Virus record (IMG/VR): IMGVR_UViG_2541047701_000002
Length of the DNA stretch: 35,102 nt
Source of the DNA: a virus
Lineage: Duplodnaviria > Heunggongvirae > Uroviricota > Caudoviricetes
Reading direction: 5' to 3' (one strand)
The notes beneath the pieces are model-generated. The model was not told where the DNA came from. It searched no databases and saw only the letters and a list, made by a program, of their open reading frames with translations. The translations under genes and the position numbers were made by a program. How positions within the stretch are numbered: position 1 is the stretch's first letter; the number at the start of each line of letters is the position of its first letter. This document shows positions 1 through 35,102 of the stretch, piece after piece.

Positions 1-120
1 GAAACCAATTTCATCGACTAACAGTTTATTCTGGAGGTCTTCATCCTCCTCCCAGTCAAGAGATGACAGGAAGGCCTTAAACTGCAGTTTGTCATGAAAC
101 TTCAAAGTTAAATCTTTCAT
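1..120 (-). CDS. Partial gene downstream of stf (N-terminal 40 codons, runs off window edge); occupies the tail-fiber-assembly (tfa) slot
   Basis: ATG at 118-120 overlaps the stf stop codon (ATGA coupling); frame open to position 1; translation MKDLTLKFHDKLQFKAFLSSLDWEEDEDLQNKLLVDEIGF. The N-terminus does not resemble lambda Tfa as I recall it, so function is inferred from position only. Confidence 0.45.
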   Translation of the reverse strand, partial: MKDLTLKFHDKLQFKAFLSSLDWEEDEDLQNKLLVDEIGF

Positions 121-2177
121 ACGACCTCTTTTAATTGCCTGTCATTTAATTCTTTATGCCATATGCGGAAATTGCGAATATGGCCAAACAGATGTCGTTC
201 TCCAGTATTCGTCTGCCCTCCAAATCGGATATTTTTATCAGCGGTCACACCATTATATTCACAATAAACTTCATTAACCGCTTTACCATTTGTCACCACA
301 TGAAAGTGACCATCAGCTTTTGCAATACATCCAAATGTGGTTTTCTCTGCAAATACATCTGTCGCTGCGCTATTAACATACAAGCCTGAAGGGTTTGACA
401 GACTCATATATAACTTACCACTACCTCTGTTGATTGCTGCAATTGCTGATTGCCCGGTATTGGCTGCTGCTATATCCCACACGCGGGGTGCGGCGTTTGG
501 TGCAATATCCCAGTTTTTATGAATCTCAAGTAAAAAAGTAAATGGTAACTTATAAAGATTATTTCTGGTGGGGATACTAACCAAATCACTGGCTCTTGTC
601 GTTGCGCTGCCTCCTGAAATAATAAATGATGATACACACGGCCCATTCTCTACTTGTGGGGTGGCAAGATAAATATAGTCACCAGATACTGTTGCCCCAC
701 CCCGCTCAGGAGAATACTGTATCTGAGAGCCTATTTTTAACTCACCATCAATTGCCTGAATCGTTGCCTCTGCAAAAATCCAGCCTGTGGTCTTATCCTT
801 CCTGACTCGTGCCGTAATTCTGCCGGCAGCCCCACCTGTCATATTAATTTCAAGCGTTTGCGTATCAATGTACGCATCGCCAAGAAAAGTTGTTGCACTA
901 CCATCATACTTATCAAACCGTATACGTAACCTTACCTGTCGTTCTGTTTTAAAACGGCATGAGGTTGTCACGTACTTGTTATCGCCTGAGACATCAACTG
1001 ACTTTGTTGCAGCAATTGATGCCATATTAATAGCCGAAGTTTGCCCAACCAGAGAATCGTTGCAGACAAACTTTCCATAAGTAAAACCAAAACTATCTGT
1101 CCCGGTTTCGGGCACATCCATGTTTGATGACTTCCCCCAGCTGGCTGGACTTTCCGAATTGAGCATGTAGTTCGTTCTTTGTCCCTCAATAAGCAGGCCA
1201 TCACACTCAAATCGCGGCTCATTAATTTCCGCCGTTTTCAGTTCGCCAGATTTGTTGATATATGTTGCCGTTGATGCGCGACTGAAATTAACCTGTTTAT
1301 CACTGGCGACCTGAACCACATCGTCACCAATAGCTATTTTTTTATAGCCCGGAGAAAAACCCGCAATCATATCCAGTGAATCGTTAAACGGTATCCACAC
1401 ATCAGGCAGCGGCGGCACTATATTCGCATAGGGCTCTGCAGTCACTTCCGCTGCGACTTCTGCGCGGTCTGCCGCCTTTTCAGCCCGTGTCGCTGCCGAC
1501 AGAGCCTCATCCTTTTTCTGCCCGGCCTTTGTTGCGTCTGCTGCGGCCTCCCGCGCTTTTGTGGTGGCGACTCCGGCATTTTCAGCGGCTGACTCTGCAT
1601 TACGGCGGGAAGCCTCTTCACTGTCTGCGGAGGCTTCTTCTGACGCACGGGCATTTGTCTCTGAACGTTCTGCCGCTGTTGCTGCGTTTTGTGCGGCTGT
1701 TTTTGAAGAAGCTGCCGCTTTCGCGCTGTTACCTGCATTCGTCTCTGATGTTTTCGCCGCATTCCTGGACGATGCCGCTGCTGTTTCTGATTTCTTTGCT
1801 GCCGCTGCGCTCTGAGAGGCGGCTTCAGCGTTGCGTGCCACCTCTTCCACCATCTTTTCAAAACGATACAGTGCCTCCGGACGAACATCATCTTCTGTTG
1901 CAGCGCCCAGAAAATCATTCAATGTCCCCGGCTTAGAATCCTCATACACGGTGATGGCCCCGGCATGTGAAGGCGGAAAACCTTCAACCAGCAGGATAAC
2001 GCTGTACTGGCCATACTCGACATCCATGCTGTAACGTCCGGCTTCATCCGGATTTTCTGAGGCCACCGTGTTCACCACAACCGTGGTGCTGTTACGTTTT
2101 GCTTTGAGCTGAATGGTGCAGTTCTGTATCGGTTTTCCTGCACCGTCTTTCAGCACGCCTGAAATCTGTACTGCCAT
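117..2177 (-). CDS. stf: Side tail fiber protein (lambda Stf-like)
   Basis: N-terminus MAVQISGVLKDGAGKPIQNCTIQLKAKRN matches lambda Stf; long Ala/Ser/Thr/Glu-rich repetitive shaft; divergent C-terminal region. Start trimmed to the ATG 2 codons inside the track ORF (GGAG about 8 nt upstream). Confidence 0.85.
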   Translation of the reverse strand: MAVQISGVLKDGAGKPIQNCTIQLKAKRNSTTVVVNTVASENPDEAGRYSMDVEYGQYSVILLVEGFPPSHAGAITVYEDSKPGTLNDFLGAATEDDVRPEALYRFEKMVEEVARNAEAASQSAAAAKKSETAAASSRNAAKTSETNAGNSAKAAASSKTAAQNAATAAERSETNARASEEASADSEEASRRNAESAAENAGVATTKAREAAADATKAGQKKDEALSAATRAEKAADRAEVAAEVTAEPYANIVPPLPDVWIPFNDSLDMIAGFSPGYKKIAIGDDVVQVASDKQVNFSRASTATYINKSGELKTAEINEPRFECDGLLIEGQRTNYMLNSESPASWGKSSNMDVPETGTDSFGFTYGKFVCNDSLVGQTSAINMASIAATKSVDVSGDNKYVTTSCRFKTERQVRLRIRFDKYDGSATTFLGDAYIDTQTLEINMTGGAAGRITARVRKDKTTGWIFAEATIQAIDGELKIGSQIQYSPERGGATVSGDYIYLATPQVENGPCVSSFIISGGSATTRASDLVSIPTRNNLYKLPFTFLLEIHKNWDIAPNAAPRVWDIAAANTGQSAIAAINRGSGKLYMSLSNPSGLYVNSAATDVFAEKTTFGCIAKADGHFHVVTNGKAVNEVYCEYNGVTADKNIRFGGQTNTGERHLFGHIRNFRIWHKELNDRQLKEVV

Positions 2178-2190
2178 ATTCACTCCACAA

Positions 2191-2216
2191 ATAAAAAAGG
2201 CGCCATTTCTGGCGCC
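2191..2216 (-). terminator. Rho-independent terminator-like hairpin between J and stf
   Basis: Minus strand reads GGCGCCAGAAATGGCGCC followed by TTTTTTATTTG, immediately after the J stop. Confidence 0.55.
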
Positions 2217-2235
2217 CGTATCTGGGTTATAAAAT

Positions 2236-5200
2236 TCAACTGATACTGATACCGGCTGTAGATTTCTTCATCACAACAACAAGAAGGTCGCTGATACTGG
2301 TCGTTGGCGTCCAGTTATTAGCACCATATGAAGAAACATTGAAAGTCAGGGTGACATGGCCGTGTCCGGCAGGCATATCAATGACTGATGAAAATACCCT
2401 GCTGACATCCGTCGCGGGTTGCTGAAAGATTTCCTGTCCGTTCTTCAGTACCTGCAGCTTACAGGTTGAATACCAGTATGACTGTTGGTTGTTGCTGTTG
2501 AAGTTTTCATGCTTACCCCCACGAAACAGAACGGGGGGGACTACTATCTGACGGTCAAAAGCCTGGTCATCGTACACAGTGACCGTTATTGTACCGCTGG
2601 CATAACTGCCATTTCTCGGAAAGGCTTTTCCCACCGTTTTGACAATATCACCTTCAATCTGGTTAGCTGACAGTTTTCCCAGAATCCGACAGTTCTGATT
2701 AATCGTGACGTTGTTGAGCGTCCCGGAGTTCGCGTTCACGTTACCGCTGATATCCGCATTTTTCGCAGAAAGTCGACCATCAGGTGTCAGTGAAAACGTT
2801 GGGGGATTGCCACCGCTGGTAATGGTGGGAGCCGTCAGATATTTCAGGAACACTTCGTTCATGAATATCTGATCGCCCTGCCCAACAAACATCGGCTTTG
2901 TGTTGCCATTCGCAGGATTAATCATCGCAATCCTGTCCGCCGCCAGCAGCACCTGACTCTGCATACCGTCAGGAGTATTCTCAACACCGGCACCAATACC
3001 CGCGATATAAAGGCGTCCGTCCTGCATCTGCTGCAGCTTCACAGCCCACATGCTGTTCAGGTTATTATTTGTATCAACCTGAACCTTCTGTATCTGCTGG
3101 ATCGCTGCACTCTGGTCTTCCAGTTTCTTATTGACGGTCTGCGTGATTTCATTGCTGACACCCGTAATGGACGTCCTGATTTCAGCCAGGTCAGGCGCAA
3201 GCTGACCGTTATCAATCTGCGTCCACAACTCCTGAGCCAGATGGGTTTTCCCTATCTCTCCTTTGAAAAAATTCAGATAGCCGGATGCATCATCACTCGG
3301 CTGGCCAACAGCCTCCACAAATGCCGATTTGCCAACGGTGTTCACACTGCGGATGTAAAAATAATAATCATGGCCCGGTTTGATATTGATACTGGCGGCT
3401 ATCCAGTACAGCGCCGTGCCAAGATAGCGTGCTGTGGTTTCAACCTGCCTGATATCCGCAATCCGCTTTTCCGAGAACCAGAACTCAAACTGTACCGTCG
3501 GATCATAAACCGCAAGATGCGGCGTGGCGGTTATCTGAAAATACCCCGGTGTCAGCTCAATCTGCGACGGCGCTGCCGGTGCGGCAATCCGGAACGATAC
3601 CGATGCCGGATCGCCCTGCTGCCCCCACGCATTTACCGCCCGGACTGTCAGCCTGTAGTTCCCCAGCGCCAGTTGCCTGAAGCGGTATGTGGTTTCCGTC
3701 GTCCGGGCCGTGCTGACCAGCCGCTCACTGCCGTCATCCGCTGCCACGGTCAGGCGAAGCATAAAGCTCACCCCCTTCACCACCTTCGGCGTGTCCCAGC
3801 GCGCCAGCACCTGATATTCCCCGCTGTCTGCGGTGACTTCGGCAGTCAGGTGCTGCACCGCTGGCGGCGTGACACCATTCACCGTGCCGCTCTGGTCGCC
3901 GTCAAAGTGCGCCCCGTTATCCACGATGGCCTCTTTTTCCGGTACATGCTGCACGGCAGTGATGGCATACGTGCCGTCATCGTTCTCACGGATACTCACA
4001 CAGCGGAACAGGCGCTGGCGCAACGTTGGCAACTTCAGCCCCCACACGCTGTATTCTGCAACGCCGTCAGGAACACGGCTCACTTTTACCTTCACGCCGT
4101 CGGTGACGGACTGGACCTCCACGCTGACCGGATTCCCCTGTCCGTCAGCCAGGCTTATCAGCGTGGTGCCGGAGGATGGCAGCGTGATTTCACGGTCGAG
4201 CGTCAGTGTCCGCGTCTGGTTGTTCACCGCCAGCACGCGCCCGCCGATGCTGATCCCCGCATAGTCATCATCACAGATTTCAATGACATCGCCCGGTACA
4301 TGGCGAAGCCCTTCTGCACCCACGCTGAAGTCCACGGTCTGCGTTTCCAGCAGCTCCGTTTTAATCAGCCACAGCCCGGCGCGGTGTGCCTGCCCCCGGC
4401 TGGTACAGCCAAAGGCATCCATCTTCGTGACGTTACGACCGTAACGGGCAATGGCCTGCGTGTCCTCCACAAGCTCTGTCGCCGTCTCCCAGCCGTTATC
4501 CGGGTCAATCCAGTTCACCTCAACGGCATTATGGCGGTCTTTCAGGGCGCTGAAGCTGTAGCGGAACGGCGCGCCATCATCCGGCATCACCACATTACTG
4601 CGGTTATAGGTCCACACCTTATCCGACGGTCGGTCCTGCACGAATGTCAGCGTCTGCCCGTTCCATACCGGCATACAGCGCATCGCCGAGCAAAAATCAC
4701 TGAGCACATCCCACGCCTTGCGCTGTGTGGTCAGGTACGCATTACAGGTGATGCGCGGCTCCGTGCCGCCAAAGCCGTCCGGCACTGACTGGTCGCAATT
4801 CTGGCCGATGACATACAGCGCCCATTTATCCACATCTGCCGCACCAAGACGTTTCCCCATGCCGTAGCGCGGATGGGTCAGCATATCCCACAGACACCAG
4901 GCCATGTTGTTGCTGTATGCTGGCTTAAACGTTCCGTCCCAGATACCGCTGTATTGCCGCGTCTGCGGGTTATAGTTCGACGGCACCTGCAGAATGCGCC
5001 CGCGAAGATGATAATTACGGCTCACCTGCTGGCTGCCGAACTGCTCCGAGTCCACCTGCACGCCGACCAGTGCCGTGTTCGGGTAGCACTGTTTCACATC
5101 GATGATTTCGGTGTATGACGACCAGAGCGTTTTGTTCTGCAGCTGGTCTGTGGTGCTGTCCGGCGTCATCCTGCGCATCCGTATATTGAACGGGCGCGGC

Positions 5201-5718
5201 GGCAGGTTACCCACCACCACCGAGGCCAGATACTGCGAGGTGGTTTTGCCCTTAATGGTGATGTCTTTTTCCGTCACCCAGCCACCATTACGCTGTATCT
5301 GAACCAGCAGACGGACTTCCGACGGATTCCTGTCACCCTTTGAGGTGGTTTCCACCAGTGCCTGTACACCGAAGGTAAAGCGCAGACGGTCGATGTTTGC
5401 CGACGTAATGGTGCGGGTGATCGGCGTGTCATATTTCACTTCCGTACCCAGCACCGTCTCGGAGCCGGAGGATTCAAATCCCTCCGGCGGTGACTGCTCC
5501 TGCTCACCTGCCCGGAACACCACCGTGACGCCGGATATATTGGTATTCCCCTCACTGTCCAGCACCGGCGTACTGTTCAGCAGCACGCTTTTTAATCCAT
5601 CCACCGGACCTTCAACCGGCCCTTCGCTGATGGCATCAATCACACTCAGCAGCTGCGTGGATTTCAGGTTGTCCTTCGCTTCGCGCGGGGTATGCCCCTT
5701 ACTGCTGCCTTTACCCAT
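2236..5718 (-). CDS. J: Tail tip / host specificity protein J
   Basis: 1160 aa; N-terminus [34 protein letters not shown] and most of the length near-identical to lambda J; C-terminal receptor-binding end diverges. Confidence 0.95.
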
Positions 5719-5778
5719 TCGTCATGCTCCATAAACGATAAAACCGCCCGGAGGCGGTTTCACATAAAACATTTTGCA

Positions 5779-6450
5779 TCAGCGACCAATCACCACAACC
5801 TGACCACCATCCCCTTCGTCTGCCGTGCTGATCTCCTGAGAAACCACGCGTGACCCCACGCGCATTTCACCGTACAGAACCGGCAGAACATTGCCCTGGG
5901 CAACCATGTTATCCAGTGAGGAGAAATAGGTGTTCTGTTTGCCGTTATCCGTTGTCTGTGTACGGGGAGTTCTGGCTTTCGGTGCCAGCATCTGCGCCAC
6001 ACCACCGAGCACCATACTGGCACCGAGAGAAAACAGGATGCCGGTCATACCACCGGCCCCAATGGCTGCCCCCCATGCTGCAAGGGTGGCTCCGGCGGTA
6101 AAGAATGATCCGGCAATGGCGGCAGCCCCCAGGACAATCTGGAATACGCCACCTGACTTGGCCCCGGCGACTCTGGGAACAATATGAATCACAGCGCCAT
6201 CAGGCAGAGTCTCATGTAACTGCGCCGTTAACCCGGACGTGCTGACGTCCCGCCCGGCAATCCGTACCTGATACCAGCCGTCGCTCAGTTTCTGACGAAA
6301 CACCGGGAGCTGTGTGGCCAGTGCGCGGATGGCTTCAGCCCCCGTTTTCACACGAAGGTCGATGCGGCGGCCAAATCGTTGTAAATCCCCGTAAAGGCAG
6401 ATGCGCGCCATGCCCGGTGACGCCAGAGGGAGTGTGTGCGTCGCTGCCAT
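5779..6450 (-). CDS. I: Tail tip assembly protein I
   Basis: 223 aa, MAATHTLPLASPGMARICLYGDLQRFGRR matches lambda I; overlaps K by 103 bp as in lambda. Confidence 0.93.
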   Translation of the reverse strand: MAATHTLPLASPGMARICLYGDLQRFGRRIDLRVKTGAEAIRALATQLPVFRQKLSDGWYQVRIAGRDVSTSGLTAQLHETLPDGAVIHIVPRVAGAKSGGVFQIVLGAAAIAGSFFTAGATLAAWGAAIGAGGMTGILFSLGASMVLGGVAQMLAPKARTPRTQTTDNGKQNTYFSSLDNMVAQGNVLPVLYGEMRVGSRVVSQEISTADEGDGGQVVVIGR

Positions 6451-7091
6451 TTGTCGGTATACCTCTCTCGTTTACTCAGTTGTTCAGGAATATGGTGCAG
6501 CAGCTCGCCGTCACCACAGTAAATAGCGGCATGATTCGGCACCGATGAACCAAAGCAGCACAGCAGCACATCGCCCGGCTGCGCCGCTGACAACGGCACC
6601 TGATACAGCCCTGTGGCCTCCAGATTATCAAGATAGAGATTCTGGCCGTTACGCCACCAGTCATCCTCACGATGAAAGTCCGGCATCTCAATCCCCGCCA
6701 GATGGTAAGCGTCCCGGAACAGCGTGTAACAGTCCGTCACCCCGTGCTCAAAGCGCCGCCCGGTGAGATGCGGCACACAGCGGAACTTATGAATCGCCCC
6801 CCGGCAGACCAGCCACCACGGCAAATCACTCTGCACCTGCAGCCGCCGGTCGGCCTCACTCAGCCAGGGCAGACCACCGGGATGACTGTGGACCAGCGCC
6901 ACAATCTCACCCTGCATCTCTGCCTGCAGCCAGTCCTCCGGAGCCATCCGGAAATACGCCTCCGGCTCACCGGAGATATTCACGCAGGGAAAATATCTTT
7001 CCCCCTCCGGCGCTCTCACCACGAAGCCGCACGACTCCGCTGGCGCACATCGCCGGGCATGCGCCAGAATCGCTGATTCTGTCTCTGTCAT
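6348..7091 (-). CDS. K: Tail tip assembly protein K (MPN/JAMM plus NlpC/P60-like)
   Basis: HSHPGG...S..D JAMM-type motif and lambda K sequence; the track ORF extends 48 codons upstream of the classically annotated 199-aa K and begins 5 nt after the L stop. Confidence 0.85.
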   Translation of the reverse strand: MTETESAILAHARRCAPAESCGFVVRAPEGERYFPCVNISGEPEAYFRMAPEDWLQAEMQGEIVALVHSHPGGLPWLSEADRRLQVQSDLPWWLVCRGAIHKFRCVPHLTGRRFEHGVTDCYTLFRDAYHLAGIEMPDFHREDDWWRNGQNLYLDNLEATGLYQVPLSAAQPGDVLLCCFGSSVPNHAAIYCGDGELLHHIPEQLSKRERYTDKWQRRTHSLWRHRAWRASAFTGIYNDLAAASTFV

Positions 7092-7096
7092 GGGAT

Positions 7097-7795
7097 TTAC
7101 TGCGAAAGTTTGTTAATGGAAAGGAAGCCGCCAAAGTTGCCGACGTTATTGCGAAACTTACAGCCGCTCAGGCATTTGCTGCATTTATCCTTCGTGATAT
7201 CGGAAGTCGGCTGATCATATTCATCCGCGACCGCCGGACCGTGATAACCGCACTCATCACCGCGATAGGTCCAGGTGCAGGTATTAGCCAGCATGATGCG
7301 CCCCGGAAAAACGGCACCATCCGTTTCCGTCGGTGTGGACAGTACAAAGGAGGCACTGACCGCACTCAGTTCGCTGCACTGCTCGATGCGCCAGCGGCTG
7401 ATCACCTCCTGCTCCGGATCGGCGTCGCTGTTTCCGTTGACGAAGTTCACCGCATCCAGAAAACGGGCGTAAACCTTACGCCTGACCACCGTTCCGCCGA
7501 CCAGACTCTGCAGATCTTCCACCATCCCGGTGACCATACCGTACAGGTTAGAAACCGTCAGCGTGGGGCGCGTACTGGTGCCTTTGCCATTCAGTTCAAA
7601 ACTACTCCCCTGAATGGGATACGGCTGATACTGTCGCCCCTGCCAGGTGACCGGCTCACCTTTTTCGTTCTGCTCATTACAGAAAAAATAACGTTCTCCA
7701 CCGACCTCTGTCAGATCGATTTCCCAGAGCACCACGCTGGCCGACTGCTCCGCACGGGTGCATTCATTCAATGTTTCCTGCCGGATATCCTGCAT
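7097..7795 (-). CDS. L: Tail tip protein L
   Basis: 232 aa, lambda L-like sequence and synteny; C-terminal Cys cluster. Confidence 0.93.
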   Translation of the reverse strand: MQDIRQETLNECTRAEQSASVVLWEIDLTEVGGERYFFCNEQNEKGEPVTWQGRQYQPYPIQGSSFELNGKGTSTRPTLTVSNLYGMVTGMVEDLQSLVGGTVVRRKVYARFLDAVNFVNGNSDADPEQEVISRWRIEQCSELSAVSASFVLSTPTETDGAVFPGRIMLANTCTWTYRGDECGYHGPAVADEYDQPTSDITKDKCSKCLSGCKFRNNVGNFGGFLSINKLSQ

Positions 7796-8124
7796 CAGTT
7801 CACCACCTGTTCAAACTCTGCGCTGAACTCAACACGCAGCATACTGACCCGCGACGACCATTTTGCGCAGGTCACCTTTATCTGCCTGTAACCATAAGGC
7901 GGCGTCCACAGAAAGGCCTTCCAGCCCCCGTGCTCAGCCAGAAACGACTCCAGCGCCGTGGCCTCCTCACGGGAGACAGACAGCGTCACGCTGTACGTTT
8001 TCAGGTCAGCGTTCAGCCCGGCAGGCGCACGCTGGGAATAGCCATCACCAAAGCGCACCTCCCTGACGGAAGGAGCCGATGTCACATCCATCCCGGGTTT
8101 CACTTTCCAGCGGAAGGTTTTCAT
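7795..8124 (-). CDS. M: Tail tip protein M
   Basis: 109 aa, lambda M-like; synteny between H and L. Confidence 0.93.
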   Translation of the reverse strand: MKTFRWKVKPGMDVTSAPSVREVRFGDGYSQRAPAGLNADLKTYSVTLSVSREEATALESFLAEHGGWKAFLWTPPYGYRQIKVTCAKWSSRVSMLRVEFSAEFEQVVN

Positions 8125-10682
8125 CGTCCACCTCCGGAGAACAGACCACCATCGCGCATCTGTGCCTGGATTTCATCACGGGCACCCTTGCGGGCCATGT
8201 CATACACCGCCTTCATCATCTGTGGACCTGGCAGACCATTCGTACCGTCGTTCTGAATCACCACGTTGTTGTTCTGCTCAAACCTGATACCCTCTGAACG
8301 CCGCATTTGCGCCGGACTTCCGGTGCCACCGACATAACCGCCGGTGGCATAGCCGCGCATCAGCCGGTAGAGATTTCCCACGCCAATCCGGCTGGTTGCC
8401 TCCTTCGTGAAGACAAATTCACCACGGTGAACAATCCCCGCTGGCTCATATTTGCCGCCGGTTCCCGTAAATCCTCCGGTTGCAAAATGGAGTTTCGCCG
8501 CAGCGGCCTGAATGGCTGTACCGCCTGACGCGGATGCGCCGCCACCAACAGCCCCGCCAATAGCGCTGCCGATACTCCCGACAATCCCCACCATTGCCTG
8601 CTTAAGCAGAATTTCTGTCATCATGGACAGCACGGAACGGGTGAAGCTGCGCCAGTTCTGTTCACTGCCGGTCAGCATCGCCGCCATATTCTGCGCAATA
8701 CCATCAAAGGTCTGCGTGGCAGCACTTTTAACCTGCGACATACTGTCCGTGGCACTCTCTTCCCACTCACTCCAGCCGGACTTCAGGCCTGCCATCCAGT
8801 TCCCGCGAAGCAGGTCTTCAGCCGCCCAGGTCTTTTTCTGCTCTGACATGACGTTATTCAGCGCCAGAGGATTATCGCCATACTGTTCCTTCAGGCGCTG
8901 TTCCGTGGCTTCCCGTTCTGCCTGCCGGTCAGTCAGCCCCCGGCTTTTCGCATCAATAGCGGCCCGTTTTGCCCGTTGCTGCTGTGCGAATTTATCCGCC
9001 TGCTGCGCCAGCGCGTTCAGGCGCTCCTGATACGTAACCTTGTCGCCAAGTGCAGCCAGCTGGCGTTTGTACTCCAGCGTCTCATCTTTATGCGCCAGCA
9101 GGGATTTCTCCTGTGCAGACAGCTGGCGACGTTGCGCCGCCTCCTCCAGTACCGCGAACTGACTCTCCGCCTTCCACAAATCCCGGCGCTGCTGGCTGAT
9201 TTTCTCATTTGCTCCGGCATGCTTCTCCAGCGTCCGGAGTTCAGCCTGAAGCGTCAGCAGGGCAGCATGAGCACTGTCTTCCTGACGATCGCCCGCAGAC
9301 ACCTTCACGCCGGACTGTTTCGGCTTTTTCAGCGTCGCTTCATAATCCTTTTTCGCCGCCGCCATCAGCGTGTTGTAATCTGCCTGCAGGATTTTCCCGT
9401 CTTTCAGTGCCTTGTTCAGTTCTTCCTGACGGGCGGTATATTTCTCCAGCGGTGTCTGCAGCCGTTCGTAAGCCTTCTGCGCCTCTTCGGTATATTTCAG
9501 CCGTGATGCTTCGGTATCGCTCTGCTGCTGCGCATTTTTGTCCTGTTGACTCTGCTGTTCAGCCTTCTTTCGGGCGGCTTCAAGCGCAAGACGGGCCTTT
9601 TCACGATCATCCCAGTAACGCGCCCGCGCTTCATCGTTAACAAAATAATCATCCTTGCGCAGATTCCAGATGTCGTCCGCTTTCTTAAACGCAGCCTCTG
9701 CCTTAATCAGCATCTCCTGAGCGGTATCAGGACGACCAATATCCAGCACCGCATCCCACATGGATTTGAATGCCCGTGCTGTCCTGTCTGCCCAGGTTTC
9801 CAGCGTGCCCATGTTCTCTTTCAGGCGTCGGGTCTGGTCATCAAACCCTTTCGTTGCGGCCTCGTTCGCCGCCTGCAATGCCCCGGATTCATCGCCGGAA
9901 CGCTGCAACTGAGCAACATACGCAATCTGCTCCGCCGTTACGTTATGGAACTGGCGCGCCATCGCCGTCAGCCCCGACGTCGGGTCAGTGGTCAGCTTCC
10001 CGAAGGCTTCAGCGACCTTGTCCACCTCCACGCCGGATGCAGAGGAGAAACGCGCCACACTCTGGCTGATGGATGCAATCTGAGCCTCACCGCTTACTCC
10101 CGCCTTAACCAGTGCGCTGAGTGACTCGCTGGTCTGGTTAAACGTCAGCCCTGCCGCCTGCCCGGCTCTGGACAGGACCAGCATACGATCTGCCGTCAGA
10201 CCCGACTGATTGCCGGAAAGGACCAGCGTTTTGTTGAAATCGGACAGGGTTGAGTTACCCTGATACCAGGCATACGCCAGCGCACCGGTCGCCACCGCCA
10301 GCGAGGTGGCCCCGACCATCGGCAGGGTGATCGCACCGGCAAGCCCCCGGAACATGGGGATCATCCCGCCGAAGGAGTCCTTAACCTGACCACCCTGTTG
10401 CAGCAGGATCAGCCACGGGCTTTGCCCGCCTGCAAGCTGCGTGGCCACGTCGGTGAACTGTGCAGGCAGCATACGCATGGCGGCTTTATACTGCCCGACG
10501 GAAATCCCCGCTTTCTGTGCAGCCAGCGCCTGTCGGCTCAGCGACTGTTCAACGACTGCCGCTGTTTTTTTCGCATCACTTTCCGTACCGGAAAAATGAC
10601 GCCTGACTCTGGCCATCTGCTCGTCAAATCTGGCCGCATCCAGACTTAAATCAACGACCAGATCGCCTACCGGTTCAGCCAT
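8121..10682 (-). CDS. H: Tail tape measure protein H
   Basis: 853 aa (same length as lambda H); coiled-coil rich; lambda H-like N- and C-termini. Confidence 0.95.
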   Translation of the reverse strand: MAEPVGDLVVDLSLDAARFDEQMARVRRHFSGTESDAKKTAAVVEQSLSRQALAAQKAGISVGQYKAAMRMLPAQFTDVATQLAGGQSPWLILLQQGGQVKDSFGGMIPMFRGLAGAITLPMVGATSLAVATGALAYAWYQGNSTLSDFNKTLVLSGNQSGLTADRMLVLSRAGQAAGLTFNQTSESLSALVKAGVSGEAQIASISQSVARFSSASGVEVDKVAEAFGKLTTDPTSGLTAMARQFHNVTAEQIAYVAQLQRSGDESGALQAANEAATKGFDDQTRRLKENMGTLETWADRTARAFKSMWDAVLDIGRPDTAQEMLIKAEAAFKKADDIWNLRKDDYFVNDEARARYWDDREKARLALEAARKKAEQQSQQDKNAQQQSDTEASRLKYTEEAQKAYERLQTPLEKYTARQEELNKALKDGKILQADYNTLMAAAKKDYEATLKKPKQSGVKVSAGDRQEDSAHAALLTLQAELRTLEKHAGANEKISQQRRDLWKAESQFAVLEEAAQRRQLSAQEKSLLAHKDETLEYKRQLAALGDKVTYQERLNALAQQADKFAQQQRAKRAAIDAKSRGLTDRQAEREATEQRLKEQYGDNPLALNNVMSEQKKTWAAEDLLRGNWMAGLKSGWSEWEESATDSMSQVKSAATQTFDGIAQNMAAMLTGSEQNWRSFTRSVLSMMTEILLKQAMVGIVGSIGSAIGGAVGGGASASGGTAIQAAAAKLHFATGGFTGTGGKYEPAGIVHRGEFVFTKEATSRIGVGNLYRLMRGYATGGYVGGTGSPAQMRRSEGIRFEQNNNVVIQNDGTNGLPGPQMMKAVYDMARKGARDEIQAQMRDGGLFSGGGR

Positions 10683-11513
10683 ACCGGACTCCTCCTGCGA
10701 TCCCTTCTGATACTGTCATCAGCATTACGTCATCCTCCGTCATGCCCGCCATATCCGGGGAAGCGGGGATAACTTCATTTCCGTCCGGGTCAAAGCGGAC
10801 GCCTCCGGTAAGCCCTGCCGCTTTCTGCATCAGCACATCATCTTCAGGCTCTTCGTCATCCTCACGCCGGTTCAGCAAACTGAAATCCAGCGGATGCATA
10901 TCCGGATCGCTGAAAAACAGGCTGAGCACAGTGTACGTCAGCCCGGAAAAGTGCATATCCAGCAGAACATCATGAAAATAATGGGTACTGTAAAAGCGGT
11001 GCCAGTCGGCATACTCCGTGGATGACATCCCGGCAAGCATGGCGCGCCAGTCAGGTCGCCCCATCTCTCGCGCCAGTTTCAGGGCAAAACTCAGCTCACC
11101 GTCGAACACTTTCCCGCAGAAACAGGCTCTGCAGGCCCGGAGTCCTCTGCCTGGTCAGGGGCATCATTCACCACAAACCCATACATACCGGACAGCCGGT
11201 ACACCACGTTTTCAGCATGAGAAATTGCCTCCGCGGGCCAGGTGGTAAGCACTTCCTGCTCAATCTGTTTAACGGCTTCATTCATGGAAGGCTGCTTTGT
11301 CTTCTGCGGATGGTTATGCCACAGGGACATCGCCACCACAAAAGCACCGGTTCTGATGGCGTCTTCCACAGTAACCTGCCGGTTGCTGTCTGACTCCGCC
11401 TGTTCTGCCTGCTGTTTCATCAGGGCGAGATGCTCAATACGCTGCAGGGCTGACAGTTCAGAAAGCGTGACGGTCACGCCGTTATGTTCAAATGATTCGG
11501 TTTTCAGGAACAT
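10675..11513 (-). CDS. T: Tail assembly chaperone G-T fusion (programmed -1 frameshift product)
   Basis: T-frame ORF 10675-11109 has no independent start context; it joins the G frame at the slippery heptamer GGGAAAG (about 11109-11115) as in lambda. Confidence 0.8.
11091..11513 (-). CDS. G: Tail assembly chaperone G
   Basis: 140 aa, lambda G-like (MFLKTESFEHNGVTVTLSELSALQRIEHLALMKQ). Confidence 0.93.
   Translation of the reverse strand: MFLKTESFEHNGVTVTLSELSALQRIEHLALMKQQAEQAESDSNRQVTVEDAIRTGAFVVAMSLWHNHPQKTKQPSMNEAVKQIEQEVLTTWPAEAISHAENVVYRLSGMYGFVVNDAPDQAEDSGPAEPVSAGKCSTVS
11109..11115 (-). other. G-T -1 ribosomal frameshift slippery site (GGGAAAG)
   Basis: Plus strand ctttccc, minus strand GGGAAAG, at the G/T ORF overlap. 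Confidence 0.8.
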
Positions 11514-11528
11514 CGCTGACTCTCCGGA

Positions 11529-12269
11529 TTAACTGTCGGTGACAGTGATTTCTGCAACCGCAGCAAGTTCACCATTACCGGATACAACCGGAATGTTGAC
11601 CTTGCCTGCAGCAACGCCGTTCACGGTGATGGTCATACCACTGACCGACACGGTGGCTTTTGTTTTATCCGCTGACACCGCACGGAAGCTCTTGTCAGTT
11701 GCGCCCTCCGGCTGGAAGGCCACGGTCAGCGTGGTGCTCTGCCCTTTCACCACCGAGGAGCTGGCAGGCGTCACGGTCATACCGGTTGCCGCCGTCACCG
11801 TACTGCGATCTTCTGCCATTGACGGACGGCCCACATTGGTGACCTTCACCGTACGGGTGATCACTTCCTTCGCCGTCACCGCCTTACCGATACTGCTGAC
11901 CCAGCCACGGAACACATCGACCGTGCCGTTCGGGAAGCGGATTTTATAGGCACGGGTATCACCTTCATTAAACCACGCCAGCAGCGCCTGCTGCCCCTGC
12001 TCTCCGGGCATCCACGCCAGCGTGAAGCTGGTATATCCGGCGGATTTCTGCCCCTGCCCGGTCGCGGTCCAGTCCGCATCTTCATCATCGAGATAACTGT
12101 CGTCATAGGACTCAGCGGTCAGTTCGCCGGGCGTCAGGTCTTTAATTTTTGCCAGACGCGACCAGTCATTGTCTGAAAGCGGGTTTGCATAAGGGTCGCC
12201 GCTCCCGTTATAAACCCACAGTGTGGTCCCGGCCCCTTTCACCGGTGCCAGAGGATTTGGTGTTGGCAT
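11529..12269 (-). CDS. V: Major tail tube protein V (with C-terminal Ig-like domain)
   Basis: Start trimmed 10 codons to [20 protein letters not shown], matching the lambda V start; 246 aa. Confidence 0.93.
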
Positions 12270-12276
12270 ATCGTCC

Positions 12277-12672
12277 TCACATTTCATAGGTAATGACATA
12301 AGTCAGATCGGCTGAACTCCACAGGCCCGCATCATCGTCGCGCCGGTAGTCATAGCCACTGGCCACCATACTGGTGATCAAATCTGACAGTGCCGGGATA
12401 TCGCTCATCACCGGATAAATCCGGGACTCCATCCACGAATCCAGCTCTGAATCCGGCACCTGAGCAGGCAGGAAAACTTCAATATGCAGCTCCGCCTGCC
12501 AGGTATCGCTGTCCAGCTCTTCGCCCGTGTATTCAGCGCCGGTGAGATAAACGGCAATTGCCGGAAAATCTTCCTCATCAAAAACAGCAGGGCGACCATC
12601 AAAAAGCGTCGCCCCGGTGTCATGCTTCTCCAGTGCATCCAGTACGGCTGCACGGAGTTCAGTATGTTTCAT
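12277..12672 (-). CDS. U: Tail terminator protein U
   Basis: 131 aa, lambda U-like. Confidence 0.93.
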
Positions 12673-13247
12673 CGCTTTATTACCATTCTCAGTTGATGCT
12701 GCAGCGCATAGCCCAGCTCTTTCGGAAGACGCTCACGCCGTATCCGCTCAATATTCTGTTTAAACGCCGTGGTCAGCGGCACCGCCATCGGGATTTTCAC
12801 CACATCAATGGGGTAACGGTTTTTCCCGGCCACACGCTGCATGACATGCCACCGGCCATTTTTCAGTTGCTGAATAAACGCGCCGGGAATACGACGGTTT
12901 CCCACCACAAGCACGCTGCCGCCACCTTTCAGGGATGAACGCTGCCCCTTTTTACGACGCCTGCGTCGGGACAGGACAACCCGCGCGTTACCCAGCCTGA
13001 TTACGGGCAAATCCCCCCGGTTAACTTTGATTCTGGCCTGCGGATTTTTGACCGTGGCCCTTTTCAGCCTGGCCCTTTCCTTTACCAGTTTCCGGCGTAC
13101 CTTTGTCTCACGGGCAACCAGTGACGCCGACTGCGATATCGCGGATGAAGCAACGCGGTTAATGGCCATTGCGGCGGCACCAGGCACTGCCGTTTTGCTG
13201 ATACGGCTGAGGTTTTCAACGGCCTGCTCAAGACCTTTTATGGCCAT
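12669..13247 (-). CDS. Z: Tail completion protein Z
   Basis: Start trimmed to MAIKGLEQAVENLSRISK (lambda Z N-terminus); 192 aa. Confidence 0.9.
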   Translation of the reverse strand: MAIKGLEQAVENLSRISKTAVPGAAAMAINRVASSAISQSASLVARETKVRRKLVKERARLKRATVKNPQARIKVNRGDLPVIRLGNARVVLSRRRRRKKGQRSSLKGGGSVLVVGNRRIPGAFIQQLKNGRWHVMQRVAGKNRYPIDVVKIPMAVPLTTAFKQNIERIRRERLPKELGYALQHQLRMVIKR

Positions 13248-13258
13248 ACATCCCCCTT

Positions 13259-13612
13259 TCAGCGGCGACGGCTGGCGGCAGGTGGTTGCCCCCGGTTGAG
13301 CCAGAGATAACAACTCCCTCCGTCATCCGGAGAAACACGGTCCACCCAGAACATCTCGCCGTTAATGGTCAGCGTGTCACCACGCCGTACAGCACAAACC
13401 GTATCCGTAAGCACAAATAATGACGGGTTACTTCCTTCAATACGGATCCCACTACTGGCAAAACCCAGCGACTCCGGATCGTCAAAAACGCCATGAACCT
13501 CGCCGCCACGCTGTGCACCGGAGGTGAACTGCGCACTGATGCCCATCACTTCAACAATCGTACTGTCCACCCCGGCAAGGGCGGCATCAAAGGCATTCTG
13601 AAAATCACGCAT
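13259..13612 (-). CDS. FII: Head-tail joining protein FII
   Basis: Start trimmed to MRDFQNAFDAALAG, aligning with the lambda FII N-terminus; 117 aa. Confidence 0.88.
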   Translation of the reverse strand: MRDFQNAFDAALAGVDSTIVEVMGISAQFTSGAQRGGEVHGVFDDPESLGFASSGIRIEGSNPSLFVLTDTVCAVRRGDTLTINGEMFWVDRVSPDDGGSCYLWLNRGQPPAASRRR

Positions 13613-13979
13613 AAACAGCCATTCCACCATCAACGTGTGTTTTTGCATCTGAGGACATAATCAGAATCACCCGACCAACATCCGCAAGCTCAACGGATTC
13701 CCCCGTTTCACCATCAACGCCACAGAGATGGAGGCAGGTCAGAACTCTGATGCGCGTTAACGCGCCGGATGTTTCCTCACGAACATCATGAGCCGCGGTT
13801 TCCCGCTCCCGGATATCCATATTCATAACCTGTACATCATCGCCGGATGACTGCATTTCCTCTTCCCATTCTGCCACCCGCTGCGCTATCTCTGCGGCAC
13901 TCCCGGATATATCCGGCTCACGCCCCAGAATCAGGGCCAGTTCATCAAGCCGTTTCAGATTTTGCTCTTTCGTTGCCAT
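13605..13979 (-). CDS. FI: DNA packaging / head completion protein FI-like
   Basis: Start trimmed to MATKEQNLKRLDELAL; acidic protein in the lambda FI position between E and FII. Confidence 0.8.
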   Translation of the reverse strand: MATKEQNLKRLDELALILGREPDISGSAAEIAQRVAEWEEEMQSSGDDVQVMNMDIRERETAAHDVREETSGALTRIRVLTCLHLCGVDGETGESVELADVGRVILIMSSDAKTHVDGGMAVYA

Positions 13980-13993
13980 ATCAGCCCCCTGTG

Positions 13994-14022
13994 AAAAAAG
14001 ACACGGGGGCATTTCGCCCCCG
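13994..14022 (-). terminator. Rho-independent terminator-like hairpin between E and FI
   Basis: Minus strand GGGGGCGAAATGCCCCC followed by GTGTCTTTTTT directly after the E stop; could attenuate readthrough after the major capsid gene. Confidence 0.5.
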
Positions 14023-14030
14023 CTCACGGA

Positions 14031-15059
14031 TTATTTCACCTGTACCACCACAAACTCATCCGGGTCCGGCAACACCATCAGCGGCGCGGACTGCGTCATG
14101 GTAAATTCACGGGCGGGATCCCCTACCGTCAGCCAGTGTTTCGGATAACGGGAAGAGGCCACCACACCTTCGGACAACGCCTGAGCATCCTGAATGGCAC
14201 CGTAACAACGGATCCCATCTGCAGCAGTATTCCCCAGAACCAGCATGCCATCTGGAAGATAACGTTTTTCGATACCGTCTTCTGCTATATAAGACGTTTT
14301 CGCCACCACAATGGCCAGATCGCCGTAATACCCCTTGAAGGACACCACTGCGCCCAGATCTTTCACTGCCGTTTCGAGTTGAGAATTTGAACCGCGACGG
14401 GTATCCAGTTTTTCGCGGAACAGCTTAAAACCATTCAGAAGACGCCAGACGGTACCGTCCATAATGGCAATATTCACAAGACCGCTGGCCAGGTCGCAGT
14501 AGAGGTCAATATCATGTGTAGGATCGAACGTGTCACGATCCTGTTTTGACCACTCCTTACCACTACCCTGAGTGATGTTATTCTTCGTCGACCTGCCAAA
14601 ATCGACCTCAATTTTCTCGAACTGGTCTCCTTCCATGGTGTATTTGCCATACAACACAGCATTTACCGCCTGCATTTCTTCCACCTGGACAATCGCGTGC
14701 TCTTCCTGTTTGAGGTTATCGGTAATGATACGCAGACGGCGGTAAGCCGGATCATTCAGTTGAGATGGATCTTCACCAGGAAGGCGCTCAACCGCCTGCT
14801 GGTAATTAAATTCGTGTTTCGGCTTGACGTAGCCCGGACGCAACACGCGGGTTTCACCACCACGATGACGCAGCACTTTTCCTTCAACAACCGGGGAGAC
14901 ATAGGCCGCCACCGGCGTTTTTCCGGTAATTTTGTCCAGCATCACCTCTTCGGTATGGAAATTCACCGTACGGCGGAAAAACAGCTCCAGAAACAGCGCA
15001 CGAAATTTAACTTTTTGTTCGGTATAACCGAGTAACTGGCGGGTCGTAAACAATCCCAT
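14031..15059 (-). CDS. E: Major capsid protein E
   Basis: 342 aa; strong match to lambda E (KYTMEGDQFEKIEVDFGRS, GDPAREFTMTQSAPLM). Confidence 0.95.
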   Translation of the reverse strand: MGLFTTRQLLGYTEQKVKFRALFLELFFRRTVNFHTEEVMLDKITGKTPVAAYVSPVVEGKVLRHRGGETRVLRPGYVKPKHEFNYQQAVERLPGEDPSQLNDPAYRRLRIITDNLKQEEHAIVQVEEMQAVNAVLYGKYTMEGDQFEKIEVDFGRSTKNNITQGSGKEWSKQDRDTFDPTHDIDLYCDLASGLVNIAIMDGTVWRLLNGFKLFREKLDTRRGSNSQLETAVKDLGAVVSFKGYYGDLAIVVAKTSYIAEDGIEKRYLPDGMLVLGNTAADGIRCYGAIQDAQALSEGVVASSRYPKHWLTVGDPAREFTMTQSAPLMVLPDPDEFVVVQVK

Positions 15060-15116
15060 AAATCAGTTCCTTTCATTCAGAAATCAGTCAGGCCACCGCG
15101 GTGGCCTGATAACGTG

Positions 15117-15464
15117 TTACGGCAGCGCCGCGTGACTCAGGGCACTGCCAGCAAAGGCGTTGGCCTTTTTGTGTTCATCCACACTTTCAGGCCAGTGGAT
15201 TGCCTCCGTCGCAAAGGTTCCCGACTTGTAATACGTCAGCGCCGTCTCTGTGCCTTCAAGCGGCAGTACCAGTATGCCAACCGCACTACCGGCTTTCTGT
15301 CCGTCCCAGACCACCAGTTTCCCGGTGGCTTCATCCAGCATCAGGGGCGTCAGTGCCGGTGTTGGCGAGGAAATCCCGCTGCTGCCTGTGGCGGTATGAG
15401 CCGGATCATTACCGGCAAAAATACGTACTTCCGCACGCTGTTCAGTGATGGTTTTCGTCACCAT
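15117..15464 (-). CDS. D: Head decoration protein D
   Basis: 115 aa; DPAHTATGSSG...TPLMLDEATGKLVVWDG matches lambda D. Confidence 0.92.
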   Translation of the reverse strand: MVTKTITEQRAEVRIFAGNDPAHTATGSSGISSPTPALTPLMLDEATGKLVVWDGQKAGSAVGILVLPLEGTETALTYYKSGTFATEAIHWPESVDEHKKANAFAGSALSHAALP

Positions 15465-15500
15465 ATTGTAAAAACCTCCTATTGATGGTCAGCACTGACT

Positions 15501-17006
15501 TCATGGCATGGCCATGAGCATTTTCACGTCCGCATCACCGTCTGCTGACGTCTGTGCCACGCCACCCTGTACCGCTGCCGGTGAATGGTTCGCCATGAAA
15601 TGTTCAAACATGGCGGTTGTGGATGCAGAGACCGGTTCTGCCTTACCTGATCCCGCAGCCAGCACAGCCCGGGCGCTCTCCACTGTCATTCCCGGGCAGG
15701 CAGCCAGCTGTTCAGCCTGCGCCTCAGCCCCTTTTGCCTCATCCAGTGCCATGATCTGATCACGGAGTGATGGTCCGGCATCCGCCTGCGGTGAAGCAGC
15801 CAGGATCGGGCGGGCTTTTTCCACCGTCATCTCCGGCATCGCCGCCAGCGTTGCCGCCAGTTGTTCACGACCGTTCGCTTCTTCACACACCATAATGCGA
15901 TCGGCTTCACTCTGCGTGGATGCCACCGGCTGCTGCGGTGCCGCCGCGGCCAGAATCGCCCGGGCCTGTTCAACGCTCATGCCCTGTTGTCCTGCCAGCA
16001 TCGTGGCAAGCTGTTCACGTCCTTTCGCTTCCTGGCATGTCAGGATCCCCATCACTCGCTGGTTCTCCTGCGCGGCGGCTTCCGTTGCAGTTAATTGCGG
16101 CATAGTGCCTCCTCTGACATTACTGTTCAGCGCCGTGGCCATCACACTGATGGCATCCGACGCATTGATTAATTCATCCGCCAGCCCGGCCTCAATGCCG
16201 GACTGACCTTCAAAAACGGCAGCCTCTGTTCCCGTGACGGCATCAACAGACAGACCGGTATACATCGCCACTTTTTCGGCAAACATCCGGCGCGCCGCAT
16301 CAATCCGCTGCTGCATGTCCTGGCGAACCTCTGCCGGCAACGCTTCAAACTGATTGCCATCCACCTTGTGCGCCCCTGAGTAAATCAGCGTGATATCCAC
16401 ACCGGCCTGCGCCAGATGACCGGCATAGCTGACATGGCTCATCATCACGCCAATGGAGCCGATACGGGATGTCTGGGTAACCAGCCGTCGGGAGCAGGCC
16501 GACGCCAGCAGCATGGCTGCAGAACAGGCCGTGTCATTGCACAGTGCCCAGACCGGCTTCTGCTGACGGAGGCGGTAAATCATGTCAGCGCAGTCAAACG
16601 CGCCGGCGGCCTGCCCGCCCGGACTGTCAATGTCCAGCAGTACGCCCCGCACCTGGCTATCCGCCATTGCCTGCTGAAGACAGGCGACAATGCCGTCATA
16701 GCCTGTCATTCCGGAAAATGGCCGCATCCCCCCCAGCCGGTGCACCAGCGTGCCGGTCACCGGCAGTACAGCAATACCGTTCACCACCCGGTAAACACGG
16801 GCCGGTCGTTTACCTCCGGCCATGTACTCGTCCGTTTCAGCCAGCATTCCGGGAGCATCAAACTGTACCTGCTGTTGTGGTACCGAAAGACTTGCTGCCC
16901 CCATCTCGCGCCCGAGCGCGCAAAAGAAAACCCGCGCATAGGCGGGCTCCAGAAGCAGCGGTTCATTGAATGCTGCGGCAATAATGTGTGAAAGATTACG
17001 TCTCAC
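15501..17006 (-). CDS. C: Prohead protease / minor capsid protein C (S49 peptidase) with in-frame Nu3-like scaffold region
   Basis: N-terminal region lambda C-like (AAFNEPLLLEPAYARVFFCAL, S49/ClpP-like core); apparent GTG start overlapping the B end; C-terminal third carries three tandem copies of a ~40-aa helical motif. Confidence 0.9.
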   Translation of the reverse strand: MRRNLSHIIAAAFNEPLLLEPAYARVFFCALGREMGAASLSVPQQQVQFDAPGMLAETDEYMAGGKRPARVYRVVNGIAVLPVTGTLVHRLGGMRPFSGMTGYDGIVACLQQAMADSQVRGVLLDIDSPGGQAAGAFDCADMIYRLRQQKPVWALCNDTACSAAMLLASACSRRLVTQTSRIGSIGVMMSHVSYAGHLAQAGVDITLIYSGAHKVDGNQFEALPAEVRQDMQQRIDAARRMFAEKVAMYTGLSVDAVTGTEAAVFEGQSGIEAGLADELINASDAISVMATALNSNVRGGTMPQLTATEAAAQENQRVMGILTCQEAKGREQLATMLAGQQGMSVEQARAILAAAAPQQPVASTQSEADRIMVCEEANGREQLAATLAAMPEMTVEKARPILAASPQADAGPSLRDQIMALDEAKGAEAQAEQLAACPGMTVESARAVLAAGSGKAEPVSASTTAMFEHFMANHSPAAVQGGVAQTSADGDADVKMLMAMP

Positions 17007-18588
17007 GTGGTGTTGTCTCCTCTTCCGGCCTACGACTCTCCGCTATCTGCTGCTGATACGCCTGCTCTATCCACACCGGACGTGAGAGTCCGGCTTTTTG
17101 CCGCTCAGCAGATTCCCTGACCTGCTGGCGGAAAATGTCCTGATAATCCTCGCCCATCAGCGCCAGCTCTTTCTCATACGTGCTCAGTCCGGCCTCAATG
17201 CGCATCACTGATTCCTGGACTTCCTTGAGCCCGTCAATGGCCATTCTTCCGGCACCAATCCACTCTGCCCGTGACCAGGCTGATCGCGCCTGATAAAAAT
17301 CAAAACGTGCCCGTGGCGGACGAATAATCCCCCGAAGAAGTGCCTCTTCCAGCCAGCAGGAAAACATCTGCGTGGCCAGCCGGGCCGCAATAAATTTTCG
17401 CCGCCCCATAAAATAGCGCCACGACTCATTGGCGGAGGCGCGGGCACTTGAGTAACTGACCTTCGAGTAATCACGGGACAACTGTTCGTAGGAAACGCCA
17501 AGACCGGCGGCGATATACCGCAGCAGCGCCTGTTCAAGCGCAGAAAATCCATTGTCTGAATCCTGCGCAGTCTGTAGTTTCAGATCATCACCAGGGAAAA
17601 GGTGCGGAATTTTGACACCGCCCAGTGTCACGTTATTCGTGTCATACCAGCTGGAAAACTTCTCCAGAATATTAATAAGCGGATTATCCTTCTGCTCCTG
17701 TGGCGCGCCGGCGATATATTCAAAGGCCTTTTCGGTATCAAGTTCACTTTCAATCGTCGCTGCATACATCGCCTTCACTATGGCCGACTGAAGCTGTGTT
17801 GCCTGCAGGGAATCGAGCATCTTCAGCCGTTCCATGACGCTGTAAAACTGATTAGCCCCACGGGTCTGCCCGTCCTCCACCGGCTCGAAAATATGCAGCA
17901 TGGCCGGACGCCCGGTGGGAAGTTCACGCGGGATCCGTTCCCATCGTCCACTACCAGAGAACGGAAAATCATCCTCACAGATATGGTACGCGACGGCACG
18001 GCCATATCGATCGACCTCCACACCGGCCCGCAGAAAACGGTTCCCCATACCGTGTCCAGGCGTGTCCACCCGTTTCGGACTCACGGCTTTAAAACGCGTA
18101 CGGAATAACTGCGTGGTTTCCGTATCCCAGACCGGCTGCACAAAGATTTCGCCGTTAAACGCATGAACGCCCACACCTTCACGGATAAATTCCGTGAACG
18201 TGCGTTTTCCTTCCACGTCGATCTCGCCAAACATCCCTTCGGCGTATTCCGACCAGGCCGCCTCCACCTCATCGACAAAGCTTTTTGCTGCGGTCTCCCG
18301 CATCCCCAGCCAGCGCCAGTTCGGACGGTAGCTGATCAGAAACATATGCCCGACAATGTGATCCTTATGCAGAGCCACCGCATTAGCCGCTATTCCGTTA
18401 TTGCGCACCAGATCATCTGCCCGGGCATTCCCCAGACGCAACGCGGGCAGCAGGGCCGCATCGGCACTCTGCGCCGGTGGCAACCACTCAGCCATTTGCC
18501 CGCCAAATCCTGCACCGCCCCCGTTGTAGCTGAGACTCTCACGAAGCGGAACGCCGTTCACATCAATCAGGACAGGCGTTCGTTTCAT
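16996..18588 (-). CDS. B: Portal protein B
   Basis: Start trimmed to MKRTPVLIDVNGVPLRESLSYNGGGAGFGGQ (lambda B); ATGA overlap with the W stop. Confidence 0.95.
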   Translation of the reverse strand: MKRTPVLIDVNGVPLRESLSYNGGGAGFGGQMAEWLPPAQSADAALLPALRLGNARADDLVRNNGIAANAVALHKDHIVGHMFLISYRPNWRWLGMRETAAKSFVDEVEAAWSEYAEGMFGEIDVEGKRTFTEFIREGVGVHAFNGEIFVQPVWDTETTQLFRTRFKAVSPKRVDTPGHGMGNRFLRAGVEVDRYGRAVAYHICEDDFPFSGSGRWERIPRELPTGRPAMLHIFEPVEDGQTRGANQFYSVMERLKMLDSLQATQLQSAIVKAMYAATIESELDTEKAFEYIAGAPQEQKDNPLINILEKFSSWYDTNNVTLGGVKIPHLFPGDDLKLQTAQDSDNGFSALEQALLRYIAAGLGVSYEQLSRDYSKVSYSSARASANESWRYFMGRRKFIAARLATQMFSCWLEEALLRGIIRPPRARFDFYQARSAWSRAEWIGAGRMAIDGLKEVQESVMRIEAGLSTYEKELALMGEDYQDIFRQQVRESAERQKAGLSRPVWIEQAYQQQIAESRRPEEETTPRET

Positions 18589-18791
18589 AACCTCACTCCC
18601 AGCGGACGACGGCGACACCGGGTTGTCCCCAGTACCGACTCCGCATCATTGATCGCCCGGTTAAGCTCATCCAGAGAAGCCGCCGTATATTCAATTCTGC
18701 GACCATCTTTCTGGACAGACACCACCCGTTTACCGGTTAATAAATCAAGGCGCGCCTGACGCAGCGCCTGCAGTTCAGCGACTGTAACCAT
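18585..18791 (-). CDS. W: Head-tail joining protein W
   Basis: 68 aa, same size and position as lambda W. Confidence 0.9.
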   Translation of the reverse strand: MVTVAELQALRQARLDLLTGKRVVSVQKDGRRIEYTAASLDELNRAINDAESVLGTTRCRRRPLGVRL

Positions 18792-20703
18792 TCACTCCTC
18801 CGGACAGCTTCGCTGCCAGTTCTTTAAGGGTTGGCCGGGTCGTCTCTTCTTCCCGGGATTTTGCCAGTACAGCCAGATCAAGCTGCCAGCGTTGCACGGA
18901 CACACGTAATGCCGCGTAGGCATACACCAGGCAGTCCAGCGCTTCGTTACGCCGCTTTTTGTTATCCCACAGCAGACGCATCTTTCCTTTTTCCCACTTC
19001 TCCACAAGCTCTTCCGCGACCAGTTGCTGCGCCTCTGTCTGCGAAAAAATCTCCGGATCATCAGGAAAACGGATAGCATACGACGTGGCTTCATCCACAG
19101 GCGTGGGATCGGCTTTCATACGGGCATAGAGAATTTCTTTTGCGGTGTCCGTCCCCACTTCACACAGATACACGCCCCGCTGATTGCGGGTTTTTGGCAT
19201 GGTGATCACCGGCTTGCCATAGACAGATGCGCCTTTTACCGGCAGCACCCGGAAAACACCGTGTTTTTTTGACCTCTGATAAACGATTTCGCCATCGATC
19301 CCCCCGATGTCCCAGCAGACACGGGAAATGGTCATTTCGGTTCCGTCTGCATGGCGGTATTTTTTGTTGATCGCCGCATCCACACGTAACAGCGTCTCTT
19401 CCTCATCGGGACGCCCCATAATGATGATTTTATCCACCAGAAAGGCTTCCTCTCCCGGAGCCCATCCCCAGACATACATCTCAAAACGGTTTCGCTGCGA
19501 GTCAATGCCCGCCGTCAGATAAACCACCCGGGCAGGCACCGCCGCCGTGTAACGCACAACCTTATCCATCAGCACCTGGTGATCGAGTTTTTCGCCCACA
19601 GCCTCTTCCCAGGTCTCGCCCAGCGTGGTGTTCACAAAGGTTTTCAGGCCGTTGGGATCTTTCAGTGCATCCAGCCAGTCATAGACAATCTGTACCCAGG
19701 TGGTGAACGGACTGTACGCCGTCCAGATATGGAAAGTGATGGAGCGCGGCGGCGGAATTTCATCACCCCGGGCGCTGAAAAACATCAGGCCGTCACGGGT
19801 CCACATGCCCGTGTTTTCACAGATCCACCGCCCGTTACTCTGGTCAAGCTCAGACTGATGGATCACACAGCCATGATGCTCACAAAGGTAGAAAACACTT
19901 TCTGGCTTATTCTTCTCCCACTTAAGACCGAAAGGCGAGGCATCATCGCCAAATTTCAGATACTGCTCCTCCCCACAGTGCGGACAGGGCACATAAAAAC
20001 GCATGAAGTGTGCCGACTCGTTAGCGGCTTTTTCGATCTGGCAGGAGCCTTTGATTTTAGGCGTCGAGCCGCGAATGGATTTTGGCCATACAGAGCCCTC
20101 AATACGTTTATCCCCCAGCAGGGTTGGCGAACCCTCTTTTTCAACATCCGGTTCGAACGAGGAAAGCTCGTCATAACAGACCACATCCACGGATTTTTCA
20201 CGGTAGTTTTTTGCTGCCGCACCACCCAGACACCAGAACCCCACACCGGAGGAAAAACGCTTCAGGGTGAGCGTATTATCGCGGTGTTTTCTTCCGAACC
20301 ATGGAGCCAGCTCCAGCAATGCAGGAACATCCCTTATCGTTGGCTCAACATGAGATTTCATAAAATCTTCAGCAGCTGAGTCCGTGGGCTGAAAAAGAAG
20401 GCTGTTGCGTGATTTATGCTCAATAAAATAAGCCTCCACTCCCAGCAACATCTTTGTATAACCAACACGGGCAGATTTAATCAGGTTAACCGTGCGAATC
20501 AGATCGTTGCCCATACAGTTCATGATGCCAACCTGAAACGGCAGTGTTTCCCATCGCCCCGGGGTATAAGACGACTCTTTAGGAAGGTAATAATGTTTAT
20601 TGGCCCACTGAACTGTCGTCAGTGGAACAGGAATAATGAGAGATAAAAGCCCTGTAGCTATCGCACCGGCTGCATTAGCTGCCTTCTGCGCGTCTGAAAT
20701 CAT
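18775..20703 (-). CDS. A: Terminase large subunit A
   Basis: Lambda gpA-like across its length ([20 protein letters not shown], ATPase and nuclease regions); start trimmed to MISDAQ, overlapping Nu1 by about 29 bp as in lambda. Confidence 0.95.
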
Positions 20704-21223
20704 CGATCCACCCGCCCACGTTTTCACCGGCCTTAGCTGCAACATTGGAGGCTTTCGCGATTTCAGTTTTCACCACATCAAGGTGTGATGGTGAAATGTC
20801 CGGATATTTACGCTGTAATGTCAACGGCACACGCACAAGTATCCCCGAAATCTCCTGTGCCACACGTTGCAGAATGAAGGTAAACAGTTCAGTTTCCAGC
20901 ACTACTCCGTCTTCACGGGCATTTTTCAGTTCCTGCGCATCTGCCTGCGCTTTTGTGAGCCGGTAGCGTTCATAGTCAATGGTGCCGGGTTGTAAATCTG
21001 ACTCCGCTGCCGCACGCAAATCGTCCAGTTCTTTGCGGAGCTTTTCGTTTTCGATATCAGTTTCCCTCTGCGCATACCACTGAATTGCCATGGCAGTATC
21101 AAATACAGATTCAATGCCCTTACTACCTTTGGAGGCGCAAGGGAGTCCCTGAGACTGCCAGCGTTCAATCGTCCGCGGGTCCACGTTGAAAATTTCGGCA
21201 AGCCTCTTTTTATTAACCTTCAT
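20675..21223 (-). CDS. Nu1: Terminase small subunit Nu1
   Basis: 182 aa; [28 protein letters not shown] winged-HTH N-terminus like lambda Nu1. Confidence 0.95.
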
Positions 21224-21412
21224 GAAAACAACCCATTATCAAATACAAGGCCCGACATGAAAACGCCAGAAAAAGGCATTTTCGGACACTTTCATGTCGG
21301 ACCTTTACGGATGCAATATTAAAAAAAAACAAAAAGTTATATTCGAGAAGTACCGACACGATTTTCCCTGAAAAATTTTCATAAATAGTGAAAAACCGCG
21401 AGGTCGCCGCCC
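21224..21412 (-). other. cos: cos site: cosB (Nu1/IHF binding region) plus cosN with lambda-identical 12-nt cohesive end
   Basis: Minus strand GGGCGGCGACCT at about 21401-21412, followed by CGCGGTTTTTCACTATTTATGAAAATTTT as in the lambda left end; 11-bp inverted repeat CCGACATGAAA / TTTCATGTCGG at about 21252-21300. Confidence 0.85.
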
Positions 21413-21560
21413 CGTAACCTGTTGGATCGACGGAAAGGACCCGAAAACGAGAATAATTATCACTTACAGCAAGAATCGAATCTGATCTATTATGGTGCTT
21501 GCTATTATGTGCCGGCACAAGTGCGTCGTTTACCGTCATTTCACACAGAGGCATCATCAA

Positions 21561-21812
21561 ATGAAAATCAGAAATATTCTCGCTATCTCCCTTGCGACAT
21601 CATCCTTCAGTTGCCTGGCATTTAAATCCTCGCCCAATGTGCTACCAGGACCAACGAATCAACTAACTGCGGTAGAAAGTAAAATTATCGGACATTTTTA
21701 TGCCCCACACAGTACATTACCCGGAACAACCATCACAGGGACATGTGACGCCTCCCCCGTCCCGGGATGCACCTGTCCGTTTTGTACTATGCTGCGTAGC
21801 CAAAACCGATAA
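21561..21812 (+). CDS. Hypothetical small secreted protein (signal peptide, Cys-rich C-terminus)
   Basis: AGAGG about 9 nt upstream of ATG; MKIRNILAISLATSSFSCLA signal-like N-terminus; C-terminal GTCDASPVPGCTCPFC; no homology recognised. Confidence 0.4.
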   Translation: MKIRNILAISLATSSFSCLAFKSSPNVLPGPTNQLTAVESKIIGHFYAPHSTLPGTTITGTCDASPVPGCTCPFCTMLRSQNR

Positions 21813-21873
21813 CATCCGCATTTACCTGGTATTCCATGATGAGTTCACGCAGCGACTGATAGAGGAAGGAAAG

Positions 21874-22053
21874 ATGGTTAGTAAAAGCAAGGCGCATTGC
21901 CGCCGCATGCTGCAGGCATTGCAACAGACGAGAGCAGGTATTTTTGACCAGTTGGAAAACTGCCAGCATACTTTGCCCGAGTATATCGCCATCTCATCGG
22001 AAACCAGTGCAACTCTTATTCATCGGGTTCCACCAGAGAAAAAGAAGAAATGA
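21874..22053 (+). CDS. Hypothetical small protein (59 aa)
   Basis: AGGAAGGA RBS 5 nt upstream of ATG; ends just before a bidirectional hairpin; no homology recognised. Confidence 0.3.
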   Translation: MVSKSKAHCRRMLQALQQTRAGIFDQLENCQHTLPEYIAISSETSATLIHRVPPEKKKK

Positions 22054-22059
22054 ACAGTG

Positions 22060-22090
22060 AGGCGTTGTGTGGCATACAACGCCTTCTTCC
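22060..22090. terminator. Hairpin between convergent genes (bidirectional terminator-like)
   Basis: AGGCGTTGT gtggcat ACAACGCCT (9-bp stem) with T-rich flank on the minus strand. Confidence 0.45.
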
Positions 22091-22175
22091 ATCATTCCTC
22101 GTCAGCCATGACAAAAATATAACCGCTGGCTCTTTCATTTTTCTCCTGCTTCCAGCCCCTCTCTACCTGGAAGCA

Positions 22176-22502
22176 TCAAGGACGTGACGGCGTAAAGATA
22201 AATTGTCTCTTCACTCCCTGACAGGGGCGATTCTTTTCAAATCGCCATTTCGCCATGGCCTTCACCACTTCATCACGAAACAAATTATGAGGCTCTGAGC
22301 GGAGAAAAACGATCCGTGTCACAGTCCCATCAGCACCAATATCGAACTTAACCTCAACCAGCCCCTTGATATAATTTGCTGCAGCATATTCCGGATATCG
22401 TGGATACACCGTCACTAATTGCCGGGGCTCATCAGCTTTTTGCTGCGAGCATCCCACTGCCAGGACAGATAACAGAAAAAGTAGTAAAAGGCGTCTTTTC
22501 AT
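22176..22502 (-). CDS. Putative envelope lipoprotein with TonB C-terminal-like domain (YbcV-like)
   Basis: Start trimmed to MKRRLLLLFLLSVLAVGC (lipobox-like LAVGC); C-terminal YPRYPEYAAANYIKGLVEVKFDIGADGTVTRIVFLRSEP...WRF resembles the TonB C-terminal fold. Confidence 0.6.
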   Translation of the reverse strand: MKRRLLLLFLLSVLAVGCSQQKADEPRQLVTVYPRYPEYAAANYIKGLVEVKFDIGADGTVTRIVFLRSEPHNLFRDEVVKAMAKWRFEKNRPCQGVKRQFIFTPSRP

Positions 22503-22982
22503 TTTTATTCCTACGGGTCTTATTCTGACAATATATCCTGTGTTCCAGACTGCCACATCACCACATCCTGTGCCATTATCTGACTCACATTACATACATC
22601 GCATCGGGATACAGTAGTAGCACTTTCTGTAATACAGCTTCCTGTTTCTTCCACCATCGCACCGGGATAAACCCGCGAATCATTAACGCGGTAAAAACCC
22701 GGTGTGCATCGTTTTTAATTATTCCCGCACACTCACGCAGAAGGAATTCCCCGTCGGGCTACGGTCATGGTTAATGCGGGAATACGGCGACGATACAGCG
22801 CAGCTAAAAGGGTAATGGACGGATAGACCGGTTTATTTCATTCCACAGGATTCTGAGTGTCCCCAACTTCCTCCAATAGTCTGAGCCCACCTGTGTAGTT
22901 TTAATTTTCATCAATCCATTTAACTATCGTTTAATTGTTGTCACATAGGATTCTGCCGTTTTTAACAATGCAGGATAATAAG

Positions 22983-23276
22983 ATGAAAAAAATGTTGTTT
23001 TCTGCCGCTCTGGCAATGCTTATTACAGGATGTGCTCAACAGACGTTTACTGTTGGAAACAAACCTACAGCAGTAACACCAAAGGAAACCATCACCCATC
23101 ATTTCTTCGTTTCGGGAATTGGGCAGAAGAAAACTGTCGATGCAGCAAAAATTTGTGGTGGTGCAGAAAATGTTGTTAAAACAGAAACCCAGCAAACATT
23201 CGTAAATGGATTGCTCGGTTTTATTACTTTAGGCATTTATACTCCGCTGGAAGCGCGTGTGTATTGCTCACAATAA
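22983..23276 (+). CDS. bor: Bor lipoprotein (serum-resistance lysogenic conversion protein)
   Basis: MKKMLFSAALAMLITGCAQQTFTV...EARVYCSQ, near-identical to lambda Bor; opposite strand to the lysis genes as in lambda. Confidence 0.93.
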   Translation: MKKMLFSAALAMLITGCAQQTFTVGNKPTAVTPKETITHHFFVSGIGQKKTVDAAKICGGAENVVKTETQQTFVNGLLGFITLGIYTPLEARVYCSQ

Positions 23277-23307
23277 TTGCATGAGTTGCCCATCGATATG
23301 GGCAGCT

Positions 23308-23769
23308 CTATCTGCACTGCTCATTAATATACTTCTGGGTTCCTTCCAGTTGTTTTTGCATAGTGATCAGCCTCTCTCTGAGGGTGAAATAATCCCGTTC
23401 AGCGGTGTCTGCCAGTCGGGGGGAGGCTGCATTATCCACGCCGGAGGCGGTGGTGGCTTCACGCACTGACTGACAGACTGCTTTGATGTGCAACCGACGA
23501 CGACCAGCGGCAACATCATCACGCAGAGCATCATTTTCAGCTTTCGCATCAGCTAACTCCTTCGTGTATTTTGCATCGAGCGCAGCAACATCACGCTGAC
23601 GCATCTGTATGTCAGTAATTACCGCGTTCGCCAGCGTCAGTTCTCTGGCATTTTTGTCGCGCTGGGCTTTGTAGGTAATGGCGTTATCACGGTAATGATT
23701 AACAGCCCATGACAGGCAGACGATGATGCAGATAACCAGAGCGGAGATAATCGCGGTTACTCTGTTCAT
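23308..23769 (-). CDS. Rz: Spanin inner-membrane subunit Rz
   Basis: [39 protein letters not shown] matches lambda Rz (153 aa); ATGA overlap with the R stop. Confidence 0.93.
23367..23549 (-). CDS. Rz1: Spanin outer-membrane lipoprotein Rz1 (embedded in Rz, +1 frame)
   Basis: 60 aa, [49 protein letters not shown] matches lambda Rz1. Confidence 0.9.
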
Positions 23770-24263
23770 TGCTGACCCCACAAACAGATTTCACGCTCAA
23801 TCTCACGACGAGTCATGAGACCTTTCCATTGCTTACCGCCAGCATATGTCCAGCGACGTAGCTGATCACATGCGCCTTTGATATCGCCCTGGTTTATTTT
23901 GCGAAGAAGCGTCGATGTTCTGAAATTGCCAGCACCCACGTTGTAAACGAATGAGTAAAGAGCGCCGCGCATTGTTTCCGGTATATCGACTTTGATGTAC
24001 GGGTTAATTTGTCTGGCGACCGTGGCAAGGTCTTTATTCAGGAGGGCTTTGCATTCTGCTTTGGTATACGTTTTACCGAGCATGATGTCTTTTCCTGTAT
24101 GCCCGTGACATACAGTCCATACACCAACAATATCTTTGTATGGTATGTAGCTGACACCTTCCAGACCATCGTTACCACTTGGGCCAGTGATTAACACTGA
24201 TGCTATAGCAATTGCTCCGCCACCAATAGCAGCAGCAACGGCTTTTCGTAATGATGGAGGCAT
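23766..24263 (-). CDS. R: SAR endolysin (phage 21 R-type lysozyme, signal-anchor-release)
   Basis: 165 aa; [30 protein letters not shown] hydrophobic SAR N-terminus plus lysozyme core; matches the phage 21 / DLP12 RrrD type, not the lambda R transglycosylase. Confidence 0.9.
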
Positions 24264-24478
24264 TATTCACCTCTCGCAGCCTTGCGCTTATCTTCTTTAA
24301 TCTTGAAATAAAGGTTTGTCAGGTACGTCAGCAGGCCAAATACCAGGCTACCCAGCACACCTATTGCCGCCCACTGTGAGGGCGTGACTTTATCGAGCAA
24401 CTGTAAAAACCAGTACCCGGCACTACCTGCTGAGGTACCATAGGCGACACCCGTTGTTAACTTATCCATGGATTTCAT
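24263..24478 (-). CDS. S: Pinholin S (phage 21 S21-type, dual-start)
   Basis: 71 aa, [31 protein letters not shown]; two TM segments; Met1 and Met4 dual-start motif typical of S21 / EssD. Confidence 0.9.
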
Positions 24479-24604
24479 AACCCCACCTCGCAGACAAAGC
24501 GGGTGTAAATTAAGGGGATACTACGTATCGCAATAAAGGCAGAAACGTAACAGATTCGGAGTCAGTGAATAACTCAGGTATTGGGTTATCAGCTAATATC
24601 GAGA

Positions 24605-24640
24605 CTCAAAAAATGGAAAAACCCGCTCGACGGCGGGTTT
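24605..24640 (-). terminator. Rho-independent terminator-like hairpin about 130 nt upstream of S (candidate tR'-type late terminator)
   Basis: Minus strand AAACCCGCCGTCGAGCGGGTTT followed by TTCCATTTTTTGAG. Confidence 0.45.
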
Positions 24641-25066
24641 AAGCTGTGTGACGAAGTAACCACTCTTAACAGCATAACCAATTTTTTACGTACGTAAACT
24701 ACTAAATGATATTTGTGAGAATGCCACCGAGTGTTCAAAACACCACCACAAATGCATAAGAAAACTTCAACAAATAACCAGTTAATAATTTCCGACGTTA
24801 TTTTTAGTTTGTTTAAATTAAGCTAAAGAATTATAGAGCACTTATAAATAAGTGCCATTAATATAAATTAGCTAATAGATTTATTTTTGTTCAGACAAGA
24901 GCCATGAATAGGATTAGATAGAAAAGGTTCAGATAAAAATAGAGATCTACTTCACAAATTAAATGAGAAACTAAAACTTACATCTTGAAATAATCACATT
25001 GATTAGATGAATATTTATCGCGCAGTGACATCATTTTTTAATAATAGTTCAAAAAAAGGGCGTACA

Positions 25067-26149
25067 ATGAAAAAATTAACAGTGGCAATTTCTGCTGTAG
25101 CTGCATCAGTACTGATGGCGATGTCTGCTCAGGCAGCTGAAATTTATAATAAAGACAGTAACAAGCTGGATCTATACGGGAAAGTTAATGCCAAGCACTA
25201 CTTCTCCTCTAATGATGCAGATGATGGTGATACTACTTATGCCCGTCTTGGCTTCAAAGGTGAAACCCAAATCAACGATCAACTGACTGGTTTCGGTCAG
25301 TGGGAATATGAATTCAAAGGCAACCGTGCTGAATCTCAAGGTTCTTCCAAAGACAAAACCCGTCTTGCATTTGCAGGCCTGAAATTTGGTGATTACGGCT
25401 CAATCGATTACGGCCGTAACTACGGTGTAGCATACGACATCGGTGCGTGGACTGACGTTCTGCCAGAATTCGGTGGTGATACCTGGACCCAAACAGATGT
25501 GTTCATGACTGGTCGCACTACTGGTGTTGCAACTTATCGTAACAACGACTTCTTTGGTCTGGTCGATGGCCTGAACTTTGCTGCTCAGTATCAGGGTAAA
25601 AATGACCGCACTGACGTAACTGAAGCCAATGGTGATGGTTTCGGTTTCTCCACTACTTATGAGTATGAAGGATTCGGCGTGGGTGCAACCTATGCTAAAT
25701 CAGATCGCACTGACGGTCAGGTCGCCTATGGTAAGAGCAAATTCAATGCCTCCGGCAAAAATGCGGAAGTATGGGCTGCAGGCCTGAAATATGATGCGAA
25801 CAATATCTATCTGGCTACCACATATTCTGAAACTCAGAATATGACCGTTTTTGGTAATAACCATATTGCAAACAAAGCACAAAACTTTGAAGCAGTAGCA
25901 CAATATCAGTTTGACTTCGGTCTGCGTCCATCTGTTGCTTACCTTCAGTCAAAAGGTAAAGACCTTGGTGTTCATGGTGACCGAGACTTAGTCAAGTATG
26001 TCGATGTCGGTGCTACTTACTACTTTAATAAAAACATGTCCACTTTTGTTGATTACAAAATCAACTTAATTGACGATAGTAAGTTTACCAAAACAGCTGG
26101 TATTGATACCGACGACATCGTCGCTGTAGGTCTGGTTTATCAGTTCTAA
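25067..26149 (+). CDS. nmpC: Outer membrane porin, phage Lc / NmpC family (OmpC-like; lysogenic conversion)
   Basis: Start trimmed to [23 protein letters not shown] signal peptide; [17 protein letters not shown]...GLVYQF with C-terminal Phe; typical general porin; opposite strand to the flanking Q and lysis genes. Confidence 0.92.
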
Positions 26150-26159
26150 TCTGACTTAC

Positions 26160-26200
26160 GAAAAAGATATGTTGCGGGAGGCTTTGCCTCCGCAACATAT
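26160..26200 (-). terminator. Strong hairpin with U-run on the minus strand (terminator about 140 nt downstream of Q; also abuts the porin stop)
   Basis: 15-bp stem with one bulge: ATATGTTGCGG(G)AGGC TTT GCCTCCGCAACATAT; minus strand continues CTTTTTCG. Confidence 0.55.
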
Positions 26201-26287
26201 AAGTGGAGCCCTCAAGCCACTTCCTTTAGAAGCACTACCTTGCTTCTTACTATATAAACCTTCTGTTATATATTACCCTTTATTTTG

Positions 26288-26311
26288 GGGGCGTTTCCAC
26301 GCCCCATTTTT
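26288..26311 (+). terminator. Rho-independent terminator (plus strand) in the porin 3' region
   Basis: GGGGCG tttcca CGCCCC followed by ATTTTT; no T-run on the opposite strand. Confidence 0.55.
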
Positions 26312-26337
26312 AATAACTTTTAGTAAACAATTGCATA

Positions 26338-26721
26338 TCAATTAGAATTATTAGCAACGATATCCATATCTAACCGGATATCTAATGCCATTAACATCCC
26401 TTCAATTATGCCCTCAGCCTTCTGTAACCTTTTCCCGATATAACCATCCGAGCAGCAATGCTTACTTGCCAGTGACATGAATGTCATACCACATACATAA
26501 TAATCTACTAATAAATCGTGTAAATCGCTGTTGTTCTTTTTCAGACGGGCCATGCACCCGCAAATGATCATCGCGTCATCGTCACAACATTGCGGGCGAG
26601 ATTTTACTTTTGAAGGAATTAATCCCTTAAAACCGGCGGCAATGGACGACCAGGTCACATCTTCATGATTATTAGCCGCCCACGCACCCCAACGCTCAAG
26701 AACCATCTGAATATCACGCAT
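26338..26721 (-). CDS. Q: Late gene antiterminator Q (QuuD / phage 21-82 type)
   Basis: Start trimmed to [31 protein letters not shown] (GGAG RBS); 127 aa with Cys-rich zinc-binding-like motifs; matches DLP12 QuuD as I recall it. Confidence 0.85.
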
Positions 26722-26806
26722 CAACTTACTCCACAAAAATCAGACCAGAACGCCAATTACAAGCAAAAATCAACAAAACAGTATTAGTTGATTGTTATCT
26801 CTGACT

Positions 26807-26929
26807 TCATACTCCTGTTCCTGTCAGGGTTTTGGCGTAATTCTTCAGTATTCGGTAATCGGTCAAAACAGAACCGAGGAAACGATATAAGCGCAGACGC
26901 CCCCAGCGGTGGCGAAGAAGTTCTGCCAT
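26807..26929 (-). CDS. ylcG: Small protein YlcG-like (40 aa)
   Basis: Not in the ORF track (under 60 aa); hand-translated MAELLRHRWGRLRLYRFLGSVLTDYRILKNYAKTLTGTGV between rusA and Q as in DLP12; coordinates approximate. Confidence 0.5.
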   Translation of the reverse strand: MAELLRHRWGRLRLYRFLGSVLTDYRILKNYAKTLTGTGV

Positions 26930-26943
26930 ATTAAACTCAAACA

Positions 26944-27306
26944 TCATTCATTCCCCATTTCGGTGATGGTCAGTTCCAGCCTCCCACCTTTGGTAACAGG
27001 CATCTTCACAACGCGGTAATCAACGACCTGAGCATCATCCAGCCAGAAACCTGCTTTAGTGAGTGCGTCAAAAGCGGCTTTTTGCAGATTATCCAGGTCA
27101 CGGCGACGGCGATCCGGCATGTGGCACTCAATGCGGATTTTCACAGGCATAGCCAGGCCGATATCCAGCATTGCGTTTTTAATGATTCGGGCGACGTTAT
27201 CGCGGTATGCCTGCCCCTCTGCGCTGACGTGCGTGCGCCCGCGATTATGGCGGTAATAGCGATTATTGCTCGGAGGCCAGGGTAATGTGATGCTGTAGGT
27301 ATTCAC
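26944..27306 (-). CDS. rusA: Holliday junction resolvase RusA
   Basis: 120 aa, [42 protein letters not shown]... matches RusA; apparent GTG start. Confidence 0.95.
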
Positions 27307-27431
27307 GCCTTAATAACCCCCTCTTTCAGCCACATAACCTGTGTTCTCGCCATACCTTCCAGCGCGCATTCTTTTGCATATGCAGCATCGACTTGCTTGG
27401 CATGCCCTTTACCGGCAATCTTCTGTATGCG
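27303..27431 (-). pseudogene. ybcO: 3' remnant of a ybcO-like nin-region gene (no N-terminal half, no in-frame start)
   Basis: Frame ending in ...[29 protein letters not shown] (stop overlaps the rusA start) matches the YbcO C-terminus as I recall it; upstream in-frame stop codons and no similarity to the YbcO N-terminal part; coordinates approximate. Confidence 0.4.
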
Positions 27432-27512
27432 CTAAACCTAGATAGAATCCACTCTGTGCACATTGAAGCCCGCTCTATGCTTTCTTTCAGGTATTGAAGG
27501 GATTGAGATGGG

Positions 27513-27860
27513 CTAAGCATTATTGGCCTCCTGCATCAGGAGAAAGACAATCATGGCGGCGCGGAGAGGTCTGGTATCAAATATTGGGCTTACGCCTTTT
27601 GCATCCACACACCATTCAGTTAACTGGTCTAAGATAGAAATCCTGTATTTCTCAATAATCGGCCATGAAGCGCTCGGATCATTGCAGTAGTCAGGCAAAT
27701 GATTTAATGGCTCAAAAGTTGTATCAGCATTTCCGTAATACCATTTGTTGGTGTTATTCCCTGATGTTTCCGGTTTACTTGCCCAAAGGCCTTTAAAAAT
27801 TATGTCTCCTACCATTCTGTTAATTTCAAAATCACTTAACTGTGAATAATCCATTGTCAT
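27513..27860 (-). CDS. Hypothetical nin-region protein (115 aa)
   Basis: ATGA overlap with the ninE stop; [31 protein letters not shown]...; no family recognised by eye. Confidence 0.5.
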
Positions 27861-28033
27861 TTCCTCGCACGATATCTTAGCCACCGGATATCCCACAGGT
27901 GGGCTGTGTAATTGAAGGTTTTTACGTCAGATTCTTTTGGGATTAGCTTGCGTTTATTTCTGGAGCGTTTCGTTGGAAGGTATTTGCAGTTTTCGCAGAT
28001 TATGTCGGTGATGCTTCGTCGCTGTCGTCTCAT
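27857..28033 (-). CDS. ninE: NinE
   Basis: Start trimmed to [29 protein letters not shown] (lambda NinE); ATGA overlap with the upstream methyltransferase stop. Confidence 0.88.
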
Positions 28034-28557
28034 GCAGCCCTCCTGACGCCCTGCCCGATCGCCATCAATGCCGCTTTGGATACGGTAGTAAACATCCGTC
28101 GAGGACTGATGAACGGTCGCCAAATCAGCAGCATGGAGCCTTTGCTGTTTCCCTTCTTCTCCAGCCCTGTCGATGGTTCGATAAAATTAATCCGTCCATC
28201 AGTGATAATACGAACTTCGTCAACACTCTCCAGAGCCTTGCTGAACCATCCGACAGACATATCCTCTGGCACAAGCATCACTACCGTCTGTCGCTGTTGT
28301 ATACACTGCTCAGCGGCTTTTTCCACCCACGGCCTGATATTGCTGTACGGTGGGTTATTCCAGATTGCACCGTGGCTTACCCACTCAGAATTGAGCGCGT
28401 CGTCGTCCTCAGTTAGCCAGTGAGCGCACAGAGCATTTTTGTCGCTCGCTGCCGAATCCAGCCAGAATCCAAACTCAATATCCAGTGCATCAAAAAGCCA
28501 AAGCGGCGTTTGCCAGCAGTCCTTGTCGTGTGCTGGCGTATTTGATTTGATAGTCAT
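28030..28557 (-). CDS. Phage DNA N6-adenine methyltransferase (Dam-like, NPPY motif)
   Basis: Start trimmed to [23 protein letters not shown] (ATGA overlap with the ninB stop); catalytic NPPY motif (AIWNNPPYS) and LDSAAS; 175 aa. Confidence 0.75.
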
Positions 28558-28994
28558 GCAGCCCGATCTCCCCATCGCGCTTTCCATTCGAGAGCCAGTC
28601 GCGCTTCGTCTGACCACTTAACGCCACGCTCTGTACCGAATGCCTGTATAAGCTCTAATAGCTCCGCAAATTCGCTTACACGCATCCTGCTGGTTGACTG
28701 GCCTATTACCACAAAGCCATTCCCGGCAAGGTTAGGAACAACATCCTGCTGCTTTAATGCTGCGGTAAACACACACTTCCAGCTTTCTGCATCCAGCCAG
28801 CGACCATGCCATTCAACCTGACGAGAGACGTCACCTAAGCAGGCCCATAGCTTCCTGTTTTGGTCTAAGCTGCGGTTGCGTTCCTGAATGGTTACTACGA
28901 TTGGTTTGGTTGGGTCTGGAAGGATTTGCTGTACTGCGTGAATAGCGTTTTGCTGATGTGCCGGAGATCGAATTTCAAAGGTTAGTTTTTTCAT
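28554..28994 (-). CDS. ninB: NinB (Orf-family recombination mediator)
   Basis: MKKLTFEIRSPAHQQNAIHAVQQILPDPTKPIVVTIQERNRSLDQNRKLWACLGDVSRQVEWHGRWLD near-identical to lambda NinB. Confidence 0.95.
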   Translation of the reverse strand: MKKLTFEIRSPAHQQNAIHAVQQILPDPTKPIVVTIQERNRSLDQNRKLWACLGDVSRQVEWHGRWLDAESWKCVFTAALKQQDVVPNLAGNGFVVIGQSTSRMRVSEFAELLELIQAFGTERGVKWSDEARLALEWKARWGDRAA

Positions 28995-29010
28995 GACTTC
29001 CCTCTCCCCC

Positions 29011-29042
29011 AAATAAAAAGGCCTGCGATTACCTGCAGGCCT
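29011..29042 (-). terminator. tR2-like rho-independent terminator between ren and ninB
   Basis: Minus strand AGGCCTGC aggtaatc GCAGGCCT followed by TTTTATTTGGGGG; same position as lambda tR2. Confidence 0.6.
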
Positions 29043-29067
29043 GTTATTAGCTCAGTGATGTAGATGG

Positions 29068-29358
29068 TCATCTTTTAACTCCATATACCGCCAATATCCG
29101 TTTCATCGTGGCACTCTGGCGACACTCCTTAAAAATCAGGTTCGTGCTCATCTTTCCTTCCCGTTCTTCCTTGGTAGCAAACCGGTAATACACCGTTCGC
29201 CAGACCTTACCTTCGATAACCAGAAGACCTGCCCGTGCCATTTTAGCCGCGGCCTGATTTATGCTGGTTACTGTTGCGCCTGTTAGCGCGGCAACGTCCG
29301 GCGCACAGAAGCTATTATGCGTCCCCAGGTAATGAATAATTGCCTCTTTGCCCGTCAT
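29068..29358 (-). CDS. ren: Ren (Rex-exclusion resistance protein)
   Basis: 96 aa, MTGKEAIIHYLGTHNSFCAPDVAALTGATVTSINQAAAKMARAG near-identical to lambda Ren. Confidence 0.93.
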   Translation of the reverse strand: MTGKEAIIHYLGTHNSFCAPDVAALTGATVTSINQAAAKMARAGLLVIEGKVWRTVYYRFATKEEREGKMSTNLIFKECRQSATMKRILAVYGVKR

Positions 29359-30056
29359 ACACTTGCTCCTTTCAGTCCTAACTTAGCTTTAATTTCTGCG
29401 ATCTTCGCCAGCGCCTGAACACGATTTAGAGGTCTGCCGCCCATGACAGGAAGTTGTTTTACTGGTTCAGGTATCGTCTCACCACGGTTAATTCGCGCTG
29501 TCATACAGGTCAGTTCATCGGCAGCCTTGCGTCGTAATTCCGCGTCAGTCAGCGCATTGGCCCGCATGTTCTGGTACAGGTTGGTAACCAGCCAGTAGTG
29601 CGCGTTCGATTTCCACGGATAAGACTCTGCATCCGGATACAGGCCTCGCTTCCGGCAATACTCGTAAACCATATCAACCAGCTCGCTGACGTTTGGCAGT
29701 CCGGCGATAACGGATGCTTCTTCCCGGCACCATGCAACAAACTGCCCGGGTGATGGCAGAAATGGTCGATTCTGCCGACGGGCTACGCGCATTCCTGCGT
29801 TAACCTGTTCCATTGTGGTGATCCCGTTTTCCCGGAAAGCCAGAACCCACTGGCGGCGGATTTCGTTCAGTTCGTTCTGGTCACGGTTAGCCAGACTCGC
29901 CGGGAAAGTTGCCAGTAACTGGCTGAACACACCGTTGATGATCTGCGCTACCTGCTGTACCTGCGGCTTTTCGTCGTACTGTTCCGGCATGTTGTTGGCG
30001 ATCCGACGCATCTGCTCACGGTCAAAATTAACCATCTGTGCGGCGATGTTTTTCAT
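29355..30056 (-). CDS. P: Replication protein P (DnaB helicase loader)
   Basis: 233 aa, MKNIAAQMVNFDREQMRRIANNMPEQYDEKPQVQQVAQIINGVF near-identical to lambda P. Confidence 0.95.
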   Translation of the reverse strand: MKNIAAQMVNFDREQMRRIANNMPEQYDEKPQVQQVAQIINGVFSQLLATFPASLANRDQNELNEIRRQWVLAFRENGITTMEQVNAGMRVARRQNRPFLPSPGQFVAWCREEASVIAGLPNVSELVDMVYEYCRKRGLYPDAESYPWKSNAHYWLVTNLYQNMRANALTDAELRRKAADELTCMTARINRGETIPEPVKQLPVMGGRPLNRVQALAKIAEIKAKLGLKGASV

Positions 30057-30952
30057 AAATCCACCCCGTAAATCCAGTCAGTGTTTGTCAGGTCGAGTTT
30101 TGGTTTGCAGGCTGTCACACCTGCCTGTTGCTTGTTACGGTTGATTTCGAGCTGGGTCCACTTGTCGCGGAGTTTGGCCGGGCTCAGCACGTTACCGGAC
30201 CAGAAGTTGTCCTGGCATGCCCAGCGGAACAGTACACACATGTCGCGATGGTTACGTCCGTCACGTTCACGCATCAGGCGGATATCGTTAGCCCACCCTG
30301 CAAAATTCGGTTTTCTGGCTGATGGCGCGATGGTCTTCACCATGTCAAACATCCATTCTGCGGCGGTCAGGTCTTCTGCTGTCCCCCACTTGCTGCCGCT
30401 CTGAATTGCAGCATCCGGTTTCACCACAGAAAGGTCGTTTTCTGGCTGGTCAGAGGATTCGCCAGAATTCTCTGACGAATAATCTTTTCTTTTTTCTTTT
30501 GTAATAGTGTCTTTTGTGTCCCCCTGTTTTGAGGGATAGCAATCCCCCAATTTGAGGGATGTTTTATCCCTCGTTTTAGGGGATTTTCCCTCGTTTTGAG
30601 GGATACACCATTCTGAGATGTTTTTATTTGGTCCAAACATGCCGCCTTGCTGCTTGATAATATTCATTCTGACGAGTTCTAACTTGGCTTCATTGCACCG
30701 TTTGACGGGTAACTTTGTAATCTCGCTAAGTTGAGAATCGGTGATTCTGTCCATTGGTTTATTCCATCCATAGGTTTTACGCAGAATGGCAAGCAGCACT
30801 TTAAACTGTCGCTTGGTCAGATCTGCGCCTGAATAAGCCTCAAGCAGCATATTTGATAGTCTGGCGTAACCATCATCGAGATCTGCCACATTACGCTCCT
30901 GTTTGGCAAAGTTACCTCTGCAGAAGTTGAGTATTTTTGCTGTATTTGTCAT
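30053..30952 (-). CDS. O: Replication initiator protein O
   Basis: 299 aa, near-identical to lambda O; contains ori-lambda iterons. Confidence 0.95.
   Translation of the reverse strand: MTNTAKILNFCRGNFAKQERNVADLDDGYARLSNMLLEAYSGADLTKRQFKVLLAILRKTYGWNKPMDRITDSQLSEITKLPVKRCNEAKLELVRMNIIKQQGGMFGPNKNISEWCIPQNEGKSPKTRDKTSLKLGDCYPSKQGDTKDTITKEKRKDYSSENSGESSDQPENDLSVVKPDAAIQSGSKWGTAEDLTAAEWMFDMVKTIAPSARKPNFAGWANDIRLMRERDGRNHRDMCVLFRWACQDNFWSGNVLSPAKLRDKWTQLEINRNKQQAGVTACKPKLDLTNTDWIYGVDL
30455..30605 (-). repeat. ori: ori-lambda: four ~19-bp iterons plus adjacent AT-rich region inside O
   Basis: Minus strand ATCCCTCAAAACGAGGGA / ATCCCCTAAAACGAGGGA / ACATCCCTCAAATTGGGGGA / TATCCCTCAAAACAGGGGGA, then AAAAGAAAAAAGAAAAGATTATTCG; matches the lambda ori as I recall it. 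Confidence 0.85.
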
Positions 30953-30984
30953 AATGACTCCTGTGGATTGATCCAGTAATGACC

Positions 30985-31281
30985 TCAGAATTCCATCTGG
31001 ATTTGTTCAGAACGCTCGGTTGCCGCCGGGCGTTTTTTATTGGTGAGTCCATCAAGCGCATACTTAAAAGCCCTGCTAATCGGACTGATGTCTGATGCCA
31101 TTCCGAAAGCACACAAGACCGAAGCAATAAATCTCCAGTCCGTTCTGCTTATCTTCGATTCATGACAGCCAATCATCTTTGCCAGACCGCGCTGGGTAAT
31201 AGCTGACAGATTGATAAGTAAATCTGTTTCTGCGCGATCAACGTCACGCTGTGATAGTTTGCTGTAACTTGTTCTTTCCAT
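30985..31281 (-). CDS. cII: Transcriptional activator cII (mosaic: non-lambda N-terminal region, lambda C-terminus)
   Basis: 98 aa; C-terminal TNKKRPAATERSEQIQMEF identical to lambda cII; the N-terminal ~75 aa (MERTSYSKLSQRDVDRAETDLLINLSAITQRGLAKMIGCHESKISRTDWRF) differ from lambda but retain an HTH. Confidence 0.85.
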   Translation of the reverse strand: MERTSYSKLSQRDVDRAETDLLINLSAITQRGLAKMIGCHESKISRTDWRFIASVLCAFGMASDISPISRAFKYALDGLTNKKRPAATERSEQIQMEF

Positions 31282-31366
31282 TTCTTAAGATTTCCAATAG
31301 TGAATAGTTAGTTGAAAGGTATGCGTGGAAACGCATATGGCCTTAGTTGGTCAGATATCTTGGAAC

Positions 31367-31411
31367 TCGCTTTTCAGCGACGTAGGACGAATGTCCGTTG
31401 TTACAAAGAGC
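31367..31411 (-). promoter_or_regulatory. nutR: nutR-like site (boxA plus boxB hairpin) between cro and cII
   Basis: Minus strand CGCTCTTTGTAACAACG (boxA-like) then UCGCUGAAAAGCGA (5-bp stem, GAAA loop), same architecture as the nutL candidate; coordinates approximate. Confidence 0.55.
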
Positions 31412-31422
31412 GGATCCGCTTA

Positions 31423-31638
31423 TTAAGCGGCTTTGTGTTCCGGCGGGAACACGTCATCAAGACTGACTTTTGCGCCTAACTTGTTTAGGCACGCAACAAG
31501 AGCACGGCATGTTTTAAGGTCTGGGAAGCGACGACCAGATTCCCAATGTCCGATAGCTCCCTGTGTGCATCCAACTGCCTTAGCAAGTGTTGTTTGAGAG
31601 ATATTCAGTGACTCTCGATATTTTCGTAGGTTGCTCAT
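31423..31638 (-). CDS. cro: Cro-like repressor (HTH, non-lambda specificity)
   Basis: Start trimmed to MSNLRKYRESLNISQTTLAKAVGCTQGAIGHWESGRRFP (GGAGG RBS); 71 aa HTH protein divergently transcribed from cI. Confidence 0.85.
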   Translation of the reverse strand: MSNLRKYRESLNISQTTLAKAVGCTQGAIGHWESGRRFPDLKTCRALVACLNKLGAKVSLDDVFPPEHKAA

Positions 31639-31754
31639 ATGCCCTCCATAGTAAACACGAATAAAAAATACAATATGTACTTTGCGAATACAAGTAAAAA
31701 TACACATTGTGCATGGATGGTTCCAGTACAGAGCGTAATAATAAGGACATGAAA
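31639..31754. promoter_or_regulatory. Right operator / divergent promoter region (OR, PR, PRM) between cro and cI
   Basis: AT-rich 116-bp divergent intergenic region with three occurrences of the half-site ATACA(A): ATACAATATGTAC, ATACAAGTAAAAATACA, ATACACATTGTGCAT. Confidence 0.6.
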
Positions 31755-32408
31755 ATGAAATGGTATGAACTGGCTAGATCCAGAATGAAAGAGCTCGGCA
31801 TAACTCAAGAGAAGTTAGCCGAAGAGCTAGGTATGACGCAGGGTGGGATTGGACACTGGTTGCGCGGATCTCGTCATCCATCTCTTAGTGATATTGGTGT
31901 GGTGTTTAAATACCTTGGTATTGATAACATATCATTCAACCACGACGGGACATTTTCACCTGTTGGCGAATACTCATCGGCCCCAGTTAAAAAACAATAT
32001 GAGTACCCTGTTTTTTCTCATGTTCAGGCTGGGATGTTCTCTCCAGAACTCAGAACCTTTACCAAAGGCGATGCGGAGAGATTGGTAAGCACAACCAAAA
32101 AAGCCAGTGACTCTGCATTCTGGCTTGAGGTTGAAGGTAACTCAATGACCGCACCAACAGGTTCCAAACCCAGCTTTCCTGACGGGATGTTAATTCTGGT
32201 TGACCCTGAGCAAGCTGTTGAGCCCGGCGATTTCTGCATAGCCAGACTTGGTGGTGATGAATTTACCTTCAAGAAACTGATCAGGGATAGCGGTCAGGTG
32301 TTTCTACAGCCACTAAACCCACAATACCCAATGATCCCATGCAATGAGAGTTGTTCCGTTGTGGGGAAAGTTATCGCCAGCCAATGGCCTGAAGAGACGT
32401 TTGGGTGA
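31755..32408 (+). CDS. cI: CI repressor, chimeric: novel N-terminal HTH domain plus lambda-identical C-terminal LexA/S24-type autocleavage domain
   Basis: C-terminal ~130 aa ([22 protein letters not shown]...GNSMTAPTG...[46 protein letters not shown]) match lambda cI; N-terminal [38 protein letters not shown] differs; start chosen at the second ATG (AAGGA 7 nt upstream); the ATG 6 nt upstream is an alternative. Confidence 0.9.
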
Positions 32409-32447
32409 TGAAACCACTTTTATCTACAATTTACAGGGCGGTAAACA

Positions 32448-33005
32448 TTGGCAAAAATAGATGATTATCAGCCAAGCCAAGTAGAAGTTGATAAAGTACT
32501 TTATTGTAAAAAAATAGTTAACTTTTCTGGCGTTAAATGGAAACAGAAACCAAGTCGCTCTGATATGTGGCTACAAGCCCATATCATCCCCTTGGATGAG
32601 GATTGTATACCTATACAAGGGCTAAAGTTTGAACTGAAATGGAAACCAGATCAGGATTCAGAACCTGATGACCCGATTTCTTACCCTAAAATAAATATTA
32701 TTGCTTTCTATCATAACAAGAGGGTTTTCGCGGTAGATACCTATCACTTTGACAAACACACGAATAGTTACAAGGTCGATCATCCGAAGTACCAAGATAT
32801 CATTTACGGTGCTCACTACCATGTATACTATGAAGAAGCTGGATACTATAGTGATAGAATAGCGTTTCCAATCGAAGATGACATAAACCCAGATGACCTG
32901 GTAGGGTATTGGAATTACTTCTGTAAACATCTGAACATAACTTACTCTGGGAGAATACCTTTACCGCTTGAAGATGAGTCGGGGCAAATGGGGTTTGGAA
33001 TATGA
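32448..33005 (+). CDS. Hypothetical protein A of a two-gene cassette downstream of cI (rexAB-equivalent position)
   Basis: 185-codon ORF starting 40 nt after the cI stop; apparent TTG start (first in-frame ATG is 39 codons in); AT-rich; acidic, Tyr/His-rich (HYHVYYEEAGYY); no TM segment; no family recognised by eye. Confidence 0.6.
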   Translation: MAKIDDYQPSQVEVDKVLYCKKIVNFSGVKWKQKPSRSDMWLQAHIIPLDEDCIPIQGLKFELKWKPDQDSEPDDPISYPKINIIAFYHNKRVFAVDTYHFDKHTNSYKVDHPKYQDIIYGAHYHVYYEEAGYYSDRIAFPIEDDINPDDLVGYWNYFCKHLNITYSGRIPLPLEDESGQMGFGI

Positions 33006-33754
33006 TGTGCTCAACAGTGATCTCACAACTAGGTTTCGAATGCCATCCAATAGGCAAGACCTTGAGAATTATCAGTCCATTCACTTACTGTGATGATGGA
33101 GAGCATGTCGGTGCCTTTATCCGTGAAGTCAATGGTAGGTATTTAGTTAGTGACAGATGCGATGCCTTAATGAATATGGAGGCAAGAGGGATCTCGCTTA
33201 CCAAAAAACGACTTGATGAGATACGACAATTACTGCTTAAAGAAGGCGCAGAACTCAATGCTCGAGGAGAAATCATTGCTTGGGCAACAGAAAAGGATGT
33301 CGGTGCGATTACATCGAACATAATTAGAGCTGGTATACTCGCATCAACTTTGTCGTTAGACTGGTATCAGCCAGTTCAAGCTGAAAAGTTTGAAAGTATG
33401 GTTATTGATTATCTATATCACACAGAGCTTAGAGACGCACTTTCTCTTCGTGAAAACGTATATGGCTTGAGTGGACATCAAATTACCGTCCCTGTAACAA
33501 TAAAAACCGACATACCTAAATACGTTTTTACATCAAGCGTGAAACACGGAGGAAGCTGGAATAGTGCTTACTCATTGCTTGGGAAACTAATTGATCTTAA
33601 AGCTTCAAGTGAGGAGTATAACAACAGATTTGTTGTTATAGACAGCGAAGCAATTGGTGATCAAATGCAACAACTCTCCTTACTCTTCCATGAATCAAGC
33701 CAAGTTCTACCATTCTCCAAAAGAGAGACTTGGGTTAAGAGACTTGCAGCATAA
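33002..33754 (+). CDS. Hypothetical protein B of the two-gene cassette (translationally coupled to protein A)
   Basis: ATG overlaps the stop of protein A (ATGA); 250 aa; AT-rich codon usage; followed by a terminator; no family recognised by eye. Confidence 0.65.
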   Translation: MMCSTVISQLGFECHPIGKTLRIISPFTYCDDGEHVGAFIREVNGRYLVSDRCDALMNMEARGISLTKKRLDEIRQLLLKEGAELNARGEIIAWATEKDVGAITSNIIRAGILASTLSLDWYQPVQAEKFESMVIDYLYHTELRDALSLRENVYGLSGHQITVPVTIKTDIPKYVFTSSVKHGGSWNSAYSLLGKLIDLKASSEEYNNRFVVIDSEAIGDQMQQLSLLFHESSQVLPFSKRETWVKRLAA

Positions 33755-33757
33755 TAC

Positions 33758-33786
33758 AACCCGGCCTCAGCGCCGGGTTTTCTTTG
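33758..33786 (+). terminator. Rho-independent terminator ending the cI-cassette transcript (timm-like)
   Basis: AACCCGGC ctcagc GCCGGGTT followed by TTCTTTG, 4 nt after the cassette stop codon. Confidence 0.65.
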
Positions 33787-33954
33787 CCTCACGTTCGCCC
33801 ACCTAAAAACACATAACCAATTATATTTATTGAAAAATAAATAGATGCAACCCACTAAACCACGCAATTCTGATCTCTCCTTACATCGCCGAGGCAATAC
33901 ATCCACGCTAAAAAACAACACTATTAAATACAAAGCGTTATAAAAAACCACGCC

Positions 33955-34005
33955 AACTTACAACAAATTGTATTGATCTTGTAAAGTACATATCGTACTA
34001 TTTAA
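33955..34005 (+). promoter_or_regulatory. Candidate PL promoter with OL operators
   Basis: TTGATC (-35), 17-nt spacer, TACTAT (-10); operator-like AGTACATATCGTACT in the spacer and TTACAACAAATTGTATT overlapping the -35; same ATACA/TGTAT half-sites as OR; coordinates approximate. Confidence 0.5.
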
Positions 34006-34046
34006 CCGTCAGCAGGACGCTGGAAGCCAAATGGAACAGACTGGCA

Positions 34047-34092
34047 GGCTCTTTAAACAACGTCGACTCTCGACTACGTGGCTGAAAAGCCA
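34047..34092 (+). promoter_or_regulatory. nutL: nutL-like site (boxA GCTCTTTAAACAA plus boxB hairpin)
   Basis: boxA-like GGCTCTTTAAACAACG followed about 20 nt later by UGGCUGAAAAGCCA (5-bp stem, GAAA loop), about 100 nt upstream of N. Confidence 0.6.
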
Positions 34093-34190
34093 GATCACCC
34101 AACCACATAAGCTGTGGGATGCAATGCCGAAGCAACCGTCTCAGGAGGAGCTTCGAGATTGCATCGCCAAAGTTTATTCGGGAGGAATCC

Positions 34191-34463
34191 ATGTCCAGAA
34201 AAACAGAATTTAAAGGCACCGCAGCTTCTCGCCGTAGAGCTCGTCGCGCAAATCTGCAAAGTCAGGAGGCGATCAGCTCCGACAAGCTACACAGGCCAAC
34301 CCCTTCACGAGTGGTCTTGCAATGCAAGCTCAAACCAGCAATGAGAGCAGAAGTGATAACTCTGACAACGTTGACCAGAAAATATGAAGGTTCAACTTGT
34401 CTTCCGAACGTAGCTCTTTACGCGGCAGGCTACCGGAAATCAAAACAACTGACGGCGAGATGA
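34191..34463 (+). CDS. N: Antiterminator N (P22 gene-24 type, arginine-rich motif)
   Basis: Start trimmed to MSRKTEFKGTAASRRRARRANLQSQEAISSDK (GGAGGAA RBS); C-terminus PNVALYAAGYRKSKQLTAR resembles P22 N; 90 aa. Confidence 0.8.
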   Translation: MSRKTEFKGTAASRRRARRANLQSQEAISSDKLHRPTPSRVVLQCKLKPAMRAEVITLTTLTRKYEGSTCLPNVALYAAGYRKSKQLTAR

Positions 34464-34471
34464 TAAATTCA

Positions 34472-35102
<631 letters not shown>

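Follow-up and report, generated by a model that had tools for sequence, protein, structure and literature searches.

In phage lambda, the head protease gpC ends in a C-terminus identical to the scaffolding protein Nu3, and this shared part probably brings the protease into the procapsid. P2 gpO-type fusions combine protease and scaffold function in one reading frame as well, but they employ another protease family and no Tri-type module (see below) was detected in them. The scaffolding protein gp8 of P22 possesses a C-terminal helix-turn-helix coat-binding domain, a small helical element in a flexible scaffold that provides a functional analogy only: it is a single terminal domain without a fused protease, and it has no sequence or Foldseek similarity to the Tri module. 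For lambda, Nu3-Nu3, Nu3-C, Nu3-B and Nu3-E interactions are on record, and gpC is listed as degrading Nu3 (PMC3224144).

Coliphage 21 carries the equivalents of lambda C and Nu3 as genes 5 and 6. Its GenBank record M81255, an earlier fragment of the kind in which single-base errors are corrected by the new sequences (PMC9119081), contains three repeat_region features within gene 6, each labelled "function unknown; putative". These are the Tri1 box (5542-5645), the Tri box (5682-5792) and the Tri3 box (5823-5936). This gene, with its nested scaffold start and three boxes at identical positions, is also present in the window, i.e. the whole stretch of 35,102 nucleotides that was analysed here, and no sequence feature sets the copy apart from phage 21 genes 5/6. 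Its gene 5 is identical to gene 5 of M81255 in 1504 of 1506 nt with 0 indels, a tblastn search against phage records returned phage 21 (M81255.1) with 99.8% identity, and window positions 10001-21412 (11.4 kb) match the complete genome of phage 21 (OL657228) with 100% identity. Because no indels separate the M81255 gene 5 from the gene in the window, the boxes map straight onto the latter, at 15933-16036 (Tri1), 15786-15896 (Tri) and 15642-15755 (Tri3), and their translations are the motif copies 1, 2 and 3, respectively. The repeat and the Tri1/Tri/Tri3 boxes already annotated in coliphage 21 genes 5/6 are one and the same. The triplication, described in the earlier note on this DNA as a repeat expansion, is not new: M81255 has documented it since the early 1990s.

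The prophage head module in the window is of the phage 21 type. In contrast to phage 21 itself, the gene copy of the window belongs to an E. coli prophage that has no more than the head/tail arm in common with this phage. Positions 10001-35000 match the ECOR13 prophage PhiR63_2 with 100% identity over 98% of their length. Outside the head/tail arm (10001-21412), this stretch matches PhiR63_2 and lambdoid phages such as ev017, not phage 21, and includes a porin (OmpD/NmpC-like) gene; it is a typical lambdoid mosaic.

Gene 5 (15501-17006, reverse strand) encodes a 501-aa S49 prohead protease with a C-terminal scaffold domain and is annotated in M81255 and, as CPT_21_05, in OL657228. Its product matches Peptidase_S49 (PF01343) in Pfam with E 3.7e-35 and, as a whole, the head maturation proteases of PHROG 53 with E 1.7e-228. 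The S49 peptidase domain occupies aa 146-293 (16128-16571, reverse strand) according to the Pfam domain limits. A sequence search of solved structures with the gene 5 product matched the protease domain alone (SppA, ClpP), with the SppA structures 3rst/4kwb aligning to aa 77-290 at E 4e-16. Ser162, part of a C-S-A motif, aligns in BLASTP with Ser166 of lambda gpC, the catalytic serine. The surrounding ORFs follow in the order portal (16996-18618), protease/scaffold (15501-17006), decoration (15117-15464) and major capsid protein (14031-15059), which is in full synteny with the lambda head module. The major capsid protein (342 aa) and lambda gpE (341 aa) share 62% identity from end to end. Annotation, homology and synteny agree in identifying the gene as the equivalent of lambda C with a Nu3-equivalent scaffold nested in frame, just as had been proposed from the bare sequence.

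This nested gene 6 (15501-16103, reverse strand) encodes the 200-aa scaffolding protein AGAGGAGGCACTATG, and is annotated in M81255 as well as in OL657228 (CPT_21_06, "scaffolding protein"). It starts at an internal ATG (16101-16103, reverse strand) in the same frame as gene 5. A Shine-Dalgarno sequence GGAGG (16109-16113, reverse strand), found in the sequence and in the phage 21 records, lies 5 nt upstream of this ATG. A separate gp6 scaffold, consisting of the C-terminal 200 aa of gene 5, is thereby predicted from an in-frame start with a strong ribosome-binding site. The lambda genome possesses the homologous element AGGAGG-N5-ATG at coordinate 5342, in frame as in phage 21 gene 6. With this homologous start, the lambda scaffold has 131 aa, against 200 aa for that of phage 21. 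In the RefSeq record of lambda (NC_001416.1) nu3 is annotated from 5132 (201 aa), where the ATG has no good ribosome-binding site. The shorter lambda Nu3 (5342, 131 aa) is favoured because Shine-Dalgarno sequence and ATG are kept in both phages.

Three repeat units were delimited in the scaffold region by profile search and mapping. All are on the reverse strand, and each corresponds to one of the M81255 boxes: unit 1 comprises aa 316-356 (15939-16061, Tri1 box), unit 2 aa 367-406 (15789-15908, Tri box) and unit 3 aa 414-453 (15648-15767, Tri3 box). The motif peptides named in the earlier note fall at aa 319-354, 371-404 and 418-451 of the 501-aa product. The interval given there (15780-16110) is correct for copies 1 and 2 and also encloses the scaffold ATG, but leaves copy 3 (15648-15767) outside. 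The repeat period of about 50 aa is made up of the module of about 40 aa and a linker of about 10 aa rich in Pro, Ala and Gln. Pairwise BLOSUM62 local scores between the three segments of about 50 aa range from 83 to 101, compared with shuffle means of about 25 (z = 11.8-16.5), and none of 1000 composition-preserving shuffles reaches the observed unit-unit scores. When the three copies are made into a profile, it detects three domains in the gene 5 product (E 1e-24 to 2e-26). These scores and profile domains confirm the original description of a motif of about 40 aa present in three diverged tandem copies in the scaffold region.

At the DNA level the units have an identity of 58-63%, and the same codon is used at only 8-9 of the 19-21 residues that are identical between units. 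Tandem Repeats Finder reports no repeat in 15400-17100, because the units are too diverged in their DNA; the repeat is therefore visible at the protein level only. A DNA-level repeat search recovered fragments of 12-25 nt only, with one family at the expected spacing of 150-153 nt.

Lambda gpC shares the S49 protease domain and is 54% identical overall to the gene 5 product. Together with Nu3, it also has the module, a C-terminal tail of the same kind and the gene order portal-C-D-E in common with phage 21. The three-copy profile detects just one domain in gpC (aa 360-399, E 1e-16), and BLASTP aligns the same single copy, in agreement with the single copy that the earlier note gives for lambda. 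The difference lies in the arrangement: in lambda one module follows a linker of about 50 aa rich in Ala, Thr and Gln, whereas in phage 21 three modules come after a lead-in of 14 aa. One module forms the conserved core of the lambda Nu3 scaffold and of the C-terminal domain of gpC, and likewise that of numerous further S49 prohead proteases and stand-alone scaffolds.

The consensus of 147 distinct units is R-[VI]-x-G-I-L-x-[CL]-x-E-A-K-G-R-E-x-L-A-x-x-L-A-x-x-P-G-M-[TS]-V-E-x-A-[KR]-x-[IL]-L-A-A-A-P. Conservation among these units is 85-99% in the EAKGRE loop and at small or hydrophobic positions of the helices. In phage 21, unit 3 has KGAE instead of KGRE and so lacks an Arg that is present in 92% of the units, and therefore the three copies may be functionally non-equivalent. 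The stretch concerned (15700-15720, reverse strand) reads KGAEAQAEQLA; 66% of the units have Leu two positions after KGRE. The third units of Salmonella and Trabulsiella retain KGRE, which marks KGAE as drift specific to phage 21.

Structure prediction was performed for the whole of gp6 and for a single unit. The single-unit model, made from a 59-residue stretch that holds unit 1 and an alignment of 36 diverse single-copy relatives, has a pLDDT of 89.2 and predicted helices at residues 6-21, 30-37 and 44-53. In the whole gp6 model (pLDDT 67.8, pTM 0.27) the three-helix pattern occurs three times, connected by flexible linkers, and there is no confident packing among the three units. Each unit is, according to these models, a small three-helix module that probably folds independently. 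The scaffold region is not covered by any model of Pfam or NCBIfam. Foldseek searches against the PDB with the gp6 model and the single unit, small helical queries for which the method has low power, gave no match at E <= 0.001, and no match to known scaffold coat-binding domains, those of the P22 type included; given the low power, a function analogous to that of the P22 domain may exist all the same. In BFVD, a library of predicted viral structures, the best structural neighbours are S49 prohead proteases (TM 0.80-0.84, rmsd about 1 Å), and the close ones come solely from Salmonella phage 37, a Synechococcus virus and an uncultured siphovirus. An Rfam scan of the window yielded no match.

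Behind the last unit follows the C-terminal tail, aa 454-501 (15504-15647, reverse strand). It contains one predicted helix (MFEHFMANHS), placed at gp6 residues 160-173 in the AF2 model of gp6 with low confidence, and its end, LMxMP, is conserved in the alignment. At the beginning of the tail, whose lambda counterpart is gpC aa 400-439, a helix (MFEHFM in phage 21, ALDRLM in lambda) aligns in BLASTP with the unit start EADRIM, and because of this alignment the tail may open with the degenerate first helix of one more unit.

A full-length three-copy region is present in 1864 of 5426 complete E. coli genomes (about a third), in up to five places per genome. Its length is fixed in 1869 of 1875 matching E. 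coli records (603 nt in the sampled rows). Since a protein search with gp6 gave mostly partial database entries, these were used for variants, and the census of copy number was drawn instead from GTDB loci and a library of representative proteins. The profile search of this library (1.84 billion representative proteins) returned 404 clusters (50% identity) at E <= 0.001. Re-scanning of the 143 top matches among them revealed 130 proteins with a single unit, 8 with two and 5 with three; they are either protease fusions of about 400-550 aa or scaffold-sized proteins of about 100-250 aa. Of 52 loci from GTDB species representatives, 45 have one unit, two have two, and five have three, the latter from E. 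coli, Shigella flexneri, E. albertii, Trabulsiella guamensis and Providencia alcalifaciens. S49 prohead proteases and stand-alone scaffolds normally possess a single copy, and the three-copy forms occur in prophages of Enterobacterales.

Across Escherichia, Salmonella, Trabulsiella and Providencia prophages, a unit clusters with those that occupy the same place in other genomes and not with the other units of its own genome, from which it follows that the triplication is older than the split between these phage lineages. The first units all join the single copies from lambda, Kluyvera and Vibrio, and second and third units fall mostly into groups of their own; unit 1 is therefore regarded as the ancestral position and the orthologue of the lambda copy. 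The grouping of the unit sequences indicates that the in-frame triplication of the module is an old event in the lineage of phage 21.

Forms with two or four copies are rarer but exist as well. A further E. coli prophage lineage (protein P0026; GCA_032727965.1, contig ABNWJB010000046.1, locus L057 1-1043) contains four units in a scaffold region that is 47% identical, and the gene lies within a normal lambda-like D-E-FI-FII head module. Units 2-4 of this protein are most alike among themselves, which argues for a separate and more recent expansion. Bradyrhizobium spp. (two loci, L019 and L033) possess two units in scaffold-sized ORFs of about 200-230 aa with no protease domain in the same ORF. 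Their duplication appears independent, as the two units group together and apart from the enterobacterial units. Two partial E. coli S49 peptidases, variants of the phage 21-type gene, also have two units each. In one of them (P0022) unit 1 is fused to the end of unit 2 (MSVEQARPILAASPQ), a junction for which unequal recombination between units offers an explanation, as it would give such a fusion; in the other (P0016) unit 2 is deleted internally. Two-unit variants of this kind look like in-frame deletions between or within units and are rare among complete genomes.

The explanation that we consider very probable as a whole consists of the known Tri boxes of phage 21, an ancient in-frame triplication and a putative contact function of the module. 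The module is probably a scaffold contact module. It would act as a protein-protein contact element that recruits scaffold and protease into the growing procapsid, by scaffold self-association, by binding of the capsid protein or by both, with the portal as another possible partner. Three units per chain would raise the valency and take the place of the long disordered linker of lambda, and the capsid geometry would stay lambda-like. The Nu3-Nu3, Nu3-C, Nu3-B and Nu3-E interactions of lambda provide the functional context that counts for a contact module (PMC3224144). A search of the available literature for a functional dissection of the Nu3 module found none. Scaffold-coat contact in other phages is usually made by the extreme C-terminus, which is here the non-repeated tail, and the module might therefore mediate self-association or something else.

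More tentatively, the Tri unit may be an autonomous domain of three helices that no catalogue lists and that serves as capsid-binding or oligomerising element of S49 prohead proteases and scaffolds, its valency being tuned by in-frame duplication and deletion; we regard this as a possibility somewhat short of even chances. If it applies, the series of copy numbers (one in the majority of phages, three in the group around phage 21, four in a further E. coli prophage lineage and, independently, two in Bradyrhizobium scaffolds) would be a natural test system for scaffold valency in procapsid nucleation and protease loading. The discovery value of the repeat itself is small, the triplication being already on record and located in one of the commonest E. 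coli prophage head modules. What remains of value is that lambda-family scaffolds contain a conserved module, probably able to fold by itself, which has no domain model and whose natural copy number of 1 to 4 gives a handle on a poorly defined part of lambda head assembly.

Among the other explanations, the units could chiefly be recognition or cleavage elements of the S49 protease, through which scaffold and protease are cleared before DNA packaging, more units meaning more cuts. The reported degradation of Nu3 by gpC in lambda (PMC3224144) would fit, and so would the position of the most conserved stretch, EAKGRE, in a charged loop between predicted helices. However, a folded three-helix module conserved over 40 residues exceeds what a cleavage site needs, and no cleavage-site data were found, so that we consider this function unlikely. 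The stand-alone scaffolds that carry the same module are compatible with cleavage elements and with a contact module alike.

A lineage-specific expansion that makes the stoichiometry of procapsid assembly, or properties of the capsid, differ from those of lambda is quite unlikely. The three modules of gp6 against one in lambda are in its favour, as are the natural two- and four-copy variants, from which it follows that the copy number can change. Yet the triplication is ancient and position-orthologous across genera, and the region has the same length in 1869 of 1875 matching E. coli records. Moreover, the capsid protein is 62% identical to gpE and of the same length, and the head module is syntenic. 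The changed stoichiometry suggested in the earlier note is unsupported.

Helix-hairpin-helix (HhH)-like nucleic-acid-binding motifs are a very improbable identity for the units. Unit 3 has a weak match to Pfam HHH (PF00633; E 0.097), and the pattern LAxxPGM[TS]VExAxxIL resembles the HhH hairpin. But the 13.0 bits of this match, which concerns unit 3 only, are far under the Pfam gathering score of 24, the second glycine of the hairpin is replaced by Thr or Ser in 92% of the units, and no HhH protein is among the Foldseek matches of either model.

A by-product of low-complexity sequence, the region being Ala-rich, or a repeat that acts at the DNA level, e.g. through the CII sites (TTGYN6TTGY) annotated inside the gene in OL657228 (window 15851-15864 and 16085-16098, forward strand), has next to no probability and is refuted by the composition-preserving shuffles, which never reach the observed scores, by the unit DNA identity of only about 60% and by the chance-level frequency of the CII pattern. 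TTGYN6TTGY occurs 5 times in the window versus 8.3 times expected by chance, and the annotated CII sites therefore look like pattern matches only.

Follow-up and report, generated by a model that had tools for sequence, protein, structure and literature searches.

Genes and signals between the lysis cassette and cos

The window (the whole stretch of DNA that was analysed, 35,102 nucleotides) contains the right-end accessory-gene ('moron') segment of a phage 21-type lambdoid prophage, lying between the lysis cassette and cos (Table 1). From bor to cos it matches the classical phage 21 right end at 100% identity, and PhiR57_1 likewise. Over 21413-23276 the phage 21 record OL657228 has the same sequence and the same gene order, bor to cos, and this order is also kept in the LF82 prophage Perceval, which is 99.9% identical to the window over the same positions. 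A preliminary description of the window had proposed a cluster of four genes here, serving neither virion nor lysis; the open reading frames are indeed present, with coordinates slightly corrected, and their reading as cargo is right. Three small genes with envelope-targeted products make up that cargo, all under purifying selection: bor, a lipoprotein gene with a TonB C-terminal domain (TonB-C), and a gene for an 83-residue cysteine-rich protein. Of 5,426 complete E. coli genomes, 1,222 have at least 80% of the core (21414-22960), and carriers include ST131 strains and the Crohn's-associated LF82. A PADLOC search with all four proteins, at E values up to 0.1, gave no match to anti-phage defence systems, and an Rfam scan of 21200-23400 gave chance-level matches only.

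Table 1. Features of the region from cos to the spanin genes, in window coordinates.
Feature	Position	Strand	Basis or remark
cosN, 12-nt cohesive end AGGTCGCCGCCC (reverse complement of GGGCGGCGACCT)	21401-21412		sequence read
cosQ (AGGACCC)	21436-21442		annotated in the phage 21 record at its positions 24-30
Fur-box-like AT-rich palindrome	21443-21461		adjoins cosQ; 15/19 to the Fur consensus
Cys-rich secreted protein or possible lipoprotein, 83 aa	21561-21812	+	comparison
60-aa ORF (phrog_3744), antisense overlap with the 59-aa ORF	21787-21969	-	not supported as a gene
59-aa ORF (phrog_4843)	21874-22053	+	not supported as a gene
Hairpin between the convergent units, 12-bp stem	22060-22084		-19.4 kcal/mol, z = -3.3
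Second hairpin (stem of 9 bp), immediately following the TonB-C stop codon	22147-22175		folding
Predicted outer-membrane lipoprotein (LAVGC/SQQ), 108 aa, TonB C-terminal domain only	22176-22502	-	
GATAAT, candidate -10 element	22575-22580	-	73 nt upstream of the TonB-C start codon
Non-coding block, highly conserved, containing inverted repeats (22660-22704)	22650-22805		common to many lambdoid prophages
bor/iss outer-membrane lipoprotein (LITGC/AQQ)	22983-23276	+	Pfam Lambda_Bor
Rz/Rz1 pair	23308-23781 and 23367-23549		complete pair within the window

The linear phage 21 record terminates at window position 21413, next to the cohesive end. The Fur-like palindrome beyond cosQ recurs at other cos sites, matching the consensus at 16 of 19 positions in L019, a diverged copy of the cluster, and at 15 of 19 in L030; upstream of homologues of the Cys-rich ORF in non-cos contexts it is not kept, the best matches there being 10-13 of 19. 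Lambda has a similar box, and is not known to have a homologue of the Cys-rich ORF there. We treat the box as a cos-linked feature or as chance, and have set Fur regulation aside.

The presence of bor, as previously described, is confirmed: the protein matches PF06291 (Lambda_Bor) with 106 bits against a cutoff of 25 (E = 1.1e-30) and is 93% identical to the lambda-type Bor of HK629. Compared with lambda Bor and plasmid Iss it has the same lipobox, and it sits at the same position and in the same orientation after Rz, on the opposite strand; nothing notable differs.

The 83-residue Cys-rich ORF is a genuine conserved gene, as judged by comparison of its homologues. It has a predicted signal peptide (MKIRNILAISLATSSFSC/LA/F) and a conserved tail, GTCDASPVPGC[ST]CPFCTMLRS, and its 22 homologues, at 54-98% identity, span four genera; L019 and the loci in Salmonella and Klebsiella, all at about 67% nucleotide identity, keep an 83-residue frame with the same start and the same stop, the DNA homology to the latter two being limited to the ORF itself. 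The gene is found in prophages, on Klebsiella conjugative plasmids and in a Salmonella island with bor and an omptin gene adjoining, and in a Citrobacter sp. its homologue is divergent from a fecIRA-like operon. The protein may be a lipoprotein in its own right: in 19 of 19 homologues SSFSC agrees with the permissive PS51257 pattern and Cys18 is invariant; the motif misses the strict L-[AS]-[GA]-C form, and cleavage by signal peptidase I at CLA/F is plausible too. A profile search of the PDB with this protein and a Pfam scan of 15 family members gave no match, and the structure model (pLDDT 47.5) is too poor for use. None of the five annotated records that we inspected (phage 21, PhiR57_1, Perceval and PGAP records) lists the gene. 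The curated phage 21 record, which labels CPT_21_71 as bor and CPT_21_73 as 'TonB C-terminal domain protein', omits this opposite-strand gene and lists three late-strand small ORFs (60, 40 and 45 aa), to which comparison gives no support. Here the original call of a secreted protein, made from the letters of the window, is better than the annotation of the inspected records.

The neighbouring 59-residue ORF had likewise been put forward as a gene, and conservation had been suggested as a check on both small ORFs; it holds for the Cys-rich ORF (dN/dS 0.08-0.17) and fails for this one, which is probably not a gene. Its database homologues comprise only 4 near-identical matches, and in a variant that 483 contig-collection blocks list, one extra nucleotide after 21888 breaks both this frame and that of the antisense 60-residue ORF. 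Could it nonetheless encode a genuine small protein, from a transcript that it shares with the Cys-rich gene and that the hairpin ends? Its ATG is preceded by a strong Shine-Dalgarno sequence (GAGGAAGGAAAG), the hairpin lies 7 nt past its stop, it falls in a PHROG family, and PGAP calls it in some genomes. However, PGAP annotates either strand there, depending on the genome, and the insertion parts the ribosome-binding site and the ATG from the remainder, whose 48 codons in that variant carry three substitutions, all three non-synonymous. Moreover, we found no trustworthy homologue below 90% identity, the lone 62% match coming from an indel-ridden contig; the segment 21803-22174 is missing from L019, and in L030-L032 a DUF3950 gene occupies its place. 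The ORF shows no BLASTP alignment to the YlcI/YnfO-type (DUF3950) protein JLK-2012 gp69 and no Pfam match. A protein product of this ORF thus seems to us quite unlikely. Logan contig L029, which at 88% identity across the cluster seemed an ideal diverged orthologue, was discarded as a noisy assembly, to judge from some 100 indels scattered over it and a ratio of transitions to transversions of about 1.4.

Two hairpins, rather than the single bidirectional one first described, lie between the convergent units. The hairpin itself is real, but its role as a two-way terminator is unproven, since neither structure is directly followed by a clean U-run and neither was called in the terminator scan. 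On the other side of the TonB-C gene, the GATAAT motif is invariant in four subtypes of the gene while its flanks vary, and is a promoter-like match and candidate -10 element; no good sigma-70 promoter was found upstream of the gene. The non-coding block before bor is far better conserved among the four subtypes than are their coding sequences (67-78% identity) and occurs in 432 phage records, lambda included. It has no Rfam match, and in HK629 it holds a predicted sigma-70 promoter upstream of bor.

A small predicted lipoprotein with a TonB C-terminal domain

That the fourth gene encodes a lipoprotein with a TonB C-terminal domain, as the preliminary description had it, is well supported. The HMM search that it proposed is positive, with 49.2 bits for PF03544 (cutoff 24.6, E = 7.3e-13) and 47.4 bits for TIGR01352 (cutoff 27.1). 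The protein aligns without gaps over 80 residues to E. coli TonB 151-230 at 40% identity, and in a comparison with PDB 1u07 (E. coli TonB, 1.4e-14) residues 24-103 align gap-free. The structure prediction, also proposed there, recovers the same fold: each of the 13 best Foldseek matches in the PDB is a C-terminal domain of the TonB, FusB or TonB2 kind (probability 0.91-1.00), with target-normalised TM-scores of 0.40-0.60 from a low-confidence query model (mean pLDDT 61). The domain is thus the one known from E. coli TonB 150-239 (PDB 1U07, 2GRX, 2GSK), and the predicted order of short helix, two strands, helix and strand also fits.

The likeness extends to single residues, since Y163, P164, F180, G186, F202, W213 and F230 of TonB are identical in the gap-free alignment and Y215 is replaced by Phe. 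In TonB, Q160 and R166 contact the transporters; their equivalents here are both Tyr, and the beta-3 strand is far more basic (KRQFIF vs VVNILF). Full-length TonB has an N-terminal transmembrane anchor and a proline-rich spacer, whereas our protein has neither and carries a lipoprotein signal peptide instead, with the lipobox Cys18 followed by about 6 residues and then the domain. A full-length energy transducer it is not: at 108 residues it scores 45-69 bits with NF008080-NF008084, against cutoffs of 265-448. Its lipobox (LAVGC/S) fits the PROSITE PS51257-type pattern and Cys18 is invariant in 13 of 13 members of the lipoprotein family, so that on its sequence it is a bacterial lipoprotein with predicted lipidation at Cys18.

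Records of ev017, Perceval and CP-933N call the gene a 'TonB fragment' or 'partial tonB-like', and since it covers TonB residues 150-230 only, one might suppose it to be an inert fragment of a captured host tonB. This is very improbable and already largely refuted. The gene has its own signal peptide and lipobox, keeps the same 108-residue length in subtypes at 67-85% identity, evolves at dN/dS = 0.10-0.19, and is transcribed. Its nearest relatives are other small lipoproteins rather than TonB: the protein belongs to a family of relatives of about 110 residues with a lipobox, which match at 1e-28 to 1e-14 and rank at or above full-length TonBs, and because of this membership we do not consider it a broken tonB. 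Chromosomes of Klebsiella, Raoultella, Serratia and Erwinia also have such relatives, in non-phage contexts, and there they do not adjoin iron-uptake genes.

When is the gene expressed? The Perceval protein is 100% identical to that of the window, and in published RNA-seq of LF82 the 'TonB fragment' stands 8-fold above the prophage background (PMC9928086, Table 1 and S1) and, in most of five conditions, exceeds its neighbours Rz and Nu1 about 5- to 15-fold, with a level that is roughly constant in LB, in cell-culture medium and in macrophages; the strandedness of these data is not stated, so the reads could be antisense. We infer that the protein is made in lysogens at a modest level. On the other hand, the four phage lineages (phage 21 types, Stx1a/JLK-2012 types, L020 and a Klebsiella phage) all have the gene on the late strand immediately behind the lysis genes, a position that would also fit a role in the lytic cycle. 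It might then be a late protein, an Llp-like 'lytic conversion' factor or an envelope-disruption accessory, made from the Q-antiterminated late transcript. In keeping with this, the gene follows directly on holin, endolysin and spanin and precedes terminase in each lineage, no consensus promoter was found, and its PHROGs family, phrog_1267, is labelled 'Rz-like spanin'. But Rz and Nu1 are near background in the LF82 lysogens in which the gene is so much higher, the window has a complete Rz/Rz1 pair of its own, and a globular TonB_C fold is unlike o-spanins, which are short and proline-rich. Spanins are inner- or outer-membrane components that the final stage of lysis requires, and a phage normally has one pair. 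We have rejected a spanin identity on the same grounds of fold and of the Rz and Rz1 already present, and the label looks like an annotation transferred by position. An exclusively late function therefore strikes us as rather unlikely, with the proviso that late and lysogenic expression are not mutually exclusive.

Discussion

Our analysis suggests, tentatively and with a probability of roughly 0.4, that the TonB-C lipoprotein of the phage 21-type cargo cluster is a lysogen-made decoy for TonB boxes at the outer membrane. The protein would be lipidated at Cys18 and directed by the Ser at +2 to the outer membrane, on whose inner face modest amounts of it, produced by lysogens, would bind TonB-box strands by beta-augmentation as TonB's own C-terminal domain does. 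Having neither the proline-rich spacer nor the ExbBD-coupled anchor, it should be unable to transmit force, and so at TonB-dependent transporters it would compete with genuine TonB, the pool of which is limiting, or would capture the TonB boxes of incoming colicins. We would expect as an outcome a lower sensitivity to TonB-dependent phages (T1, phi80), to group B colicins and to some microcins. The phage itself should be unaffected: the C-terminal 250 residues of its J protein are 100% identical to those of phage 21, whose native receptor is LamB. A blocking of the phage's own receptor is ruled out by this identity, and any exclusion would be aimed at other phages, colicins or microcins.

The idea is plausible and has precedents. 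According to the account of Howard et al. 2001 given in PMC9841981, over-producing a periplasmic TonB domain that has no coupling to ExbBD inhibits the import of iron by TonB-dependent transporters; those engineered fragments were soluble and over-produced, whereas the lipoprotein considered here is natural, predicted to be lipid-anchored and moderately expressed. The second precedent comes from phages, whose Llp (of T5) and Cor, both small lipoproteins of the outer membrane, work on TonB-dependent transporters at their periplasmic side, much as proposed here, with Llp jamming FhuA (PMC9586334). There is no sequence relation between these proteins and ours, and the lipoprotein has no PHROG or Pfam match to such families. 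Llp and Cor block FhuA, the receptor of their own phage, and each is confined to a single transporter, whereas our phage uses LamB and a TonB-box binder would have every TonB-dependent transporter as its target. An identity with the Cor/Llp superinfection-exclusion proteins was rejected, as neither small protein has a PHROG or Pfam match of that kind and the genes adjoin cos, not J. In the literature we found no functional study of a prophage TonB_C lipoprotein.

In favour of the decoy, then, are the fold, the signature residues, the Ser at +2, purifying selection, the lysogen RNA-seq and the periplasmic TonB precedent. Against it stand the two Tyr residues at the Q160 and R166 equivalents and the more basic beta-3 strand, together with the expected price of a TonB block, which should reduce the lysogen's uptake of iron and of vitamin B12. 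The late-strand position next to the lysis genes, the failure to find a good sigma-70 promoter, the unstated strandedness of the RNA-seq, the chromosomal relatives that do not adjoin iron-uptake genes and the negative PADLOC search also count against it. The surface differences would sit more easily with a protein that uses the TonB_C fold for some other partner (peptidoglycan, an outer-membrane protein or a host factor), and that contributes, like Bor, to envelope robustness or to survival in serum or macrophages. Such a role would suit a gene that adjoins bor in a cargo cluster, that has chromosomal relatives with no link to iron uptake, and whose expression varies little between LB, cell-culture medium and macrophages. 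However, the sole documented function of the fold in Enterobacteria is TonB-box binding, and the signature aromatic residues are kept; we judge a different partner to be unlikely, if far from negligible.

A bolder form of the decoy proposal would have the tethered domain act as a general TonB-box decoy that protects lysogens broadly against TonB-dependent phages, group B colicins and microcins, with the Cys-rich gene supplying a second envelope factor, perhaps iron-regulated, given that Fur-like boxes adjoin it at three cos sites and that a fecIRA-like operon is its divergent neighbour in a Citrobacter sp. This wider scheme seems to us doubtful.

If lysogens do carry such a decoy, they would show altered sensitivity to T1-like phages, colicins, microcins and siderophore-antibiotic conjugates, at the price of a trade-off against iron acquisition, and exclusion would operate at the level of a whole pathway, beyond the known phage lipoproteins that jam single transporters. 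The cluster occurs in about a fifth of complete E. coli genomes, and with it comes a conserved envelope gene, that of the 83-residue Cys-rich protein, which is present in prophages, plasmids and an island and is unlisted in the annotated records that we inspected.

Results

The interval 21224-23276, from the terminase small-subunit gene to the lysis genes (see table), matches Escherichia phages PhiR57_1 and PhiR63_2 at 100% identity; its part from 21413 on likewise matches the right end of the classical lambdoid phage 21 (OL657228) at 100%. Its core (21414-22960) is present over at least 80% of its length in 1,222 of 5,426 complete E. coli genomes, so that the sequence is common and already deposited. 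The cluster sequence is well known, and the question was which of its ORFs are genes and what they do. The bor portion is ordinary: the preliminary identification of Bor is borne out by the Pfam match and by 93% identity to the lambda-type Bor of HK629.

Features of the region and its neighbours
Feature	Position	Strand	Remarks
Nu1 (terminase small subunit)	20675-21223	-	
Inverted repeat	21247-21305		27 nt, 81% complementary, 5-nt spacer
cosN	21401-21412		placed by end of phage 21 record
cosQ	21436-21442		placed by phage 21 record
Fur-like box	21443-21461		15/19 match
Cys-rich ORF	21561-21812	+	83 aa
60-aa ORF	21787-21969	-	antisense overlap with 59-aa ORF; phrog_3744
59-aa ORF	21874-22053	+	phrog_4843
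Hairpin 1	22060-22084		12-bp stem; -19.4 kcal/mol, z = -3.3
Hairpin 2	22147-22175		9-bp stem; abuts TonB-C stop codon
TonB-C lipoprotein gene	22176-22502	-	108 aa; MKRRLLLLFLLSVLAVGC, followed by SQQ..., then TonB C-terminal domain
GATAAT	22575-22580		candidate -10 element
Non-coding block	22650-22805		inverted repeat 22660-22704
bor	22983-23276	+	Pfam Lambda_Bor 1.1e-30; lipobox LITGC
Rz	23308-23781	-	
Rz1	23367-23549	-	
Endolysin	23766-24263	-	
Holin	24263-24478	-	
Porin gene	25007-26149	+	380 aa

The tabulated inverted repeat lies in the cosB region, between the Nu1 start codon and cosN, and the 12-nt cohesive end differs at 1-3 positions in the otherwise 97% identical prophages L035-L038 (21407 in all of them, 21401 and 21403 also in L035). 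Upstream of the holin gene lies the porin gene, named OmpD, OmpC or NmpC in identical prophages, where phage 21 has two tRNA genes instead; ARAGORN found no tRNA genes in the window. In a study of E. coli LF82 the porin was expressed 10-fold over prophage background (PMC9928086).

The likeness of the lipoprotein's C-terminus to TonB, noticed in the preliminary description, holds up in the profile search and structure prediction proposed there. With Pfam TonB_C the protein reaches 49.2 bits (cutoff 24.6), the top PDB sequence match is E. coli TonB (1u07, 1.4e-14), and residues 24-103 align without gaps with TonB 151-230 at 40% identity. Full-length TonB NCBIfam models score far under their cutoffs on this protein; it is a TonB C-terminal domain alone. 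The AlphaFold model is shallow (pLDDT 61), and its predicted order of elements (helices 25-30 and 36-42, two strands, a long helix and a last strand) fits such a domain; in a Foldseek search of the PDB with this model the top 13 matches were all TonB-type C-terminal domains. TonB residues Y163, P164, F180, G186, F202, W213 and F230 are identical in the gap-free alignment, whereas Phe stands in for Y215 and Tyr for both Q160 and R166; strand beta-3 is more basic than its TonB counterpart.

Could the gene be simply a broken tonB? In subtypes whose proteins are 85%, 70% and 67% identical, neither the length of 108 aa nor the lipobox has been lost, and dN/dS against these subtypes is 0.10-0.19. 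An exhaustive profile search finds many other proteins of ~110 aa with a lipobox followed by TonB_C (1e-28 to 1e-14), whose scores equal or exceed those of genuine TonBs. In Klebsiella, Raoultella, Erwinia and Serratia, relatives have ordinary chromosomal neighbourhoods, the Serratia one lying upstream of dsbB (as judged by ORF N-termini). Together these speak strongly against a broken tonB and make the labels "TonB fragment" and "partial tonB-like" misleading, as is the PHROG label "Rz-like spanin" (phrog_1267) for this family. The protein is a member of a distinct lipoprotein family.

In four phage lineages (phage 21 types, Stx1a/JLK-2012 types, the L020 locus and one Klebsiella phage) the TonB-C gene is on the late strand, immediately after the lysis genes and ahead of the packaging genes, and from this position it will be expressed late during lytic growth. 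Its expression in lysogens too is shown by published RNA-seq, although antisense reads could account for the signal. The LF82 prophage Perceval encodes an identical protein, and its "TonB fragment" LF82_160 was 8-fold over prophage background in LB, with strandedness unstated, so that the reads may be antisense (PMC9928086). In the supplementary tables of that study, again of unstated strandedness, the gene exceeds Rz and Nu1, its flanking genes, ~5- to 15-fold in most of the five conditions. Transcripts of the adjoining Perceval bor (LF82_0244) rise from ~log2 4 in LB to ~8 in cell-culture medium and ~11 inside macrophages, while those of the TonB-C gene are roughly constant across these conditions (PMC9928086 supplementary tables). 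We found no consensus sigma-70 promoter upstream of the TonB-C gene; the candidate -10 element, 73 nt before its ATG, is invariant in four subtypes with variable flanks.

Among the four subtypes, whose coding sequences are only 67-78% identical, the tabulated non-coding block further upstream is by far the better conserved. Copies are present in 432 phage records, lambda among them, and in thousands of E. coli genomes, at as many as 5 places in one genome, some accompanied by bor or the TonB gene and others not. RNAalifold predicts two stems on the late-transcript strand, with several G-U pairs and almost no covariation, and Rfam gave no match. The HK629 copy contains a predicted sigma-70 promoter upstream of bor, which is degraded in the window.

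Judged by its conservation, the Cys-rich ORF is a real gene. None of the five annotated records inspected (curated phage 21, PhiR57_1, Perceval and two from PGAP) lists it, and here the preliminary description, largely correct overall, improves on existing annotation. In L019, a diverged copy of the cluster whose TonB-C protein is 85% identical, the ORF keeps its 83 aa, start and stop at ~67% nucleotide identity with many third-position changes. A protein search returned 22 relatives (54-98% identity) in E. coli, Salmonella, Klebsiella and Citrobacter, most of 82-84 aa; dN/dS is 0.08-0.17, and DNA similarity to the Salmonella and Klebsiella loci runs from 8 nt before the ATG to at or just past the stop. 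The protein has a signal peptide and later a conserved tail, GTCDASPVPGC[ST]CPFCTMLRS. Its invariant Cys18 lies in an SSFSC motif, which in all of 19 sequences conforms to PROSITE's permissive lipobox rule but not to the strict one, so the protein would be either cut by signal peptidase I after CLA or the third lipoprotein of the cluster. No relatives were found in Pfam, PHROG, PADLOC or the PDB, and structure prediction gave no confident model.

The contexts of the Cys-rich gene are varied. It adjoins cos and Nu1, without bor or the TonB gene, in prophages L030-L033; in a Salmonella island it lies just upstream of a bor homologue, with an omptin gene, a SPATE-type autotransporter and, at some loci, a NEL-domain effector. 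In Citrobacter koseri it adjoins icd, the attachment site of phage 21, and in a Citrobacter sp. it is divergent from a fecIRA-like operon. Klebsiella contributes 65 plasmid records, and 62 of 72 plasmids matching the gene were typed conjugative. That apparent prophage remnants still keep the gene speaks for some advantage to the host.

Across the 35-kb window two Fur-box matches score best: one at 33401 and the other directly beside cosQ, ~100 nt upstream of the Cys-rich gene. The cos regions of L019 and L030 have 15-16/19 matches at the equivalent place; the box is not kept upstream of Cys-rich homologues outside cos contexts. Two Salmonella loci have matches of their own: 16/19 at 4096-4114 of L043, between the Cys-rich and bor homologues and ~100 nt upstream of bor, and at least 14/19 at the equivalent relative place in L025 (5334-5358).

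The 59-aa ORF, counted as a gene in the preliminary description, fares worse: the comparisons support neither it nor the overlapping 60-aa ORF. PHROGs holds two separate families for these mutually antisense ORFs, and PGAP chooses one or the other depending on the genome. The segment 21803-22174 (372 bp) is nearly invariant across E. coli and absent from L019, and protein matches to the 59-aa ORF number four, all near-identical. In a variant listed in 483 contig-collection blocks, one extra nucleotide after 21888 separates the remainder of the plus-strand ORF from its Shine-Dalgarno sequence and ATG, and truncates the minus-strand ORF; in the variant's surviving 48 codons all three other substitutions are non-synonymous. 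The P0181-type prophages L030-L032 have an unrelated DUF3950 gene in place of the 59-aa ORF. Two minus-strand ORFs of the phage 21 record are no better supported, the 40-aa one lying inside the segment missing from L019 and the 45-aa one in a stretch rich in indels between subtypes.

As to the bidirectional hairpin described earlier, the stem of hairpin 1 is real by its energy and z-score, but a clean U-run directly follows neither hairpin and the terminator scan called neither. Late transcription in lambdoid phages is Q-antiterminated and would therefore read through both anyway.

Discussion

How could a lone TonB domain on a lipoprotein serve a lysogen? Lipoproteins with Asp at +2 are retained in the inner membrane; by this rule the present protein, with Ser there, is predicted to reach the outer membrane by the Lol pathway. 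A tether of ~12 residues would then hold the domain at the periplasmic face, the side on which TonB boxes emerge. TonB boxes bind to the TonB C-terminal domain as a strand added to beta-3 (PMC11658791). PMC9841981 describes competition of transporters for TonB binding and cites Howard 2001 for inhibition of iron import by an over-produced periplasmic TonB domain. Moreover, a phage lipoprotein, Llp of T5, jams a TonB-dependent transporter from the periplasmic side, and Cor probably acts likewise (PMC9586334).

The most economical reading, to which we give a probability of roughly 40%, is that the lipoprotein competes as a decoy for the TonB boxes of transporters or incoming colicins; beyond a transcribed TonB_C lipoprotein, all of this is inference. 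Such a decoy would be expected to carry a cost to iron uptake, which speaks against it. The C-terminal 250 aa of J are 100% identical to those of phage 21, whose native receptor is LamB, so the lipoprotein is not blocking its own phage's receptor. Acting as a decoy, it would shield the lysogen against TonB-dependent phages as well as colicins and microcins. The decoy idea is reasonable and has precedent, and it is now better framed in terms of expression in the lysogen, a target other than the phage's own receptor, and a distinct lipoprotein family.

Follow-up and report, generated by a model that had tools for sequence, protein, structure and literature searches.

An NmpC/Lc-type porin cassette that probably separates the antiterminator gene Q from its late promoter in a lambda-like prophage

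The interval between the lysis gene S and the late antiterminator gene Q of this prophage very probably consists of two independent units: a self-contained porin cassette and, directly upstream of S, a unit made of the late promoter PR' and its terminator tR'. Because a homologue of PR' was found between the porin gene and S, the ~1.6-kb cassette appears to sit inserted between Q and PR', and for the same reason the Q-modified late transcript would, in all likelihood, start beyond the porin gene and never cross it. The original prediction had late transcription starting near Q and crossing the porin gene antisense to reach the lysis genes, which the position of this homologue does not support. 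The features are collected in Table 1, where positions refer to the window, that is, the whole stretch of 35,102 nucleotides analysed; the S-to-Q interval is exactly 24479-26337, as had been delimited before.

Table 1. Features of the S-to-Q interval and of the genes around it
Feature	Position	Strand	Elements and basis
Lysis cassette	23308-24478	-	Pfam PF04971, PF00959, PF03245 and ORFs
Rz	23308-23781	-	Rz1 embedded at 23367-23549
SAR-type endolysin R	23766-24263	-	part of lysis cassette
S21-type pinholin	24263-24478	-	part of lysis cassette
PR' leader (putative)	24608-24664	-	start near A 24664; hairpin 24640-24619, T-run to 24608 (tR'); terminator scan and fold
Block TAAGAGTGGTTAC	24656-24668	-	spans PR' start
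Late promoter PR' (Q933W/QuuD type), by homology	24671-24698	-	-35 TTTACG 24698-24693, 16-bp spacer, -10 TATGCT 24676-24671
Candidate Q-binding dyad TTTACGTACGTAAA	24685-24698	-	-34 to -21 of PR'
Mobile porin cassette (gene with its promoter region and the two terminators)	~24738-26332	+	delimited by copies outside Q-S context
CRP-like site AGAGA-N6-TCACA	24940-24960	+	equals CRP site 1363-1383 annotated in PA-2 lc record J02580
OmpR-like box TTACATCTTGAAATAA	24978-24993	+	overlaps -35 (or extended -10) of porin promoter
Probable porin promoter	24985-25022	+	-35 TTGAAA 24985-24990, 18-bp spacer, -10 GAATAT 25009-25014, start G 25022
Alternative porin promoter	24986-25001	+	extended -10 TGaAATAAT 24986-24994, start G 25001
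essDp of DLP12, published lysis-cassette promoter	25018-25050	-	GAACTA 25050-25045, N16, TCACT 25028-25024, +1 A 25018
Porin gene, 360 aa	25067-26149	+	ORF list and Pfam; mechanical ORF 25007-26149, real start ATG 25067 with AAGGG just before
Porin signal peptide, 23 aa	25067-25135	+	mature part begins AEIYNK
Intrinsic terminator for transcription leaving Q	26162-26201	-	15-bp stem, then CUUUUUCG
Porin terminator, GGGGCGTTTCCACGCCCC then ATTTTT	26288-26311	+	terminator scan; hairpin 26288-26305, then T-run
Late antiterminator Q (QuuD/Q933W type)	26338-26721	-	127 aa from ATG; mechanical ORF from TTG 26736; Pfam PF06530, 7.7e-54
Antiterminator N	34119-34463		PF25694, 9.7e-33

The porin gene is intact and encodes a complete protein of the OmpC family, from the signal peptide to a C-terminal phenylalanine (VYQF), on the plus strand, as had been described from the sequence at first; the minus strand carries Q, the S21-type holin, R and Rz. 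The translation contains the loop-3 constriction motif PEFGGD, residues 29-360 match positions 1-337 of the 337 in the Pfam profile Porin_1 (PF00267, E = 1.9e-151), and the NCBIfam OmpC subfamily model is matched with 521 bits for a cut-off of 484. Alignment to solved OmpC and OmpK36 structures (E ~1e-137, the mature part aligning from residue 24 with OmpC chains) suggests a 16-stranded trimeric pore-forming beta-barrel. Protein identity amounts to 91-94% with Lc and other alleles of E. coli prophages, 76-81% with chromosomal OmpD-type porins, of which OmpD itself gives 80-81%, and ~62-65% with other enterobacterial porins; by this measure the protein belongs to the NmpC/Lc/OmpD subfamily and is nearer to Lc/NmpC than to OmpC, OmpF or PhoE. 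The designation as an NmpC/Lc-type porin moron holds, given 91% identity to Lc of phage PA-2, a layout like that of K-12 DLP12 and a promoter region and terminator of its own. Indeed, the cassette combines its own promoter and terminators with a deviating composition and with presence or absence among related phages. A general porin would be made in the lysogen, from a sigma-70 promoter of the cassette.

The ends of the cassette were drawn from a copy found outside any Q-S context and from the breaks of homology with the Stx phage Sp5. E. coli PSUO2 carries the cassette beside yedK, with homology spanning positions 260-1854 of the query, and these boundaries agree with the Sp5 comparison, in which homology ends at 26389 and resumes at 24701, so that 1,687 nt in the window replace 86 nt of Sp5. 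The upstream region had been described as an AT-rich stretch of roughly 590 bp belonging to the porin. The S-porin intergenic stretch is indeed AT-rich and 588 bp long (24479-25066), but strong AT-richness is limited to ~24700-25100 (24-28% GC, vs ~47% in the flanks) and only ~330 bp (24738-25066) are the share of the porin cassette. On the Q side, the expected plus-strand terminator is present after the porin (fold of -13.8 kcal/mol, z = -2.5) and ends 27 nt short of the Q stop codon. It is accompanied by a minus-strand terminator, 12-50 nt past the porin stop codon, whose fold of -22.3 kcal/mol (z = -4.3) was equalled by none of 200 shuffled sequences. These back-to-back terminators insulate the cassette on the Q side: in such a crossed arrangement, porin transcripts would be halted before Q, and transcripts leaving Q before the porin.

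The position of PR' was derived from homology with Sp5, whose Q is 81% identical to the Q of the window over 120 aa (81-84% for Q of 933W-like Stx phages). In Sp5, the PR' start mapped by dRNA-seq lies 258 nt before the tR' end, and RNase E cuts at +173 (PMC7547250). On the Sakai sequence, the 258-nt length and the +173 cut (RNase E site GU/AUU) can be reconciled solely with a start 7 nt downstream of TATCAT, and alignments show that the PR' of the window is homologous to this TTTACG-N16-TATCAT promoter. The homologous block (24698-24608, minus strand) occurs as a single copy in the whole window, and the block that spans the PR' start (Table 1) is invariant in 6 phages or prophages. The leader is predicted to give a short RNA of ~50-57 nt, ended by tR', the sole predicted terminator before S; how efficiently this hairpin terminates is uncertain, since the homologous first hairpin of Sp5 lets some transcripts pass (the 258-nt RNA was seen). 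PR' is separated from the Q stop codon by 1.64 kb, with the porin cassette between them, a departure from the usual Q-PR' adjacency, and this placement implies that Q would act in trans on a promoter ~1.7 kb from its own gene. DLP12 Q activates the lysis cassette despite the presence of nmpC::IS5 in between (as cited in PMC7918800).

Both the exact start sites and the loading of Q at PR' are inferred. Loading at 24698-24664 is proposed from homology. The dyad overlapping PR' is a candidate Q-binding element and changes with the Q variant; its form is unlike the Q21 direct repeat. An element of the Q21 type was considered for the Q of the window, which is only distantly related to Q21, and was rejected: the TGAGCA direct repeat is absent from the window, the lone match, at 9202, having 3 mismatches (chance level). 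Other candidates were set aside as well. The minus-strand promoter-like sequence ATGGCA-17-TATAAT (24858-24830) lies in DNA of 24% GC, has a -10 that is not conserved among alleles and lacks a homologue in Stx phages; it is probably due to chance. The "CRP site 1" of PA-2 (J02580 1067-1087) maps to 24644-24664, which places it inside the PR' leader, 400 nt away from the porin, and we regard it as a sequence-only prediction of 1986 and not as a porin regulatory site. No Rfam family reached the gathering threshold in the window, and the matches in 24300-26500 did not rise above chance level; the prophage sRNA svsR, which is located at the cI 3' end, is unrelated.

A PR' directly downstream of Q, the arrangement of lambda, 21 and 933W, from which the late transcript would cross the whole porin antisense and couple the porin to induction by convergence, would have precedents: phage 21 and the Stx phages have PR' beside Q, and such a topology exists elsewhere, in Lambda_ev066, where a lipocalin gene on the opposite strand comes after a probable PR'-tR' beside Q. 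In the present prophage this arrangement is nevertheless highly improbable: the promoter scan gave no minus-strand promoter-like site at 26337-26150, the only block homologous to the cognate Sp5 PR' lies beyond the porin, a strong minus-strand terminator stands between Q and the porin, and no Q21-type element is present. As PR' lies beyond the porin, a terminator follows Q and no promoter-like site was found beside Q, the idea that convergent late transcription couples porin expression to lysis has no basis. Antisense passage across the porin would be left to early transcripts antiterminated by N, if polymerases coming from pR and modified by N, after transcribing the replication genes, the nin genes and Q, pass the 26201-26162 terminator and traverse the porin in the early lytic phase. 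In lambda, N-modified complexes read through intrinsic terminators, the window encodes N as well as cI, cro-like and cII genes (nin genes and Nu1 are present too), and early antisense transcription is compatible with the two-unit organisation that we prefer. The strong terminator after Q suggests, however, that insulation was selected for, if perhaps only in the lysogen, and we consider such early crossing a genuine possibility, albeit not the expected outcome.

It might also be argued that essDp, an RpoE-type promoter whose elements lie in the porin 5'UTR, provides most of the transcription of the lysis cassette. Its start would be ~4 nt from the opposite porin start, the polymerases would be mutually exclusive, and basal lysis-gene expression would be linked to that of the porin via promoter competition and not via convergence. 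We deduced its position from the primers of the "-121 to +650" DLP12 fragment (PMC7918800, Table S1), which put +1 at ~25018, and read the motif from the sequence; GAACTA-N16-TCACT is present and conserved, and control of the DLP12 cassette by RpoE and Q is cited in the same paper. Transcripts from essDp would still need to pass the terminator of the PR' leader. Stx phages of the same Q family share the 24698-24608 block but have no equivalent of essDp, and genomic SELEX with RpoE gave no peak at this spacer, where only an RpoS-holoenzyme peak is found. We therefore hold essDp to be an improbable main promoter of the lysis genes and retain PR' upstream of S in this role. A published DLP12 study, to judge from the primers in PMC7918800, sets an RpoE-type lysis promoter beside the nmpC start codon, a placement that counts against our reading of PR'.

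Concerning the porin promoter, alignment with Salmonella ompD sets the probable -35 opposite TTGAAC. In K-12, 5'RACE shows that PnmpC is active and starts at a "G" (PMC11677980); G 25022, which equals the centre of the ChIP-exo peak minus 43 nt, and G 25001 both fit this published start. When the sign of the ChIP-exo "distance to TSS" (+43) is taken literally, the nmpC start would fall ~131 nt (not 45) upstream of the ATG, at ~24936, which is not a G. The 5'UTR of the porin would be about 45 or 66 nt, as against 69 nt in Salmonella ompD.

The upstream region had also been said to contain a sequence resembling the OmpR boxes of ompC/ompF. This box is present, but the pattern match is not significant alone (3 mismatches to the ompC C1-like pattern; one match or more also turned up in 31 of 100 shuffled sequences), and it is the single match, with 3 mismatches, upstream of the porin, where three OmpR sites of 20 bp in tandem, as expected at ~-100 to -40, were not found. 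The box is invariant in 7 aligned alleles, with the whole proximal 150 bp equally invariant. In K-12, the OmpR ChIP-exo peak P4 (576106-576166) lies on the nmpC promoter with the mode "Rep", and the nmpC transcript goes from 19 to 46.5 FPKM (log2 +1.29) between two strains of the expression table. This peak maps to ~24949-25009 in the window. Since the box lies inside the peak, on sequence identical to K-12, and overlaps the core promoter, control of the porin by host OmpR, as had been suggested, is plausible; it would be repression, however, and is already published for K-12 nmpC. CRP activates nmpC (PMC11677980), a known CRP target that was recovered also by genomic SELEX. Carrying over the regulation of K-12 nmpC and PA-2 lc, we suggest that the two host regulators would act on the porin promoter, CRP by activating it and OmpR by repressing it through binding across the core promoter.

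A porin moron is textbook lysogenic conversion and nothing new as such. The correction concerns the late promoter, which would not be beside Q in a module that almost half of the complete E. coli genomes contain; assuming a lambda-like adjacency would lead one to predict, wrongly, antisense transcription of the porin and to misplace the PR'-derived short RNA. We thus propose a precise PR'/tR' position for DLP12-type prophages, which differs from the published essDp. A broader and rather doubtful extension would be that the Q/PR' junction of the Q933W/QuuD family serves repeatedly as an insertion site for cargo on the opposite strand, with the cargo shielded from late transcription and flanked by crossed terminators, that the dyad at -34 to -21 is the Q-binding element and varies with Q, and that porin and essDp starts 4 nt apart impose mutually exclusive expression. 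Cargo at this junction is seen elsewhere, as two genes of unknown function in Shigella phage SfII and a 248-aa protein of unknown function in E. coli F1053. Lambda_ev066 was rejected as a further case, its probable PR'-tR' lying beside Q.

The Q-porin-S module is already known as that of the long-known NmpC/Lc porin gene of lambda-like E. coli prophages; we found it in phage 434B, in 36 phage records and in ~2,466 of 5,426 complete E. coli genomes. In K-12 DLP12 (qsr'), order and strands are the same (quuD on the minus strand, nmpC on the plus strand, essD-rrrD-rzpD on the minus strand, bor on the plus strand), DNA identity is ~88% across the interval, and the proximal promoter, OmpR-like box and PR' block are identical. 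IS5 disrupts the K-12 nmpC close to the 3' end, but the porin of the window is intact; the variable loop blocks differ, and 17 bp of the S leader are deleted in K-12. The lc porin of phage PA-2 (J02580) shares the signal peptide and first 180 residues identically and the same flanks (Q-side spacer 93.7% identical, PR' block), with CRP sites annotated upstream; five short blocks differ, Lc is 5 residues longer, and the tR' hairpin of PA-2 has one mismatch. The nearest chromosomal relatives are OmpD of Salmonella enterica and OmpD-like porins of Citrobacter and Enterobacter, which have the -35 region (AAACTTA..TTGAA) in common with the porin promoter but lack Q/S flanks and differ in the rest of the upstream region. 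Compared with ompC/ompF, the box of the window resembles one OmpR half-site pair, unlike the three-site activator array of these genes. As for late control, the Stx phages 933W and Sp5, whose PR'-tR' unit gives rise to the StxS RNA, share with the window the promoter, the start region with TAAGAGTGGTTAC and the first hairpin, but their -35 overlaps the end of Q and their leader runs 258 nt to a second terminator, whereas the unit of the window lies ~1.7 kb from Q. Finally, the PR' of phage 21 has the same short-leader design, with an annotated terminator at +3 to +50.

The interval 24479-26337 is the exact gap between the start codon of S and the stop codon of Q, and its long plus-strand ORF encodes a porin, for which the ATG at 25067 is the biologically sensible choice of true start. 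The translation displays a typical signal peptide with cleavage before AEIYNK, carries PEFGGD, the loop-3 motif, and ends in Phe; Pfam Porin_1 covers it end to end (E = 1.9e-151) and solved OmpC/OmpK36 chains align with it from residue 24 on (~1e-137). The original prediction of a plus-strand porin gene between Q and S, with an AT-rich upstream region and its own terminator, is thus confirmed: the ORF, its minus-strand neighbours (besides S and Q, endolysin and Rz, bor coming next on the plus strand), the low-GC upstream region (only 24-28% GC across 24700-25100), the terminator and the OmpR-like box are all present. The protein falls within the NmpC/Lc family of phage porins and represents a classic moron, in a module already well described.

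Features of the Q-porin-S region (window positions)
Feature	Position	Strand	Basis or detail
Holin S, S21-type pinholin	24263-24478	-	
PR' leader hairpin, GC-rich, then T-run	24640-24619	-	
PR' start	near 24664	-	Sp5 homology
PR' -10 TATGCT	24676-24671	-	Sp5 homology
PR' -35 TTTACG	24698-24693	-	Sp5 homology
Invariant run TAAGAGTGGTTAC of PR' block		-	shared with Sp5
OmpR-like box TTACATCTTGAAATAA	24978-24993		pattern match
Plus-strand ORF	25007-26149	+	sole long plus-strand ORF of 24479-26337
Porin gene	25067-26149	+	ATG 25067 after AAGGG; 360 aa
Terminator between Q and porin	26201-26162	-	15-bp hairpin then CUUUUUCG; -22.3 kcal/mol, z = -4.3
Porin terminator	26288-26305, then T-run	+	terminator scan and fold
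Q	stop codon at 26338	-	PF06530

It had also been proposed that late transcription from beside Q crosses the porin antisense, and this is not supported, since a homologue of the mapped Sp5 PR' (the Q-dependent late promoter) sits between the porin and S. The window Q is distant from that of phage 21 (E = 4e-8 over 80 residues) and 81% identical over 120 residues to its counterparts in the Stx phages 933W and Sakai Sp5. For Sp5, the PR' start was located by dRNA-seq, the 3' end of the leader terminator tR' was placed by Term-seq 258 nt downstream of it, and RNase E cleavage of the leader was found between GU and AUU at +173 (Sy et al., PMC7547250). Both distances fit, in the Sakai sequence, a start at the A 7 nt past TATCAT; Sp5 PR' reads TTTACG-N16-TATCAT, with a -35 overlapping the final Q codons. 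The window contains a single copy of the homologous block, on the minus strand between porin and S, and the promoter scan found no minus-strand promoter-like site between Q and the porin, which also opposes the antisense model, as does the hairpin following Q.

Homology to Sp5 covers the first 112 Q codons (26723-26389), breaks and resumes at 24701, 86 nt of Sp5 standing against 1,687 nt here. The minus-strand hairpin at 26201-26162 would be expected to halt transcription leaving Q ahead of the porin, whose own terminator ends 27 nt from Q; crossed terminators thus enclose the cassette. In E. coli PSUO2, a copy lying beside yedK without the Q-S context (L012 2001-3595) sets its limits at ~24738 and 26332, in agreement with the Sp5 break points. 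The PR' site, the break points, the crossed terminators and the PSUO2 limits lead us to conclude, from sequence comparison, that the porin cassette is inserted between Q and PR'. Q would then act in trans across ~1.7 kb, and the late transcript, begun at PR' on the S side, would not cross the porin. This position agrees with the activation of the lysis cassette by the Q of DLP12 despite an intervening nmpC::IS5, as cited in PMC7918800. The useful result is the corrected position of the late promoter. Outside the Q-S context, the cassette sits between yedK and ybcM-ybcL-emrE (PSUO2 and E. coli TC24), and in TC24 (L011 2501-2870) it is reduced to the promoter and the first ~35 nt of the gene.

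PMC7918800 describes a DLP12 lysis promoter cloned as "-121 to +650" after Rueggeberg et al. 2015, and the Table S1 primers of that source put its +1 at ~25018 on the minus strand, where we found an RpoE-like motif, GAACTA-N16-TCACT. If real, this promoter would serve the lysis genes, starting ~4 nt from where porin transcription likely begins and pointing the other way; being placed between the porin gene and S, it contradicts the antisense model too. Antisense crossing could still occur early in lytic growth, if N-modified pR transcripts read past the terminator after Q, and the prophage encodes N, cI, a cro-like gene and cII. A promoter-like ATGGCA-17-TATAAT (24830-24858, minus strand), whose -10 varies among alleles, was also observed in the AT-rich porin upstream region, aimed at S, and an RpoS-holoenzyme SELEX peak is reported in the corresponding K-12 spacer (576032).

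A dyad-symmetric sequence lies across the PR' -35 (24685-24698, minus strand), as well as at 812-825 of comparison locus L008, with equivalents in L005 and L094 (E. coli F1053). It reads TTTACGTACGTAAA in the window, TTTACGATCGTAAA in Sp5, GCGTACGC in SfII and GCGGTCCGC in E. coli F1053, varying with the Q variant (81%, 43% and 50% identical to the window Q), and the -10-to-hairpin block is invariant. We consider it a candidate Q-binding element of the Q933W/QuuD family. Other cargo occupies the same slot: Shigella phage SfII carries SfII_49 and SfII_50, of unknown function, on the opposite strand between a PF06530-type Q and the PR' block (L093 2582-4196), and E. coli F1053 an opposite-strand 248-aa protein (L094 2238-2984) with no Pfam match. 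In Lambda_ev066 (L095 2893-3760), Q is followed directly by a stretch resembling a promoter and by a tR'-like terminator, GCCAGCCTCCCCAAAGGCTGGTTTTTTTT, and then by an opposite-strand gene for the lipocalin Blc; this gene seems to lie downstream of PR', a counter-example in which late transcription may truly cross a moron antisense.

The suggestion of OmpR control stands in part. Judged by pattern, the box is a weak match (three mismatches to an ompC C1-like pattern, equalled by 31 of 100 shuffles), but K-12 nmpC is an OmpR target with a ChIP-exo peak, P4 (576106-576166, mode "Rep"; Seo et al., PMC5438342). Converted through NC_000913.3 coordinates with the 777-bp shift between genome versions, this peak covers window 24949-25009, 58-118 nt upstream of the ATG, and has the box at its centre. 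The same paper names nmpC as the only repressed gene known before it, with reference to Coll et al. 1994. The box is invariant in seven alleles, as is the entire proximal 150 bp. At PnmpC, CRP acts as an activator through two sites, OmpR, IHF and MprA act as repressors, RyhB exerts further control, and 5'RACE gives a "G" as the start (PMC11677980). Genomic SELEX recovers nmpC as a CRP target, and CRP sites are annotated in the PA-2 lc record J02580. The -35 TTGAAA (24985-24990), which aligns with TTGAAC of Salmonella ompD, an 18-bp spacer and a -10 GAATAT point to a likely start at G 25022, which coincides with the centre of the ChIP peak less 43 nt; a start at G 25001, served by an extended -10 (TGaAATAAT), is the alternative. 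With either start the box overlaps the core promoter, which fits repression and not ompC-like activation. Given the published repression and the box at the peak centre, host osmoregulatory control of the phage porin is plausible here, and already known. The upstream "CRP site" of the 1986 PA-2 record maps to 24644-24664, the first 20 nt of the PR' leader and 400 nt from the porin start, and more likely belongs to the late leader than to porin regulation.

The closest chromosomal relatives of the porin are of OmpD type (Salmonella, Citrobacter, Enterobacter; 76-81% identity). E. coli alleles are mosaic (porin alignment A5), with the first 180 residues nearly invariant and differences confined to five short blocks, which we take from the known OmpF/OmpC topology to be outer loops L4-L8 and which probably form surface loops, the pattern expected under selection by phages or antibodies. 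RefSeq/PGAP names the gene "porin OmpC" because the NCBIfam OmpC subfamily cut-off is passed (521 bits against 484), and many E. coli genomes therefore seem to carry two ompC genes.

The 2.6-kb Q-porin-S stretch is entire in 36 phage records at 93-99.9% identity (e.g. ev017, PhiR57_1), and the porin interval is matched in 3,340 of 5,426 complete E. coli genomes, with coverage of 80% or more in 2,466. The genes of K-12 DLP12 match in order and strand, quuD(-), nmpC(+), essD-rrrD-rzpD(-), bor(+), except that nmpC is split by IS5, and the PA-2 lc record (1986) represents the same region, with a Lc protein 91% identical to ours. A small TonB C-terminal domain protein (PF03544, 1.1e-12; 22176-22556, minus strand) between bor and the cos/Nu1 region is another accessory gene at the end of the late region, and phage 21 likewise has one there (CPT_21_73). 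As annotated, phage 21 also shares the short-leader design, its terminator lying within ~55 nt and spanning +3 to +50. Finally, the late unit of the window behaves as the Q933W PR'/tR' pair does, except that the usual adjacency to Q is missing.

Follow-up and report, generated by a model that had tools for sequence, protein, structure and literature searches.

A Q21-family late-control module probably split in two, with pR' and its terminator just upstream of the lysis genes and a porin cassette next to Q

Described relatives of the late-control region

The closest described counterparts of the locus analyzed here are the qsr' region of prophage DLP12 in Escherichia coli K-12 and the corresponding segments of phages PA-2 (lc porin) and 434B, which share the order rusA, ylcG, quuD, antisense porin gene, late promoter block, essD, rrrD, and rzpD. 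In the viable phage 434B, a DLP12 segment with Q, the late promoter, and the lysis genes supports late expression. The window (the whole stretch of viral DNA that was analyzed, 35,102 nucleotides) has the same gene order, and its DNA is 90 to 99.9% identical to the segments of DLP12, PA-2, and 434B. The porin gene is broken by IS5 in K-12 and 434B, where the distance from Q to the block is 2886 nt.

The Stx phages 933W and VT2-Sakai (Sp5) are also similar at the late promoter. In Stx phages, unlike in the window, the promoter overlaps the end of the Q frame, whose TAA stop falls within a dyad. The PR' start of the Stx2 phage Sp5 has been mapped by dRNA-seq, with a Term-seq 3' end 258 nt away that corresponds to a second terminator at +258, and this promoter, homologous to the one described below, is active in vivo. 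The Stx cargo (tRNA genes and stx) follows PR' in the sense orientation and is therefore Q dependent, whereas the cargo of the window is Q independent because it is found upstream of pR' and in antisense.

Phage 21 (GenBank OL657228) has an annotated -35, QBE, -10, start, pause element, and terminator at +3 to +50. The window resembles it in the Q family (PF06530), in the order of the elements (with a candidate Q-binding element in the spacer and a presumed pause element), in a putative terminator that ends ca. 50 nt from the start, and in the cassette of S21-type holin and SAR endolysin that follows the late region. However, the phage 21 promoter begins 7 nt after the Q stop, while that of the window is 1.64 kb away, and there is no DNA similarity between the two promoters. 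Besides, a pair of direct repeats, ATTGAGCA and AATGAGCA, forms the QBE of phage 21, while in the window the candidate element is a dyad (TTTACGTACGTAAA), and the phage 21 terminator (dG -19.8, seven U) is stronger than its counterpart in the window, hairpin B (see below).

In phage lambda, Q loads at a promoter-proximal sigma70-dependent pause and then reads through terminators. The pR'/qut/6S RNA/tR' system follows the same logic as that proposed here, in that a constitutive late promoter gives a short RNA that is terminated and Q loads at the promoter-proximal pause, but lambda Q belongs to a protein family unrelated to that of Q21, the leader RNA has 194 nt, and the promoter adjoins Q.

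The Q gene of the window (26338-26721, minus strand, with its stop codon at 26338-26340) codes for an antiterminator of 127 aa of the QuuD type. The protein matches PF06530 (E = 6.7e-54) and, by phmmer, the Q21 chains 6P18 and 6JNX (E = 4e-8); its residues 1 to 120 are 81 to 84% identical to the Q of 933W and other Stx phages, including Sakai, and identical copies carry the name quuD in RefSeq. PF06530 had at first been assumed to represent the phage 82 family, but the search of PDB chains indicated that this Q is Q21-like. A likeness of the promoter block to the 82 pR' (pause at +25, GCC at +15 to +17) was also dropped, since the 82 pR' is AT-rich before the pause and the block is not.

The late promoter block upstream of the holin gene

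On the minus strand, positions 24703 to 24617 (ca. -38 to +48) are ca. 78% identical to the annotated pR'/qut/terminator block of the Stx phages, including the -35, the dyad, the -10, the initial transcribed region, and the first hairpin. The -35 hexamer TTTACG (24698-24693) lies inside the perfect dyad TTTACGTACGTAAA (24685-24698), which overlaps both this hexamer and the spacer, and the -10 hexamer TATGCT (24671-24676) aligns with TATCAT of the promoters that are labelled pR' in VT2-Sakai and SC370. A preliminary description of this DNA had listed TTTACG, 16 nt, TATGCT as a weak candidate upstream of the second of two hairpins. The pair is present, with a consensus match of 8/12 that falls under the scanner cut-off, and it is the homology with the Stx phages that identifies it as a promoter. 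Judged from the sequence, it is a sigma70 late promoter, on the same strand as the lysis and structural genes. A consensus promoter scan was discarded as a means of discriminating between Q-proximal and S-proximal sites, with 8/12 matches at both; two such pairs are located just after Q (26299-26270 and 26276-26249), and the promoter scores no better than these chance-level pairs. Because consensus counts alone do no better than chance, the weight is carried by conservation, and the block is conserved in hundreds of phages.

In the Stx phages, a distance of 258 nt measured back from the U-run of the second terminator reaches the homologous AAGAG, which predicts a start at ca. 24666-24664 in the window. 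It should be noted that the Sakai coordinates of the StxS paper refer to NC_002695.1, versus NC_002695.2 here, and that the start was placed by the 258-nt spacing instead. The predicted start belongs to a conserved initial transcribed region, AAGAGTGGTTACTTCGTCACACAGCTT (24641-24667, minus strand), which presumably contains a sigma70-dependent pause element. The initial transcribed region AAGAGTGGTTAC is common to the window and the Stx phages, which was seen independently of the search pattern. The Stx phages have TACATT at the corresponding position, while in the window copy we found neither a clear TATAAT-like pause element nor a hexamer that stood out by having both A2 and T6. The Q stop and the conserved AAGAG are 1670 nt apart in the window; the Stx phages have 18 nt between them, and another subtype has 41 nt. 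The textbook adjacency of Q and pR' known from lambda, 21, 82, and 933W, with the promoter within a few tens of nucleotides of the Q stop, is therefore not the situation found here.

Downstream of the start, hairpin B (AAACCCGC/GCGGGTTT) and its interrupted U-run (24608-24640, minus strand) appear, by fold, scan, and homology, to be the promoter-proximal terminator equivalent to tR'. The stem (24640-24619) has 8 pairs (dG -11.5, z = -2.0), and the tail, UUUUUCCAUUUUUU, extends to 24608. The 3' end of the hairpin is ca. 141 nt before the start of S (24478), and the constitutive RNA expected from pR' to hairpin B would measure ca. 50 to 57 nt. An untranslated leader (24607-24479) then leads to the first late gene, coding for an S21-type holin/antiholin (24478-24263; PF04971, E = 2e-35), the whole stretch being 24263-24607 on the minus strand. 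Across 32 sequence variants, the stem of hairpin B is kept and the loops differ; no compensatory double changes were found among them, the stem being invariant. We infer that hairpin B terminates transcription and is read through in the presence of Q. A consensus scan returned 3 terminator-like sites versus 2.0 +/- 1.3 expected.

It could also be that promoter and qut are indeed at 24698-24650 but that hairpin B is not the operative terminator, only a conserved leader hairpin involved, for example, in pause stabilization or Q loading. S would then be silenced by the weak promoter, by Rho acting in the 129-nt leader, or by translational control of the holin. The mapped PR' transcript of the Stx phages is 258 nt long and runs past the homologous hairpin, so that some polymerases must pass it, and this partial readthrough takes place even though the U-run of the Stx hairpin is better; however, RNAs of ca. 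50 nt are probably under-represented in the Stx RNA-seq data (our own reading, not that of the paper). Stx phages also retain the hairpin, although the second terminator is the mapped 3' end. A frequent variant, present at 26 loci and in the plaque-forming PA-2, has a stem mismatch, G to T in the 3' arm, which changes dG from -11.5 to -5.3, and the U-run of hairpin B is interrupted; still, hairpin B has the shape of an intrinsic terminator, and the VT2-Sakai record lists its homologue as a possible rho-independent terminator. In the leader, C is in mild excess over G (about 1.7 to 1), as could suit Rho. Yet, in phage 21, the prototype of the family, the terminator is likewise found this close to the promoter, and neither a scan of representative loci, including the window, nor the fold of the leader revealed a second convincing terminator in the S leader, which makes hairpin B the sole one before S in the window. 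Altogether, we regard a mere leader hairpin as unlikely and prefer hairpin B as the terminator.

The porin cassette between Q and the late promoter

The DNA between Q and the block is an exchangeable cargo (moron) module that extends from Q codon ~120 to ca. -40 of the late promoter (24704-26362). Similarity to other Q-bearing phages (loci L005, L046, L067, and L003) stops at 26362-26389 and restarts at 24699-24703, and relatives have unrelated cargo at the same place. The module includes the final codons of Q, hairpins 3 and A, and the porin gene together with the AT-rich region upstream of it, and GC content falls to 24 to 28% at 24700-25100. As expected for a moron, it is absent from homologous relatives, has sharp boundaries, and brings its own expression signals, namely a plus-strand terminator, the AT-rich upstream region, and CRP sites that are annotated in the PA-2 record. 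The porin gene (25067-26149, plus strand; PF00267, E = 1.9e-151) is of the NmpC/Lc/OmpD type, antisense to Q and the lysis genes, and carries the name lc, nmpC, or OmpD in the records of PA-2, 434B, and many further phages. A displacement of the late promoter by insertion of the porin had been proposed previously. The porin cassette does separate the promoter from Q, but insertion is a simplification, as the module substitutes everything from Q codon ~120 to ca. -40 of the promoter. Cassettes seen at this site include porin plus IpeX and the candidate defence genes PDC-S20, an HNH nuclease, and a methyltransferase with an ATPase.

Hairpin A (26161-26200, minus strand) begins 138 nt past the Q stop codon and is the strongest hairpin of the region. 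Its stem (26200-26167) has 15 pairs with a one-base bulge and a 3-nt loop (dG -21 to -23 kcal/mol, z = -3.4; 0/200 shuffles fold as well), followed by the tail CUUUUU at 26166-26161; only because of the bulge was it missed by the consensus terminator scan. Read on the Q strand, its stem, loop, and U-run together look like an intrinsic terminator, while on the plus strand the stem lacks a U-run. It is conserved, with changes confined to the loop and the bulge, and other cargo cassettes likewise open with a strong hairpin directly after the Q stop. Hairpin A may serve to stop the unmodified early transcript leaving Q.

A third hairpin, absent from the preliminary description, is terminator-like on the plus strand. 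This hairpin 3 (26288-26311 with its U-run) consists of the stem-loop GGGGCGTTTCCACGCCCC (26288-26305, dG -12.4) followed by ATTTTT, and its stem is invariant across 30 cassette variants, in which the loop alone varies. By scan and fold, it is an intrinsic terminator for transcription of the porin strand, and IpeX probably ends there. The length reported for the IpeX sRNA of DLP12 is 167 nt, and 167 nt counted from the porin stop end in the U-run after hairpin 3. The corresponding 3' part of the porin transcript (26150-26316, plus strand) is highly structured (-53.6 kcal/mol, z = -6.5). By this fit in length, the stretch is most likely IpeX, in which case the sRNA would begin with hairpin A as a stem-loop and be terminated by hairpin 3. 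The K-12 RefSeq feature table has no ipeX entry, and an Rfam scan of 24000-27000 gave two sub-threshold chance hits and nothing else. Strand-specific pairing in the RNA between Q and the porin gene was nearly the same for both strands (1569 versus 1575 paired cells), and both fold stably.

The two hairpins with U-runs reported earlier on the minus strand, after Q and before S, are thus both present by fold. It had been suggested that either could be the Q-antiterminated terminator, but, with the cargo boundaries at 26362 and 24703, hairpins A and 3 fall within the porin module. From this location, it follows that hairpin A is not tR'; it is also upstream of the sole qut-like element of the region. 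The ambiguity disappears, since hairpin B alone is downstream of a promoter homologous to the mapped PR', which is served by a closely related Q. A pR'/qut next to the Q gene, like that of lambda, 21, and 933W, with hairpin A as tR' and modified polymerase crossing the porin gene in antisense to reach S, would reproduce the textbook layout, which holds true in the Stx relatives, and would make use of the strongest hairpin, with its U-run on the Q strand, and of the two 8/12 promoter-like pairs that precede it. However, the stretch at 26340-26150 has no copy of the dyad and no significant similarity to the qut block; local alignment was at chance level (380/1000 shuffles score equally), and a degenerate second pR' module with hairpin A as its terminator was rejected on the same grounds. 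Furthermore, this stretch occurs only with the porin cassette, within the exchangeable module (the Q-proximal 206 nt were found only in porin-carrying phages, 36 records), and relatives with a Q 83 to 88% identical and other cargo do without it while retaining the downstream block. A late promoter adjacent to Q is thus very improbable, and the block upstream of S is preferred.

Q subtypes, their dyads, and the late switch

Scanning viral contigs for the block provided >120 loci, 105 of them with enough upstream DNA. The invariance of +1 to +24 across these loci is a product of the search pattern. In all 105, the strand of the block also carries a Q gene of the Q21 family, 18 to 2923 nt upstream. 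The type of dyad matched the Q subtype in every case (69, 16, and 20 loci), with ACGTACGT or ACGATCGT in one subtype, GCGTACGC in another, and GCGG-N-CCGC in the third; GCGTACGC and GCGGTCCGC go with the SfII-type and cdtI-type Q proteins. Within each subtype, the cargo between Q and the block varies and the downstream modules recombine, yet the dyad tracks Q. The dyad TTTACGTACGTAAA is present once in the 35-kb window (0.26 expected) and once in L005, a locus chosen by other means than the block, 1.9 kb downstream of a Q with 87.5% identity. This covariation makes the dyad the candidate Q-binding element, to which Q may bind.

That the block is an inactive relic, with the lysis cassette run by an upstream sigmaE-type promoter (25050-25018, start ~25018) or by early readthrough, seems the least probable of all: RpoE control has been reported for the DLP12 lysis cassette, the reporter numbering and primers put the published start ca. 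540 nt upstream of S, and a GAACTA-16-TCACT motif is found at that position, but a second promoter is compatible with the first, control of the lysis operon by a Q-type antiterminator has also been reported, viable 434B relies on this segment for late expression, and the block is conserved in hundreds of phages and covaries with Q.

We put at roughly 80% the probability that the window contains a Q21-family late-control module split in two, with pR' and its terminator just upstream of the lysis genes and with the Q-proximal hairpin A belonging to the porin cassette. Under this model, Q (26721-26338) would be produced from the early rightward transcript, and its cognate site would be 1.64 kb downstream, directly before the lysis cassette. 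The site would comprise a weak sigma70 promoter with the dyad TTTACGTACGTAAA over the -35 and spacer, a start near 24665, a pause region, and hairpin B with its U-run at ca. +25 to +57. Without Q, RNA polymerase would yield an RNA of ca. 50 to 57 nt and mostly stop; with Q, it would be modified at the pause and continue beyond hairpin B to transcribe S, R, Rz, and the late genes that follow. Hairpin 3 would halt the porin/IpeX transcript before its antisense entry into Q, and hairpin A would be a stem-loop of the porin/IpeX RNA that, on the opposite strand, may stop unmodified transcription leaving Q.

A broader proposal, to which we give clearly less than even odds, is that in the QuuD/933W/SfII/cdtI branch, Q reads a dyad-symmetric element, versus the direct repeats of Q21, and that the interval from Q codon ~120 to -40 of pR' is a dedicated exchange site for mostly antisense cassettes with their own terminators, Q staying matched to its distant site. 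If so, dyad recognition would imply a loading geometry unlike that of Q21. The matched dyads of the three Q subtypes are ready specificity swaps for studying how this branch of Q reads DNA.

The arrangement itself is ordinary and not novel, being already known from E. coli K-12 and present in ca. 46% of complete E. coli genomes, and it leaves unaltered the accepted view of how lambdoid phages control their late genes. For annotation, it means that pR', qut, and tR' of DLP12/PA-2-type prophages should be marked just before the holin gene rather than behind Q, and that the hairpins near Q are to be listed as parts of the porin/IpeX cassette. Since they belong to this cassette, porin and IpeX would be expressed independently of the late switch, unlike stx in the related Stx phages, which depends on it.

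Hairpins and gene order between Q and S

The late region of the window lies on the minus strand, in the order rusA (27306-26944), a ylcG-like ORF, Q (26721-26338), an S21-type holin gene (S, 24478-24263), a SAR endolysin gene and Rz/Rz1, with a porin gene (25067-26149) on the opposite, plus strand inside the 1.86-kb gap between Q and the holin. Many temperate coliphages share this stretch at 90 to 99.9% identity, as do phage PA-2 (lc porin) and the DLP12 segment that phage 434B carries, and the gene order is the same in DLP12 of E. coli K-12. Q matches PF06530 and the solved Q21 proteins 6P18 and 6JNX (E = 4e-8, phmmer). Identical copies are named quuD in RefSeq, and Q of 933W, VT2-Sakai and other Stx phages is 81 to 84% identical to it over residues 1 to 120.

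The holin gene has a dual start (MKSMDK, giving 71- and 68-aa products), and a stem CACCCGC..GCGAGGTG at 24479-24505 (minus) spans its Shine-Dalgarno sequence, resembling the start-choice structures described for S genes. Nested Rz/Rz1 spanin genes (23308-23781 and 23367-23549, minus) are found 3' of the endolysin, next to a Bor/Iss-like lipoprotein gene (within 22935-23276) on the strand opposite to the spanins, the same order as in phages 21 and 434B. An ORF with a possible TonB C-terminal domain, named after the annotation of phage 21, lies at 22176-22556 (minus).

The preliminary description had proposed two hairpins as candidates for the Q-suppressed terminator (tR'), leaving the late promoter (pR') and the Q site (qut) without a definite place. 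Both are present at the positions described. Hairpin A (26200-26167, minus) begins 138 nt past the Q stop; a single bulged base interrupts its 15 pairs (about -21 to -23 kcal/mol, z = -3.4), and a CUUUUU tail follows. Hairpin B (24640-24619, minus) has 8 pairs (-11.5 kcal/mol, z = -2.0), is followed by UUUUUCCAUUUUUU and ends about 141 nt before S begins. The promoter-like pair TTTACG-16 nt-TATGCT is also present upstream of hairpin B, at 24698-24671. A third hairpin (26288-26305), GGGGCG..CGCCCC followed by ATTTTT, is terminator-like on the plus strand. Judged by consensus alone, none of these signals rises above chance: the terminator scan found 3 sites against 2.0 +/- 1.3 expected, and promoter pairs matching 8 of 12 positions occur shortly after Q as well as upstream of hairpin B. 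The observation of two candidates was correct, but the ambiguity dissolves on comparison with related phages.

The probable late promoter block upstream of S

The 282 nt that precede S, used as a blastn query, matched porin phages and hundreds of Stx phages, the latter aligning at ca. 78% identity to 24701-24617 of the window. In the Stx phages the aligned sequence directly adjoins the Q gene and is annotated as late promoter, qut and possible rho-independent terminator. The -35 hexamer (TTTACG) and the initial transcribed region (TAAGAGTGGTTAC) are identical in both, the -10 hexamer is TATGCT in the window and TATCAT in the Stx phages, and hairpin B (AAACCCGC-loop-GCGGGTTT plus T-run) corresponds to the first Stx hairpin, which has a homologous stem, a different loop and a T-run. 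The Stx promoter is active, its start having been mapped by dRNA-seq and the 3' end of its transcript by Term-seq, 258 nt apart (Sy et al., PMC7547250). When this spacing is measured from the U-run of the second terminator annotated in VT2-Sakai, the start falls inside the homologous AAGAG, and by homology transcription in the window would begin near 24666-24664. We place pR'/qut at 24698-24650 with a probability of about 0.9. In Stx phages (positions 1204-1217 of locus L003, VT2-Sakai) the Q frame reaches its TAA stop within the dyad TTTACGATCGTAAA, part of the late promoter of the same phage, so that the 3' end of the gene and the presumed binding site overlap.

Placing pR' right after Q instead, with hairpin A as tR', appears very improbable, as the 190 nt next to Q do not resemble the block significantly, lack the dyad and have no homologue outside porin phages.

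With pR' upstream of S, hairpin B is probably the operative Q-suppressed terminator. In the annotated phage 21 prototype (OL657228), the -35 hexamer is 7 nt past the Q21 stop, followed by the QBE in the spacer, the -10 hexamer, the start site, a sigma-dependent pause element (+2 to +8) and a terminator (+3 to +50). A terminator ending ca. 50 nt from the start is thus normal for the Q21 family, and hairpin B, at about +25 to +46 with its U-run reaching about +57, occupies the same place. The window has no other convincing terminator between promoter and S. Against this role, some Stx PR' transcripts read past the hairpin B homologue to end at +258, and the U-run is interrupted. In a frequent variant, carried by PA-2 and by 25 further loci, the 3' arm reads GCTGG instead of GCGGG (at the equivalent of window position 24624), and the resulting stem mismatch reduces the stability from -11.5 to -5.3 kcal/mol; PA-2 is nevertheless plaque-forming. 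No compensatory changes were found in the stem. For these reasons, we hold the role of hairpin B less firmly than the location of pR'/qut.

Distribution of the block and its Q-subtype-linked dyad

Scanning viral contigs with an exact pattern for the initial transcribed region gave more than 120 loci; invariance from +1 to +24 among them is imposed by the pattern, only the Stx comparison being independent for that segment, and the promoter spacer lies outside it. A Q21-family Q gene was found upstream on the same strand in all 105 loci with enough upstream DNA, at stop-to-block distances of 18, 41, 631, 827, 862, ~1120-1180, ~1456-1702, 2316, 2462, 2886 or 2923 nt (1669-1688 nt in the porin class). 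The sequence of the spacer dyad tracked the Q subtype with no exceptions among the scanned loci: TTTACR-NN-CGTAAA with QuuD/Q933W (69 loci), GCGTACGC with SfII (16 loci) and GCGGTCCGC with cdtI (20 loci). This match persists although the cargo between Q and the block varies within each subtype, and although downstream modules have recombined at the conserved transcribed region in L012 and L060. These two loci are natural recombinants, with the joint within the initial transcribed region or the hairpin; L012 combines Q and dyad of SfII type with the leader and S21 cassette of the window type, and L060 has Q and promoter of the window type with a different downstream module. A single copy of the dyad TTTACGTACGTAAA is present in the whole 35-kb window. 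Phage IdasGreatGrand, chosen independently of the block (Q 87.5% identical), likewise has one copy of TTTACAATCGTAAA, which lies 1.9 kb downstream of Q and precedes a good -10 hexamer. The dyad behaves as expected of a Q-binding element, and we infer from these sequence patterns that Q may bind it. Of 5,426 complete E. coli genomes, 2,656 contain the block and 2,501 the Q-proximal segment, Nissle 1917 and the species type strain among them.

The porin module and lysis control

Homology to other phages with QuuD-type Q stops at 26362 (around Q codon 120) and restarts at 24699-24703, and the 206 nt after Q were found only in porin-carrying phages, indicating that hairpins A and 3 belong to an exchangeable porin module (24704-26362). 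The region upstream of the porin (24700-25100) falls to 24-28% GC and ends exactly at the start of the pR' block. Across 30 cassette variants the stems of hairpins A and 3 are invariant, and only loops and bulge vary. Downstream of its coding part, the porin transcript has a 3' untranslated stretch (26150-26316, plus) that is ca. 167 nt long and highly structured (-53.6 kcal/mol, z = -6.5); 167 nt counted from the porin stop end within the U-run of hairpin 3, a canonical terminator. It fits the published IpeX sRNA of DLP12, which we tentatively place at 26150-26316 from the fit in length; ipeX is absent from the RefSeq annotation of K-12. On this placement, hairpin A would form the first stem-loop of IpeX and hairpin 3 would terminate it. 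Strand-specific pair counts for the Q-porin intergenic RNA were uninformative. On the Q strand, the U-run 3' of hairpin A makes it a plausible terminator of unmodified transcripts leaving Q, and other cargo cassettes also have a strong hairpin, often bidirectional, directly after the Q stop.

The gap between Q and pR' (L009-L128) is a site of cargo exchange with more than 20 length classes and mostly antisense genes, among them a PDC-S20 KAP-type NTPase (L021), an HNH nuclease PDC-M68A (L037), a cytosine methyltransferase with an ATPase (L110) and many without a family match.

The late control of the window is an already known system. The DLP12 lysis operon is reported to be controlled by a phage Q-type antiterminator, RpoE and Hha, and growth of phage 434B is supported by a DLP12 segment with Q, late promoter and lysis genes. 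A sigmaE-type promoter motif, GAACTA-16-TCACT, is found at 25018-25050 (minus), with a start near 25018, ca. 540 nt upstream of S, a position deduced from how a DLP12 lysis-cassette reporter is numbered ("-121 to +650") and from its primer sequence. Any transcript starting there would have to pass through the pR' block and hairpin B.

Follow-up and report, generated by a model that had tools for sequence, protein, structure and literature searches.

What kind of enzyme is encoded between ninB and ninE of this lambda-like phage, which sequence would it methylate, and when in the phage life would it be used? The window, by which we mean the whole stretch of 35,102 nucleotides that was analysed (IMG/VR record IMGVR_UViG_2541047701_000002), had been described in an earlier note as carrying at this place a 175-residue methyltransferase with an NPPY motif, coupled to both of its neighbours by ATGA overlaps. 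Checks of the open reading frames, of the sequence itself and of the Pfam assignments found the reading frame, its coordinates, the motif, the overlaps and the ninB and ninE flanks all to be correct. The features on which the argument is built are collected in Table 1.

Table 1. Features in and around the methyltransferase gene; positions are those of the window.
Feature	Position	Strand	Details
Methyltransferase CDS	28030..28557	minus	175 aa + stop; 528 bp; PF05869 / TIGR01712; NPPY at residues 68-71
ATGA overlap, ninB and methyltransferase	28554..28557	minus	ninB stop TGA 28556-28554 with methyltransferase ATG 28557-28555; read from sequence
ATGA overlap, methyltransferase and ninE	28030..28033	minus	methyltransferase stop TGA 28032-28030 with ninE ATG 28033-28031; read from sequence
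GGGGAG, Shine-Dalgarno-like sequence	28568..28573	minus	10 nt upstream of the methyltransferase ATG, within the 3' end of ninB
ninB/orf recombination mediator, upstream neighbour	28554..28994	minus	PF05772, E 1.3e-54
ninE, downstream neighbour	27857..28033	minus	58 aa; PF05322, E 1.8e-41
Intrinsic-terminator-like hairpin	29019..29042	minus	AGGCCTGC..GCAGGCCT then TTTTATTT; between ren and ninB; consensus scan

The reading frame that ends at 28030 is open, in its longest form, from a GTG at 28617, which would give a protein of 195 aa. Translation from the ATG at 28557, the start annotated in VT2-Sakai, yields the 175-aa protein with the C-terminus GQGVRRAA. Both overlaps are read as 'tcat' on the plus strand, and the GGGGAG sequence within the end of ninB may act as the ribosome-binding site of the methyltransferase gene. 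For ninB itself the ATG at 28994 is the likely start, while the mechanically called frame begins at a TTG at 29012. The gene order on the minus strand is ren-ninB-dam-ninE-ninX-..-rusA-..-Q; the methyltransferase gene thus sits between P/ren and Q and is joined to its neighbours by ATGA overlaps, which is the arrangement of the lambda nin-region chain. Such a chain of stop and start codons is described for all lambdoid nin regions and indicates that translation is coupled (PMC8022706). The gaps in this order are filled by two small frames on the minus strand, one of 64 aa (27326-27520) between ninX and rusA and one of 46 aa (26807-26947) between rusA and Q, neither of which has a Pfam match. 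No restriction-system nuclease was found in the nin region, where the flanking genes encode NinB, NinE, NinX, RusA, Q, Ren and P. The methyltransferase is an orphan (solitary) enzyme, with no cognate nuclease adjacent to it.

It had also been proposed that the gene stands in place of lambda ninC and ninD, and this is borne out by the position of the BLASTN junctions. Homology of the nin region to lambda runs with 96.8% identity through O, P, ren and ninB and breaks off exactly with the ninB stop codon, whose final base is 28554; it restarts at 28026, just within ninE. In the interval lambda has the 1012 bp of ninC and ninD, whereas the window has the 528-bp methyltransferase gene. The comparison with VT2-Sakai gives the reverse pattern, in which only the block of the methyltransferase gene and ninE (27860-28564) matches, with 97.7% nucleotide identity. 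Taken together, the two patterns indicate that the methyltransferase gene is a mosaic module of the kind usual in lambdoid phages, joined to its surroundings at gene boundaries. The module would comprise the methyltransferase gene together with ninE, and its place is the nin region of a temperate, lambda-like phage. In the records of two phages that are nearly identical in other respects, PV340574.1 (PhiR63_2) and LR597651.1 (Lambda_ev058), the match to ninX-ninE-dam-ninB is split into two parts by an annotated transposase or mobile element, which suggests that an insertion sequence landed in or beside the nin methyltransferase module.

The protein belongs to PF05869, 'DNA N-6-adenine-methyltransferase (Dam)', with an E-value of 3.7e-65 and 219.1 bits against a curated cut-off of 28.1 bits; its residues 4-169 cover positions 1-167 of the 169 in the profile. 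The NCBIfam equivalog TIGR01712, 'phage N-6-adenine-methyltransferase', is matched with 265.6 bits (cut-off 97.05 bits; E 1.2e-79) by residues 2-168, over the full profile (1-165/165), and the protein also matches PHROG 111, 'DNA methyltransferase'. It has a large kinship: an exhaustive HMMER search through 1.84 billion cluster representatives returned 8973 relatives at E<=0.001. In the Pfam search of the protein PF05869 was the only hit at E<=0.01, so that no match to PF02086 was obtained; nor was any obtained to the MT-A70 family, and the motif is NPPY, not DPPW. The description 'Dam-family' in the earlier note accordingly stands in so far as the Pfam family is named Dam, and falls in so far as homology to the Dam enzymes of E. 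coli and T4 (PF02086) is meant. The label 'Dam' is here the name of a different Pfam family together with a shared specificity, not membership in the family of E. coli and T4 Dam.

The alignment of 81 diverse family members, which are 32-80% identical to the window protein, allows the catalytic residues to be followed. Five columns are invariant (T17, D34, N68, P70 and R122) and all five residues are present in the window protein, as are all of those in the columns with at least 90% conservation, among them P18, F31, A37, W59, P69, Y71, L95, W104, F125 and N137. Motif IV, N68-P69-P70-Y71, is intact, with N68 and P70 invariant and P69 and Y71 at least 90% conserved. Loss of catalytic residues on alignment had been set beforehand as the sign of a wrong reading; none is lost among the 81 aligned members. 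Judged by its sequence the methyltransferase gene is intact. Entries that join this methyltransferase to NinE, CII, RusA, NinB or Q domains are numerous in public databases, and so are truncated versions of it (proteins P0002, P0005, P0011, P0016, P0090 and P0121 are among these entries). They are probably frameshifts, or errors of assembly or gene calling around the ATGA overlaps, and not genuine fusion proteins.

One could still regard the gene as an inactive relic that is carried along in the nin mosaic, since nin genes are dispensable for lambda plaque formation (PMC10695390) and so many database versions of the protein are broken or fused. Against this, the frame in the window is full length over nearly the entire family profile and keeps all of the invariant residues, its predicted structure is confident throughout, and copies with at least 95% nucleotide identity are found in 1574 records of 1566 E. 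coli genomes. A relic is scarcely credible on this evidence, and we continue with the reading of an active enzyme.

Which sequence such an enzyme would act on is best approached through its closest relative. The window protein and VT2-Sakai orf32 (NP_050531.1) have the same length and are identical in 174 of 175 residues (99.4%). The sole difference is residue 51, D here and A in VT2-Sakai, in a column that has no consensus in the 81-sequence alignment. As VT2-Sakai has no other annotated DNA methyltransferase, we take orf32 to be M.EcoVT2Dam, an equation that draws on secondary citations together with this annotation. The VT-2 protein, which differs from ours in one residue, was reportedly cloned and assigned GATC specificity by Radlinska and Bujnicki in 2001. 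According to Forde et al. (PMC6602927), M.EcoVT2Dam, an orphan enzyme of prophage VT2-Sa, 'is known to target 5'-GATC-3'', and two further papers count the VT-2 methyltransferase among the phage enzymes for which Dam-like GATC activity was shown (PMC7139368, PMC7556043). All three cite the same article for the specificity (Radlinska & Bujnicki, Acta Microbiol Pol 2001). The near-identity of the proteins and this secondary literature point strongly to the adenine of GATC as the expected target of the window methyltransferase. The view of the earlier note that nothing is known of its target has therefore been overtaken, since a near-identical enzyme is reported to be GATC-specific. The number of GATC sites in the window, 107 where 135 are expected (ratio 0.79), makes it mildly poor in this tetramer and is uninformative on function.

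M.EcoVT2Dam, reported as an orphan and GATC-specific, is also the nearest known system in its setting, as it lies in the same slot between ninB and ninE with the same overlapping starts. The context differs in that the ninB allele is another one and in that VT2-Sakai is a short-tailed Stx phage, whereas the phage of the window is lambda-like. More distant members of the family are the Dam enzymes of T1 and HP1. Like the window protein these are small proteins of the PF05869/TIGR family with no recognition domain, and their reported target is GATC. They differ from it by their identity of about 30-40%, by their genome context (virulent T1-like phages, or the P2-like HP1) and by their location outside a nin region. 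In tblastn, T1-like phages gave matches of 31-37% identity over about 80% of the window protein.

The structure was predicted with AlphaFold2 from the 81-sequence alignment. The model is a single domain with a mean pLDDT of 95.3 and a pTM of 0.91, in which a helix near the N-terminus follows T17-P18, a strand (31-34) ends at D34 and another strand (64-67) runs into NPPY; beyond NPPY, helices and strands alternate up to a C-terminal helix (161-174). Motifs X (T17-P18), I (F31..D34..A37) and IV (N68-P69-P70-Y71) can be assigned. As modelled, the methyltransferase is reduced to a minimal Rossmann-type catalytic domain, to which no target-recognition domain is added, and the linear order of its motifs, X, I, (II), IV, V-VIII, would correspond to a gamma-like order from which the recognition domain is missing.

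A Foldseek search of the PDB with this model gave as best match the catalytic domain of CAPAM/PCIF1 (6irx; E 6.4e-5, query-normalised TM 0.61, 13-16% identity), and the next matches were other SAM-dependent methyltransferases. EcoDam (4rtl_A) appeared at rank 24 with an E-value of 0.079 and a TM of 0.33, a weak and generic fold match, and METTL4 was also weak (E 0.095). By its sequence and its modelled fold the window protein is an N6-adenine methyltransferase. No solved relative from PF05869 was found in the PDB by sequence and family-profile searches. A PDB profile hit to the Mediator subunit Med31 (E about 0.01) was rejected as a false positive that comes from the chance string 'WCNPPYS' alone.

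CAPAM/PCIF1 shares with the window protein the N6-adenine methyltransferase activity of its class and is its best structural neighbour. Yet it is a eukaryotic enzyme of about 480 residues that forms m6Am at the RNA cap, with extra helical and WW domains, and only the catalytic core is held in common. The Dam enzymes of E. coli and T4 (PF02086, alpha class) are alike in their reported N6-methylation of the adenine in GATC, in the Rossmann core and in the (D/N)PPY motif. EcoDam differs by a dedicated DNA-recognition domain inserted between the motifs, whereas the window protein has none. The GATC target of PF05869 and that of E. coli Dam have been called a convergence of specificity (PMC7556043, PMC7139368). 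Enzymes of the non-specific Hia5/M.EcoGII type (Drozdz et al. 2012) were considered and set aside as an identity for the window protein, as they have DPPY, are kin of EcoDam, DpnM and T4Dam with a divergent recognition domain, and are not members of PF05869.

A second kind of phage 'Dam' needs to be kept apart. The MT-A70 enzymes (M.EcoGV/M.EcoPA8orf6770P) are also prophage-borne orphans with a GATC annotation and can share a prophage with a PF05869 enzyme. They differ in that they have DPPW and are encoded elsewhere, as gp5, co-transcribed with gp6 and gp7, and in that they prefer 16S rRNA together with PNB-2 (PMC10810198). The rRNA methyltransferase of Stx phages described in that work was therefore ruled out as the identity of the window protein; with its DPPW motif and its place as gp5 next to PNB-2 it is another gene.

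These comparisons raise the question whether the enzyme, perhaps aided by a partner protein, acts in the cell on something other than GATC in duplex DNA; RNA, single-stranded DNA and a relaxed sequence context come to mind. The closest solved fold is that of an RNA cap adenosine methyltransferase, the AlphaFold2 model contains no recognition domain, and a precedent is at hand in M.EcoPA8orf6770P, which was annotated as a GATC Dam and, in complex with PNB-2, prefers 16S rRNA (PMC10810198). However, this precedent is of a different family (MT-A70, with DPPW) and is encoded elsewhere in the genome, GATC methylation is reported for the near-identical M.EcoVT2Dam, and the likeness to CAPAM, at a TM of 0.61 and 13-16% identity, is that of a shared catalytic core only. 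The T1 and HP1 relatives are GATC enzymes as well. We hold a substrate other than duplex GATC to be highly improbable. It is also very unlikely that the substrate extends beyond duplex GATC to replicating or single-stranded phage DNA or to RNA, or that an oligomer or partner would be needed to read GATC. The grounds for considering this are that PF05869 lacks a solved structure, that the best structural neighbour is an RNA-cap enzyme and that a Dam-annotated enzyme of Stx phages acts on rRNA. The GATC-directed DNA enzyme remains the preferred reading. How a protein with no recognition domain reads GATC, and what phages gain from duplicating the specificity of the host Dam, are questions of the whole family and are not specific to this locus.

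Both the gene and its label are already in wide circulation. Identical or near-identical copies of M.EcoVT2Dam are found in Phi24B, HK97, 933W-type Stx phages and many E. coli prophages. The product of the 528-bp 'dam' CDS of Phi24B matches NP_050531.1 with 100% identity and the HK97 protein with 99% (PMC3342100). At the nucleotide level the 528-bp gene of the window is 100% identical in phages ev207, ev017 and PhiR57_1 and in E. coli Nissle 1917, ATCC 11775, NU14 and many other strains, and the copies with at least 95% identity occur in 1566 of 5426 complete E. coli genomes (about 29%). The E. coli genomes that carry it have it labelled in RefSeq as 'phage N-6-adenine-methyltransferase'. Among phage records, the 1.6-kb neighbourhood has matches in 431, and tblastn with the protein returned 1906, of which 244 are at 95% identity or more, including many Stx1- and Stx2-converting phages. 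The window as such is close to phages PhiR63_2/PhiR57_1, with 99.9-100% identity over 97% of 24.9 kb. The gene is, in short, an already known one, a very common, annotated and characterised small adenine methyltransferase of lambda-like phages; with a RefSeq annotation and a presence in more than a quarter of the complete genomes, it carries little weight as a discovery.

The remaining question is that of timing and use. The methyltransferase gene lies within the pR operon, after cII, O, P and ren, and the terminator-like hairpin between ren and ninB, a strong one that is followed by a run of T on the coding strand, is, from its position and from established lambda biology, the likely equivalent of lambda tR2. 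In lambda, the genes behind tR2 belong to the delayed-early class and need antitermination by N. Being likewise behind a terminator of the tR2 type, the window gene is probably a delayed-early lytic gene. No sign of a private promoter was seen around the gene, where promoter-like sites are no commoner than in shuffled sequence (7 vs 7.4). From the operon position and this null result, expression is expected mainly after induction or infection. Translation would proceed from the delayed-early pR transcript, with the start overlapping the ninB stop. This expectation agrees with findings in Phi24B, where dam is expressed and its mRNA level changes significantly on induction (PMC3342100).

It might instead be supposed that the enzyme acts mainly in the lysogen, where low expression from the prophage would supplement the host Dam and so stabilise lysogeny or alter host gene expression. 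In favour of such a role, an antiserum specific for lysogens detected the identical dam product of Phi24B in cultures of lysogens (PMC3342100). Yet these cultures also contain spontaneously induced cells, the expression of Phi24B dam is itself altered by induction, and the window gene lies in the pR operon behind the tR2-like terminator, with no promoter-like signal above chance. Moreover, the host already methylates GATC, and methylomes of carrier strains show no new motif (PMC6602927). Given the position of the gene, a main role in the lysogen is less likely than a lytic one, and we consider it unlikely. The suggestion of the earlier note that the enzyme may alter host methylation in lysogens has to be reduced for the same reasons: as the host Dam shares the GATC target, the window enzyme would add no new motif to the lysogen methylome, and the gene is behind the tR2-like terminator in an operon that is repressed in the prophage.

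The lytic reading to which we return can be given a more definite content. The function of phage Dam enzymes is, according to the literature, not well understood (PMC7556043). In lambda, only about half of the GATC sites have been methylated by host Dam when the DNA is packaged (PMC3299994), and on infection by T1 adenine methyltransferase activity rises, as does the m6A content of the T1 DNA (PMC3620542). These two observations suggest that topping up GATC methylation is the most likely and most economical role. The product of the gene, predicted to be an active DNA N6-adenine methyltransferase that uses S-adenosylmethionine and acts on GATC, would supplement the limiting host Dam during lytic growth, so that the fast-replicating phage DNA would be fully methylated at GATC before it is packaged. 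Full methylation may protect the DNA against nucleases that cut unmethylated GATC, and may also keep Dam-dependent phage processes working in Dam-poor hosts. As a whole, the explanation of an active SAM-dependent orphan enzyme that methylates N6 of adenine in GATC, is an allele of M.EcoVT2Dam and tops up methylation in the lytic cycle is, in our judgement, very probably right.

Some other features of the window were noted along the way. The tetramer CTAG is almost absent: base composition predicts about 135 copies and 4 are present, which we take to be the CTAG avoidance typical of enterobacteria. For the other 4-bp palindromes the ratio of observed to expected lies between 0.53 and 1.77. A general porin gene of 380 aa (25007-26149, plus strand; PF00267, E 2e-151) stands between Q and the lysis genes and faces the opposite way to the late operon. 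It is annotated in related phages as OmpD/NmpC/OmpC and appears to be the familiar NmpC/Lc-type porin of lysogenic conversion by lambdoid prophages. The cI-like repressor (31707-32408) is followed on the same strand by two genes (32448-33754, plus strand), one with a DUF1828 domain and the other with a weak, sub-threshold match to DUF6978. They occupy the position of rexA/rexB in lambda and, by analogy, may be exclusion or defence genes expressed from the prophage.

What the first reader, a model, noticed from the sequence alone, without database searches (positions are those of the whole stretch)
31639..32408. Chimeric CI repressor: new N-terminal DNA-binding domain fused to a lambda-identical C-terminal domain, with matching non-lambda operators
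The C-terminal ~130 residues of CI match lambda cI, including the S24 Ser and Lys (GNSM, FKKL). The N-terminal HTH domain and the divergent cro are unrelated to lambda's. OR contains three ATACA(A) half-site elements rather than lambda OR sequences, and the same half-sites recur in the OL candidate. This indicates a distinct immunity specificity built on a lambda scaffold. cII is similarly mosaic (lambda C-terminus only).
Basis: partly seen in the sequence, partly recalled or inferred. Interest (0 to 1): 0.55.

Follow-up and report, generated by a model that had tools for sequence, protein, structure and literature searches.

The report
Known VT2-Sakai-type lambdoid phage immunity region
This is the ordinary, already catalogued repressor/operator switch of a common E. 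coli lambda-like prophage (the VT2-Sakai immunity type), whose repressor combines a lambda-type self-cleaving tail with a different DNA-reading head.

Summary
The sequence facts hold. CI (31749-32408) carries a hinge and C-terminal domain that differ from lambda CI at 1 of 136 residues. Its N-terminal head is only about 20% identical to lambda's, cro is not lambda-like, and cII is lambda-like only in its last ~20 codons.

Three details need correcting:
- The head is a divergent homologue of lambda's HTH domain, not unrelated to it.
- The operators are six 17-bp pseudo-palindromes with half-site (A/T)A(A/G)TACA: OR1-3 at 31666-31740 and OL1-3 at 33926-34000. They are not three direct ATACA(A) repeats. 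The middle ATACAA is most likely the -35 hexamer of PR. OR3 and OL3 were missed.
- The module is not new. The cI-cro-OR segment is 98-99.9% identical to more than 60 deposited phages (VT2-Sakai, Stx1 converting phage, Stx2 II, 1717, ev207, PhiR63_2). It occurs in 776 of 5,426 complete E. coli genomes, including Nissle 1917. The VT2-Sakai and Stx1-phage records already annotate cI, cro and all six operators.

A sharp DNA boundary at 31998 and conflicting nearest relatives for head and tail show that the chimera arose by recombination in the linker.

Verdict: already known and of low interest. I found no assay of this CI on its own operators.

The parts
31749..32408 (+). cI repressor gene (219 aa from ATG 31749). 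Database records use other starts: ATG 31713 (231 aa, lying inside OR2) or ATG 31755 (217 aa, 7 nt after the AAGGA Shine-Dalgarno sequence).
   Evidence: ORF list. Pfam HTH_3 at 1.9e-10 and Peptidase_S24 at 1.1e-28. Annotated as cI in AP005153, AP000422 and PV340574.
31749..31997 (+). Non-lambda part of cI: the HTH N-terminal domain and the first part of the linker (residues 1-83). Helix 2 is residues 20-27 and the recognition helix is residues 31-39 (QGGIGHWLR).
   Evidence: 20.5% identity to lambda and 48% to Salmonella phage Oslo CI. Distant hits to lambda repressor N-terminal-domain structures. AF2 models helices 5-16, 20-27, 31-39 and 46-55 with pLDDT 80-94 over residues 1-40.
31998..32408 (+). 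Lambda-homologous block of cI: hinge with the A94-G95 cleavage site and the S24 C-terminal domain with S132 and K175.
   Evidence: 93.4% nucleotide identity to lambda, 25 of 27 mismatches at third codon positions, one amino-acid change.
31666..31682 (.). OR1, AAATACAATATGTACTT, overlapping the spacer and -10 of the inferred PR.
   Evidence: Annotated as 'putative operator' in AP005153 and AP000422. Leave-one-out PWM rank 1. Exact TACANNNYGTA match.
31698..31714 (.). OR2, AAATACACATTGTGCAT. Its centre lies 43 bp upstream of the cI ATG at 31749, against 42 bp for lambda OR2.
   Evidence: rank 2. Phage Louie differs only in the central triplet. Lambda geometry taken.
31724..31740 (.). OR3, CAGTACAGAGCGTAATA, overlapping the inferred PRM -10.
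   Evidence: rank 2.
31665..31693 (-). Inferred PR: -35 TTGTAT (31693-31688), 17-nt spacer, -10 TATTTT (31670-31665). This is an inference.
   Evidence: Read from the sequence. It corresponds to the depositors' 'putative major rightward promoter'. It falls below the threshold of the consensus scan.
31714..31742 (+). Inferred PRM: weak -35 next to OR2, and a -10 TAATAA(T) at 31736-31742. The transcript would start at or next to ATG 31749, so the mRNA would be leaderless as in lambda. This is an inference.
   Evidence: The depositors' 'putative maintenance promoter for cI' maps here. Sequence. Not detected by the scan.
31423..31638 (-). cro (71 aa), an HTH_3 protein whose recognition helix TQGAIGHW matches that of CI.
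   Evidence: Pfam 4.2e-12. No similarity to lambda Cro. 35% identity to the CI N-terminal domain, including the recognition helix. PDB 28tn_A at 4.5e-17.
30985..31281 (-). cII (98 aa). The N-terminal ~78 residues are non-lambda. The last 20 residues are identical to lambda.
   Evidence: Pfam Phage_CII at 7e-34. BLASTP. DNA boundary at about 31047.
31009..31036 (+). oop-type antisense RNA terminator. The right-hand boundary of the non-lambda immunity segment lies just past it, at about 31047.
   Evidence: Terminator scan. Alignment to lambda. The oop identity rests on knowledge of lambda; there was no Rfam hit.
32448..33754 (+). Two-gene cassette in the rexA-rexB slot (185 aa and 250 aa, start and stop overlapping). 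It lies between cI and the terminator, so it is presumably co-transcribed with cI.
   Evidence: ORFs. DUF6978 (weak) and DUF1828. PADLOC PDC-M24A at 4.8e-4 and PDC-M24B at 4.7e-10. 100% identical in ev207, ev017 and PhiR63_2.
33758..33779 (+). Intrinsic terminator ending the cI operon, the equivalent of lambda's immunity-region terminator.
   Evidence: Terminator scan. The homologous stretch is annotated 'terminator' in mEp332 and VT2-Sakai.
33926..33942 (.). OL3, AAATACAAAGCGTTATA.
   Evidence: Annotated operator in AP005153 and AP000422. Leave-one-out rank 1.
33959..33975 (.). OL2, TACAACAAATTGTATTG, overlapping the inferred PL -35.
   Evidence: rank 1.
33984..34000 (.). OL1, AAGTACATATCGTACTA, overlapping the inferred PL spacer and -10. 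PL is read as TTGATC 33973-33978, 17 nt, TACTAT 33996-34001.
   Evidence: rank 1. The promoter is an inference from the sequence and the depositors' annotation.
34191..34463 (+). N antiterminator gene, the first gene transcribed from PL.
   Evidence: Pfam N_peptide at 1.5e-32.

Best explanation
This is the immunity (lysis-lysogeny switch) region of a lambda-like temperate phage of the VT2-Sakai immunity type.

How it works:
- CI is a LexA/lambda-CI-family repressor. Its HTH head binds six 17-bp pseudo-palindromic operators with half-site (A/T)A(A/G)TACA and a free central triplet.
- Binding at OR1 and at OL1/OL2 shuts PR and PL.
- A dimer at OR2, centred about 43 bp upstream of the cI start, most likely activates PRM through the conserved acidic patch on helix 2 (E21, E25). 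Binding at OR3 represses PRM.
- Cro carries the same recognition helix and competes for the same sites.
- The hinge and C-terminal domain are lambda's own. They supply dimerisation, pairwise and long-range cooperativity, and RecA-stimulated self-cleavage at A94-G95 by S132/K175.

The protein is a natural chimera made by recombination in the linker. The same non-lambda segment (about 31048-31997) also replaced cro, OR and most of cII. OL was replaced separately.

Shown here: sequence identities, module boundaries, the operator family and its distribution in databases. Inferred: the binding itself, promoter positions, the leaderless PRM transcript, PRM activation, cooperativity and heteroimmunity.
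For: Identity as a known module:
- 98-99.9% nucleotide identity over cI-cro-OR to 62 phage records at 80% coverage or more, including VT2-Sakai, Stx1 converting phage, Stx2 II, 1717, YYZ-2008, ev207 and PhiR63_2.
- The depositors annotated cI, cro, three OR and three OL operators and the promoters.
- The module is present in 776 of 5,426 complete E. coli genomes.
- This CI falls in Stx-phage CI clade I of PMC8951638.

Domain make-up: HTH_3 plus Peptidase_S24. The tail is 135/136 identical to lambda, with the cleavage site and dyad aligned.

Chimera:
- Sharp DNA boundary at 31998, with 93.4% identity downstream and almost only synonymous changes.
- Conflicting nearest relatives for head and tail.

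Operators:
- All six rank 1st or 2nd of 35,086 positions in the leave-one-out PWM test.
- Pattern enrichment.
- In phage Louie the operator differences fall mainly in the central triplet or at outer positions. One exception is half-site position 7 of OR1 (A to G, a variant three other half-sites also carry). The spacers differ.

Shared specificity: CI and Cro share TQG[G/A]IGHW.

Geometry: OR2 and OR3 centres lie 43 and 17 bp from the cI ATG, against 42 and 19 bp in lambda.

Operon end: terminator at 33758-33779.

Not lambda immunity:
- No lambda-type operator in OR or OL.
- In PMC10742460, lambda CI binds VT2-Sakai operators only at 3.7-6.4 uM, against 0.21-0.35 uM for its own OR1 and OL1.
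Against: - I found no experiment in the searchable literature in which this CI or Cro was tested on these operators, so binding, site affinities and cooperativity are inferred.
- The inferred PR, PL and PRM are weak matches to consensus and fall below the promoter scan's threshold.
- The OR1-OR2 spacing is 32 bp, against 24 bp in lambda. OR2 therefore does not overlap the PR -35, so the division of labour among the sites may differ from lambda's.
- The cI start codon is ambiguous (31713, 31749 or 31755).
- The C-terminal domain was not modelled with confidence. Its function rests on identity to lambda.
Confidence: 0.9

Rival explanations
1. One reading: CI recognises three direct ATACA(A) repeats in OR (31668, 31688, 31700) rather than inverted-repeat 17-mers.
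For: The three strings exist in direct orientation. ATACA is the core of the best half-sites.
Against: - Each real site has a symmetry-related second half, and the 12 half-sites share A2, T4, A5, C6 and A7.
- The middle ATACAA has no partner half. It is ATGCAA in phage Louie, which keeps OR1 and OR2. On the cro strand it reads TTGTAT, 17 nt upstream of a -10-like TATTTT.
- OR3 and OL1 carry GTACA, not ATACA.
- An HTH protein that dimerises through a lambda C-terminal domain is expected to bind two-fold symmetric sites (established for lambda, 434 and P22).
Confidence: 0.04
2. No recombination took place. Head and tail descend vertically from a common ancestor with lambda CI, and the head simply evolved much faster.
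For: The head is a distant homologue of lambda's. DNA-binding domains of phage repressors do diversify quickly.
Against: - Identity jumps from background level to over 90% within a few bases at 31998 and drops again exactly at the stop codon.
- Third-position divergence in the tail is only about 18%, while the upstream DNA is at background (unrelated-sequence) identity.
- The head's nearest relative is a Salmonella phage repressor whose tail is only 80% identical.
- A second sharp boundary lies in cII at about 31047.
Confidence: 0.05
3. The module is cross-immune with lambda, because lambda CI can bind these operators.
For: PMC10742460 reports that lambda CI shifts all six VT2-Sakai operators in EMSA.
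Against: - The apparent Kd values are 3.7-6.4 uM and nearly flat across sites. That is 10-25 times weaker than lambda OR1 and OL1 in the same assay and looks like near-nonspecific binding.
- No lambda-like operator lies in OR or OL.
- Recognition-helix residues differ, QSGVGAL in lambda against QGGIGHW here.
Confidence: 0.04
4. The region is a decayed remnant in a cryptic prophage and no longer works as a switch.
For: The Nissle 1917 copy sits in a prophage described as non-inducible (PMC5987069).
Against: - All ORFs are intact.
- Substitutions relative to lambda in the tail are almost all synonymous.
- The same region at 99.9-100% identity sits in complete phage genome records: PhiR63_2, PhiR57_1, ev207 and ev017.
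Confidence: 0.03

Closest known systems
Immunity region of Stx2 phage VT2-Sakai (AP000422) and of the Stx1 converting phage and Stx2 phage II of O157:H7 Morioka V526 (AP005153, AP005154)
   Same: - cI, cro and OR are 98.2-98.5% identical in DNA.
- The CI head is 100% identical.
- The same six 17-bp operators, promoters and gene order are annotated by the depositors.
   Different: - The OL segment is only 91.7% identical. It carries substitutions in OL2 (TACAACA against TAGAACA) and OL3 (TTATA against TTGTA).
- The genes in the rex slot are different.
- This window is a lambda-like siphovirus, PhiR63_2/PhiR57_1, with no stx gene annotated in the aligned part.
Phage lambda CI / OR / OL switch
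   Same: - Hinge and C-terminal domain are 99.3% identical.
- The layout is the same: divergent cI and cro around a three-part OR, a three-part OL before N, and cI followed by accessory genes and a terminator.
- OR2 and OR3 sit at nearly the same distance from the cI start.
- The acidic positions E34 and D38 of lambda's helix 2 are kept as E21 and E25.

   Different: - The head is 20.5% identical, with a different recognition helix and no long N-terminal arm.
- Cro belongs to the HTH_3 family and shows no sequence similarity to lambda Cro.
- The operator sequences are unrelated.
- The OR1-OR2 spacing is 32 bp, not 24 bp.
- rexA and rexB are replaced.

CI/C2 repressors of Salmonella P22-like and lambdoid phages (vB_SosS_Oslo, epsilon34/c341 group, phage L/ST64T C2)
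   Same: These are the closest distinct relatives of the head, at 48-55% identity. They also carry a lambda-type tail.
   Different: The tail is only about 80% identical. The recognition helix differs (TKGAVSHW in Oslo), so the operators are presumably different.
Engineered hybrid repressors (lambda/434/P22 domain swaps; from general knowledge, not re-read here)
   Same: The principle is the same. Operator specificity travels with the HTH head. Dimerisation, cooperativity and RecA sensitivity travel with the C-terminal domain.
   Different: This is a natural recombinant that has spread widely in E. coli, not a laboratory construct.

Membership tests
LexA / lambda CI family of self-cleaving S24 repressors | [quoted passage not shown] | tested here: met
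   Pfam HTH_3 at 1.9e-10, residues 11-58. Hits to lambda repressor N-terminal-domain structures. Confident four-helix model.
LexA / lambda CI family of self-cleaving S24 repressors | C-terminal Peptidase_S24 domain with a Ser/Lys dyad | tested here: met
   Pfam PF00717 at 1.1e-28, residues 87-209. S132 and K175 align with lambda's catalytic Ser and Lys.
LexA / lambda CI family of self-cleaving S24 repressors | Ala-Gly cleavage site in the hinge | tested here: met
   A94-G95 in HVQAGMF, identical to the lambda context.
LexA / lambda CI family of self-cleaving S24 repressors | RecA-stimulated self-cleavage and SOS induction | not testable with these tools
   Inferred from 99.3% identity of the hinge and C-terminal domain to lambda CI.
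Lambda immunity type (imm lambda) | CI DNA-binding domain essentially that of lambda | tested here: not met
   20.5% identity over the head and linker.
Lambda immunity type (imm lambda) | Lambda-type operators (TATCACCGC... 17-mers) in OR and OL | tested here: not met
   No match with up to 3 mismatches inside 31640-31748 or 33900-34010.
Lambda immunity type (imm lambda) | Lambda-type Cro | tested here: not met
   No BLASTP alignment to lambda Cro. This Cro is an HTH_3 protein.
VT2-Sakai immunity type (Stx-phage CI clade I of PMC8951638) | cI, cro and OR near-identical to VT2-Sakai | tested here: met
   98.2-98.5% nucleotide identity. Head 100% identical. The OR alignment shows the three operators identical.
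VT2-Sakai immunity type (Stx-phage CI clade I of PMC8951638) | Same set of OL operators | tested here: met
   OL1 is identical. OL2 and OL3 each differ at one half-site position. All three still rank first in the leave-one-out scan.
VT2-Sakai immunity type (Stx-phage CI clade I of PMC8951638) | Reciprocal immunity in lysogens | not testable with these tools
   Needs plating of this phage on VT2-Sakai-type lysogens and the reverse.
Lambdoid genetic switch architecture | Divergent cI and cro around a three-part OR, a three-part OL upstream of N, and cII downstream of cro | tested here: met
   ORFs and Pfam. Operator scan.

The most novel reading that the evidence does not exclude
Two heteroimmune repressors, lambda CI and this CI, share a 99%-identical dimerisation, cooperativity and cleavage module, and both are common in E. 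coli. They might therefore form mixed dimers or mixed higher-order complexes in double lysogens. That would couple the stability and induction of two prophages that are nominally independent, through dominant-negative titration or co-induction. The almost purely synonymous divergence of the tail (25 of 27 changes) would then reflect selection on a shared, exchangeable module. None of this was tested here. I found no report of it in the searchable library.
Probability: 0.2. Interest if true: 0.4.

Novelty: already known. Interest (0 to 1): 0.1.

Why it matters
It matters little as a discovery. The module has been deposited and annotated in the VT2-Sakai and Stx1-phage records, has been classified in a survey of Stx-phage repressors, and sits in about one in seven complete E. 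coli genomes.

Its practical value:
- It marks the immunity group of this phage, which predicts which prophages exclude it.
- It is a clean textbook case of domain-level mosaicism in phage repressors.
- It is the switch that controls Stx2 phage VT2-Sakai, yet I could find no published assay of the cognate CI on its operators.
- The lambda-identical tail predicts lambda-like SOS induction behaviour for those Stx phages.

Tried and rejected
- Inverted-repeat finder on OR and OL. It found only trivial 6-bp palindromes, because the operators are imperfect. I used pattern and PWM scans instead.
- Consensus promoter scan. It did not call PR, PL or PRM, since each matches at most 8 of 12 consensus positions. 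The promoter positions therefore remain inferences from position and from the depositors' annotation.
- Rfam scan of 30500-35102. No family reached threshold, so the oop assignment rests on alignment to lambda only.
- An alternative OR2 register, the 15-bp palindrome ATaCACA-T-TGTGcAT. Rejected because Louie's changes (CAT to TCT) would break it, whereas they fall in the free central triplet of the 17-mer register.
- An alternative OR2 overlapping the PR -35 (31692-31708). Only its left half fits, and it is not among the top PWM scores.
- Single-sequence AF2. Only the head was modelled with confidence, so I ran no fold search.
- PDB sequence searches for the two rex-slot proteins. Nothing meaningful.
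- Literature search for DUF1828, DUF6978 and PDC-M24. No functional study.
- Fetching lambda into the Python sandbox failed. I used the alignment file instead.

Full report
WHAT IS THERE

The + strand of the window corresponds to lambda's leftward strand. The genes run as follows:
- cII, 30985-31281, minus strand
- cro, 31423-31638, minus strand
- a 110-bp control region
- cI, 31749-32408, plus strand
- two further plus-strand ORFs, 32448-33005 and 33002-33754
- a terminator, 33758-33779
- a second control region
- N, 34191-34463

Pfam assigns CI to HTH_3 plus Peptidase_S24, Cro to HTH_3, cII to Phage_CII and N to N_peptide.

CHECKING THE OBSERVATION

CI residues 84-219 match lambda CI at 135 of 136 positions. 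The matching stretch includes the A-G cleavage site (A94-G95) and the Ser/Lys dyad (S132 in GNSM, K175 in FKKL).

At the DNA level, similarity to lambda is at background up to about 31997. It then jumps to 93.4% over 411 bp and ends exactly at the stop codon. Of the 27 mismatches, 25 are at third codon positions and only one changes an amino acid. The tail is therefore lambda's at the protein level. It is not a recent copy of reference lambda, and it is under strong purifying selection.

The head is 20.5% identical to lambda's, but it is not unrelated. It belongs to the same HTH_3 family and finds lambda repressor N-terminal-domain structures at E 5e-4 to 4e-3. A single-sequence model gives four confident helices, with the recognition helix at residues 31-39.

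Cro has no detectable similarity to lambda Cro. It shares 35% identity with the CI head, including the recognition helix: TQGAIGHW in Cro and TQGGIGHW in CI. This is what one expects of two proteins that read the same operators.

cII is 43% identical to lambda cII, with the last 20 residues identical. DNA homology to lambda resumes at about 31047, just past the oop-type terminator at 31009-31036, and continues into O at about 98%. The non-lambda immunity segment therefore spans about 31048-31997.

THE OPERATORS

The depositors of VT2-Sakai (AP000422) and of the Stx1 converting phage (AP005153) annotated three 17-bp operators in OR and three in OL. In this window these map to:

| Site | Coordinates | Sequence |
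|---|---|---|
| OR1 | 31666-31682 | AAATACAATATGTACTT |
| OR2 | 31698-31714 | AAATACACATTGTGCAT |
| OR3 | 31724-31740 | CAGTACAGAGCGTAATA |
| OL3 | 33926-33942 | AAATACAAAGCGTTATA |
| OL2 | 33959-33975 | TACAACAAATTGTATTG |
| OL1 | 33984-34000 | AAGTACATATCGTACTA |

I tested this set independently in four ways.
- The 12 half-sites give the consensus (A/T)A(A/G)TACA. A5 and C6 are invariant, A2 is present in 11 of 12, and T4 and A7 in 9 of 12.
- With a PWM built from the other five sites, each site ranks 1st or 2nd among all 35,086 positions of the window.
- TACANNNYGTA occurs only at OR1, OR3 and OL1 in the whole window.
- ARTACANNNYGTA with up to one mismatch gives 15 hits against 4.35 expected, and eight of them cover all six sites.

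Phage Louie is about 93% identical in this region. Its operator differences fall mainly in the central triplet or at outermost positions, while the spacers between sites vary. One exception is position 7 of the OR1 left half-site, which is G in Louie and A here; three other half-sites also carry G there. Louie's CAT to TCT change in OR2 supports the 7+3+7 register over an alternative 15-bp palindrome.

The middle ATACAA at 31688 has no symmetric partner and is ATGCAA in Louie. On the cro strand it reads TTGTAT, 17 nt upstream of TATTTT, so it is most likely the -35 of PR.

HOW IT MOST LIKELY WORKS

By position, OR1 overlaps the spacer and -10 of PR. OL1 and OL2 overlap the -10 and -35 of PL, which I read as TTGATC-17-TACTAT. 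OR3 overlaps a -10-like TAATAA(T) just before cI.

The centres of OR2 and OR3 lie 43 and 17 bp from the ATG at 31749. In lambda, where the PRM transcript starts at the AUG, the distances are 42 and 19 bp. Lambda's helix-2 acidic residues E34 and D38 align with E21 and E25 here. I therefore infer lambda-like activation of a weak PRM from OR2, probably with a leaderless or near-leaderless mRNA, and autorepression at OR3.

These promoter calls are inferences. None of the three promoters reaches the threshold of the consensus scan.

One difference from lambda stands out. OR1 and OR2 are 32 bp apart centre to centre, about three helical turns, rather than 24 bp. OR2 therefore does not overlap the PR -35.

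The lambda-identical hinge and C-terminal domain should provide dimerisation, cooperativity, OL-OR looping (OR2 to OL2 is 2,261 bp here) and RecA-dependent cleavage. All of this follows from established knowledge of lambda CI and was not tested here.

IS IT A TRUE CHIMERA?

Yes. Besides the sharp boundaries, the nearest relatives of head and tail conflict.
- The head is closest to Salmonella phage repressors: 48% to vB_SosS_Oslo, and 52-55% to related Salmonella-phage and phage L/ST64T repressors.
- The tail is 99.3% identical to lambda, but only 80% identical to Oslo.

In the phage collection, a tail at 95% identity or more is found in 98 records. Every one I looked at carries either the lambda head or this one.

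IS IT DISTINCT FROM LAMBDA IMMUNITY?

No lambda-type operator lies in OR or OL.

A published EMSA study found that lambda CI binds the VT2-Sakai operators only at 3.7-6.4 uM, nearly uniformly across sites. In the same assay it bound its own OR1 and OL1 at 0.21-0.35 uM (PMC10742460). I read that as near-nonspecific binding, not cross-immunity.

IS IT NEW?

No.
- The cI-cro-OR segment is 98-99.9% identical to 62 phage records at 80% coverage or more. These include VT2-Sakai, Stx1 converting phage, Stx2 II, 1717, YYZ-2008, the PA series, ev207, ev017, 2G7b, PhiR57_1 and PhiR63_2.
- The last 25 kb of the window is 100% identical to PhiR63_2 over 97% of its length, and cI, Cro and cII are annotated there.
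- The segment is present at 80% coverage or more in 776 of 5,426 complete E. coli genomes, among them Nissle 1917, APEC O1 and the type strain.
- A 2022 survey of Stx-phage regulatory regions places this CI in clade I and notes its 61% overall identity to lambda CI (PMC8951638).

What I could not find in the searchable library is any assay of the cognate CI or Cro on these operators.

VERDICT

Novelty: already known. Interest: 0.1.

The most novel reading not excluded is cross-talk with lambda-immunity prophages through mixed oligomers formed by the shared tail (probability about 0.2).

Noticed in passing
window 32448-33754 (+), terminator 33758-33779: The rexA-rexB slot downstream of cI holds a two-gene cassette of 185 aa (weak DUF6978 match, phrog_2017) and 250 aa (DUF1828, phrog_1960), with overlapping stop and start codons. 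PADLOC matches it to the candidate defence system PDC-M24: M24A at E 4.8e-4, and M24B at E 4.7e-10 over the full length. It is 100% identical in ev207, ev017, PhiR57_1 and PhiR63_2, and is also present in Nissle 1917. VT2-Sakai carries other genes in this slot. I found no solved-structure relatives and no functional literature. It is probably a lysogen-expressed anti-phage cassette, but it is uncharacterised.
   Followed up: partly
window 30958-31327: The cloning primers for the 'phage repressor (pr)' gene EcN_1294 of E. coli Nissle 1917 (Bury et al. 2018, PMC5987069) map to 30958-30978 and 31309-31327. The cloned fragment is therefore the cII gene plus the lambda-identical oop antisense region of this immunity module, not the cI repressor. 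The reported ~215-fold and ~243-fold drops in lambda and stx-phage plating on MG1655(pUC19-pr) would then be a multicopy cII/oop effect, not repressor immunity.
   Followed up: partly
window 30965-31047 (+): The right-hand boundary of the non-lambda immunity segment coincides with the end of the oop-type terminator (31009-31036). From there into the O gene the DNA is about 98% lambda-like. The identical cII C-terminus may therefore be conserved because it overlaps oop. Rfam gave no hit for oop.
   Followed up: partly
window 31713 / 31749 / 31755: Public records disagree on the cI start. PGAP and the Stx1-phage record use ATG 31713 (231 aa), which lies inside OR2 and upstream of the inferred PRM. 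VT2-Sakai uses ATG 31755 (217 aa). The geometry favours 31749 or 31755.
   Followed up: partly
window 31258-31271 (-): TTGCTGTAACTTGT (TTGC-N6-TTGT) lies in the 5' end of cII. It corresponds to the site annotated as the CII-binding site and establishment promoter in VT2-Sakai. CII may therefore keep lambda-like TTGC-N6-TTGC recognition despite only 43% identity.
   Followed up: no
window 31423-31638 (-): Cro has a solved-structure relative, PDB 28tn_A ('lambda repressor-like protein', 82 aa, E 4.5e-17, roughly half the residues identical over residues 1-69). It could serve as a template for modelling operator recognition.
   Followed up: no
window about 25005-26147 (+) and about 22980-23275 (+): By correspondence with the PhiR63_2 annotation, the late region carries a porin gene (OmpD/NmpC-like) downstream of Q, and bor. 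These are typical lambdoid lysogenic-conversion genes. I did not examine them in the window itself.
   Followed up: no

What the first reader, a model, noticed from the sequence alone, without database searches (positions are those of the whole stretch)
32448..33786. Unrecognised two-gene, AT-rich, translationally coupled cassette in the rexAB slot downstream of cI: candidate lysogen-expressed exclusion/defense system
Seen in sequence: two ORFs (185 and 250 aa) sit immediately downstream of cI on the same strand. The second start overlaps the first stop (ATGA), and a rho-independent terminator follows before OL/PL. This is the position lambda uses for rexA-rexB, transcribed with cI from PRM in the lysogen. 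The cassette is visibly more AT-rich than the flanking phage genes, suggesting horizontal acquisition. Neither protein resembles RexA or RexB (no TM-rich partner), and I recognise no catalytic motif or family in either. Inference: a prophage-encoded, constitutively expressed two-component module, most plausibly abortive infection or superinfection exclusion. The first gene appears to start with TTG, which may mean low or regulated translation.
Basis: partly seen in the sequence, partly recalled or inferred. Interest (0 to 1): 0.88.

Follow-up and report, generated by a model that had tools for sequence, protein, structure and literature searches.

The report
Untested two-gene defence candidate after cI
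Two overlapping genes of unknown function sit exactly where phage lambda carries rexA-rexB, and the same pair follows the repressor gene of many unrelated prophages, so it is very probably an anti-phage cargo; others have already predicted this by computer, but I found no experimental test and the mechanism is unknown.

Summary
ORF1 (gene A, 32448-33005, TTG start, 185 aa) and ORF2 (gene B, 33002-33754, 250 aa) overlap by ATGA. They lie 39 nt after cI and end 3 nt before a terminator homologous to lambda t_imm. Homology to lambda breaks at the cI stop codon and resumes at the rexB stop codon, so this is a clean replacement of rexAB. GC is 39.6% against 51.3% for the window.

"Unrecognised" is only partly true. 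B is DUF1828 plus a restriction-endonuclease-like (PD-(D/E)xK, DUF1829) fold. A is a distant DUF6978 relative with no relative among solved structures. Both genes match, in order, the untested PADLOC candidate PDC-M24. The exact proteins (WP_001062368.1, WP_000968518.1) are listed as "Predicted novel defense gene" by DefensePredictor (Science 2026) but are absent from its table of tested units.

New here: the A-B pair with its ATGA junction persists down to 23-35% identity across Gamma- and Betaproteobacteria. In 80 of 80 viral contigs it is present, almost always directly behind a repressor, and those repressors are of many immunity types. A starts with GTG or TTG in 79 of those 80. Distant copies sit next to restriction-modification genes.

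Verdict: a real, conserved and probably defensive module. It is a divergent variant of a catalogued candidate; mechanism and phenotype are untested.

The parts
31713..32408 (+). cI-type repressor (HTH_3 + Peptidase_S24). It is the gene whose operon the cassette appears to extend. Its 3' part (31998-32409) is 93.4% identical to lambda cI DNA.
32409..32447 (+). 39-nt cI-to-A spacer with a purine-rich AGGGCGG 7 nt upstream of the TTG. No terminator-like site. The left homology breakpoint with lambda lies at 32409/32410.
32448..33005 (+). Gene A (ORF1), 185 aa, TTG start, identical to WP_001062368.1. Distant DUF6978 / PDC-M24A relative. Beta-rich fold with no relative in the PDB. Residues W31, R92, N106, H123, H125, F158, P173 are invariant family-wide; K22, D97, H104, G121, Q180 are nearly so. 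Conserved SGQ(M/I)G tail in a low-confidence C-terminus.
33002..33005 (+). ATGA start/stop overlap (translational coupling), conserved in all 9 lineages compared.
33002..33754 (+). Gene B (ORF2), 250 aa, identical to WP_000968518.1. N-terminal DUF1828 domain (about 10-120, a fold like type III secretion chaperones) plus a C-terminal alpha-beta-beta-beta-alpha-beta restriction-endonuclease-like domain (about 127-250; DUF1829 / clan PDDEXK by published HHblits). Full-length match to PDC-M24B.
33758..33786 (+). Intrinsic terminator (8-pair stem, 6 G-C, then a T-run). It is the start of a 122-bp block (33758-33879) that is 90% identical to the lambda t_imm region, and it marks the right homology breakpoint.
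33983..34009 (.). OL-type operator-like arm, an inverted partner of 31657-31683 at OR. It marks the end of the immunity region that encloses the cassette.

Best explanation
The cassette is a horizontally exchanged cargo ("moron") that extends the prophage repressor operon, as rexAB does in lambda and bstA in BTP1. It is made in the lysogen, where it most likely protects the cell and the prophage against other phages.

It works as an obligate two-protein unit. Gene A is translated poorly (TTG or GTG start). Gene B is translated by coupling through the ATGA overlap, which fixes the ratio of the two proteins. B supplies a DNA-directed restriction-endonuclease-fold domain joined to a chaperone-like DUF1828 domain that could bind a peptide or protein. 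A is the faster-evolving partner, carries an invariant pair of histidines (H123, H125) with H104 and N106 nearby, and has a conserved C-terminal tail that probably docks on B. I propose that A senses or gates, and that on infection the A-B complex attacks or blocks DNA.

Shown: the anatomy, the slot, conservation of the pair, the link to repressor genes, the folds, and the association with RM genes.
Inferred: expression from PRM, the A-B interaction, which protein is the effector, nuclease activity, and the defence phenotype itself.
For: - Slot: exact replacement of rexAB between the cI stop and t_imm. Published work calls cI-N a mosaic hotspot that holds RexAB and BstA (PMC8585504).
- Link to repressors: the pair directly follows a repressor in Salmonella, Aeromonas and Klebsiella. 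In Thorsellia and in a Pseudomonas D3-like phage it follows a repressor with a longer gap or one extra gene.
- In IMG/VR, 80 of 80 loci have both genes. The nearest upstream ORF is on the same strand in 76 of 80, with a median gap of about 67 nt. Of 48 distinct upstream proteins, 38 have Peptidase_S24 and 39 HTH_3, yet they share only 18% mean column identity. So the pair is attached to many immunity types.
- Module integrity: 10 of 11 betaproteobacterial loci found through distant A relatives have B immediately downstream (the 11th is cut by a contig end). The ATGA junction is kept in all 9 compared lineages at 23-35% identity.
- Both genes are under purifying selection.
- A is always less conserved than B: 70 vs 84, 46 vs 65, 38 vs 55 and 24 vs 28%.
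- A uses a non-ATG start in 79 of 80 viral loci and in 4 of 6 gammaproteobacterial lineages.
- Defence association: PDC-M24B matches B at E 4.7e-10 over the full length and matches 13 of 13 diverse B proteins. PDC-M24A and DUF6978 match A weakly (E 5e-4 and 2e-4) and match 6-7 of 23 diverse A proteins, down to E 1.5e-6. PDC-M24 came from guilt-by-embedding in BREX, DISARM and RM I systems.
- Distant pairs lie next to a methylase + ResIII pair on an integrase/Toprim-primase island (L018), next to a methylase (L027), and next to Dcm-Vsr-EcoRII (L021).
- DefensePredictor lists the exact proteins as predicted novel defence genes.
Against: - No experiment. The cassette is not among the 118 units tested by DefensePredictor, and PDC systems are untested.
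- The canonical D...(D/E)xK catalytic residues are not conserved in B. The invariant polar residues of its C-domain are S157, H159, D198 and R209. Acidic residues present at two positions in the beta and Pseudomonas branch are T and K in the enteric branch. B may therefore not cut DNA.
- In the one validated system with a DUF1829 protein (DS-6/HipAD), that protein is proposed to be the antitoxin-like, DNA-binding partner and not the effector.
- Transcription from PRM is not shown. In some lineages the repressor-A gap is 130-650 nt or holds an extra gene.
- Functional phages carry the cassette unchanged (ev017, ev207, PhiR57_1, PhiR63_2), so any effector must spare its own phage by an unknown route.
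Confidence: 0.55

Rival explanations
1. The cassette is a defence module with the roles reversed, like a toxin-antitoxin pair. A is the toxic effector, an enzyme built around the conserved H104, N106, H123, H125 cluster. B is a non-catalytic regulator or sensor of the restriction-endonuclease fold that binds DNA or a phage product, holds A in check, and releases it on infection (abortive infection).
For: - B lacks a conserved canonical PD-(D/E)xK triad.
- In validated DS-6/HipAD, the DUF1829 protein is the proposed antitoxin-like DNA-binding partner of a toxin encoded first in the operon.
- A is encoded first and almost always has a weak GTG or TTG start, as expected for a protein that must be kept scarce.
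- The family-wide invariant residues of A are polar, of the kind found in active sites: R92, N106, H123, H125.
- A preprint describes DUF6978 as having conserved histidines that form a putative metal site.
Against: - A evolves faster than B in every lineage, which is more typical of a sensor or antitoxin than of an effector.
- Part of its conserved motif (RVFAVD...H.N) resembles a purely structural Kelch hairpin.
- There is no evidence of toxicity.
Confidence: 0.2
2. The cassette is not an anti-phage system. It serves the prophage itself, for example as a stabilising addiction module, as a modulator of the lysogeny-to-lysis switch, or as a DNA-processing function used at induction.
For: - It is tightly linked to the repressor gene across immunity types, which would also suit a function in immunity or switch control.
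- It is kept in a degraded prophage of Nissle 1917, as an addiction module would be.
- From my own knowledge, RexAB itself has been reported to influence the lysis-lysogeny transition.
Against: - Distant members occur outside prophages, next to RM genes and on an integrative island.
[quoted passage not shown] Neither fact fits a role in the phage switch.
- Many lambdoid phages with similar cI and t_imm flanks lack the pair (645 of 884 matching E. coli records match only part of the query), so it is dispensable cargo.
Confidence: 0.17
3. The ORFs are hitch-hiking, decaying or mis-called, with no function.
For: AT-rich foreign DNA; no annotation beyond a DUF; TTG start.
Against: - pN/pS is about 0.18 and 0.12 with saturated synonymous sites.
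- Full-length homologues exist from Gamma- to Betaproteobacteria with a conserved ATGA junction.
- Both structure models are confident: pLDDT 85.9 with pTM 0.83, and pLDDT 84.5.
- The sequence is identical in 239 complete E. coli genomes.
Confidence: 0.02

Closest known systems
PADLOC phage-defence candidate PDC-M24 (CAS_00098, FAM_00129>>FAM_00065; Payne et al., bioRxiv 10.1101/2024.01.29.577857)
   Same: A two-gene A-then-B cassette. B matches the PDC-M24B models over their full length (E 4.7e-10; 13 of 13 diverse family members). A and its relatives match the PDC-M24A models. Distant copies found here are adjacent to RM genes, in line with how PDC-M24 was discovered.
   Different: The matches are remote. 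A matches only over residues 104-163, at E 5e-4. The branch studied here lives in prophage immunity regions, not inside BREX, DISARM or RM I loci. PDC-M24 is itself an untested prediction with no mechanism.
Lambda RexA-RexB
   Same: Identical genomic slot, with homology breakpoints at the cI stop and at t_imm. Two genes on the cI strand, closed by the same terminator.
   Different: No sequence similarity (E > 1). No membrane protein (RexB has transmembrane segments, A and B have none). The lambda genes do not overlap (rexA ends at 36275 and rexB starts at 36259, a 15-nt gap), whereas A and B overlap by ATGA.
BstA of Salmonella prophage BTP1 (PMC8585504)
   Same: A lysogen-expressed defence gene immediately downstream of the prophage repressor, with that synteny conserved across Gram-negative prophages.
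   Different: BstA is a single protein. The PADLOC scan of A and B returned only PDC-M24 models. No aba-like self-immunity element is known here.
DS-6 / HipAD (DefensePredictor, PMC13092281)
   Same: A validated two-gene E. coli defence system. Its second protein carries a DUF1829 (PD-(D/E)xK-clan) C-terminal domain behind a DUF N-domain, and it partners a first-gene product.
   Different: The partner there is a HipA-family kinase, and A has no kinase domain. The N-domain there is DUF3037, not DUF1828. Whether the DUF1829 domains play the same role is unknown.
Type II restriction endonucleases of the NgoMIV/Cfr10I/PspGI group and the CARF nuclease Can2
   Different: About 10% sequence identity. 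The catalytic D...(D/E/S)xK...E residues are not recognisably conserved. No methyltransferase partner and no CARF domain.

Membership tests
Lambda RexAB exclusion system | Located between cI and t_imm/OL on the cI strand | tested here: met
   Homology to lambda ends at 32409 (1 nt past the cI stop) and resumes at 33758 (the rexB stop and t_imm).
Lambda RexAB exclusion system | A RexA homologue | tested here: not met
   BLASTP of A and B against RexA: best E 25 and 42. No Pfam or PADLOC hit.
Lambda RexAB exclusion system | RexB, a polytopic inner-membrane protein | tested here: not met
   Highest 19-residue Kyte-Doolittle hydropathy is 0.45 (A) and 1.19 (B) against 2.39 for RexB. No window exceeds 1.6.
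PADLOC PDC-M24 candidate | Second gene matches a PDC-M24B model | tested here: met
   PDLC04540 at E 4.7e-10, residues 2-249 on profile positions 4-254 of 256. 13 of 13 diverse B proteins match.
PADLOC PDC-M24 candidate | First gene matches a PDC-M24A model | tested here: inconclusive
   PDLC04536 at E 4.8e-4, residues 104-163 only. 6 of 23 diverse A proteins match PDLC04533, best E 1.5e-6. 7 of 23 match Pfam DUF6978, best E 2e-6, but the window protein is below Pfam's cut-off (22 bits against 29.6).
PADLOC PDC-M24 candidate | A then B, adjacent, on the same strand | tested here: met
   4-nt overlap.
PADLOC PDC-M24 candidate | Found embedded in or beside BREX, DISARM or RM loci | tested here: not met
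   In this window the neighbours are cI and OL/N. Only distant copies (L018, L021, L027) lie beside RM genes.
PD-(D/E)xK nuclease superfamily (Pfam clan CL0236, DUF1829) | Restriction-endonuclease-like alpha-beta-beta-beta-alpha-beta core | tested here: met
PD-(D/E)xK nuclease superfamily (Pfam clan CL0236, DUF1829) | Conserved catalytic D...(D/E)xK residues | tested here: not met
   In 13 diverse B proteins the invariant polar residues of the C-domain are S157, H159, D198 and R209. No invariant acidic residue lies in strand 2 or 3, and K173 is not conserved outside the enteric branch. This mapping uses predicted secondary structure, not a superposition.
PD-(D/E)xK nuclease superfamily (Pfam clan CL0236, DUF1829) | Mg2+-dependent DNA cleavage | not testable with these tools
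   Needs purified protein.
DS-6 / HipAD | HipA-family kinase as first gene | tested here: not met
   A has no kinase domain in Pfam or NCBIfam.
DS-6 / HipAD | Second protein is DUF3037 + DUF1829 | tested here: not met
   The N-domain of B is DUF1828. Only the DUF1829 part is shared, and that rests on published HHblits.
Experimentally validated anti-phage system (any) | Reduced plating or protection when expressed | not testable with these tools
   Absent from DefensePredictor Table S6 of tested units. PDCs are untested. Brenes & Laub 2025 (PubMed id 40409266) could not be read.

The most novel reading that the evidence does not exclude
The A-B pair is a mechanistically new immune module. Its active component would be the A protein, a fold with no relative in the PDB built around an invariant histidine pair (H123, H125) with H104 and N106 nearby, carrying out a chemistry not yet seen in phage defence. 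B would be a catalytically degenerate restriction-endonuclease-fold protein that has been recruited, through its DUF1828 domain, as the sensor of a phage DNA structure or protein. The weak start codon plus the ATGA coupling would set the stoichiometry that keeps the module silent in the lysogen and during the carrier phage's own lytic growth.
Probability: 0.15. Interest if true: 0.75.

Novelty: new variant of a known kind. Interest (0 to 1): 0.45.

Why it matters
If the cassette is validated, it would add a defence system that is common in clinically and industrially important E. coli. An identical copy is present in 239 of 5,426 complete genomes (4.4%), including Nissle 1917, ATCC 25922, the type strain ATCC 11775 and several UPEC and APEC strains. 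This bears on phage-therapy host range and on the unexplained lambda and Stx-phage resistance of Nissle 1917.

It would also turn an untested PADLOC candidate (PDC-M24) and two families of unknown function (DUF1828, DUF6978) into a tractable system in a lambda-like phage. There the natural comparison, rexAB swapped for A-B between identical flanks, already exists.

The strict link to repressor genes of dozens of immunity types, the universal non-ATG start of A and the invariant ATGA junction give clear, testable hypotheses about dosage control.

Tried and rejected
- RexA/RexB homology: none.
- Sequence search of the PDB with single proteins and with profiles gave nothing meaningful. The 8pjr "SAKe" hit (E 1e-10 with the profile) is an artefact: a 22-residue Kelch-like hairpin motif is summed over six identical blades, and each stretch on its own has an E-value of 50-270.
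- NCBIfam: no family. PHROGs: phrog_2017 and phrog_1960, both of unknown function.
- Plasmids: no B homologue by tblastn.
- Rfam on 31300-34600: nothing. No meaningful repeats inside the cassette, so there is no ToxI-like RNA component.
- The search for related loci failed with the broad A alignments because no stretch was conserved enough. It worked with a four-sequence subset.
- The Nissle 1917 "phage repressor pr" phenotype (PMC5987069) looked like possible evidence. The primers map to the cII gene, not to the cassette, so it says nothing about A-B.
- Literature: no paper in the library mentions PDC-M24. DUF1828 and DUF6978 appear only in passing. Brenes & Laub 2025 is not held.
Full report
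**1. What is in the sequence**

The window is a lambda-like prophage read in the opposite orientation to the lambda map. P, O, cII and cro lie on the minus strand. cI (31713-32408), the two ORFs, a terminator and an N-family gene lie on the plus strand.
- ORF1 (gene A) runs 32448-33005 from a TTG. ORF2 (gene B) runs 33002-33754. The junction reads ATGA.
- A terminator with an 8-pair stem and a T-run follows at 33758-33779.
- The cassette is 39.6% GC, against 51.3% for the window and 46.3% for cI. It is in the lowest 0.6% of equal-sized windows.
- PGAP annotates the same two genes, including the TTG start, in E. coli Nissle 1917 as WP_001062368.1 and WP_000968518.1.

**2. It is exactly the rexAB slot**

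A blastn comparison with lambda gives two flanking matches.
- Window 31998-32409 is 93.4% identical to lambda 37637-37226. This is the 3' part of cI, ending one base past its stop codon.
- Window 33758-33879 is 90% identical to lambda 35826-35708. This starts inside the rexB stop codon and runs through t_imm.

The 1,348 bp in between replace the 1,399 bp that hold rexA and rexB.

Neither protein resembles RexA or RexB, and neither has a hydrophobic segment. Operator-like and boxB-like inverted repeats at 31657/33983 and 31363/34074 bracket the immunity region.

**3. Distribution**
- The identical cassette is present in 239 of 5,426 complete E. coli genomes, including Nissle 1917, ATCC 25922 and the type strain.
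- It is also in the phages ev017, ev207, PhiR57_1, PhiR63_2 and one Stx1a phage.
- The window is about 100% identical to PhiR63_2 up to the end of N.
- No plasmid carries a B homologue.

**4. What the proteins are**

Gene B:
- It passes Pfam's cut-off for DUF1828.
- This agrees with the published HHblits assignment of residues 155-241 to DUF1829, clan PDDEXK.
- However, across 13 B proteins from Gamma- and Betaproteobacteria, the invariant polar residues of this domain are S157, H159, D198 and R209. There is no conserved D...(D/E)xK. So the fold is nuclease-like, but catalysis is unproven.
- C3, C14, D32 and D51 are invariant, and E34 and H35 nearly so, in the N-domain. They could form a metal or ligand site; this is inference only.

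Gene A:
- A profile search of 1.84 billion representative proteins found only 32 relatives.
- The family-wide invariant residues are W31, R92, N106, H123, H125, F158 and P173. K22, D97, H104, G121 and Q180 are nearly invariant.
- A itself is below threshold for DUF6978 and PDC-M24A. Several of its distant relatives match those models at about 1e-6.

**5. The pair is an old, tightly coupled module**
- I searched one genome per species with a pattern taken from distant A relatives (about 24% identical to A). This returned 11 betaproteobacterial loci. In 10 of them a B-family gene follows immediately; the 11th is cut by a contig end.
- In nine lineages spanning 23-100% identity, the A stop and B start form the same ATGA.
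- A is always less conserved than B. Both are under strong purifying selection.
- In 80 IMG/VR loci recovered with the B profile, A is present in all 80.
- In those 80 loci, the junction is ATGA in 64. In the other 16, A ends in TAA and my ORF caller places the B start about 13 nt upstream of that stop.
- In those 80 loci, the A start codon is GTG (52), TTG (27), unassigned (1) and never ATG.
- Many of these 80 loci are near-identical copies. There are 17 distinct junction contexts.

**6. Linkage to repressors**
- In Salmonella, Klebsiella, Aeromonas and Thorsellia prophages, and in a Pseudomonas D3-like phage, the pair lies downstream of the repressor on the same strand. In the Pseudomonas phage, A is not annotated and one extra gene lies between the repressor and A.
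- In the IMG/VR set, the nearest upstream ORF is on the same strand in 76 of 80 loci, with a median gap of about 67 nt.
- Of the 48 distinct upstream proteins, 38 carry Peptidase_S24 and 39 HTH_3. Their mean column identity is only 18%, so many different immunity types carry the pair.
- This is the pattern published for bstA, and the cI-N interval is a recognised mosaic hotspot.

**7. Independent links to defence**
- Both genes match, in order, PADLOC's PDC-M24A/B models. PDC-M24 is one of 145 untested candidates derived from genes embedded in BREX, DISARM or type I RM loci.
- Among the distant loci found here, three lie beside RM genes. L018 lies between an integrase/Toprim-DUF927 primase and an N6_N4 methylase + ResIII pair. 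L027 precedes a similar methylase. L021 follows Dcm-Vsr-EcoRII.
- DefensePredictor's Tables S5 and S10 list the exact proteins as "Predicted novel defense gene" with log-odds 5.64 (B) and 4.90-5.42 (A). Their contig and accession numbers are absent from Table S6, which lists the 118 tested units.
- In that study 42 of 94 selected units protected against phage.
- The only validated DUF1829 protein, DS-6B of HipAD, has a different N-domain and a kinase partner, and it is proposed to act like an antitoxin.

**8. Mechanism**

The most likely reading (about 0.55) is a lysogen-expressed, two-protein anti-phage module whose stoichiometry is set by a weak A start and ATGA coupling. B would act on DNA, and A would be the variable partner that senses or gates.
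- The reversed assignment, with A as effector and B as regulator, is a serious rival (about 0.2). B lacks canonical catalytic residues, and the HipAD precedent points that way.
- A non-defence role for the prophage itself is less likely (about 0.17), given the copies that lie outside prophages next to RM genes.
- Expression from PRM, the A-B contact, the enzymatic activity and the phenotype are all inferred.

**9. Novelty and score**

But the cassette is neither unrecognised nor a new idea. It is a divergent, prophage-borne branch of a catalogued candidate family, and the exact proteins have a published machine-learning defence prediction.

New here:
- the exact cassette swap against lambda;
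- the depth of conservation of the coupled pair;
- the non-ATG start as a family trait;
- the quantified link to repressor genes of many immunity types;
- the RM neighbourhoods of distant copies;
- the absence of a conserved catalytic triad in B.

I could not check whether Brenes & Laub 2025 already validated it. Interest: 0.45.

Noticed in passing
window 30959-31327 (cII gene 30985-31281, minus strand): The "phage repressor (pr)" gene of E. coli Nissle 1917 was reported to reduce lambda and Stx-phage plating about 200-fold when cloned on pUC19 (PMC5987069). Its cloning and qPCR primers map to the CII-family activator gene, not to cI. The published phenotype may therefore reflect cII overexpression.
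   Followed up: partly
window 25007-26149 (+), inside a low-GC island at about 24050-26000: This is the second low-GC cargo in the window. It is a 380-aa OmpC/NmpC/Lc-type porin gene on the opposite strand, between the Q-like antiterminator and the S/R/Rz lysis genes. It is annotated as porin OmpC, OmpD or NmpC in the matching phages. This is a known kind of lysogenic-conversion gene.
   Followed up: partly
window 31713-32408: cI is a mosaic. Its 3' part (31998-32409, the S24 domain) is 93% identical to lambda cI at the DNA level, while the 5' HTH part does not align. It is a lambda-like repressor with a different DNA-binding specificity (71% protein identity overall).
   Followed up: partly
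L017 4486-5004 (Pseudomonas phage VB_PaD_phPA-G, PP083311, about 14515-15033): An A-family gene is missing from the GenBank annotation. It starts MAKQK..., overlaps the annotated B homologue by ATGA, and lies downstream of the CI-like repressor with one extra 216-aa gene in between.
   Followed up: yes
window 31657-31683 / 33983-34009 and 31363-31385 / 34074-34096: Two long-range inverted repeat pairs bracket the immunity region. They are consistent with OR/OL operators and with nutR/nutL boxB hairpins (GCTGAAAAGC).
   Followed up: no
window 34474-35102: Identity to phages PhiR63_2 and PhiR57_1 stops just after the N gene, so the last 630 bases of the window differ from those phages. In Nissle 1917, sieB, an IS3 element and a truncated integrase follow N.
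   Followed up: no
ORF1 residues 76-115 (window about 32673-32792): The stretch RVFAVDTYHFDKHTNSYKVDHP looks like one blade hairpin of Kelch-type propellers. It matches the designed protein SAKe6AC (8pjr). The E-value is inflated by six repeats, so I treat it as a local motif resemblance and not as homology.
   Followed up: partly
L018 (Sulfuricellaceae MAG, JASJPB010000027.1) 947-12572: A small integrative island: tyrosine integrase, a Toprim-DUF927 primase, the A-B pair, then an N6_N4 methylase + ResIII pair. This is a defence-island-like setting for the distant branch of the family.
   Followed up: partly

Follow-up and report, generated by a model that had tools for sequence, protein, structure and literature searches.

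The boxB of lambda carries a GAAAA or GAAGA pentaloop with the fourth base looped out, the C-terminus of lambda N is unrelated to that of the protein studied here and the lambda N leader contains an RNase III or N-autoregulation site. Lambda N favours a GNRNA pentaloop (PMC12027372). NMR of P22 identified a C that is looped out of the GNRA-like fold of the GACAA pentaloop and contacts His7 and Arg11 of the N peptide (PMC12550061). The P22 boxB has a 5-bp stem closed by a U-A pair (structure 1A4T) and the P22 nut site is devoid of a spacer hairpin. The solved N-boxB complexes contain the lambda and P22 pentaloops and the phi21 hexaloop, all GNRA-like folds of five or six nucleotides.

Phage H-19B, in which boxA is degenerate or absent, was reportedly found by Neely and Friedman in 2000 to be independent of NusB/S10, and deletion of its spacer dyad is said to have little effect. 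H-19B N has 127 aa, including a central insert of about 29 aa, and an arginine-rich motif (ARM) that continues with ...RERLKAKALANG. Its substitutions R3H, S11F, R15C/P and R18P lose function and define the nut-binding region; its C-terminal domain binds RNA polymerase and the suppressor L108F falls within the conserved CLPNVALYAAG motif. The H-19B nutR/tR1 region is in experimental use as a Rho-dependent terminator, and RNase footprinting of nutR described two hairpins, with the boxB loop protected by N and the spacer bound by NusA and Rho (PMC3526286). For epsilon34, a novel boxB specificity was predicted by its authors in 2008 based on the divergent N-terminus of N (PMC2629481). Finally, the record of VT2-Sakai (AP000422.1) annotates putative N-utilization leftward and rightward sites, pL, operators and a putative Rho-dependent tR1. 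Here we explore the corresponding region of a prophage from Escherichia coli and compare it with these systems.

The window, by which we mean the whole stretch of 35,102 nt that was analysed, is 99.997% identical (blastn, over 35102 nt) to a prophage in the genome of E. coli MS15236, which was isolated from CSF in Sweden. The head and tail genes of this prophage are of lambda type, its late antiterminator is QuuD and stx genes are absent. ORFs, Pfam matches and RefSeq annotation place the early regulatory region of a lambda-like prophage at the 3' end of the window. It has the canonical synteny P-O-cII-cro / cI-cargo-terminator-pL-nutL-N, in which N is the first gene of the pL operon, adjoins the repressor region and is divergent from cro-cII-O-P (Table 1). 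RefSeq labels N "hypothetical protein" in MS15236 and many other genomes, and a RefSeq ORF of 60 aa that spans nutL is probably spurious.

Table 1. Features of the early regulatory region, with positions and strand in the window.
Feature	Position	Strand	Basis
P	29355-30056	minus	
O	30053-30952	minus	
cII	30985-31281	minus	Pfam Phage_CII
tR1 region, nutR to cII	31282-31366	minus	H-19B and VT2-Sakai comparison
nutR, between cro stop and cII, GCTCTTTGTAACAACGGACATTCGTCCTACGTCGCTGAAAAGCGA	31411-31367	minus	
nutR boxB, UCGCU-GAAA-AGCGA	31367-31380	minus	folding and covariation
nutR spacer hairpin, GGAC-AUUC-GUCC	31385-31396	minus	folding; identical to H-19B nutR spacer hairpin
nutR boxA, GCUCUUUGUAACAA	31398-31411	minus	within region matching VT2-Sakai 'putative N-utilization rightward'
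cro	31423-31638	minus	HTH
cI, LexA/S24-type	to 32408	plus	
Cargo ORF pair between cI and pL	32448-33005 and 33002-33754	plus	
Intrinsic terminator, 3' of cargo ORFs, before pL	33758-33779		
pL promoter, -35 TTGATC, 17-nt spacer, -10 TACTAT	33973-34001	plus	read from sequence and homology
nutL, GCTCTTTAAACAACGTCGACTCTCGACTACGTGGCTGAAAAGCCA	34048-34092	plus	
nutL boxA, GCUCUUUAAACAA	34048-34060	plus	inside VT2-Sakai 'putative N-utilization leftward', identical sequence
nutL spacer hairpin, GUCGA-CUC-UCGAC	34062-34074	plus	present in every predicted fold
nutL boxB, UGGCU-GAAA-AGCCA, 5-bp stem, GAAA tetraloop	34079-34092	plus	folding and covariation
N-leader long hairpin, nutL to N Shine-Dalgarno	34107-34177	plus	folding and consensus fold
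N Shine-Dalgarno, GGGAGG	34180-34185	plus	
N, 90 aa	34191-34463	plus	Pfam PF25694, PHROG 271, VT2-Sakai homology

Since a consensus promoter scan missed both pL and pR, pL was placed via homology. It is collinear with the VT2-Sakai feature 'putative major leftward promoter', its transcript starts at about 34008-34010, inside CCGTCAGCAGGACG, and its leader, CAGCAGGACGCTGG.AGCCAAA, and that of P22 pL are homologous. A long hairpin separates nutL from the Shine-Dalgarno sequence of N. The 145-nt N leader folds at -53.4 kcal/mol (z -4.9), and a consensus fold of six diverged N leaders kept 19 basal pairs, seven of which show compensatory changes. By analogy with the lambda N leader, this hairpin may act as a site for RNase III or for autoregulation of N. 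The likely start codon of N is the ATG at 34191, 5 nt past GGAGG. An upstream start at 34119, which would give a protein of 114 aa, was rejected: it lies within the conserved leader hairpin and is not preceded by a good Shine-Dalgarno sequence, annotated homologues have 90 aa and POCJ13 has GTG in place of the ATG at 34119.

The N/nut module as such is already known and the same version is annotated in VT2-Sakai, as follows from the annotation of the same sites in that phage, from phages that are completely identical over this region and from its frequency in E. coli. The 714-nt stretch containing pL, nutL and N is 100% identical in phages ev207, ev017, PhiR57_1 and PhiR63_2 and shows about 93% identity to VT2-Sakai and many further Stx phages. 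N differs from VT2-Sakai N at one residue in 90 (98.9% identity), nutL is the same in both, and in nutR boxA, spacer and boxB are identical, with two differing flanking bases. With N at least about 98% identical and boxB being UGGCUGAAAAGCCA at nutL and UCGCUGAAAAGCGA at nutR, the locus falls in the VT2-Sakai-type specificity class. Among 5426 complete E. coli genomes, 759 (about 14%) contain nutL plus N at a coverage of at least 80%. Gene order is shared with VT2-Sakai, the Stx2 phages I/II, 1717, 2851 and Nil2 and the non-Stx phages ev207, ev017 and PhiR57_1. The module itself is alike in the window and VT2-Sakai, but the prophage of the window is non-Stx, has other cargo between cI and pL and carries IS100 after N. 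We are highly confident that the element is the early N-type processive antitermination module of a lambda-like prophage, in its VT2-Sakai version.

IS100 is inserted 9 bp 3' of the N stop codon, oriented in the direction of pL transcription, and splits N from sieB, ral, cIII, kil, gam, bet and exo. Together with a few pseudogenes, namely a truncated DUF1364 gene and a partial tail-fibre gene, this could mean that the module is a non-functional relic of a decaying prophage. N, both nut sites, pL, cro, cII, O and P are all intact, however, the 714-nt stretch is fully identical to that of deposited phages such as ev207, ev017 and PhiR57_1, and IS100 is a clean insertion with a 5-bp TTCAT target duplication, outside every N/nut element. 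We consequently consider decay of the module quite unlikely. Expression of the downstream pL operon may be impaired by IS100, even with N, nutL and nutR intact.

The first-pass annotation had recognized, in the N leader as well as in the cro-cII interval, a boxA-like element followed by a hairpin with a 5-bp stem and a GAAA loop. This holds for both intervals, as the pattern GCTCTTT-N20-35-GCTGAAAAGC has two matches in the window, nutL and nutR, and none in 100 dinucleotide-preserving shuffles. Even the exact 10-mer GCTGAAAAGC occurs in the window at nutL and nutR only. Both boxB candidates are located where VT2-Sakai has its annotated sites, so their proposed assignment to nutL and nutR stands. 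The boxA of nutL resembles that of P22, GCUCUUUAAC. A second covarying hairpin, missing from the first-pass annotation, is found in the spacer of both sites, and is joined to boxB by CUACG at nutL and at nutR. A scan of 29000-35102 against Rfam, which has no nut family, gave three weak and irrelevant matches at E<=1.

The proposed boxB hairpins also fold when taken in isolation, at -6.4 kcal/mol for nutL (z -3.9) and -5.7 kcal/mol for nutR (z -4.6), and the two stems differ by one compensatory G-C to C-G swap. Over ten nut sites, 98.6% of the cells of the boxB helix are paired and three of its five pairs show double changes; the observed value was attained in 0 of 500 shuffles and collapsed in slid controls. 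In the same ten-site alignment MAFFT misaligned the spacer hairpins, which vary in length, such that only their two outer pairs were counted. In stability the spacer hairpins equal the GAAA hairpins, they are present in all predicted folds, and a simple scan calls the nutL spacer hairpin terminator-like on the opposite strand. One could therefore envisage that the spacer hairpin is the real boxB and that the GAAA hairpins are chance, terminator or RNase elements. This is contradicted by the motif being found at both canonical positions with zero matches expected by chance, by the column by column alignment of the GAAA hairpin with the boxB of P22 and H-19B, and by the absence of a 3' U-tract from either hairpin. 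Moreover, the GAAA loop is invariant, whereas the spacer loop drifts, and loop type follows ARM class. Among 80 close relatives, IMG/VR loci with N 98-100% identical, all nutL and nutR sites that were found share one boxB core, and variation is confined to the nutL spacer hairpin, whose loop drifts (CUC, ACUC, ACAC, AUC or GCAC) on a constant stem. In other phages the spacer position is taken by a different hairpin. The chance that the spacer hairpin is the true boxB appears very slight.

Assignment of the GAAA hairpins as boxB is complicated by their behaviour in a longer context. At equilibrium, isolated 55-nt RNAs favour an alternative in which boxA pairs with the loop of boxB, which is rich in A, and with its 3' arm, at -14.1 versus -12.0 kcal/mol for nutL and -12.3 versus -11.9 for nutR. 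The alternative is hence more stable by 0.4-2.1 kcal/mol, and the boxB pair probability in the 55-nt equilibrium fold is about 5% for nutL and 33% for nutR. The folding required by the first-pass annotation is thus found for boxB alone, with the boxA:boxB alternative preferred in the 55-nt RNAs. When boxA is masked, as binding by NusB/NusE would do, the fold with two hairpins becomes the minimum-energy structure. Given the equilibrium preference, boxB must rely on co-transcriptional folding or on an occupied boxA. The competition is probably incidental, since relatives without boxA, for instance nutL of H-19B, retain boxB.

Full-length N matches Pfam PF25694 N_peptide ("Transcriptional antitermination N peptide") with an E-value of 1.5e-32, and PHROG 271 'anti-termination protein N-like' is matched as well. 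The ARM, at about residues 1-22, is followed by a central region and the C-terminal tail CLPNVALYAAGYRKSKQLTAR. The protein has 20 K+R against 5 D+E, and 8 of the K+R fall within the first 30 residues. No similarity to lambda N was detectable in its sequence and a search against PDB sequences, in which the P22 and lambda peptide chains are short, gave zero matches even at E<=10. The tail aligns with those of P22 and H-19B N, not with that of lambda. Its last 24 aa are 79% identical to P22 gp24 (E 3e-4), this being the only part that matches P22 by tblastn, and the last 21 aa are those of H-19B N, which also has the tail CLPNVALYAAGYRKSKQLTAR. Hence the protein is rightly described as a non-lambda N with a P22 gp24-like C-terminus. 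Overall identity is 34-43% to P22 N and about 41% to full-length H-19B/933W N by tblastn, or 41-57% to H-19B N. The multiple alignment places the N-termini FKGTAASRRRARRANLQ of the window, FAGNAKTRRHERRRKL of P22 and FKGNSRSRRRERLKAKALANG of H-19B together, and the expected arginine-rich-motif homology is seen with seven of 18 residues aligned alike between the ARMs of the window and P22 (GTAASRRRARRANLQSQE vs GNAKTRRHERRRKLAIER). The arginines R3, R15 and R18 of H-19B N have the same arginines at their positions in N of the window, and the site of L108 corresponds to L71. By homology, the C-terminal tail would be the part that binds RNA polymerase. In the central region, a candidate for NusA binding, HRPTPSR is kept in H-19B and, as HRPTLSR, in epsilon34.

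As judged from sequence, H-19B N/nut rather than P22 is the closest studied relative, because the nutR spacer hairpin is identical and the tR1 region differs at 3 of 85 nt (about 96% identity), while P22 lacks a spacer hairpin. The layout boxA, ACAAYG, spacer hairpin, CUACG and boxB, with its spacer dyad hairpin, is that of H-19B/933W. VT2-Sakai has its putative Rho-dependent terminator annotated at the same position and, by comparison, tR1 of the window is likely a Rho-dependent terminator for N to overcome. Differences from H-19B concern the boxB loop (GACAA in H-19B, GAAA in the window), the ARM (RSRRRERLKAKALANG and AASRRRARRANLQ, respectively) and boxA, which is near consensus in the window and suggests normal dependence on NusB/NusE. 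The window, with a protein of 90 aa, does not have the H-19B combination of ARM, GACAA loop and a 127-aa N.

The module had been designated P22-type, which can be taken in two ways. At family level the designation is correct: the ARM, the C-terminus and the pL leader are homologous to those of P22, boxA of P22 is GCUCUUUAA, and the P22 boxB likewise has a 5-bp stem closed by U-A. It does not extend to the nut architecture, with spacer hairpin and tR1 being H-19B-like, nor to the specificity class, which is that of the VT2-Sakai/epsilon34 GNRA tetraloop. If the designation is taken to mean that N has the RNA specificity of P22 gene 24, and is interchangeable with P22 or H-19B N on a GACAA boxB, the alignable ARM (G.A..RR..RR..L), the 79% identical tail and the P22-like stem with its closing pair are what would be expected. 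Both boxB loops nevertheless lack the looped-out C of GACAA, and the residues aligned to its contacts His7 and Arg11 (PMC12550061) are Arg and Ala; neither the GACAA pentaloop nor the His and Arg contacts that characterize P22 gene 24 are found in the window. The ARM and the loop class also switch together, both between the window and H-19B nutR and between epsilon34 and Oslo, and the prediction of a novel boxB specificity was made for the similar ARM of epsilon34 (PMC2629481). P22 specificity thus seems unlikely.

What sets the module apart is its boxB loop. The nutR boxB of the window equals that of H-19B (UCGCU-GACAA-AGCGA) minus the C in the loop, in an otherwise identical context, and nutL has the same GAAA tetraloop. 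A tetraloop, GAAA or GCAA, is found in the window, VT2-Sakai, POCJ13, epsilon34 and an Enterobacter prophage, and a pentaloop, GACAA or GUCAA, in H-19B, Oslo, P22, E. albertii and Lonsdalea. ARM class follows loop class at nutL and nutR across these phages, with near-identical flanks in several cases, and all phages and prophages compared have the C-terminal tail motif in common. POCJ13, the N of which is 84% identical, combines a window-like ARM with GCAA at nutL and GAAA at nutR. Epsilon34 and the Enterobacter adelaidei prophage have the ARM GSA[AS]GRRRERRAALQ and GAAA. H-19B-like ARMs occur with GUCAA and GACAA in Oslo and 103203_sal5, and P22-like ARMs with GACAA in the E. albertii and Lonsdalea prophages. 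HK620/HK630-type phages have the ARM DDNARNRRRARRQAQ with C-GAAA-U, and lambda-like ARMs are accompanied by GAAAA in a Winslowiella prophage and by GAAA in a Rosenbergiella prophage.

Epsilon34 (gene 43) is instructive, as its ARM, GSAAGRRRERRAALQ, is similar to that of the window and its boxB has GAAA at both nut sites (CGGCU-GAAA-AGCCG and UCGCU-GAAA-AGCGA, the NutR boxB being annotated), yet its N is a long form of 120 aa with an H-19B-like central insert and its nutL has a different spacer hairpin and no consensus boxA. We tentatively propose that the N class of VT2-Sakai and epsilon34 reads a true GNRA tetraloop of 4 nt and forms a separate specificity class that arose by loop deletion, a reading to which we give somewhat less than even weight. 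The loop of the window is one or two nucleotides shorter than those in the solved complexes. The switch from H-19B/P22 may have taken a 1-nt loop deletion at both nut sites and a few changes in the ARM; the latter may include the positions aligned to His7 and Arg11 of P22. Literature searches for tetraloop boxB in Stx or VT2-Sa phages returned nothing specific and no experimental work.

N and both nut sites were furthermore thought to have co-varied with the immunity region of this prophage. The intervals between nutR and nutL of 75 loci, the window and 74 of the IMG/VR loci, form 21 clusters of 1.27 to 2.98 kb. The cI/cro of the window is found in 53 of them, seven have a diverged cI/cro and 15 one without detectable similarity. 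With 22 of 75 loci carrying other cI/cro genes, an N/nut set specific for this immunity region was rejected; rather, the N/nutL/nutR trio brackets exchangeable immunity and cargo cassettes. Co-variation is between the ARM of N and the boxB loops, and not between N/nut and the repressor.

From homology with the systems above, RNA binding, use of Nus factors, polymerase contact and read-through can be put in the following order. Upon loss of the cI repressor, pL and pR would fire and each transcript would gain a nut site with boxA, a small spacer hairpin and boxB. The ARM of the 90-aa N would bind boxB, i.e. the U-A closed 5-bp stem with its GAAA GNRA tetraloop, with NusA joining at N and the spacer and NusB/NusE presumably on the near-consensus boxA. 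The N tail CLPNVALYAAGYRKSKQLTAR would then contact RNA polymerase. Rightward, the modified polymerase would pass the Rho-dependent tR1 that lies 3' of nutR and enter cII-O-P; leftward, it would pass terminators beyond N, into IS100. With lambda the window shares this regulatory logic, the positions and a U-A-closed boxB of GNRA fold.

The VT2-Sakai annotation of the gene and both sites is over two decades old, so the module adds little as a finding, and its practical value lies in annotation, N still being a "hypothetical protein" in RefSeq. The only mildly novel angle is the true GNRA tetraloop boxB in the VT2-Sakai/epsilon34 class. If true, this boxB has no looped-out base available for contacts with N or NusA and would be a natural minimal boxB for probing the role of the extruded base in N-NusA-nut assembly. 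Tetraloop and pentaloop boxB are one loop nucleotide apart in otherwise near-identical nut sites; such a pair illustrates how protein and RNA co-evolve in nature and could inform specificity-swap work. Enterobacterial prophages combine a single conserved tail, which would bind RNA polymerase, with many different ARM/boxB pairs.

At both nut sites (34046-34100 on the plus strand and 31362-31416 on the minus strand), boxA GCUCUUU is complementary to the boxB loop plus 3' arm, GAAAAGC. Equilibrium prediction favours this boxA:boxB pairing over the two-hairpin fold by 0.4-2.1 kcal/mol at both sites. The pairing may be either incidental or a switch that is resolved by binding of NusB/NusE. In the alignment of nut sites (A3), the variable spacer hairpin between boxA and boxB is flanked by an invariant 5' ACAAYG and 3' CUACG at all sites, nutL and nutR alike, of the H-19B, VT2-Sakai and epsilon34 classes. 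These flanks are kept even at nut sites with a degenerate boxA and could be a protein contact, perhaps for NusA. Their positions, together with those of other features in this region, are listed in the table.

Features of the region from the cII 3' end to the N leader
Feature	Position	Strand	Location or source
Strong intrinsic terminator	31009-31036	+	antisense to cII 3' end
Spacer-hairpin flanks, nutR	31401-31397, 31385-31381		alignment A3
Two overlapping cargo genes	32448-33754	+	between cI and pL
Terminator after cargo genes	33758-33779		
60-aa ORF	34031-34213	+	spans nutL and leader hairpin
Spacer-hairpin flanks, nutL	34058-34062, 34074-34078		alignment A3
Long hairpin	34107-34177	+	N leader, nutL to Shine-Dalgarno sequence

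The long hairpin of the N leader has 19 basal pairs that are kept across the diverged N leaders of POCJ13, H-19B, Oslo, epsilon34 and HK630, seven of which show compensatory changes. It possibly acts as an RNase III site or in control of translation, as its counterpart in the lambda N leader does. The window's own predicted fold pairs part of the Shine-Dalgarno sequence GGGAGG with CC..CC (34099-34104). The 60-aa ORF that overlaps this region is present in RefSeq as a hypothetical protein (WP_000438342.1) and forms a PHROG of its own (3137). Its start ATG is replaced by ACG in P22 and HK630-type leaders and is missing in POCJ13, with nutL and N retained in each case, and the ORF is probably a spurious gene call.

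The slot that holds the two cargo genes is occupied by rexAB in lambda and, among relatives with the same N, is the most variable portion of the nutR-to-nutL interval. The pair matches both components of PADLOC's PDC-M24, a candidate defence system, in the same order (A, E-value 4.8e-4; B, E-value 4.7e-10); in Pfam the genes correspond to DUF6978-like and DUF1828. The terminator antisense to cII takes the position of the oop RNA terminator of lambda and P22.

Downstream of N, at 9 bp past its stop codon, the window ends in IS100 (IS21 family; istA; 34473-35102), oriented as pL transcription and preceded by a clean 5 bp target duplication, TTCAT, at 34468-34472. In E. coli MS15236 the element lies between N and sieB, ral, a DUF2528 gene, cIII, kil, gam, bet and exo. 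Among 5426 complete E. coli genomes, this exact N/IS100 junction turned up in no more than one or two.

E. coli-phage-like N genes were also encountered on short contigs assigned to a 'Segatella copri' MAG (L092, L096) and to 'Xanthomonas pisi' (L094). The L092 gene is near-identical to E. coli phage N (97% to the window's N), and the translated sequences of L096 and L094 are closely similar to HK620/HK630-type N and H-19B N, respectively. These occurrences most likely reflect contamination or mis-binning in public genomes.

A further class of N, with an unchanged C-terminal tail and a different N-terminus (MNSRQRYKAKRAAEHR...), is found in Citrobacter, Pantoea, Pseudescherichia, Cedecea and Ewingella prophages (L097, L098, L099, L106, L107). 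Their boxA-like GCUCAUUAA is followed by long-stemmed hairpins with GAUGC, GUUGC, GAUUC or GAAUC loops. This pairing of arginine-rich motif (ARM) and boxB is apparently uncharacterised. Leaders of the two Lonsdalea britannica loci (L104, L105) carry an extra GNRA hairpin, UCCCG-GAAA/GCAA-CGGGA, 5' of boxA. The N of these loci joins a P22-like ARM and CLPNVAIYAAGHRKSE tail to an additional lambda/phi21-like C-terminal extension (...CRGTQKFKGKSIPLI), and this combination in a single protein hints that the C-termini of lambda-type and P22-type N are related modules.
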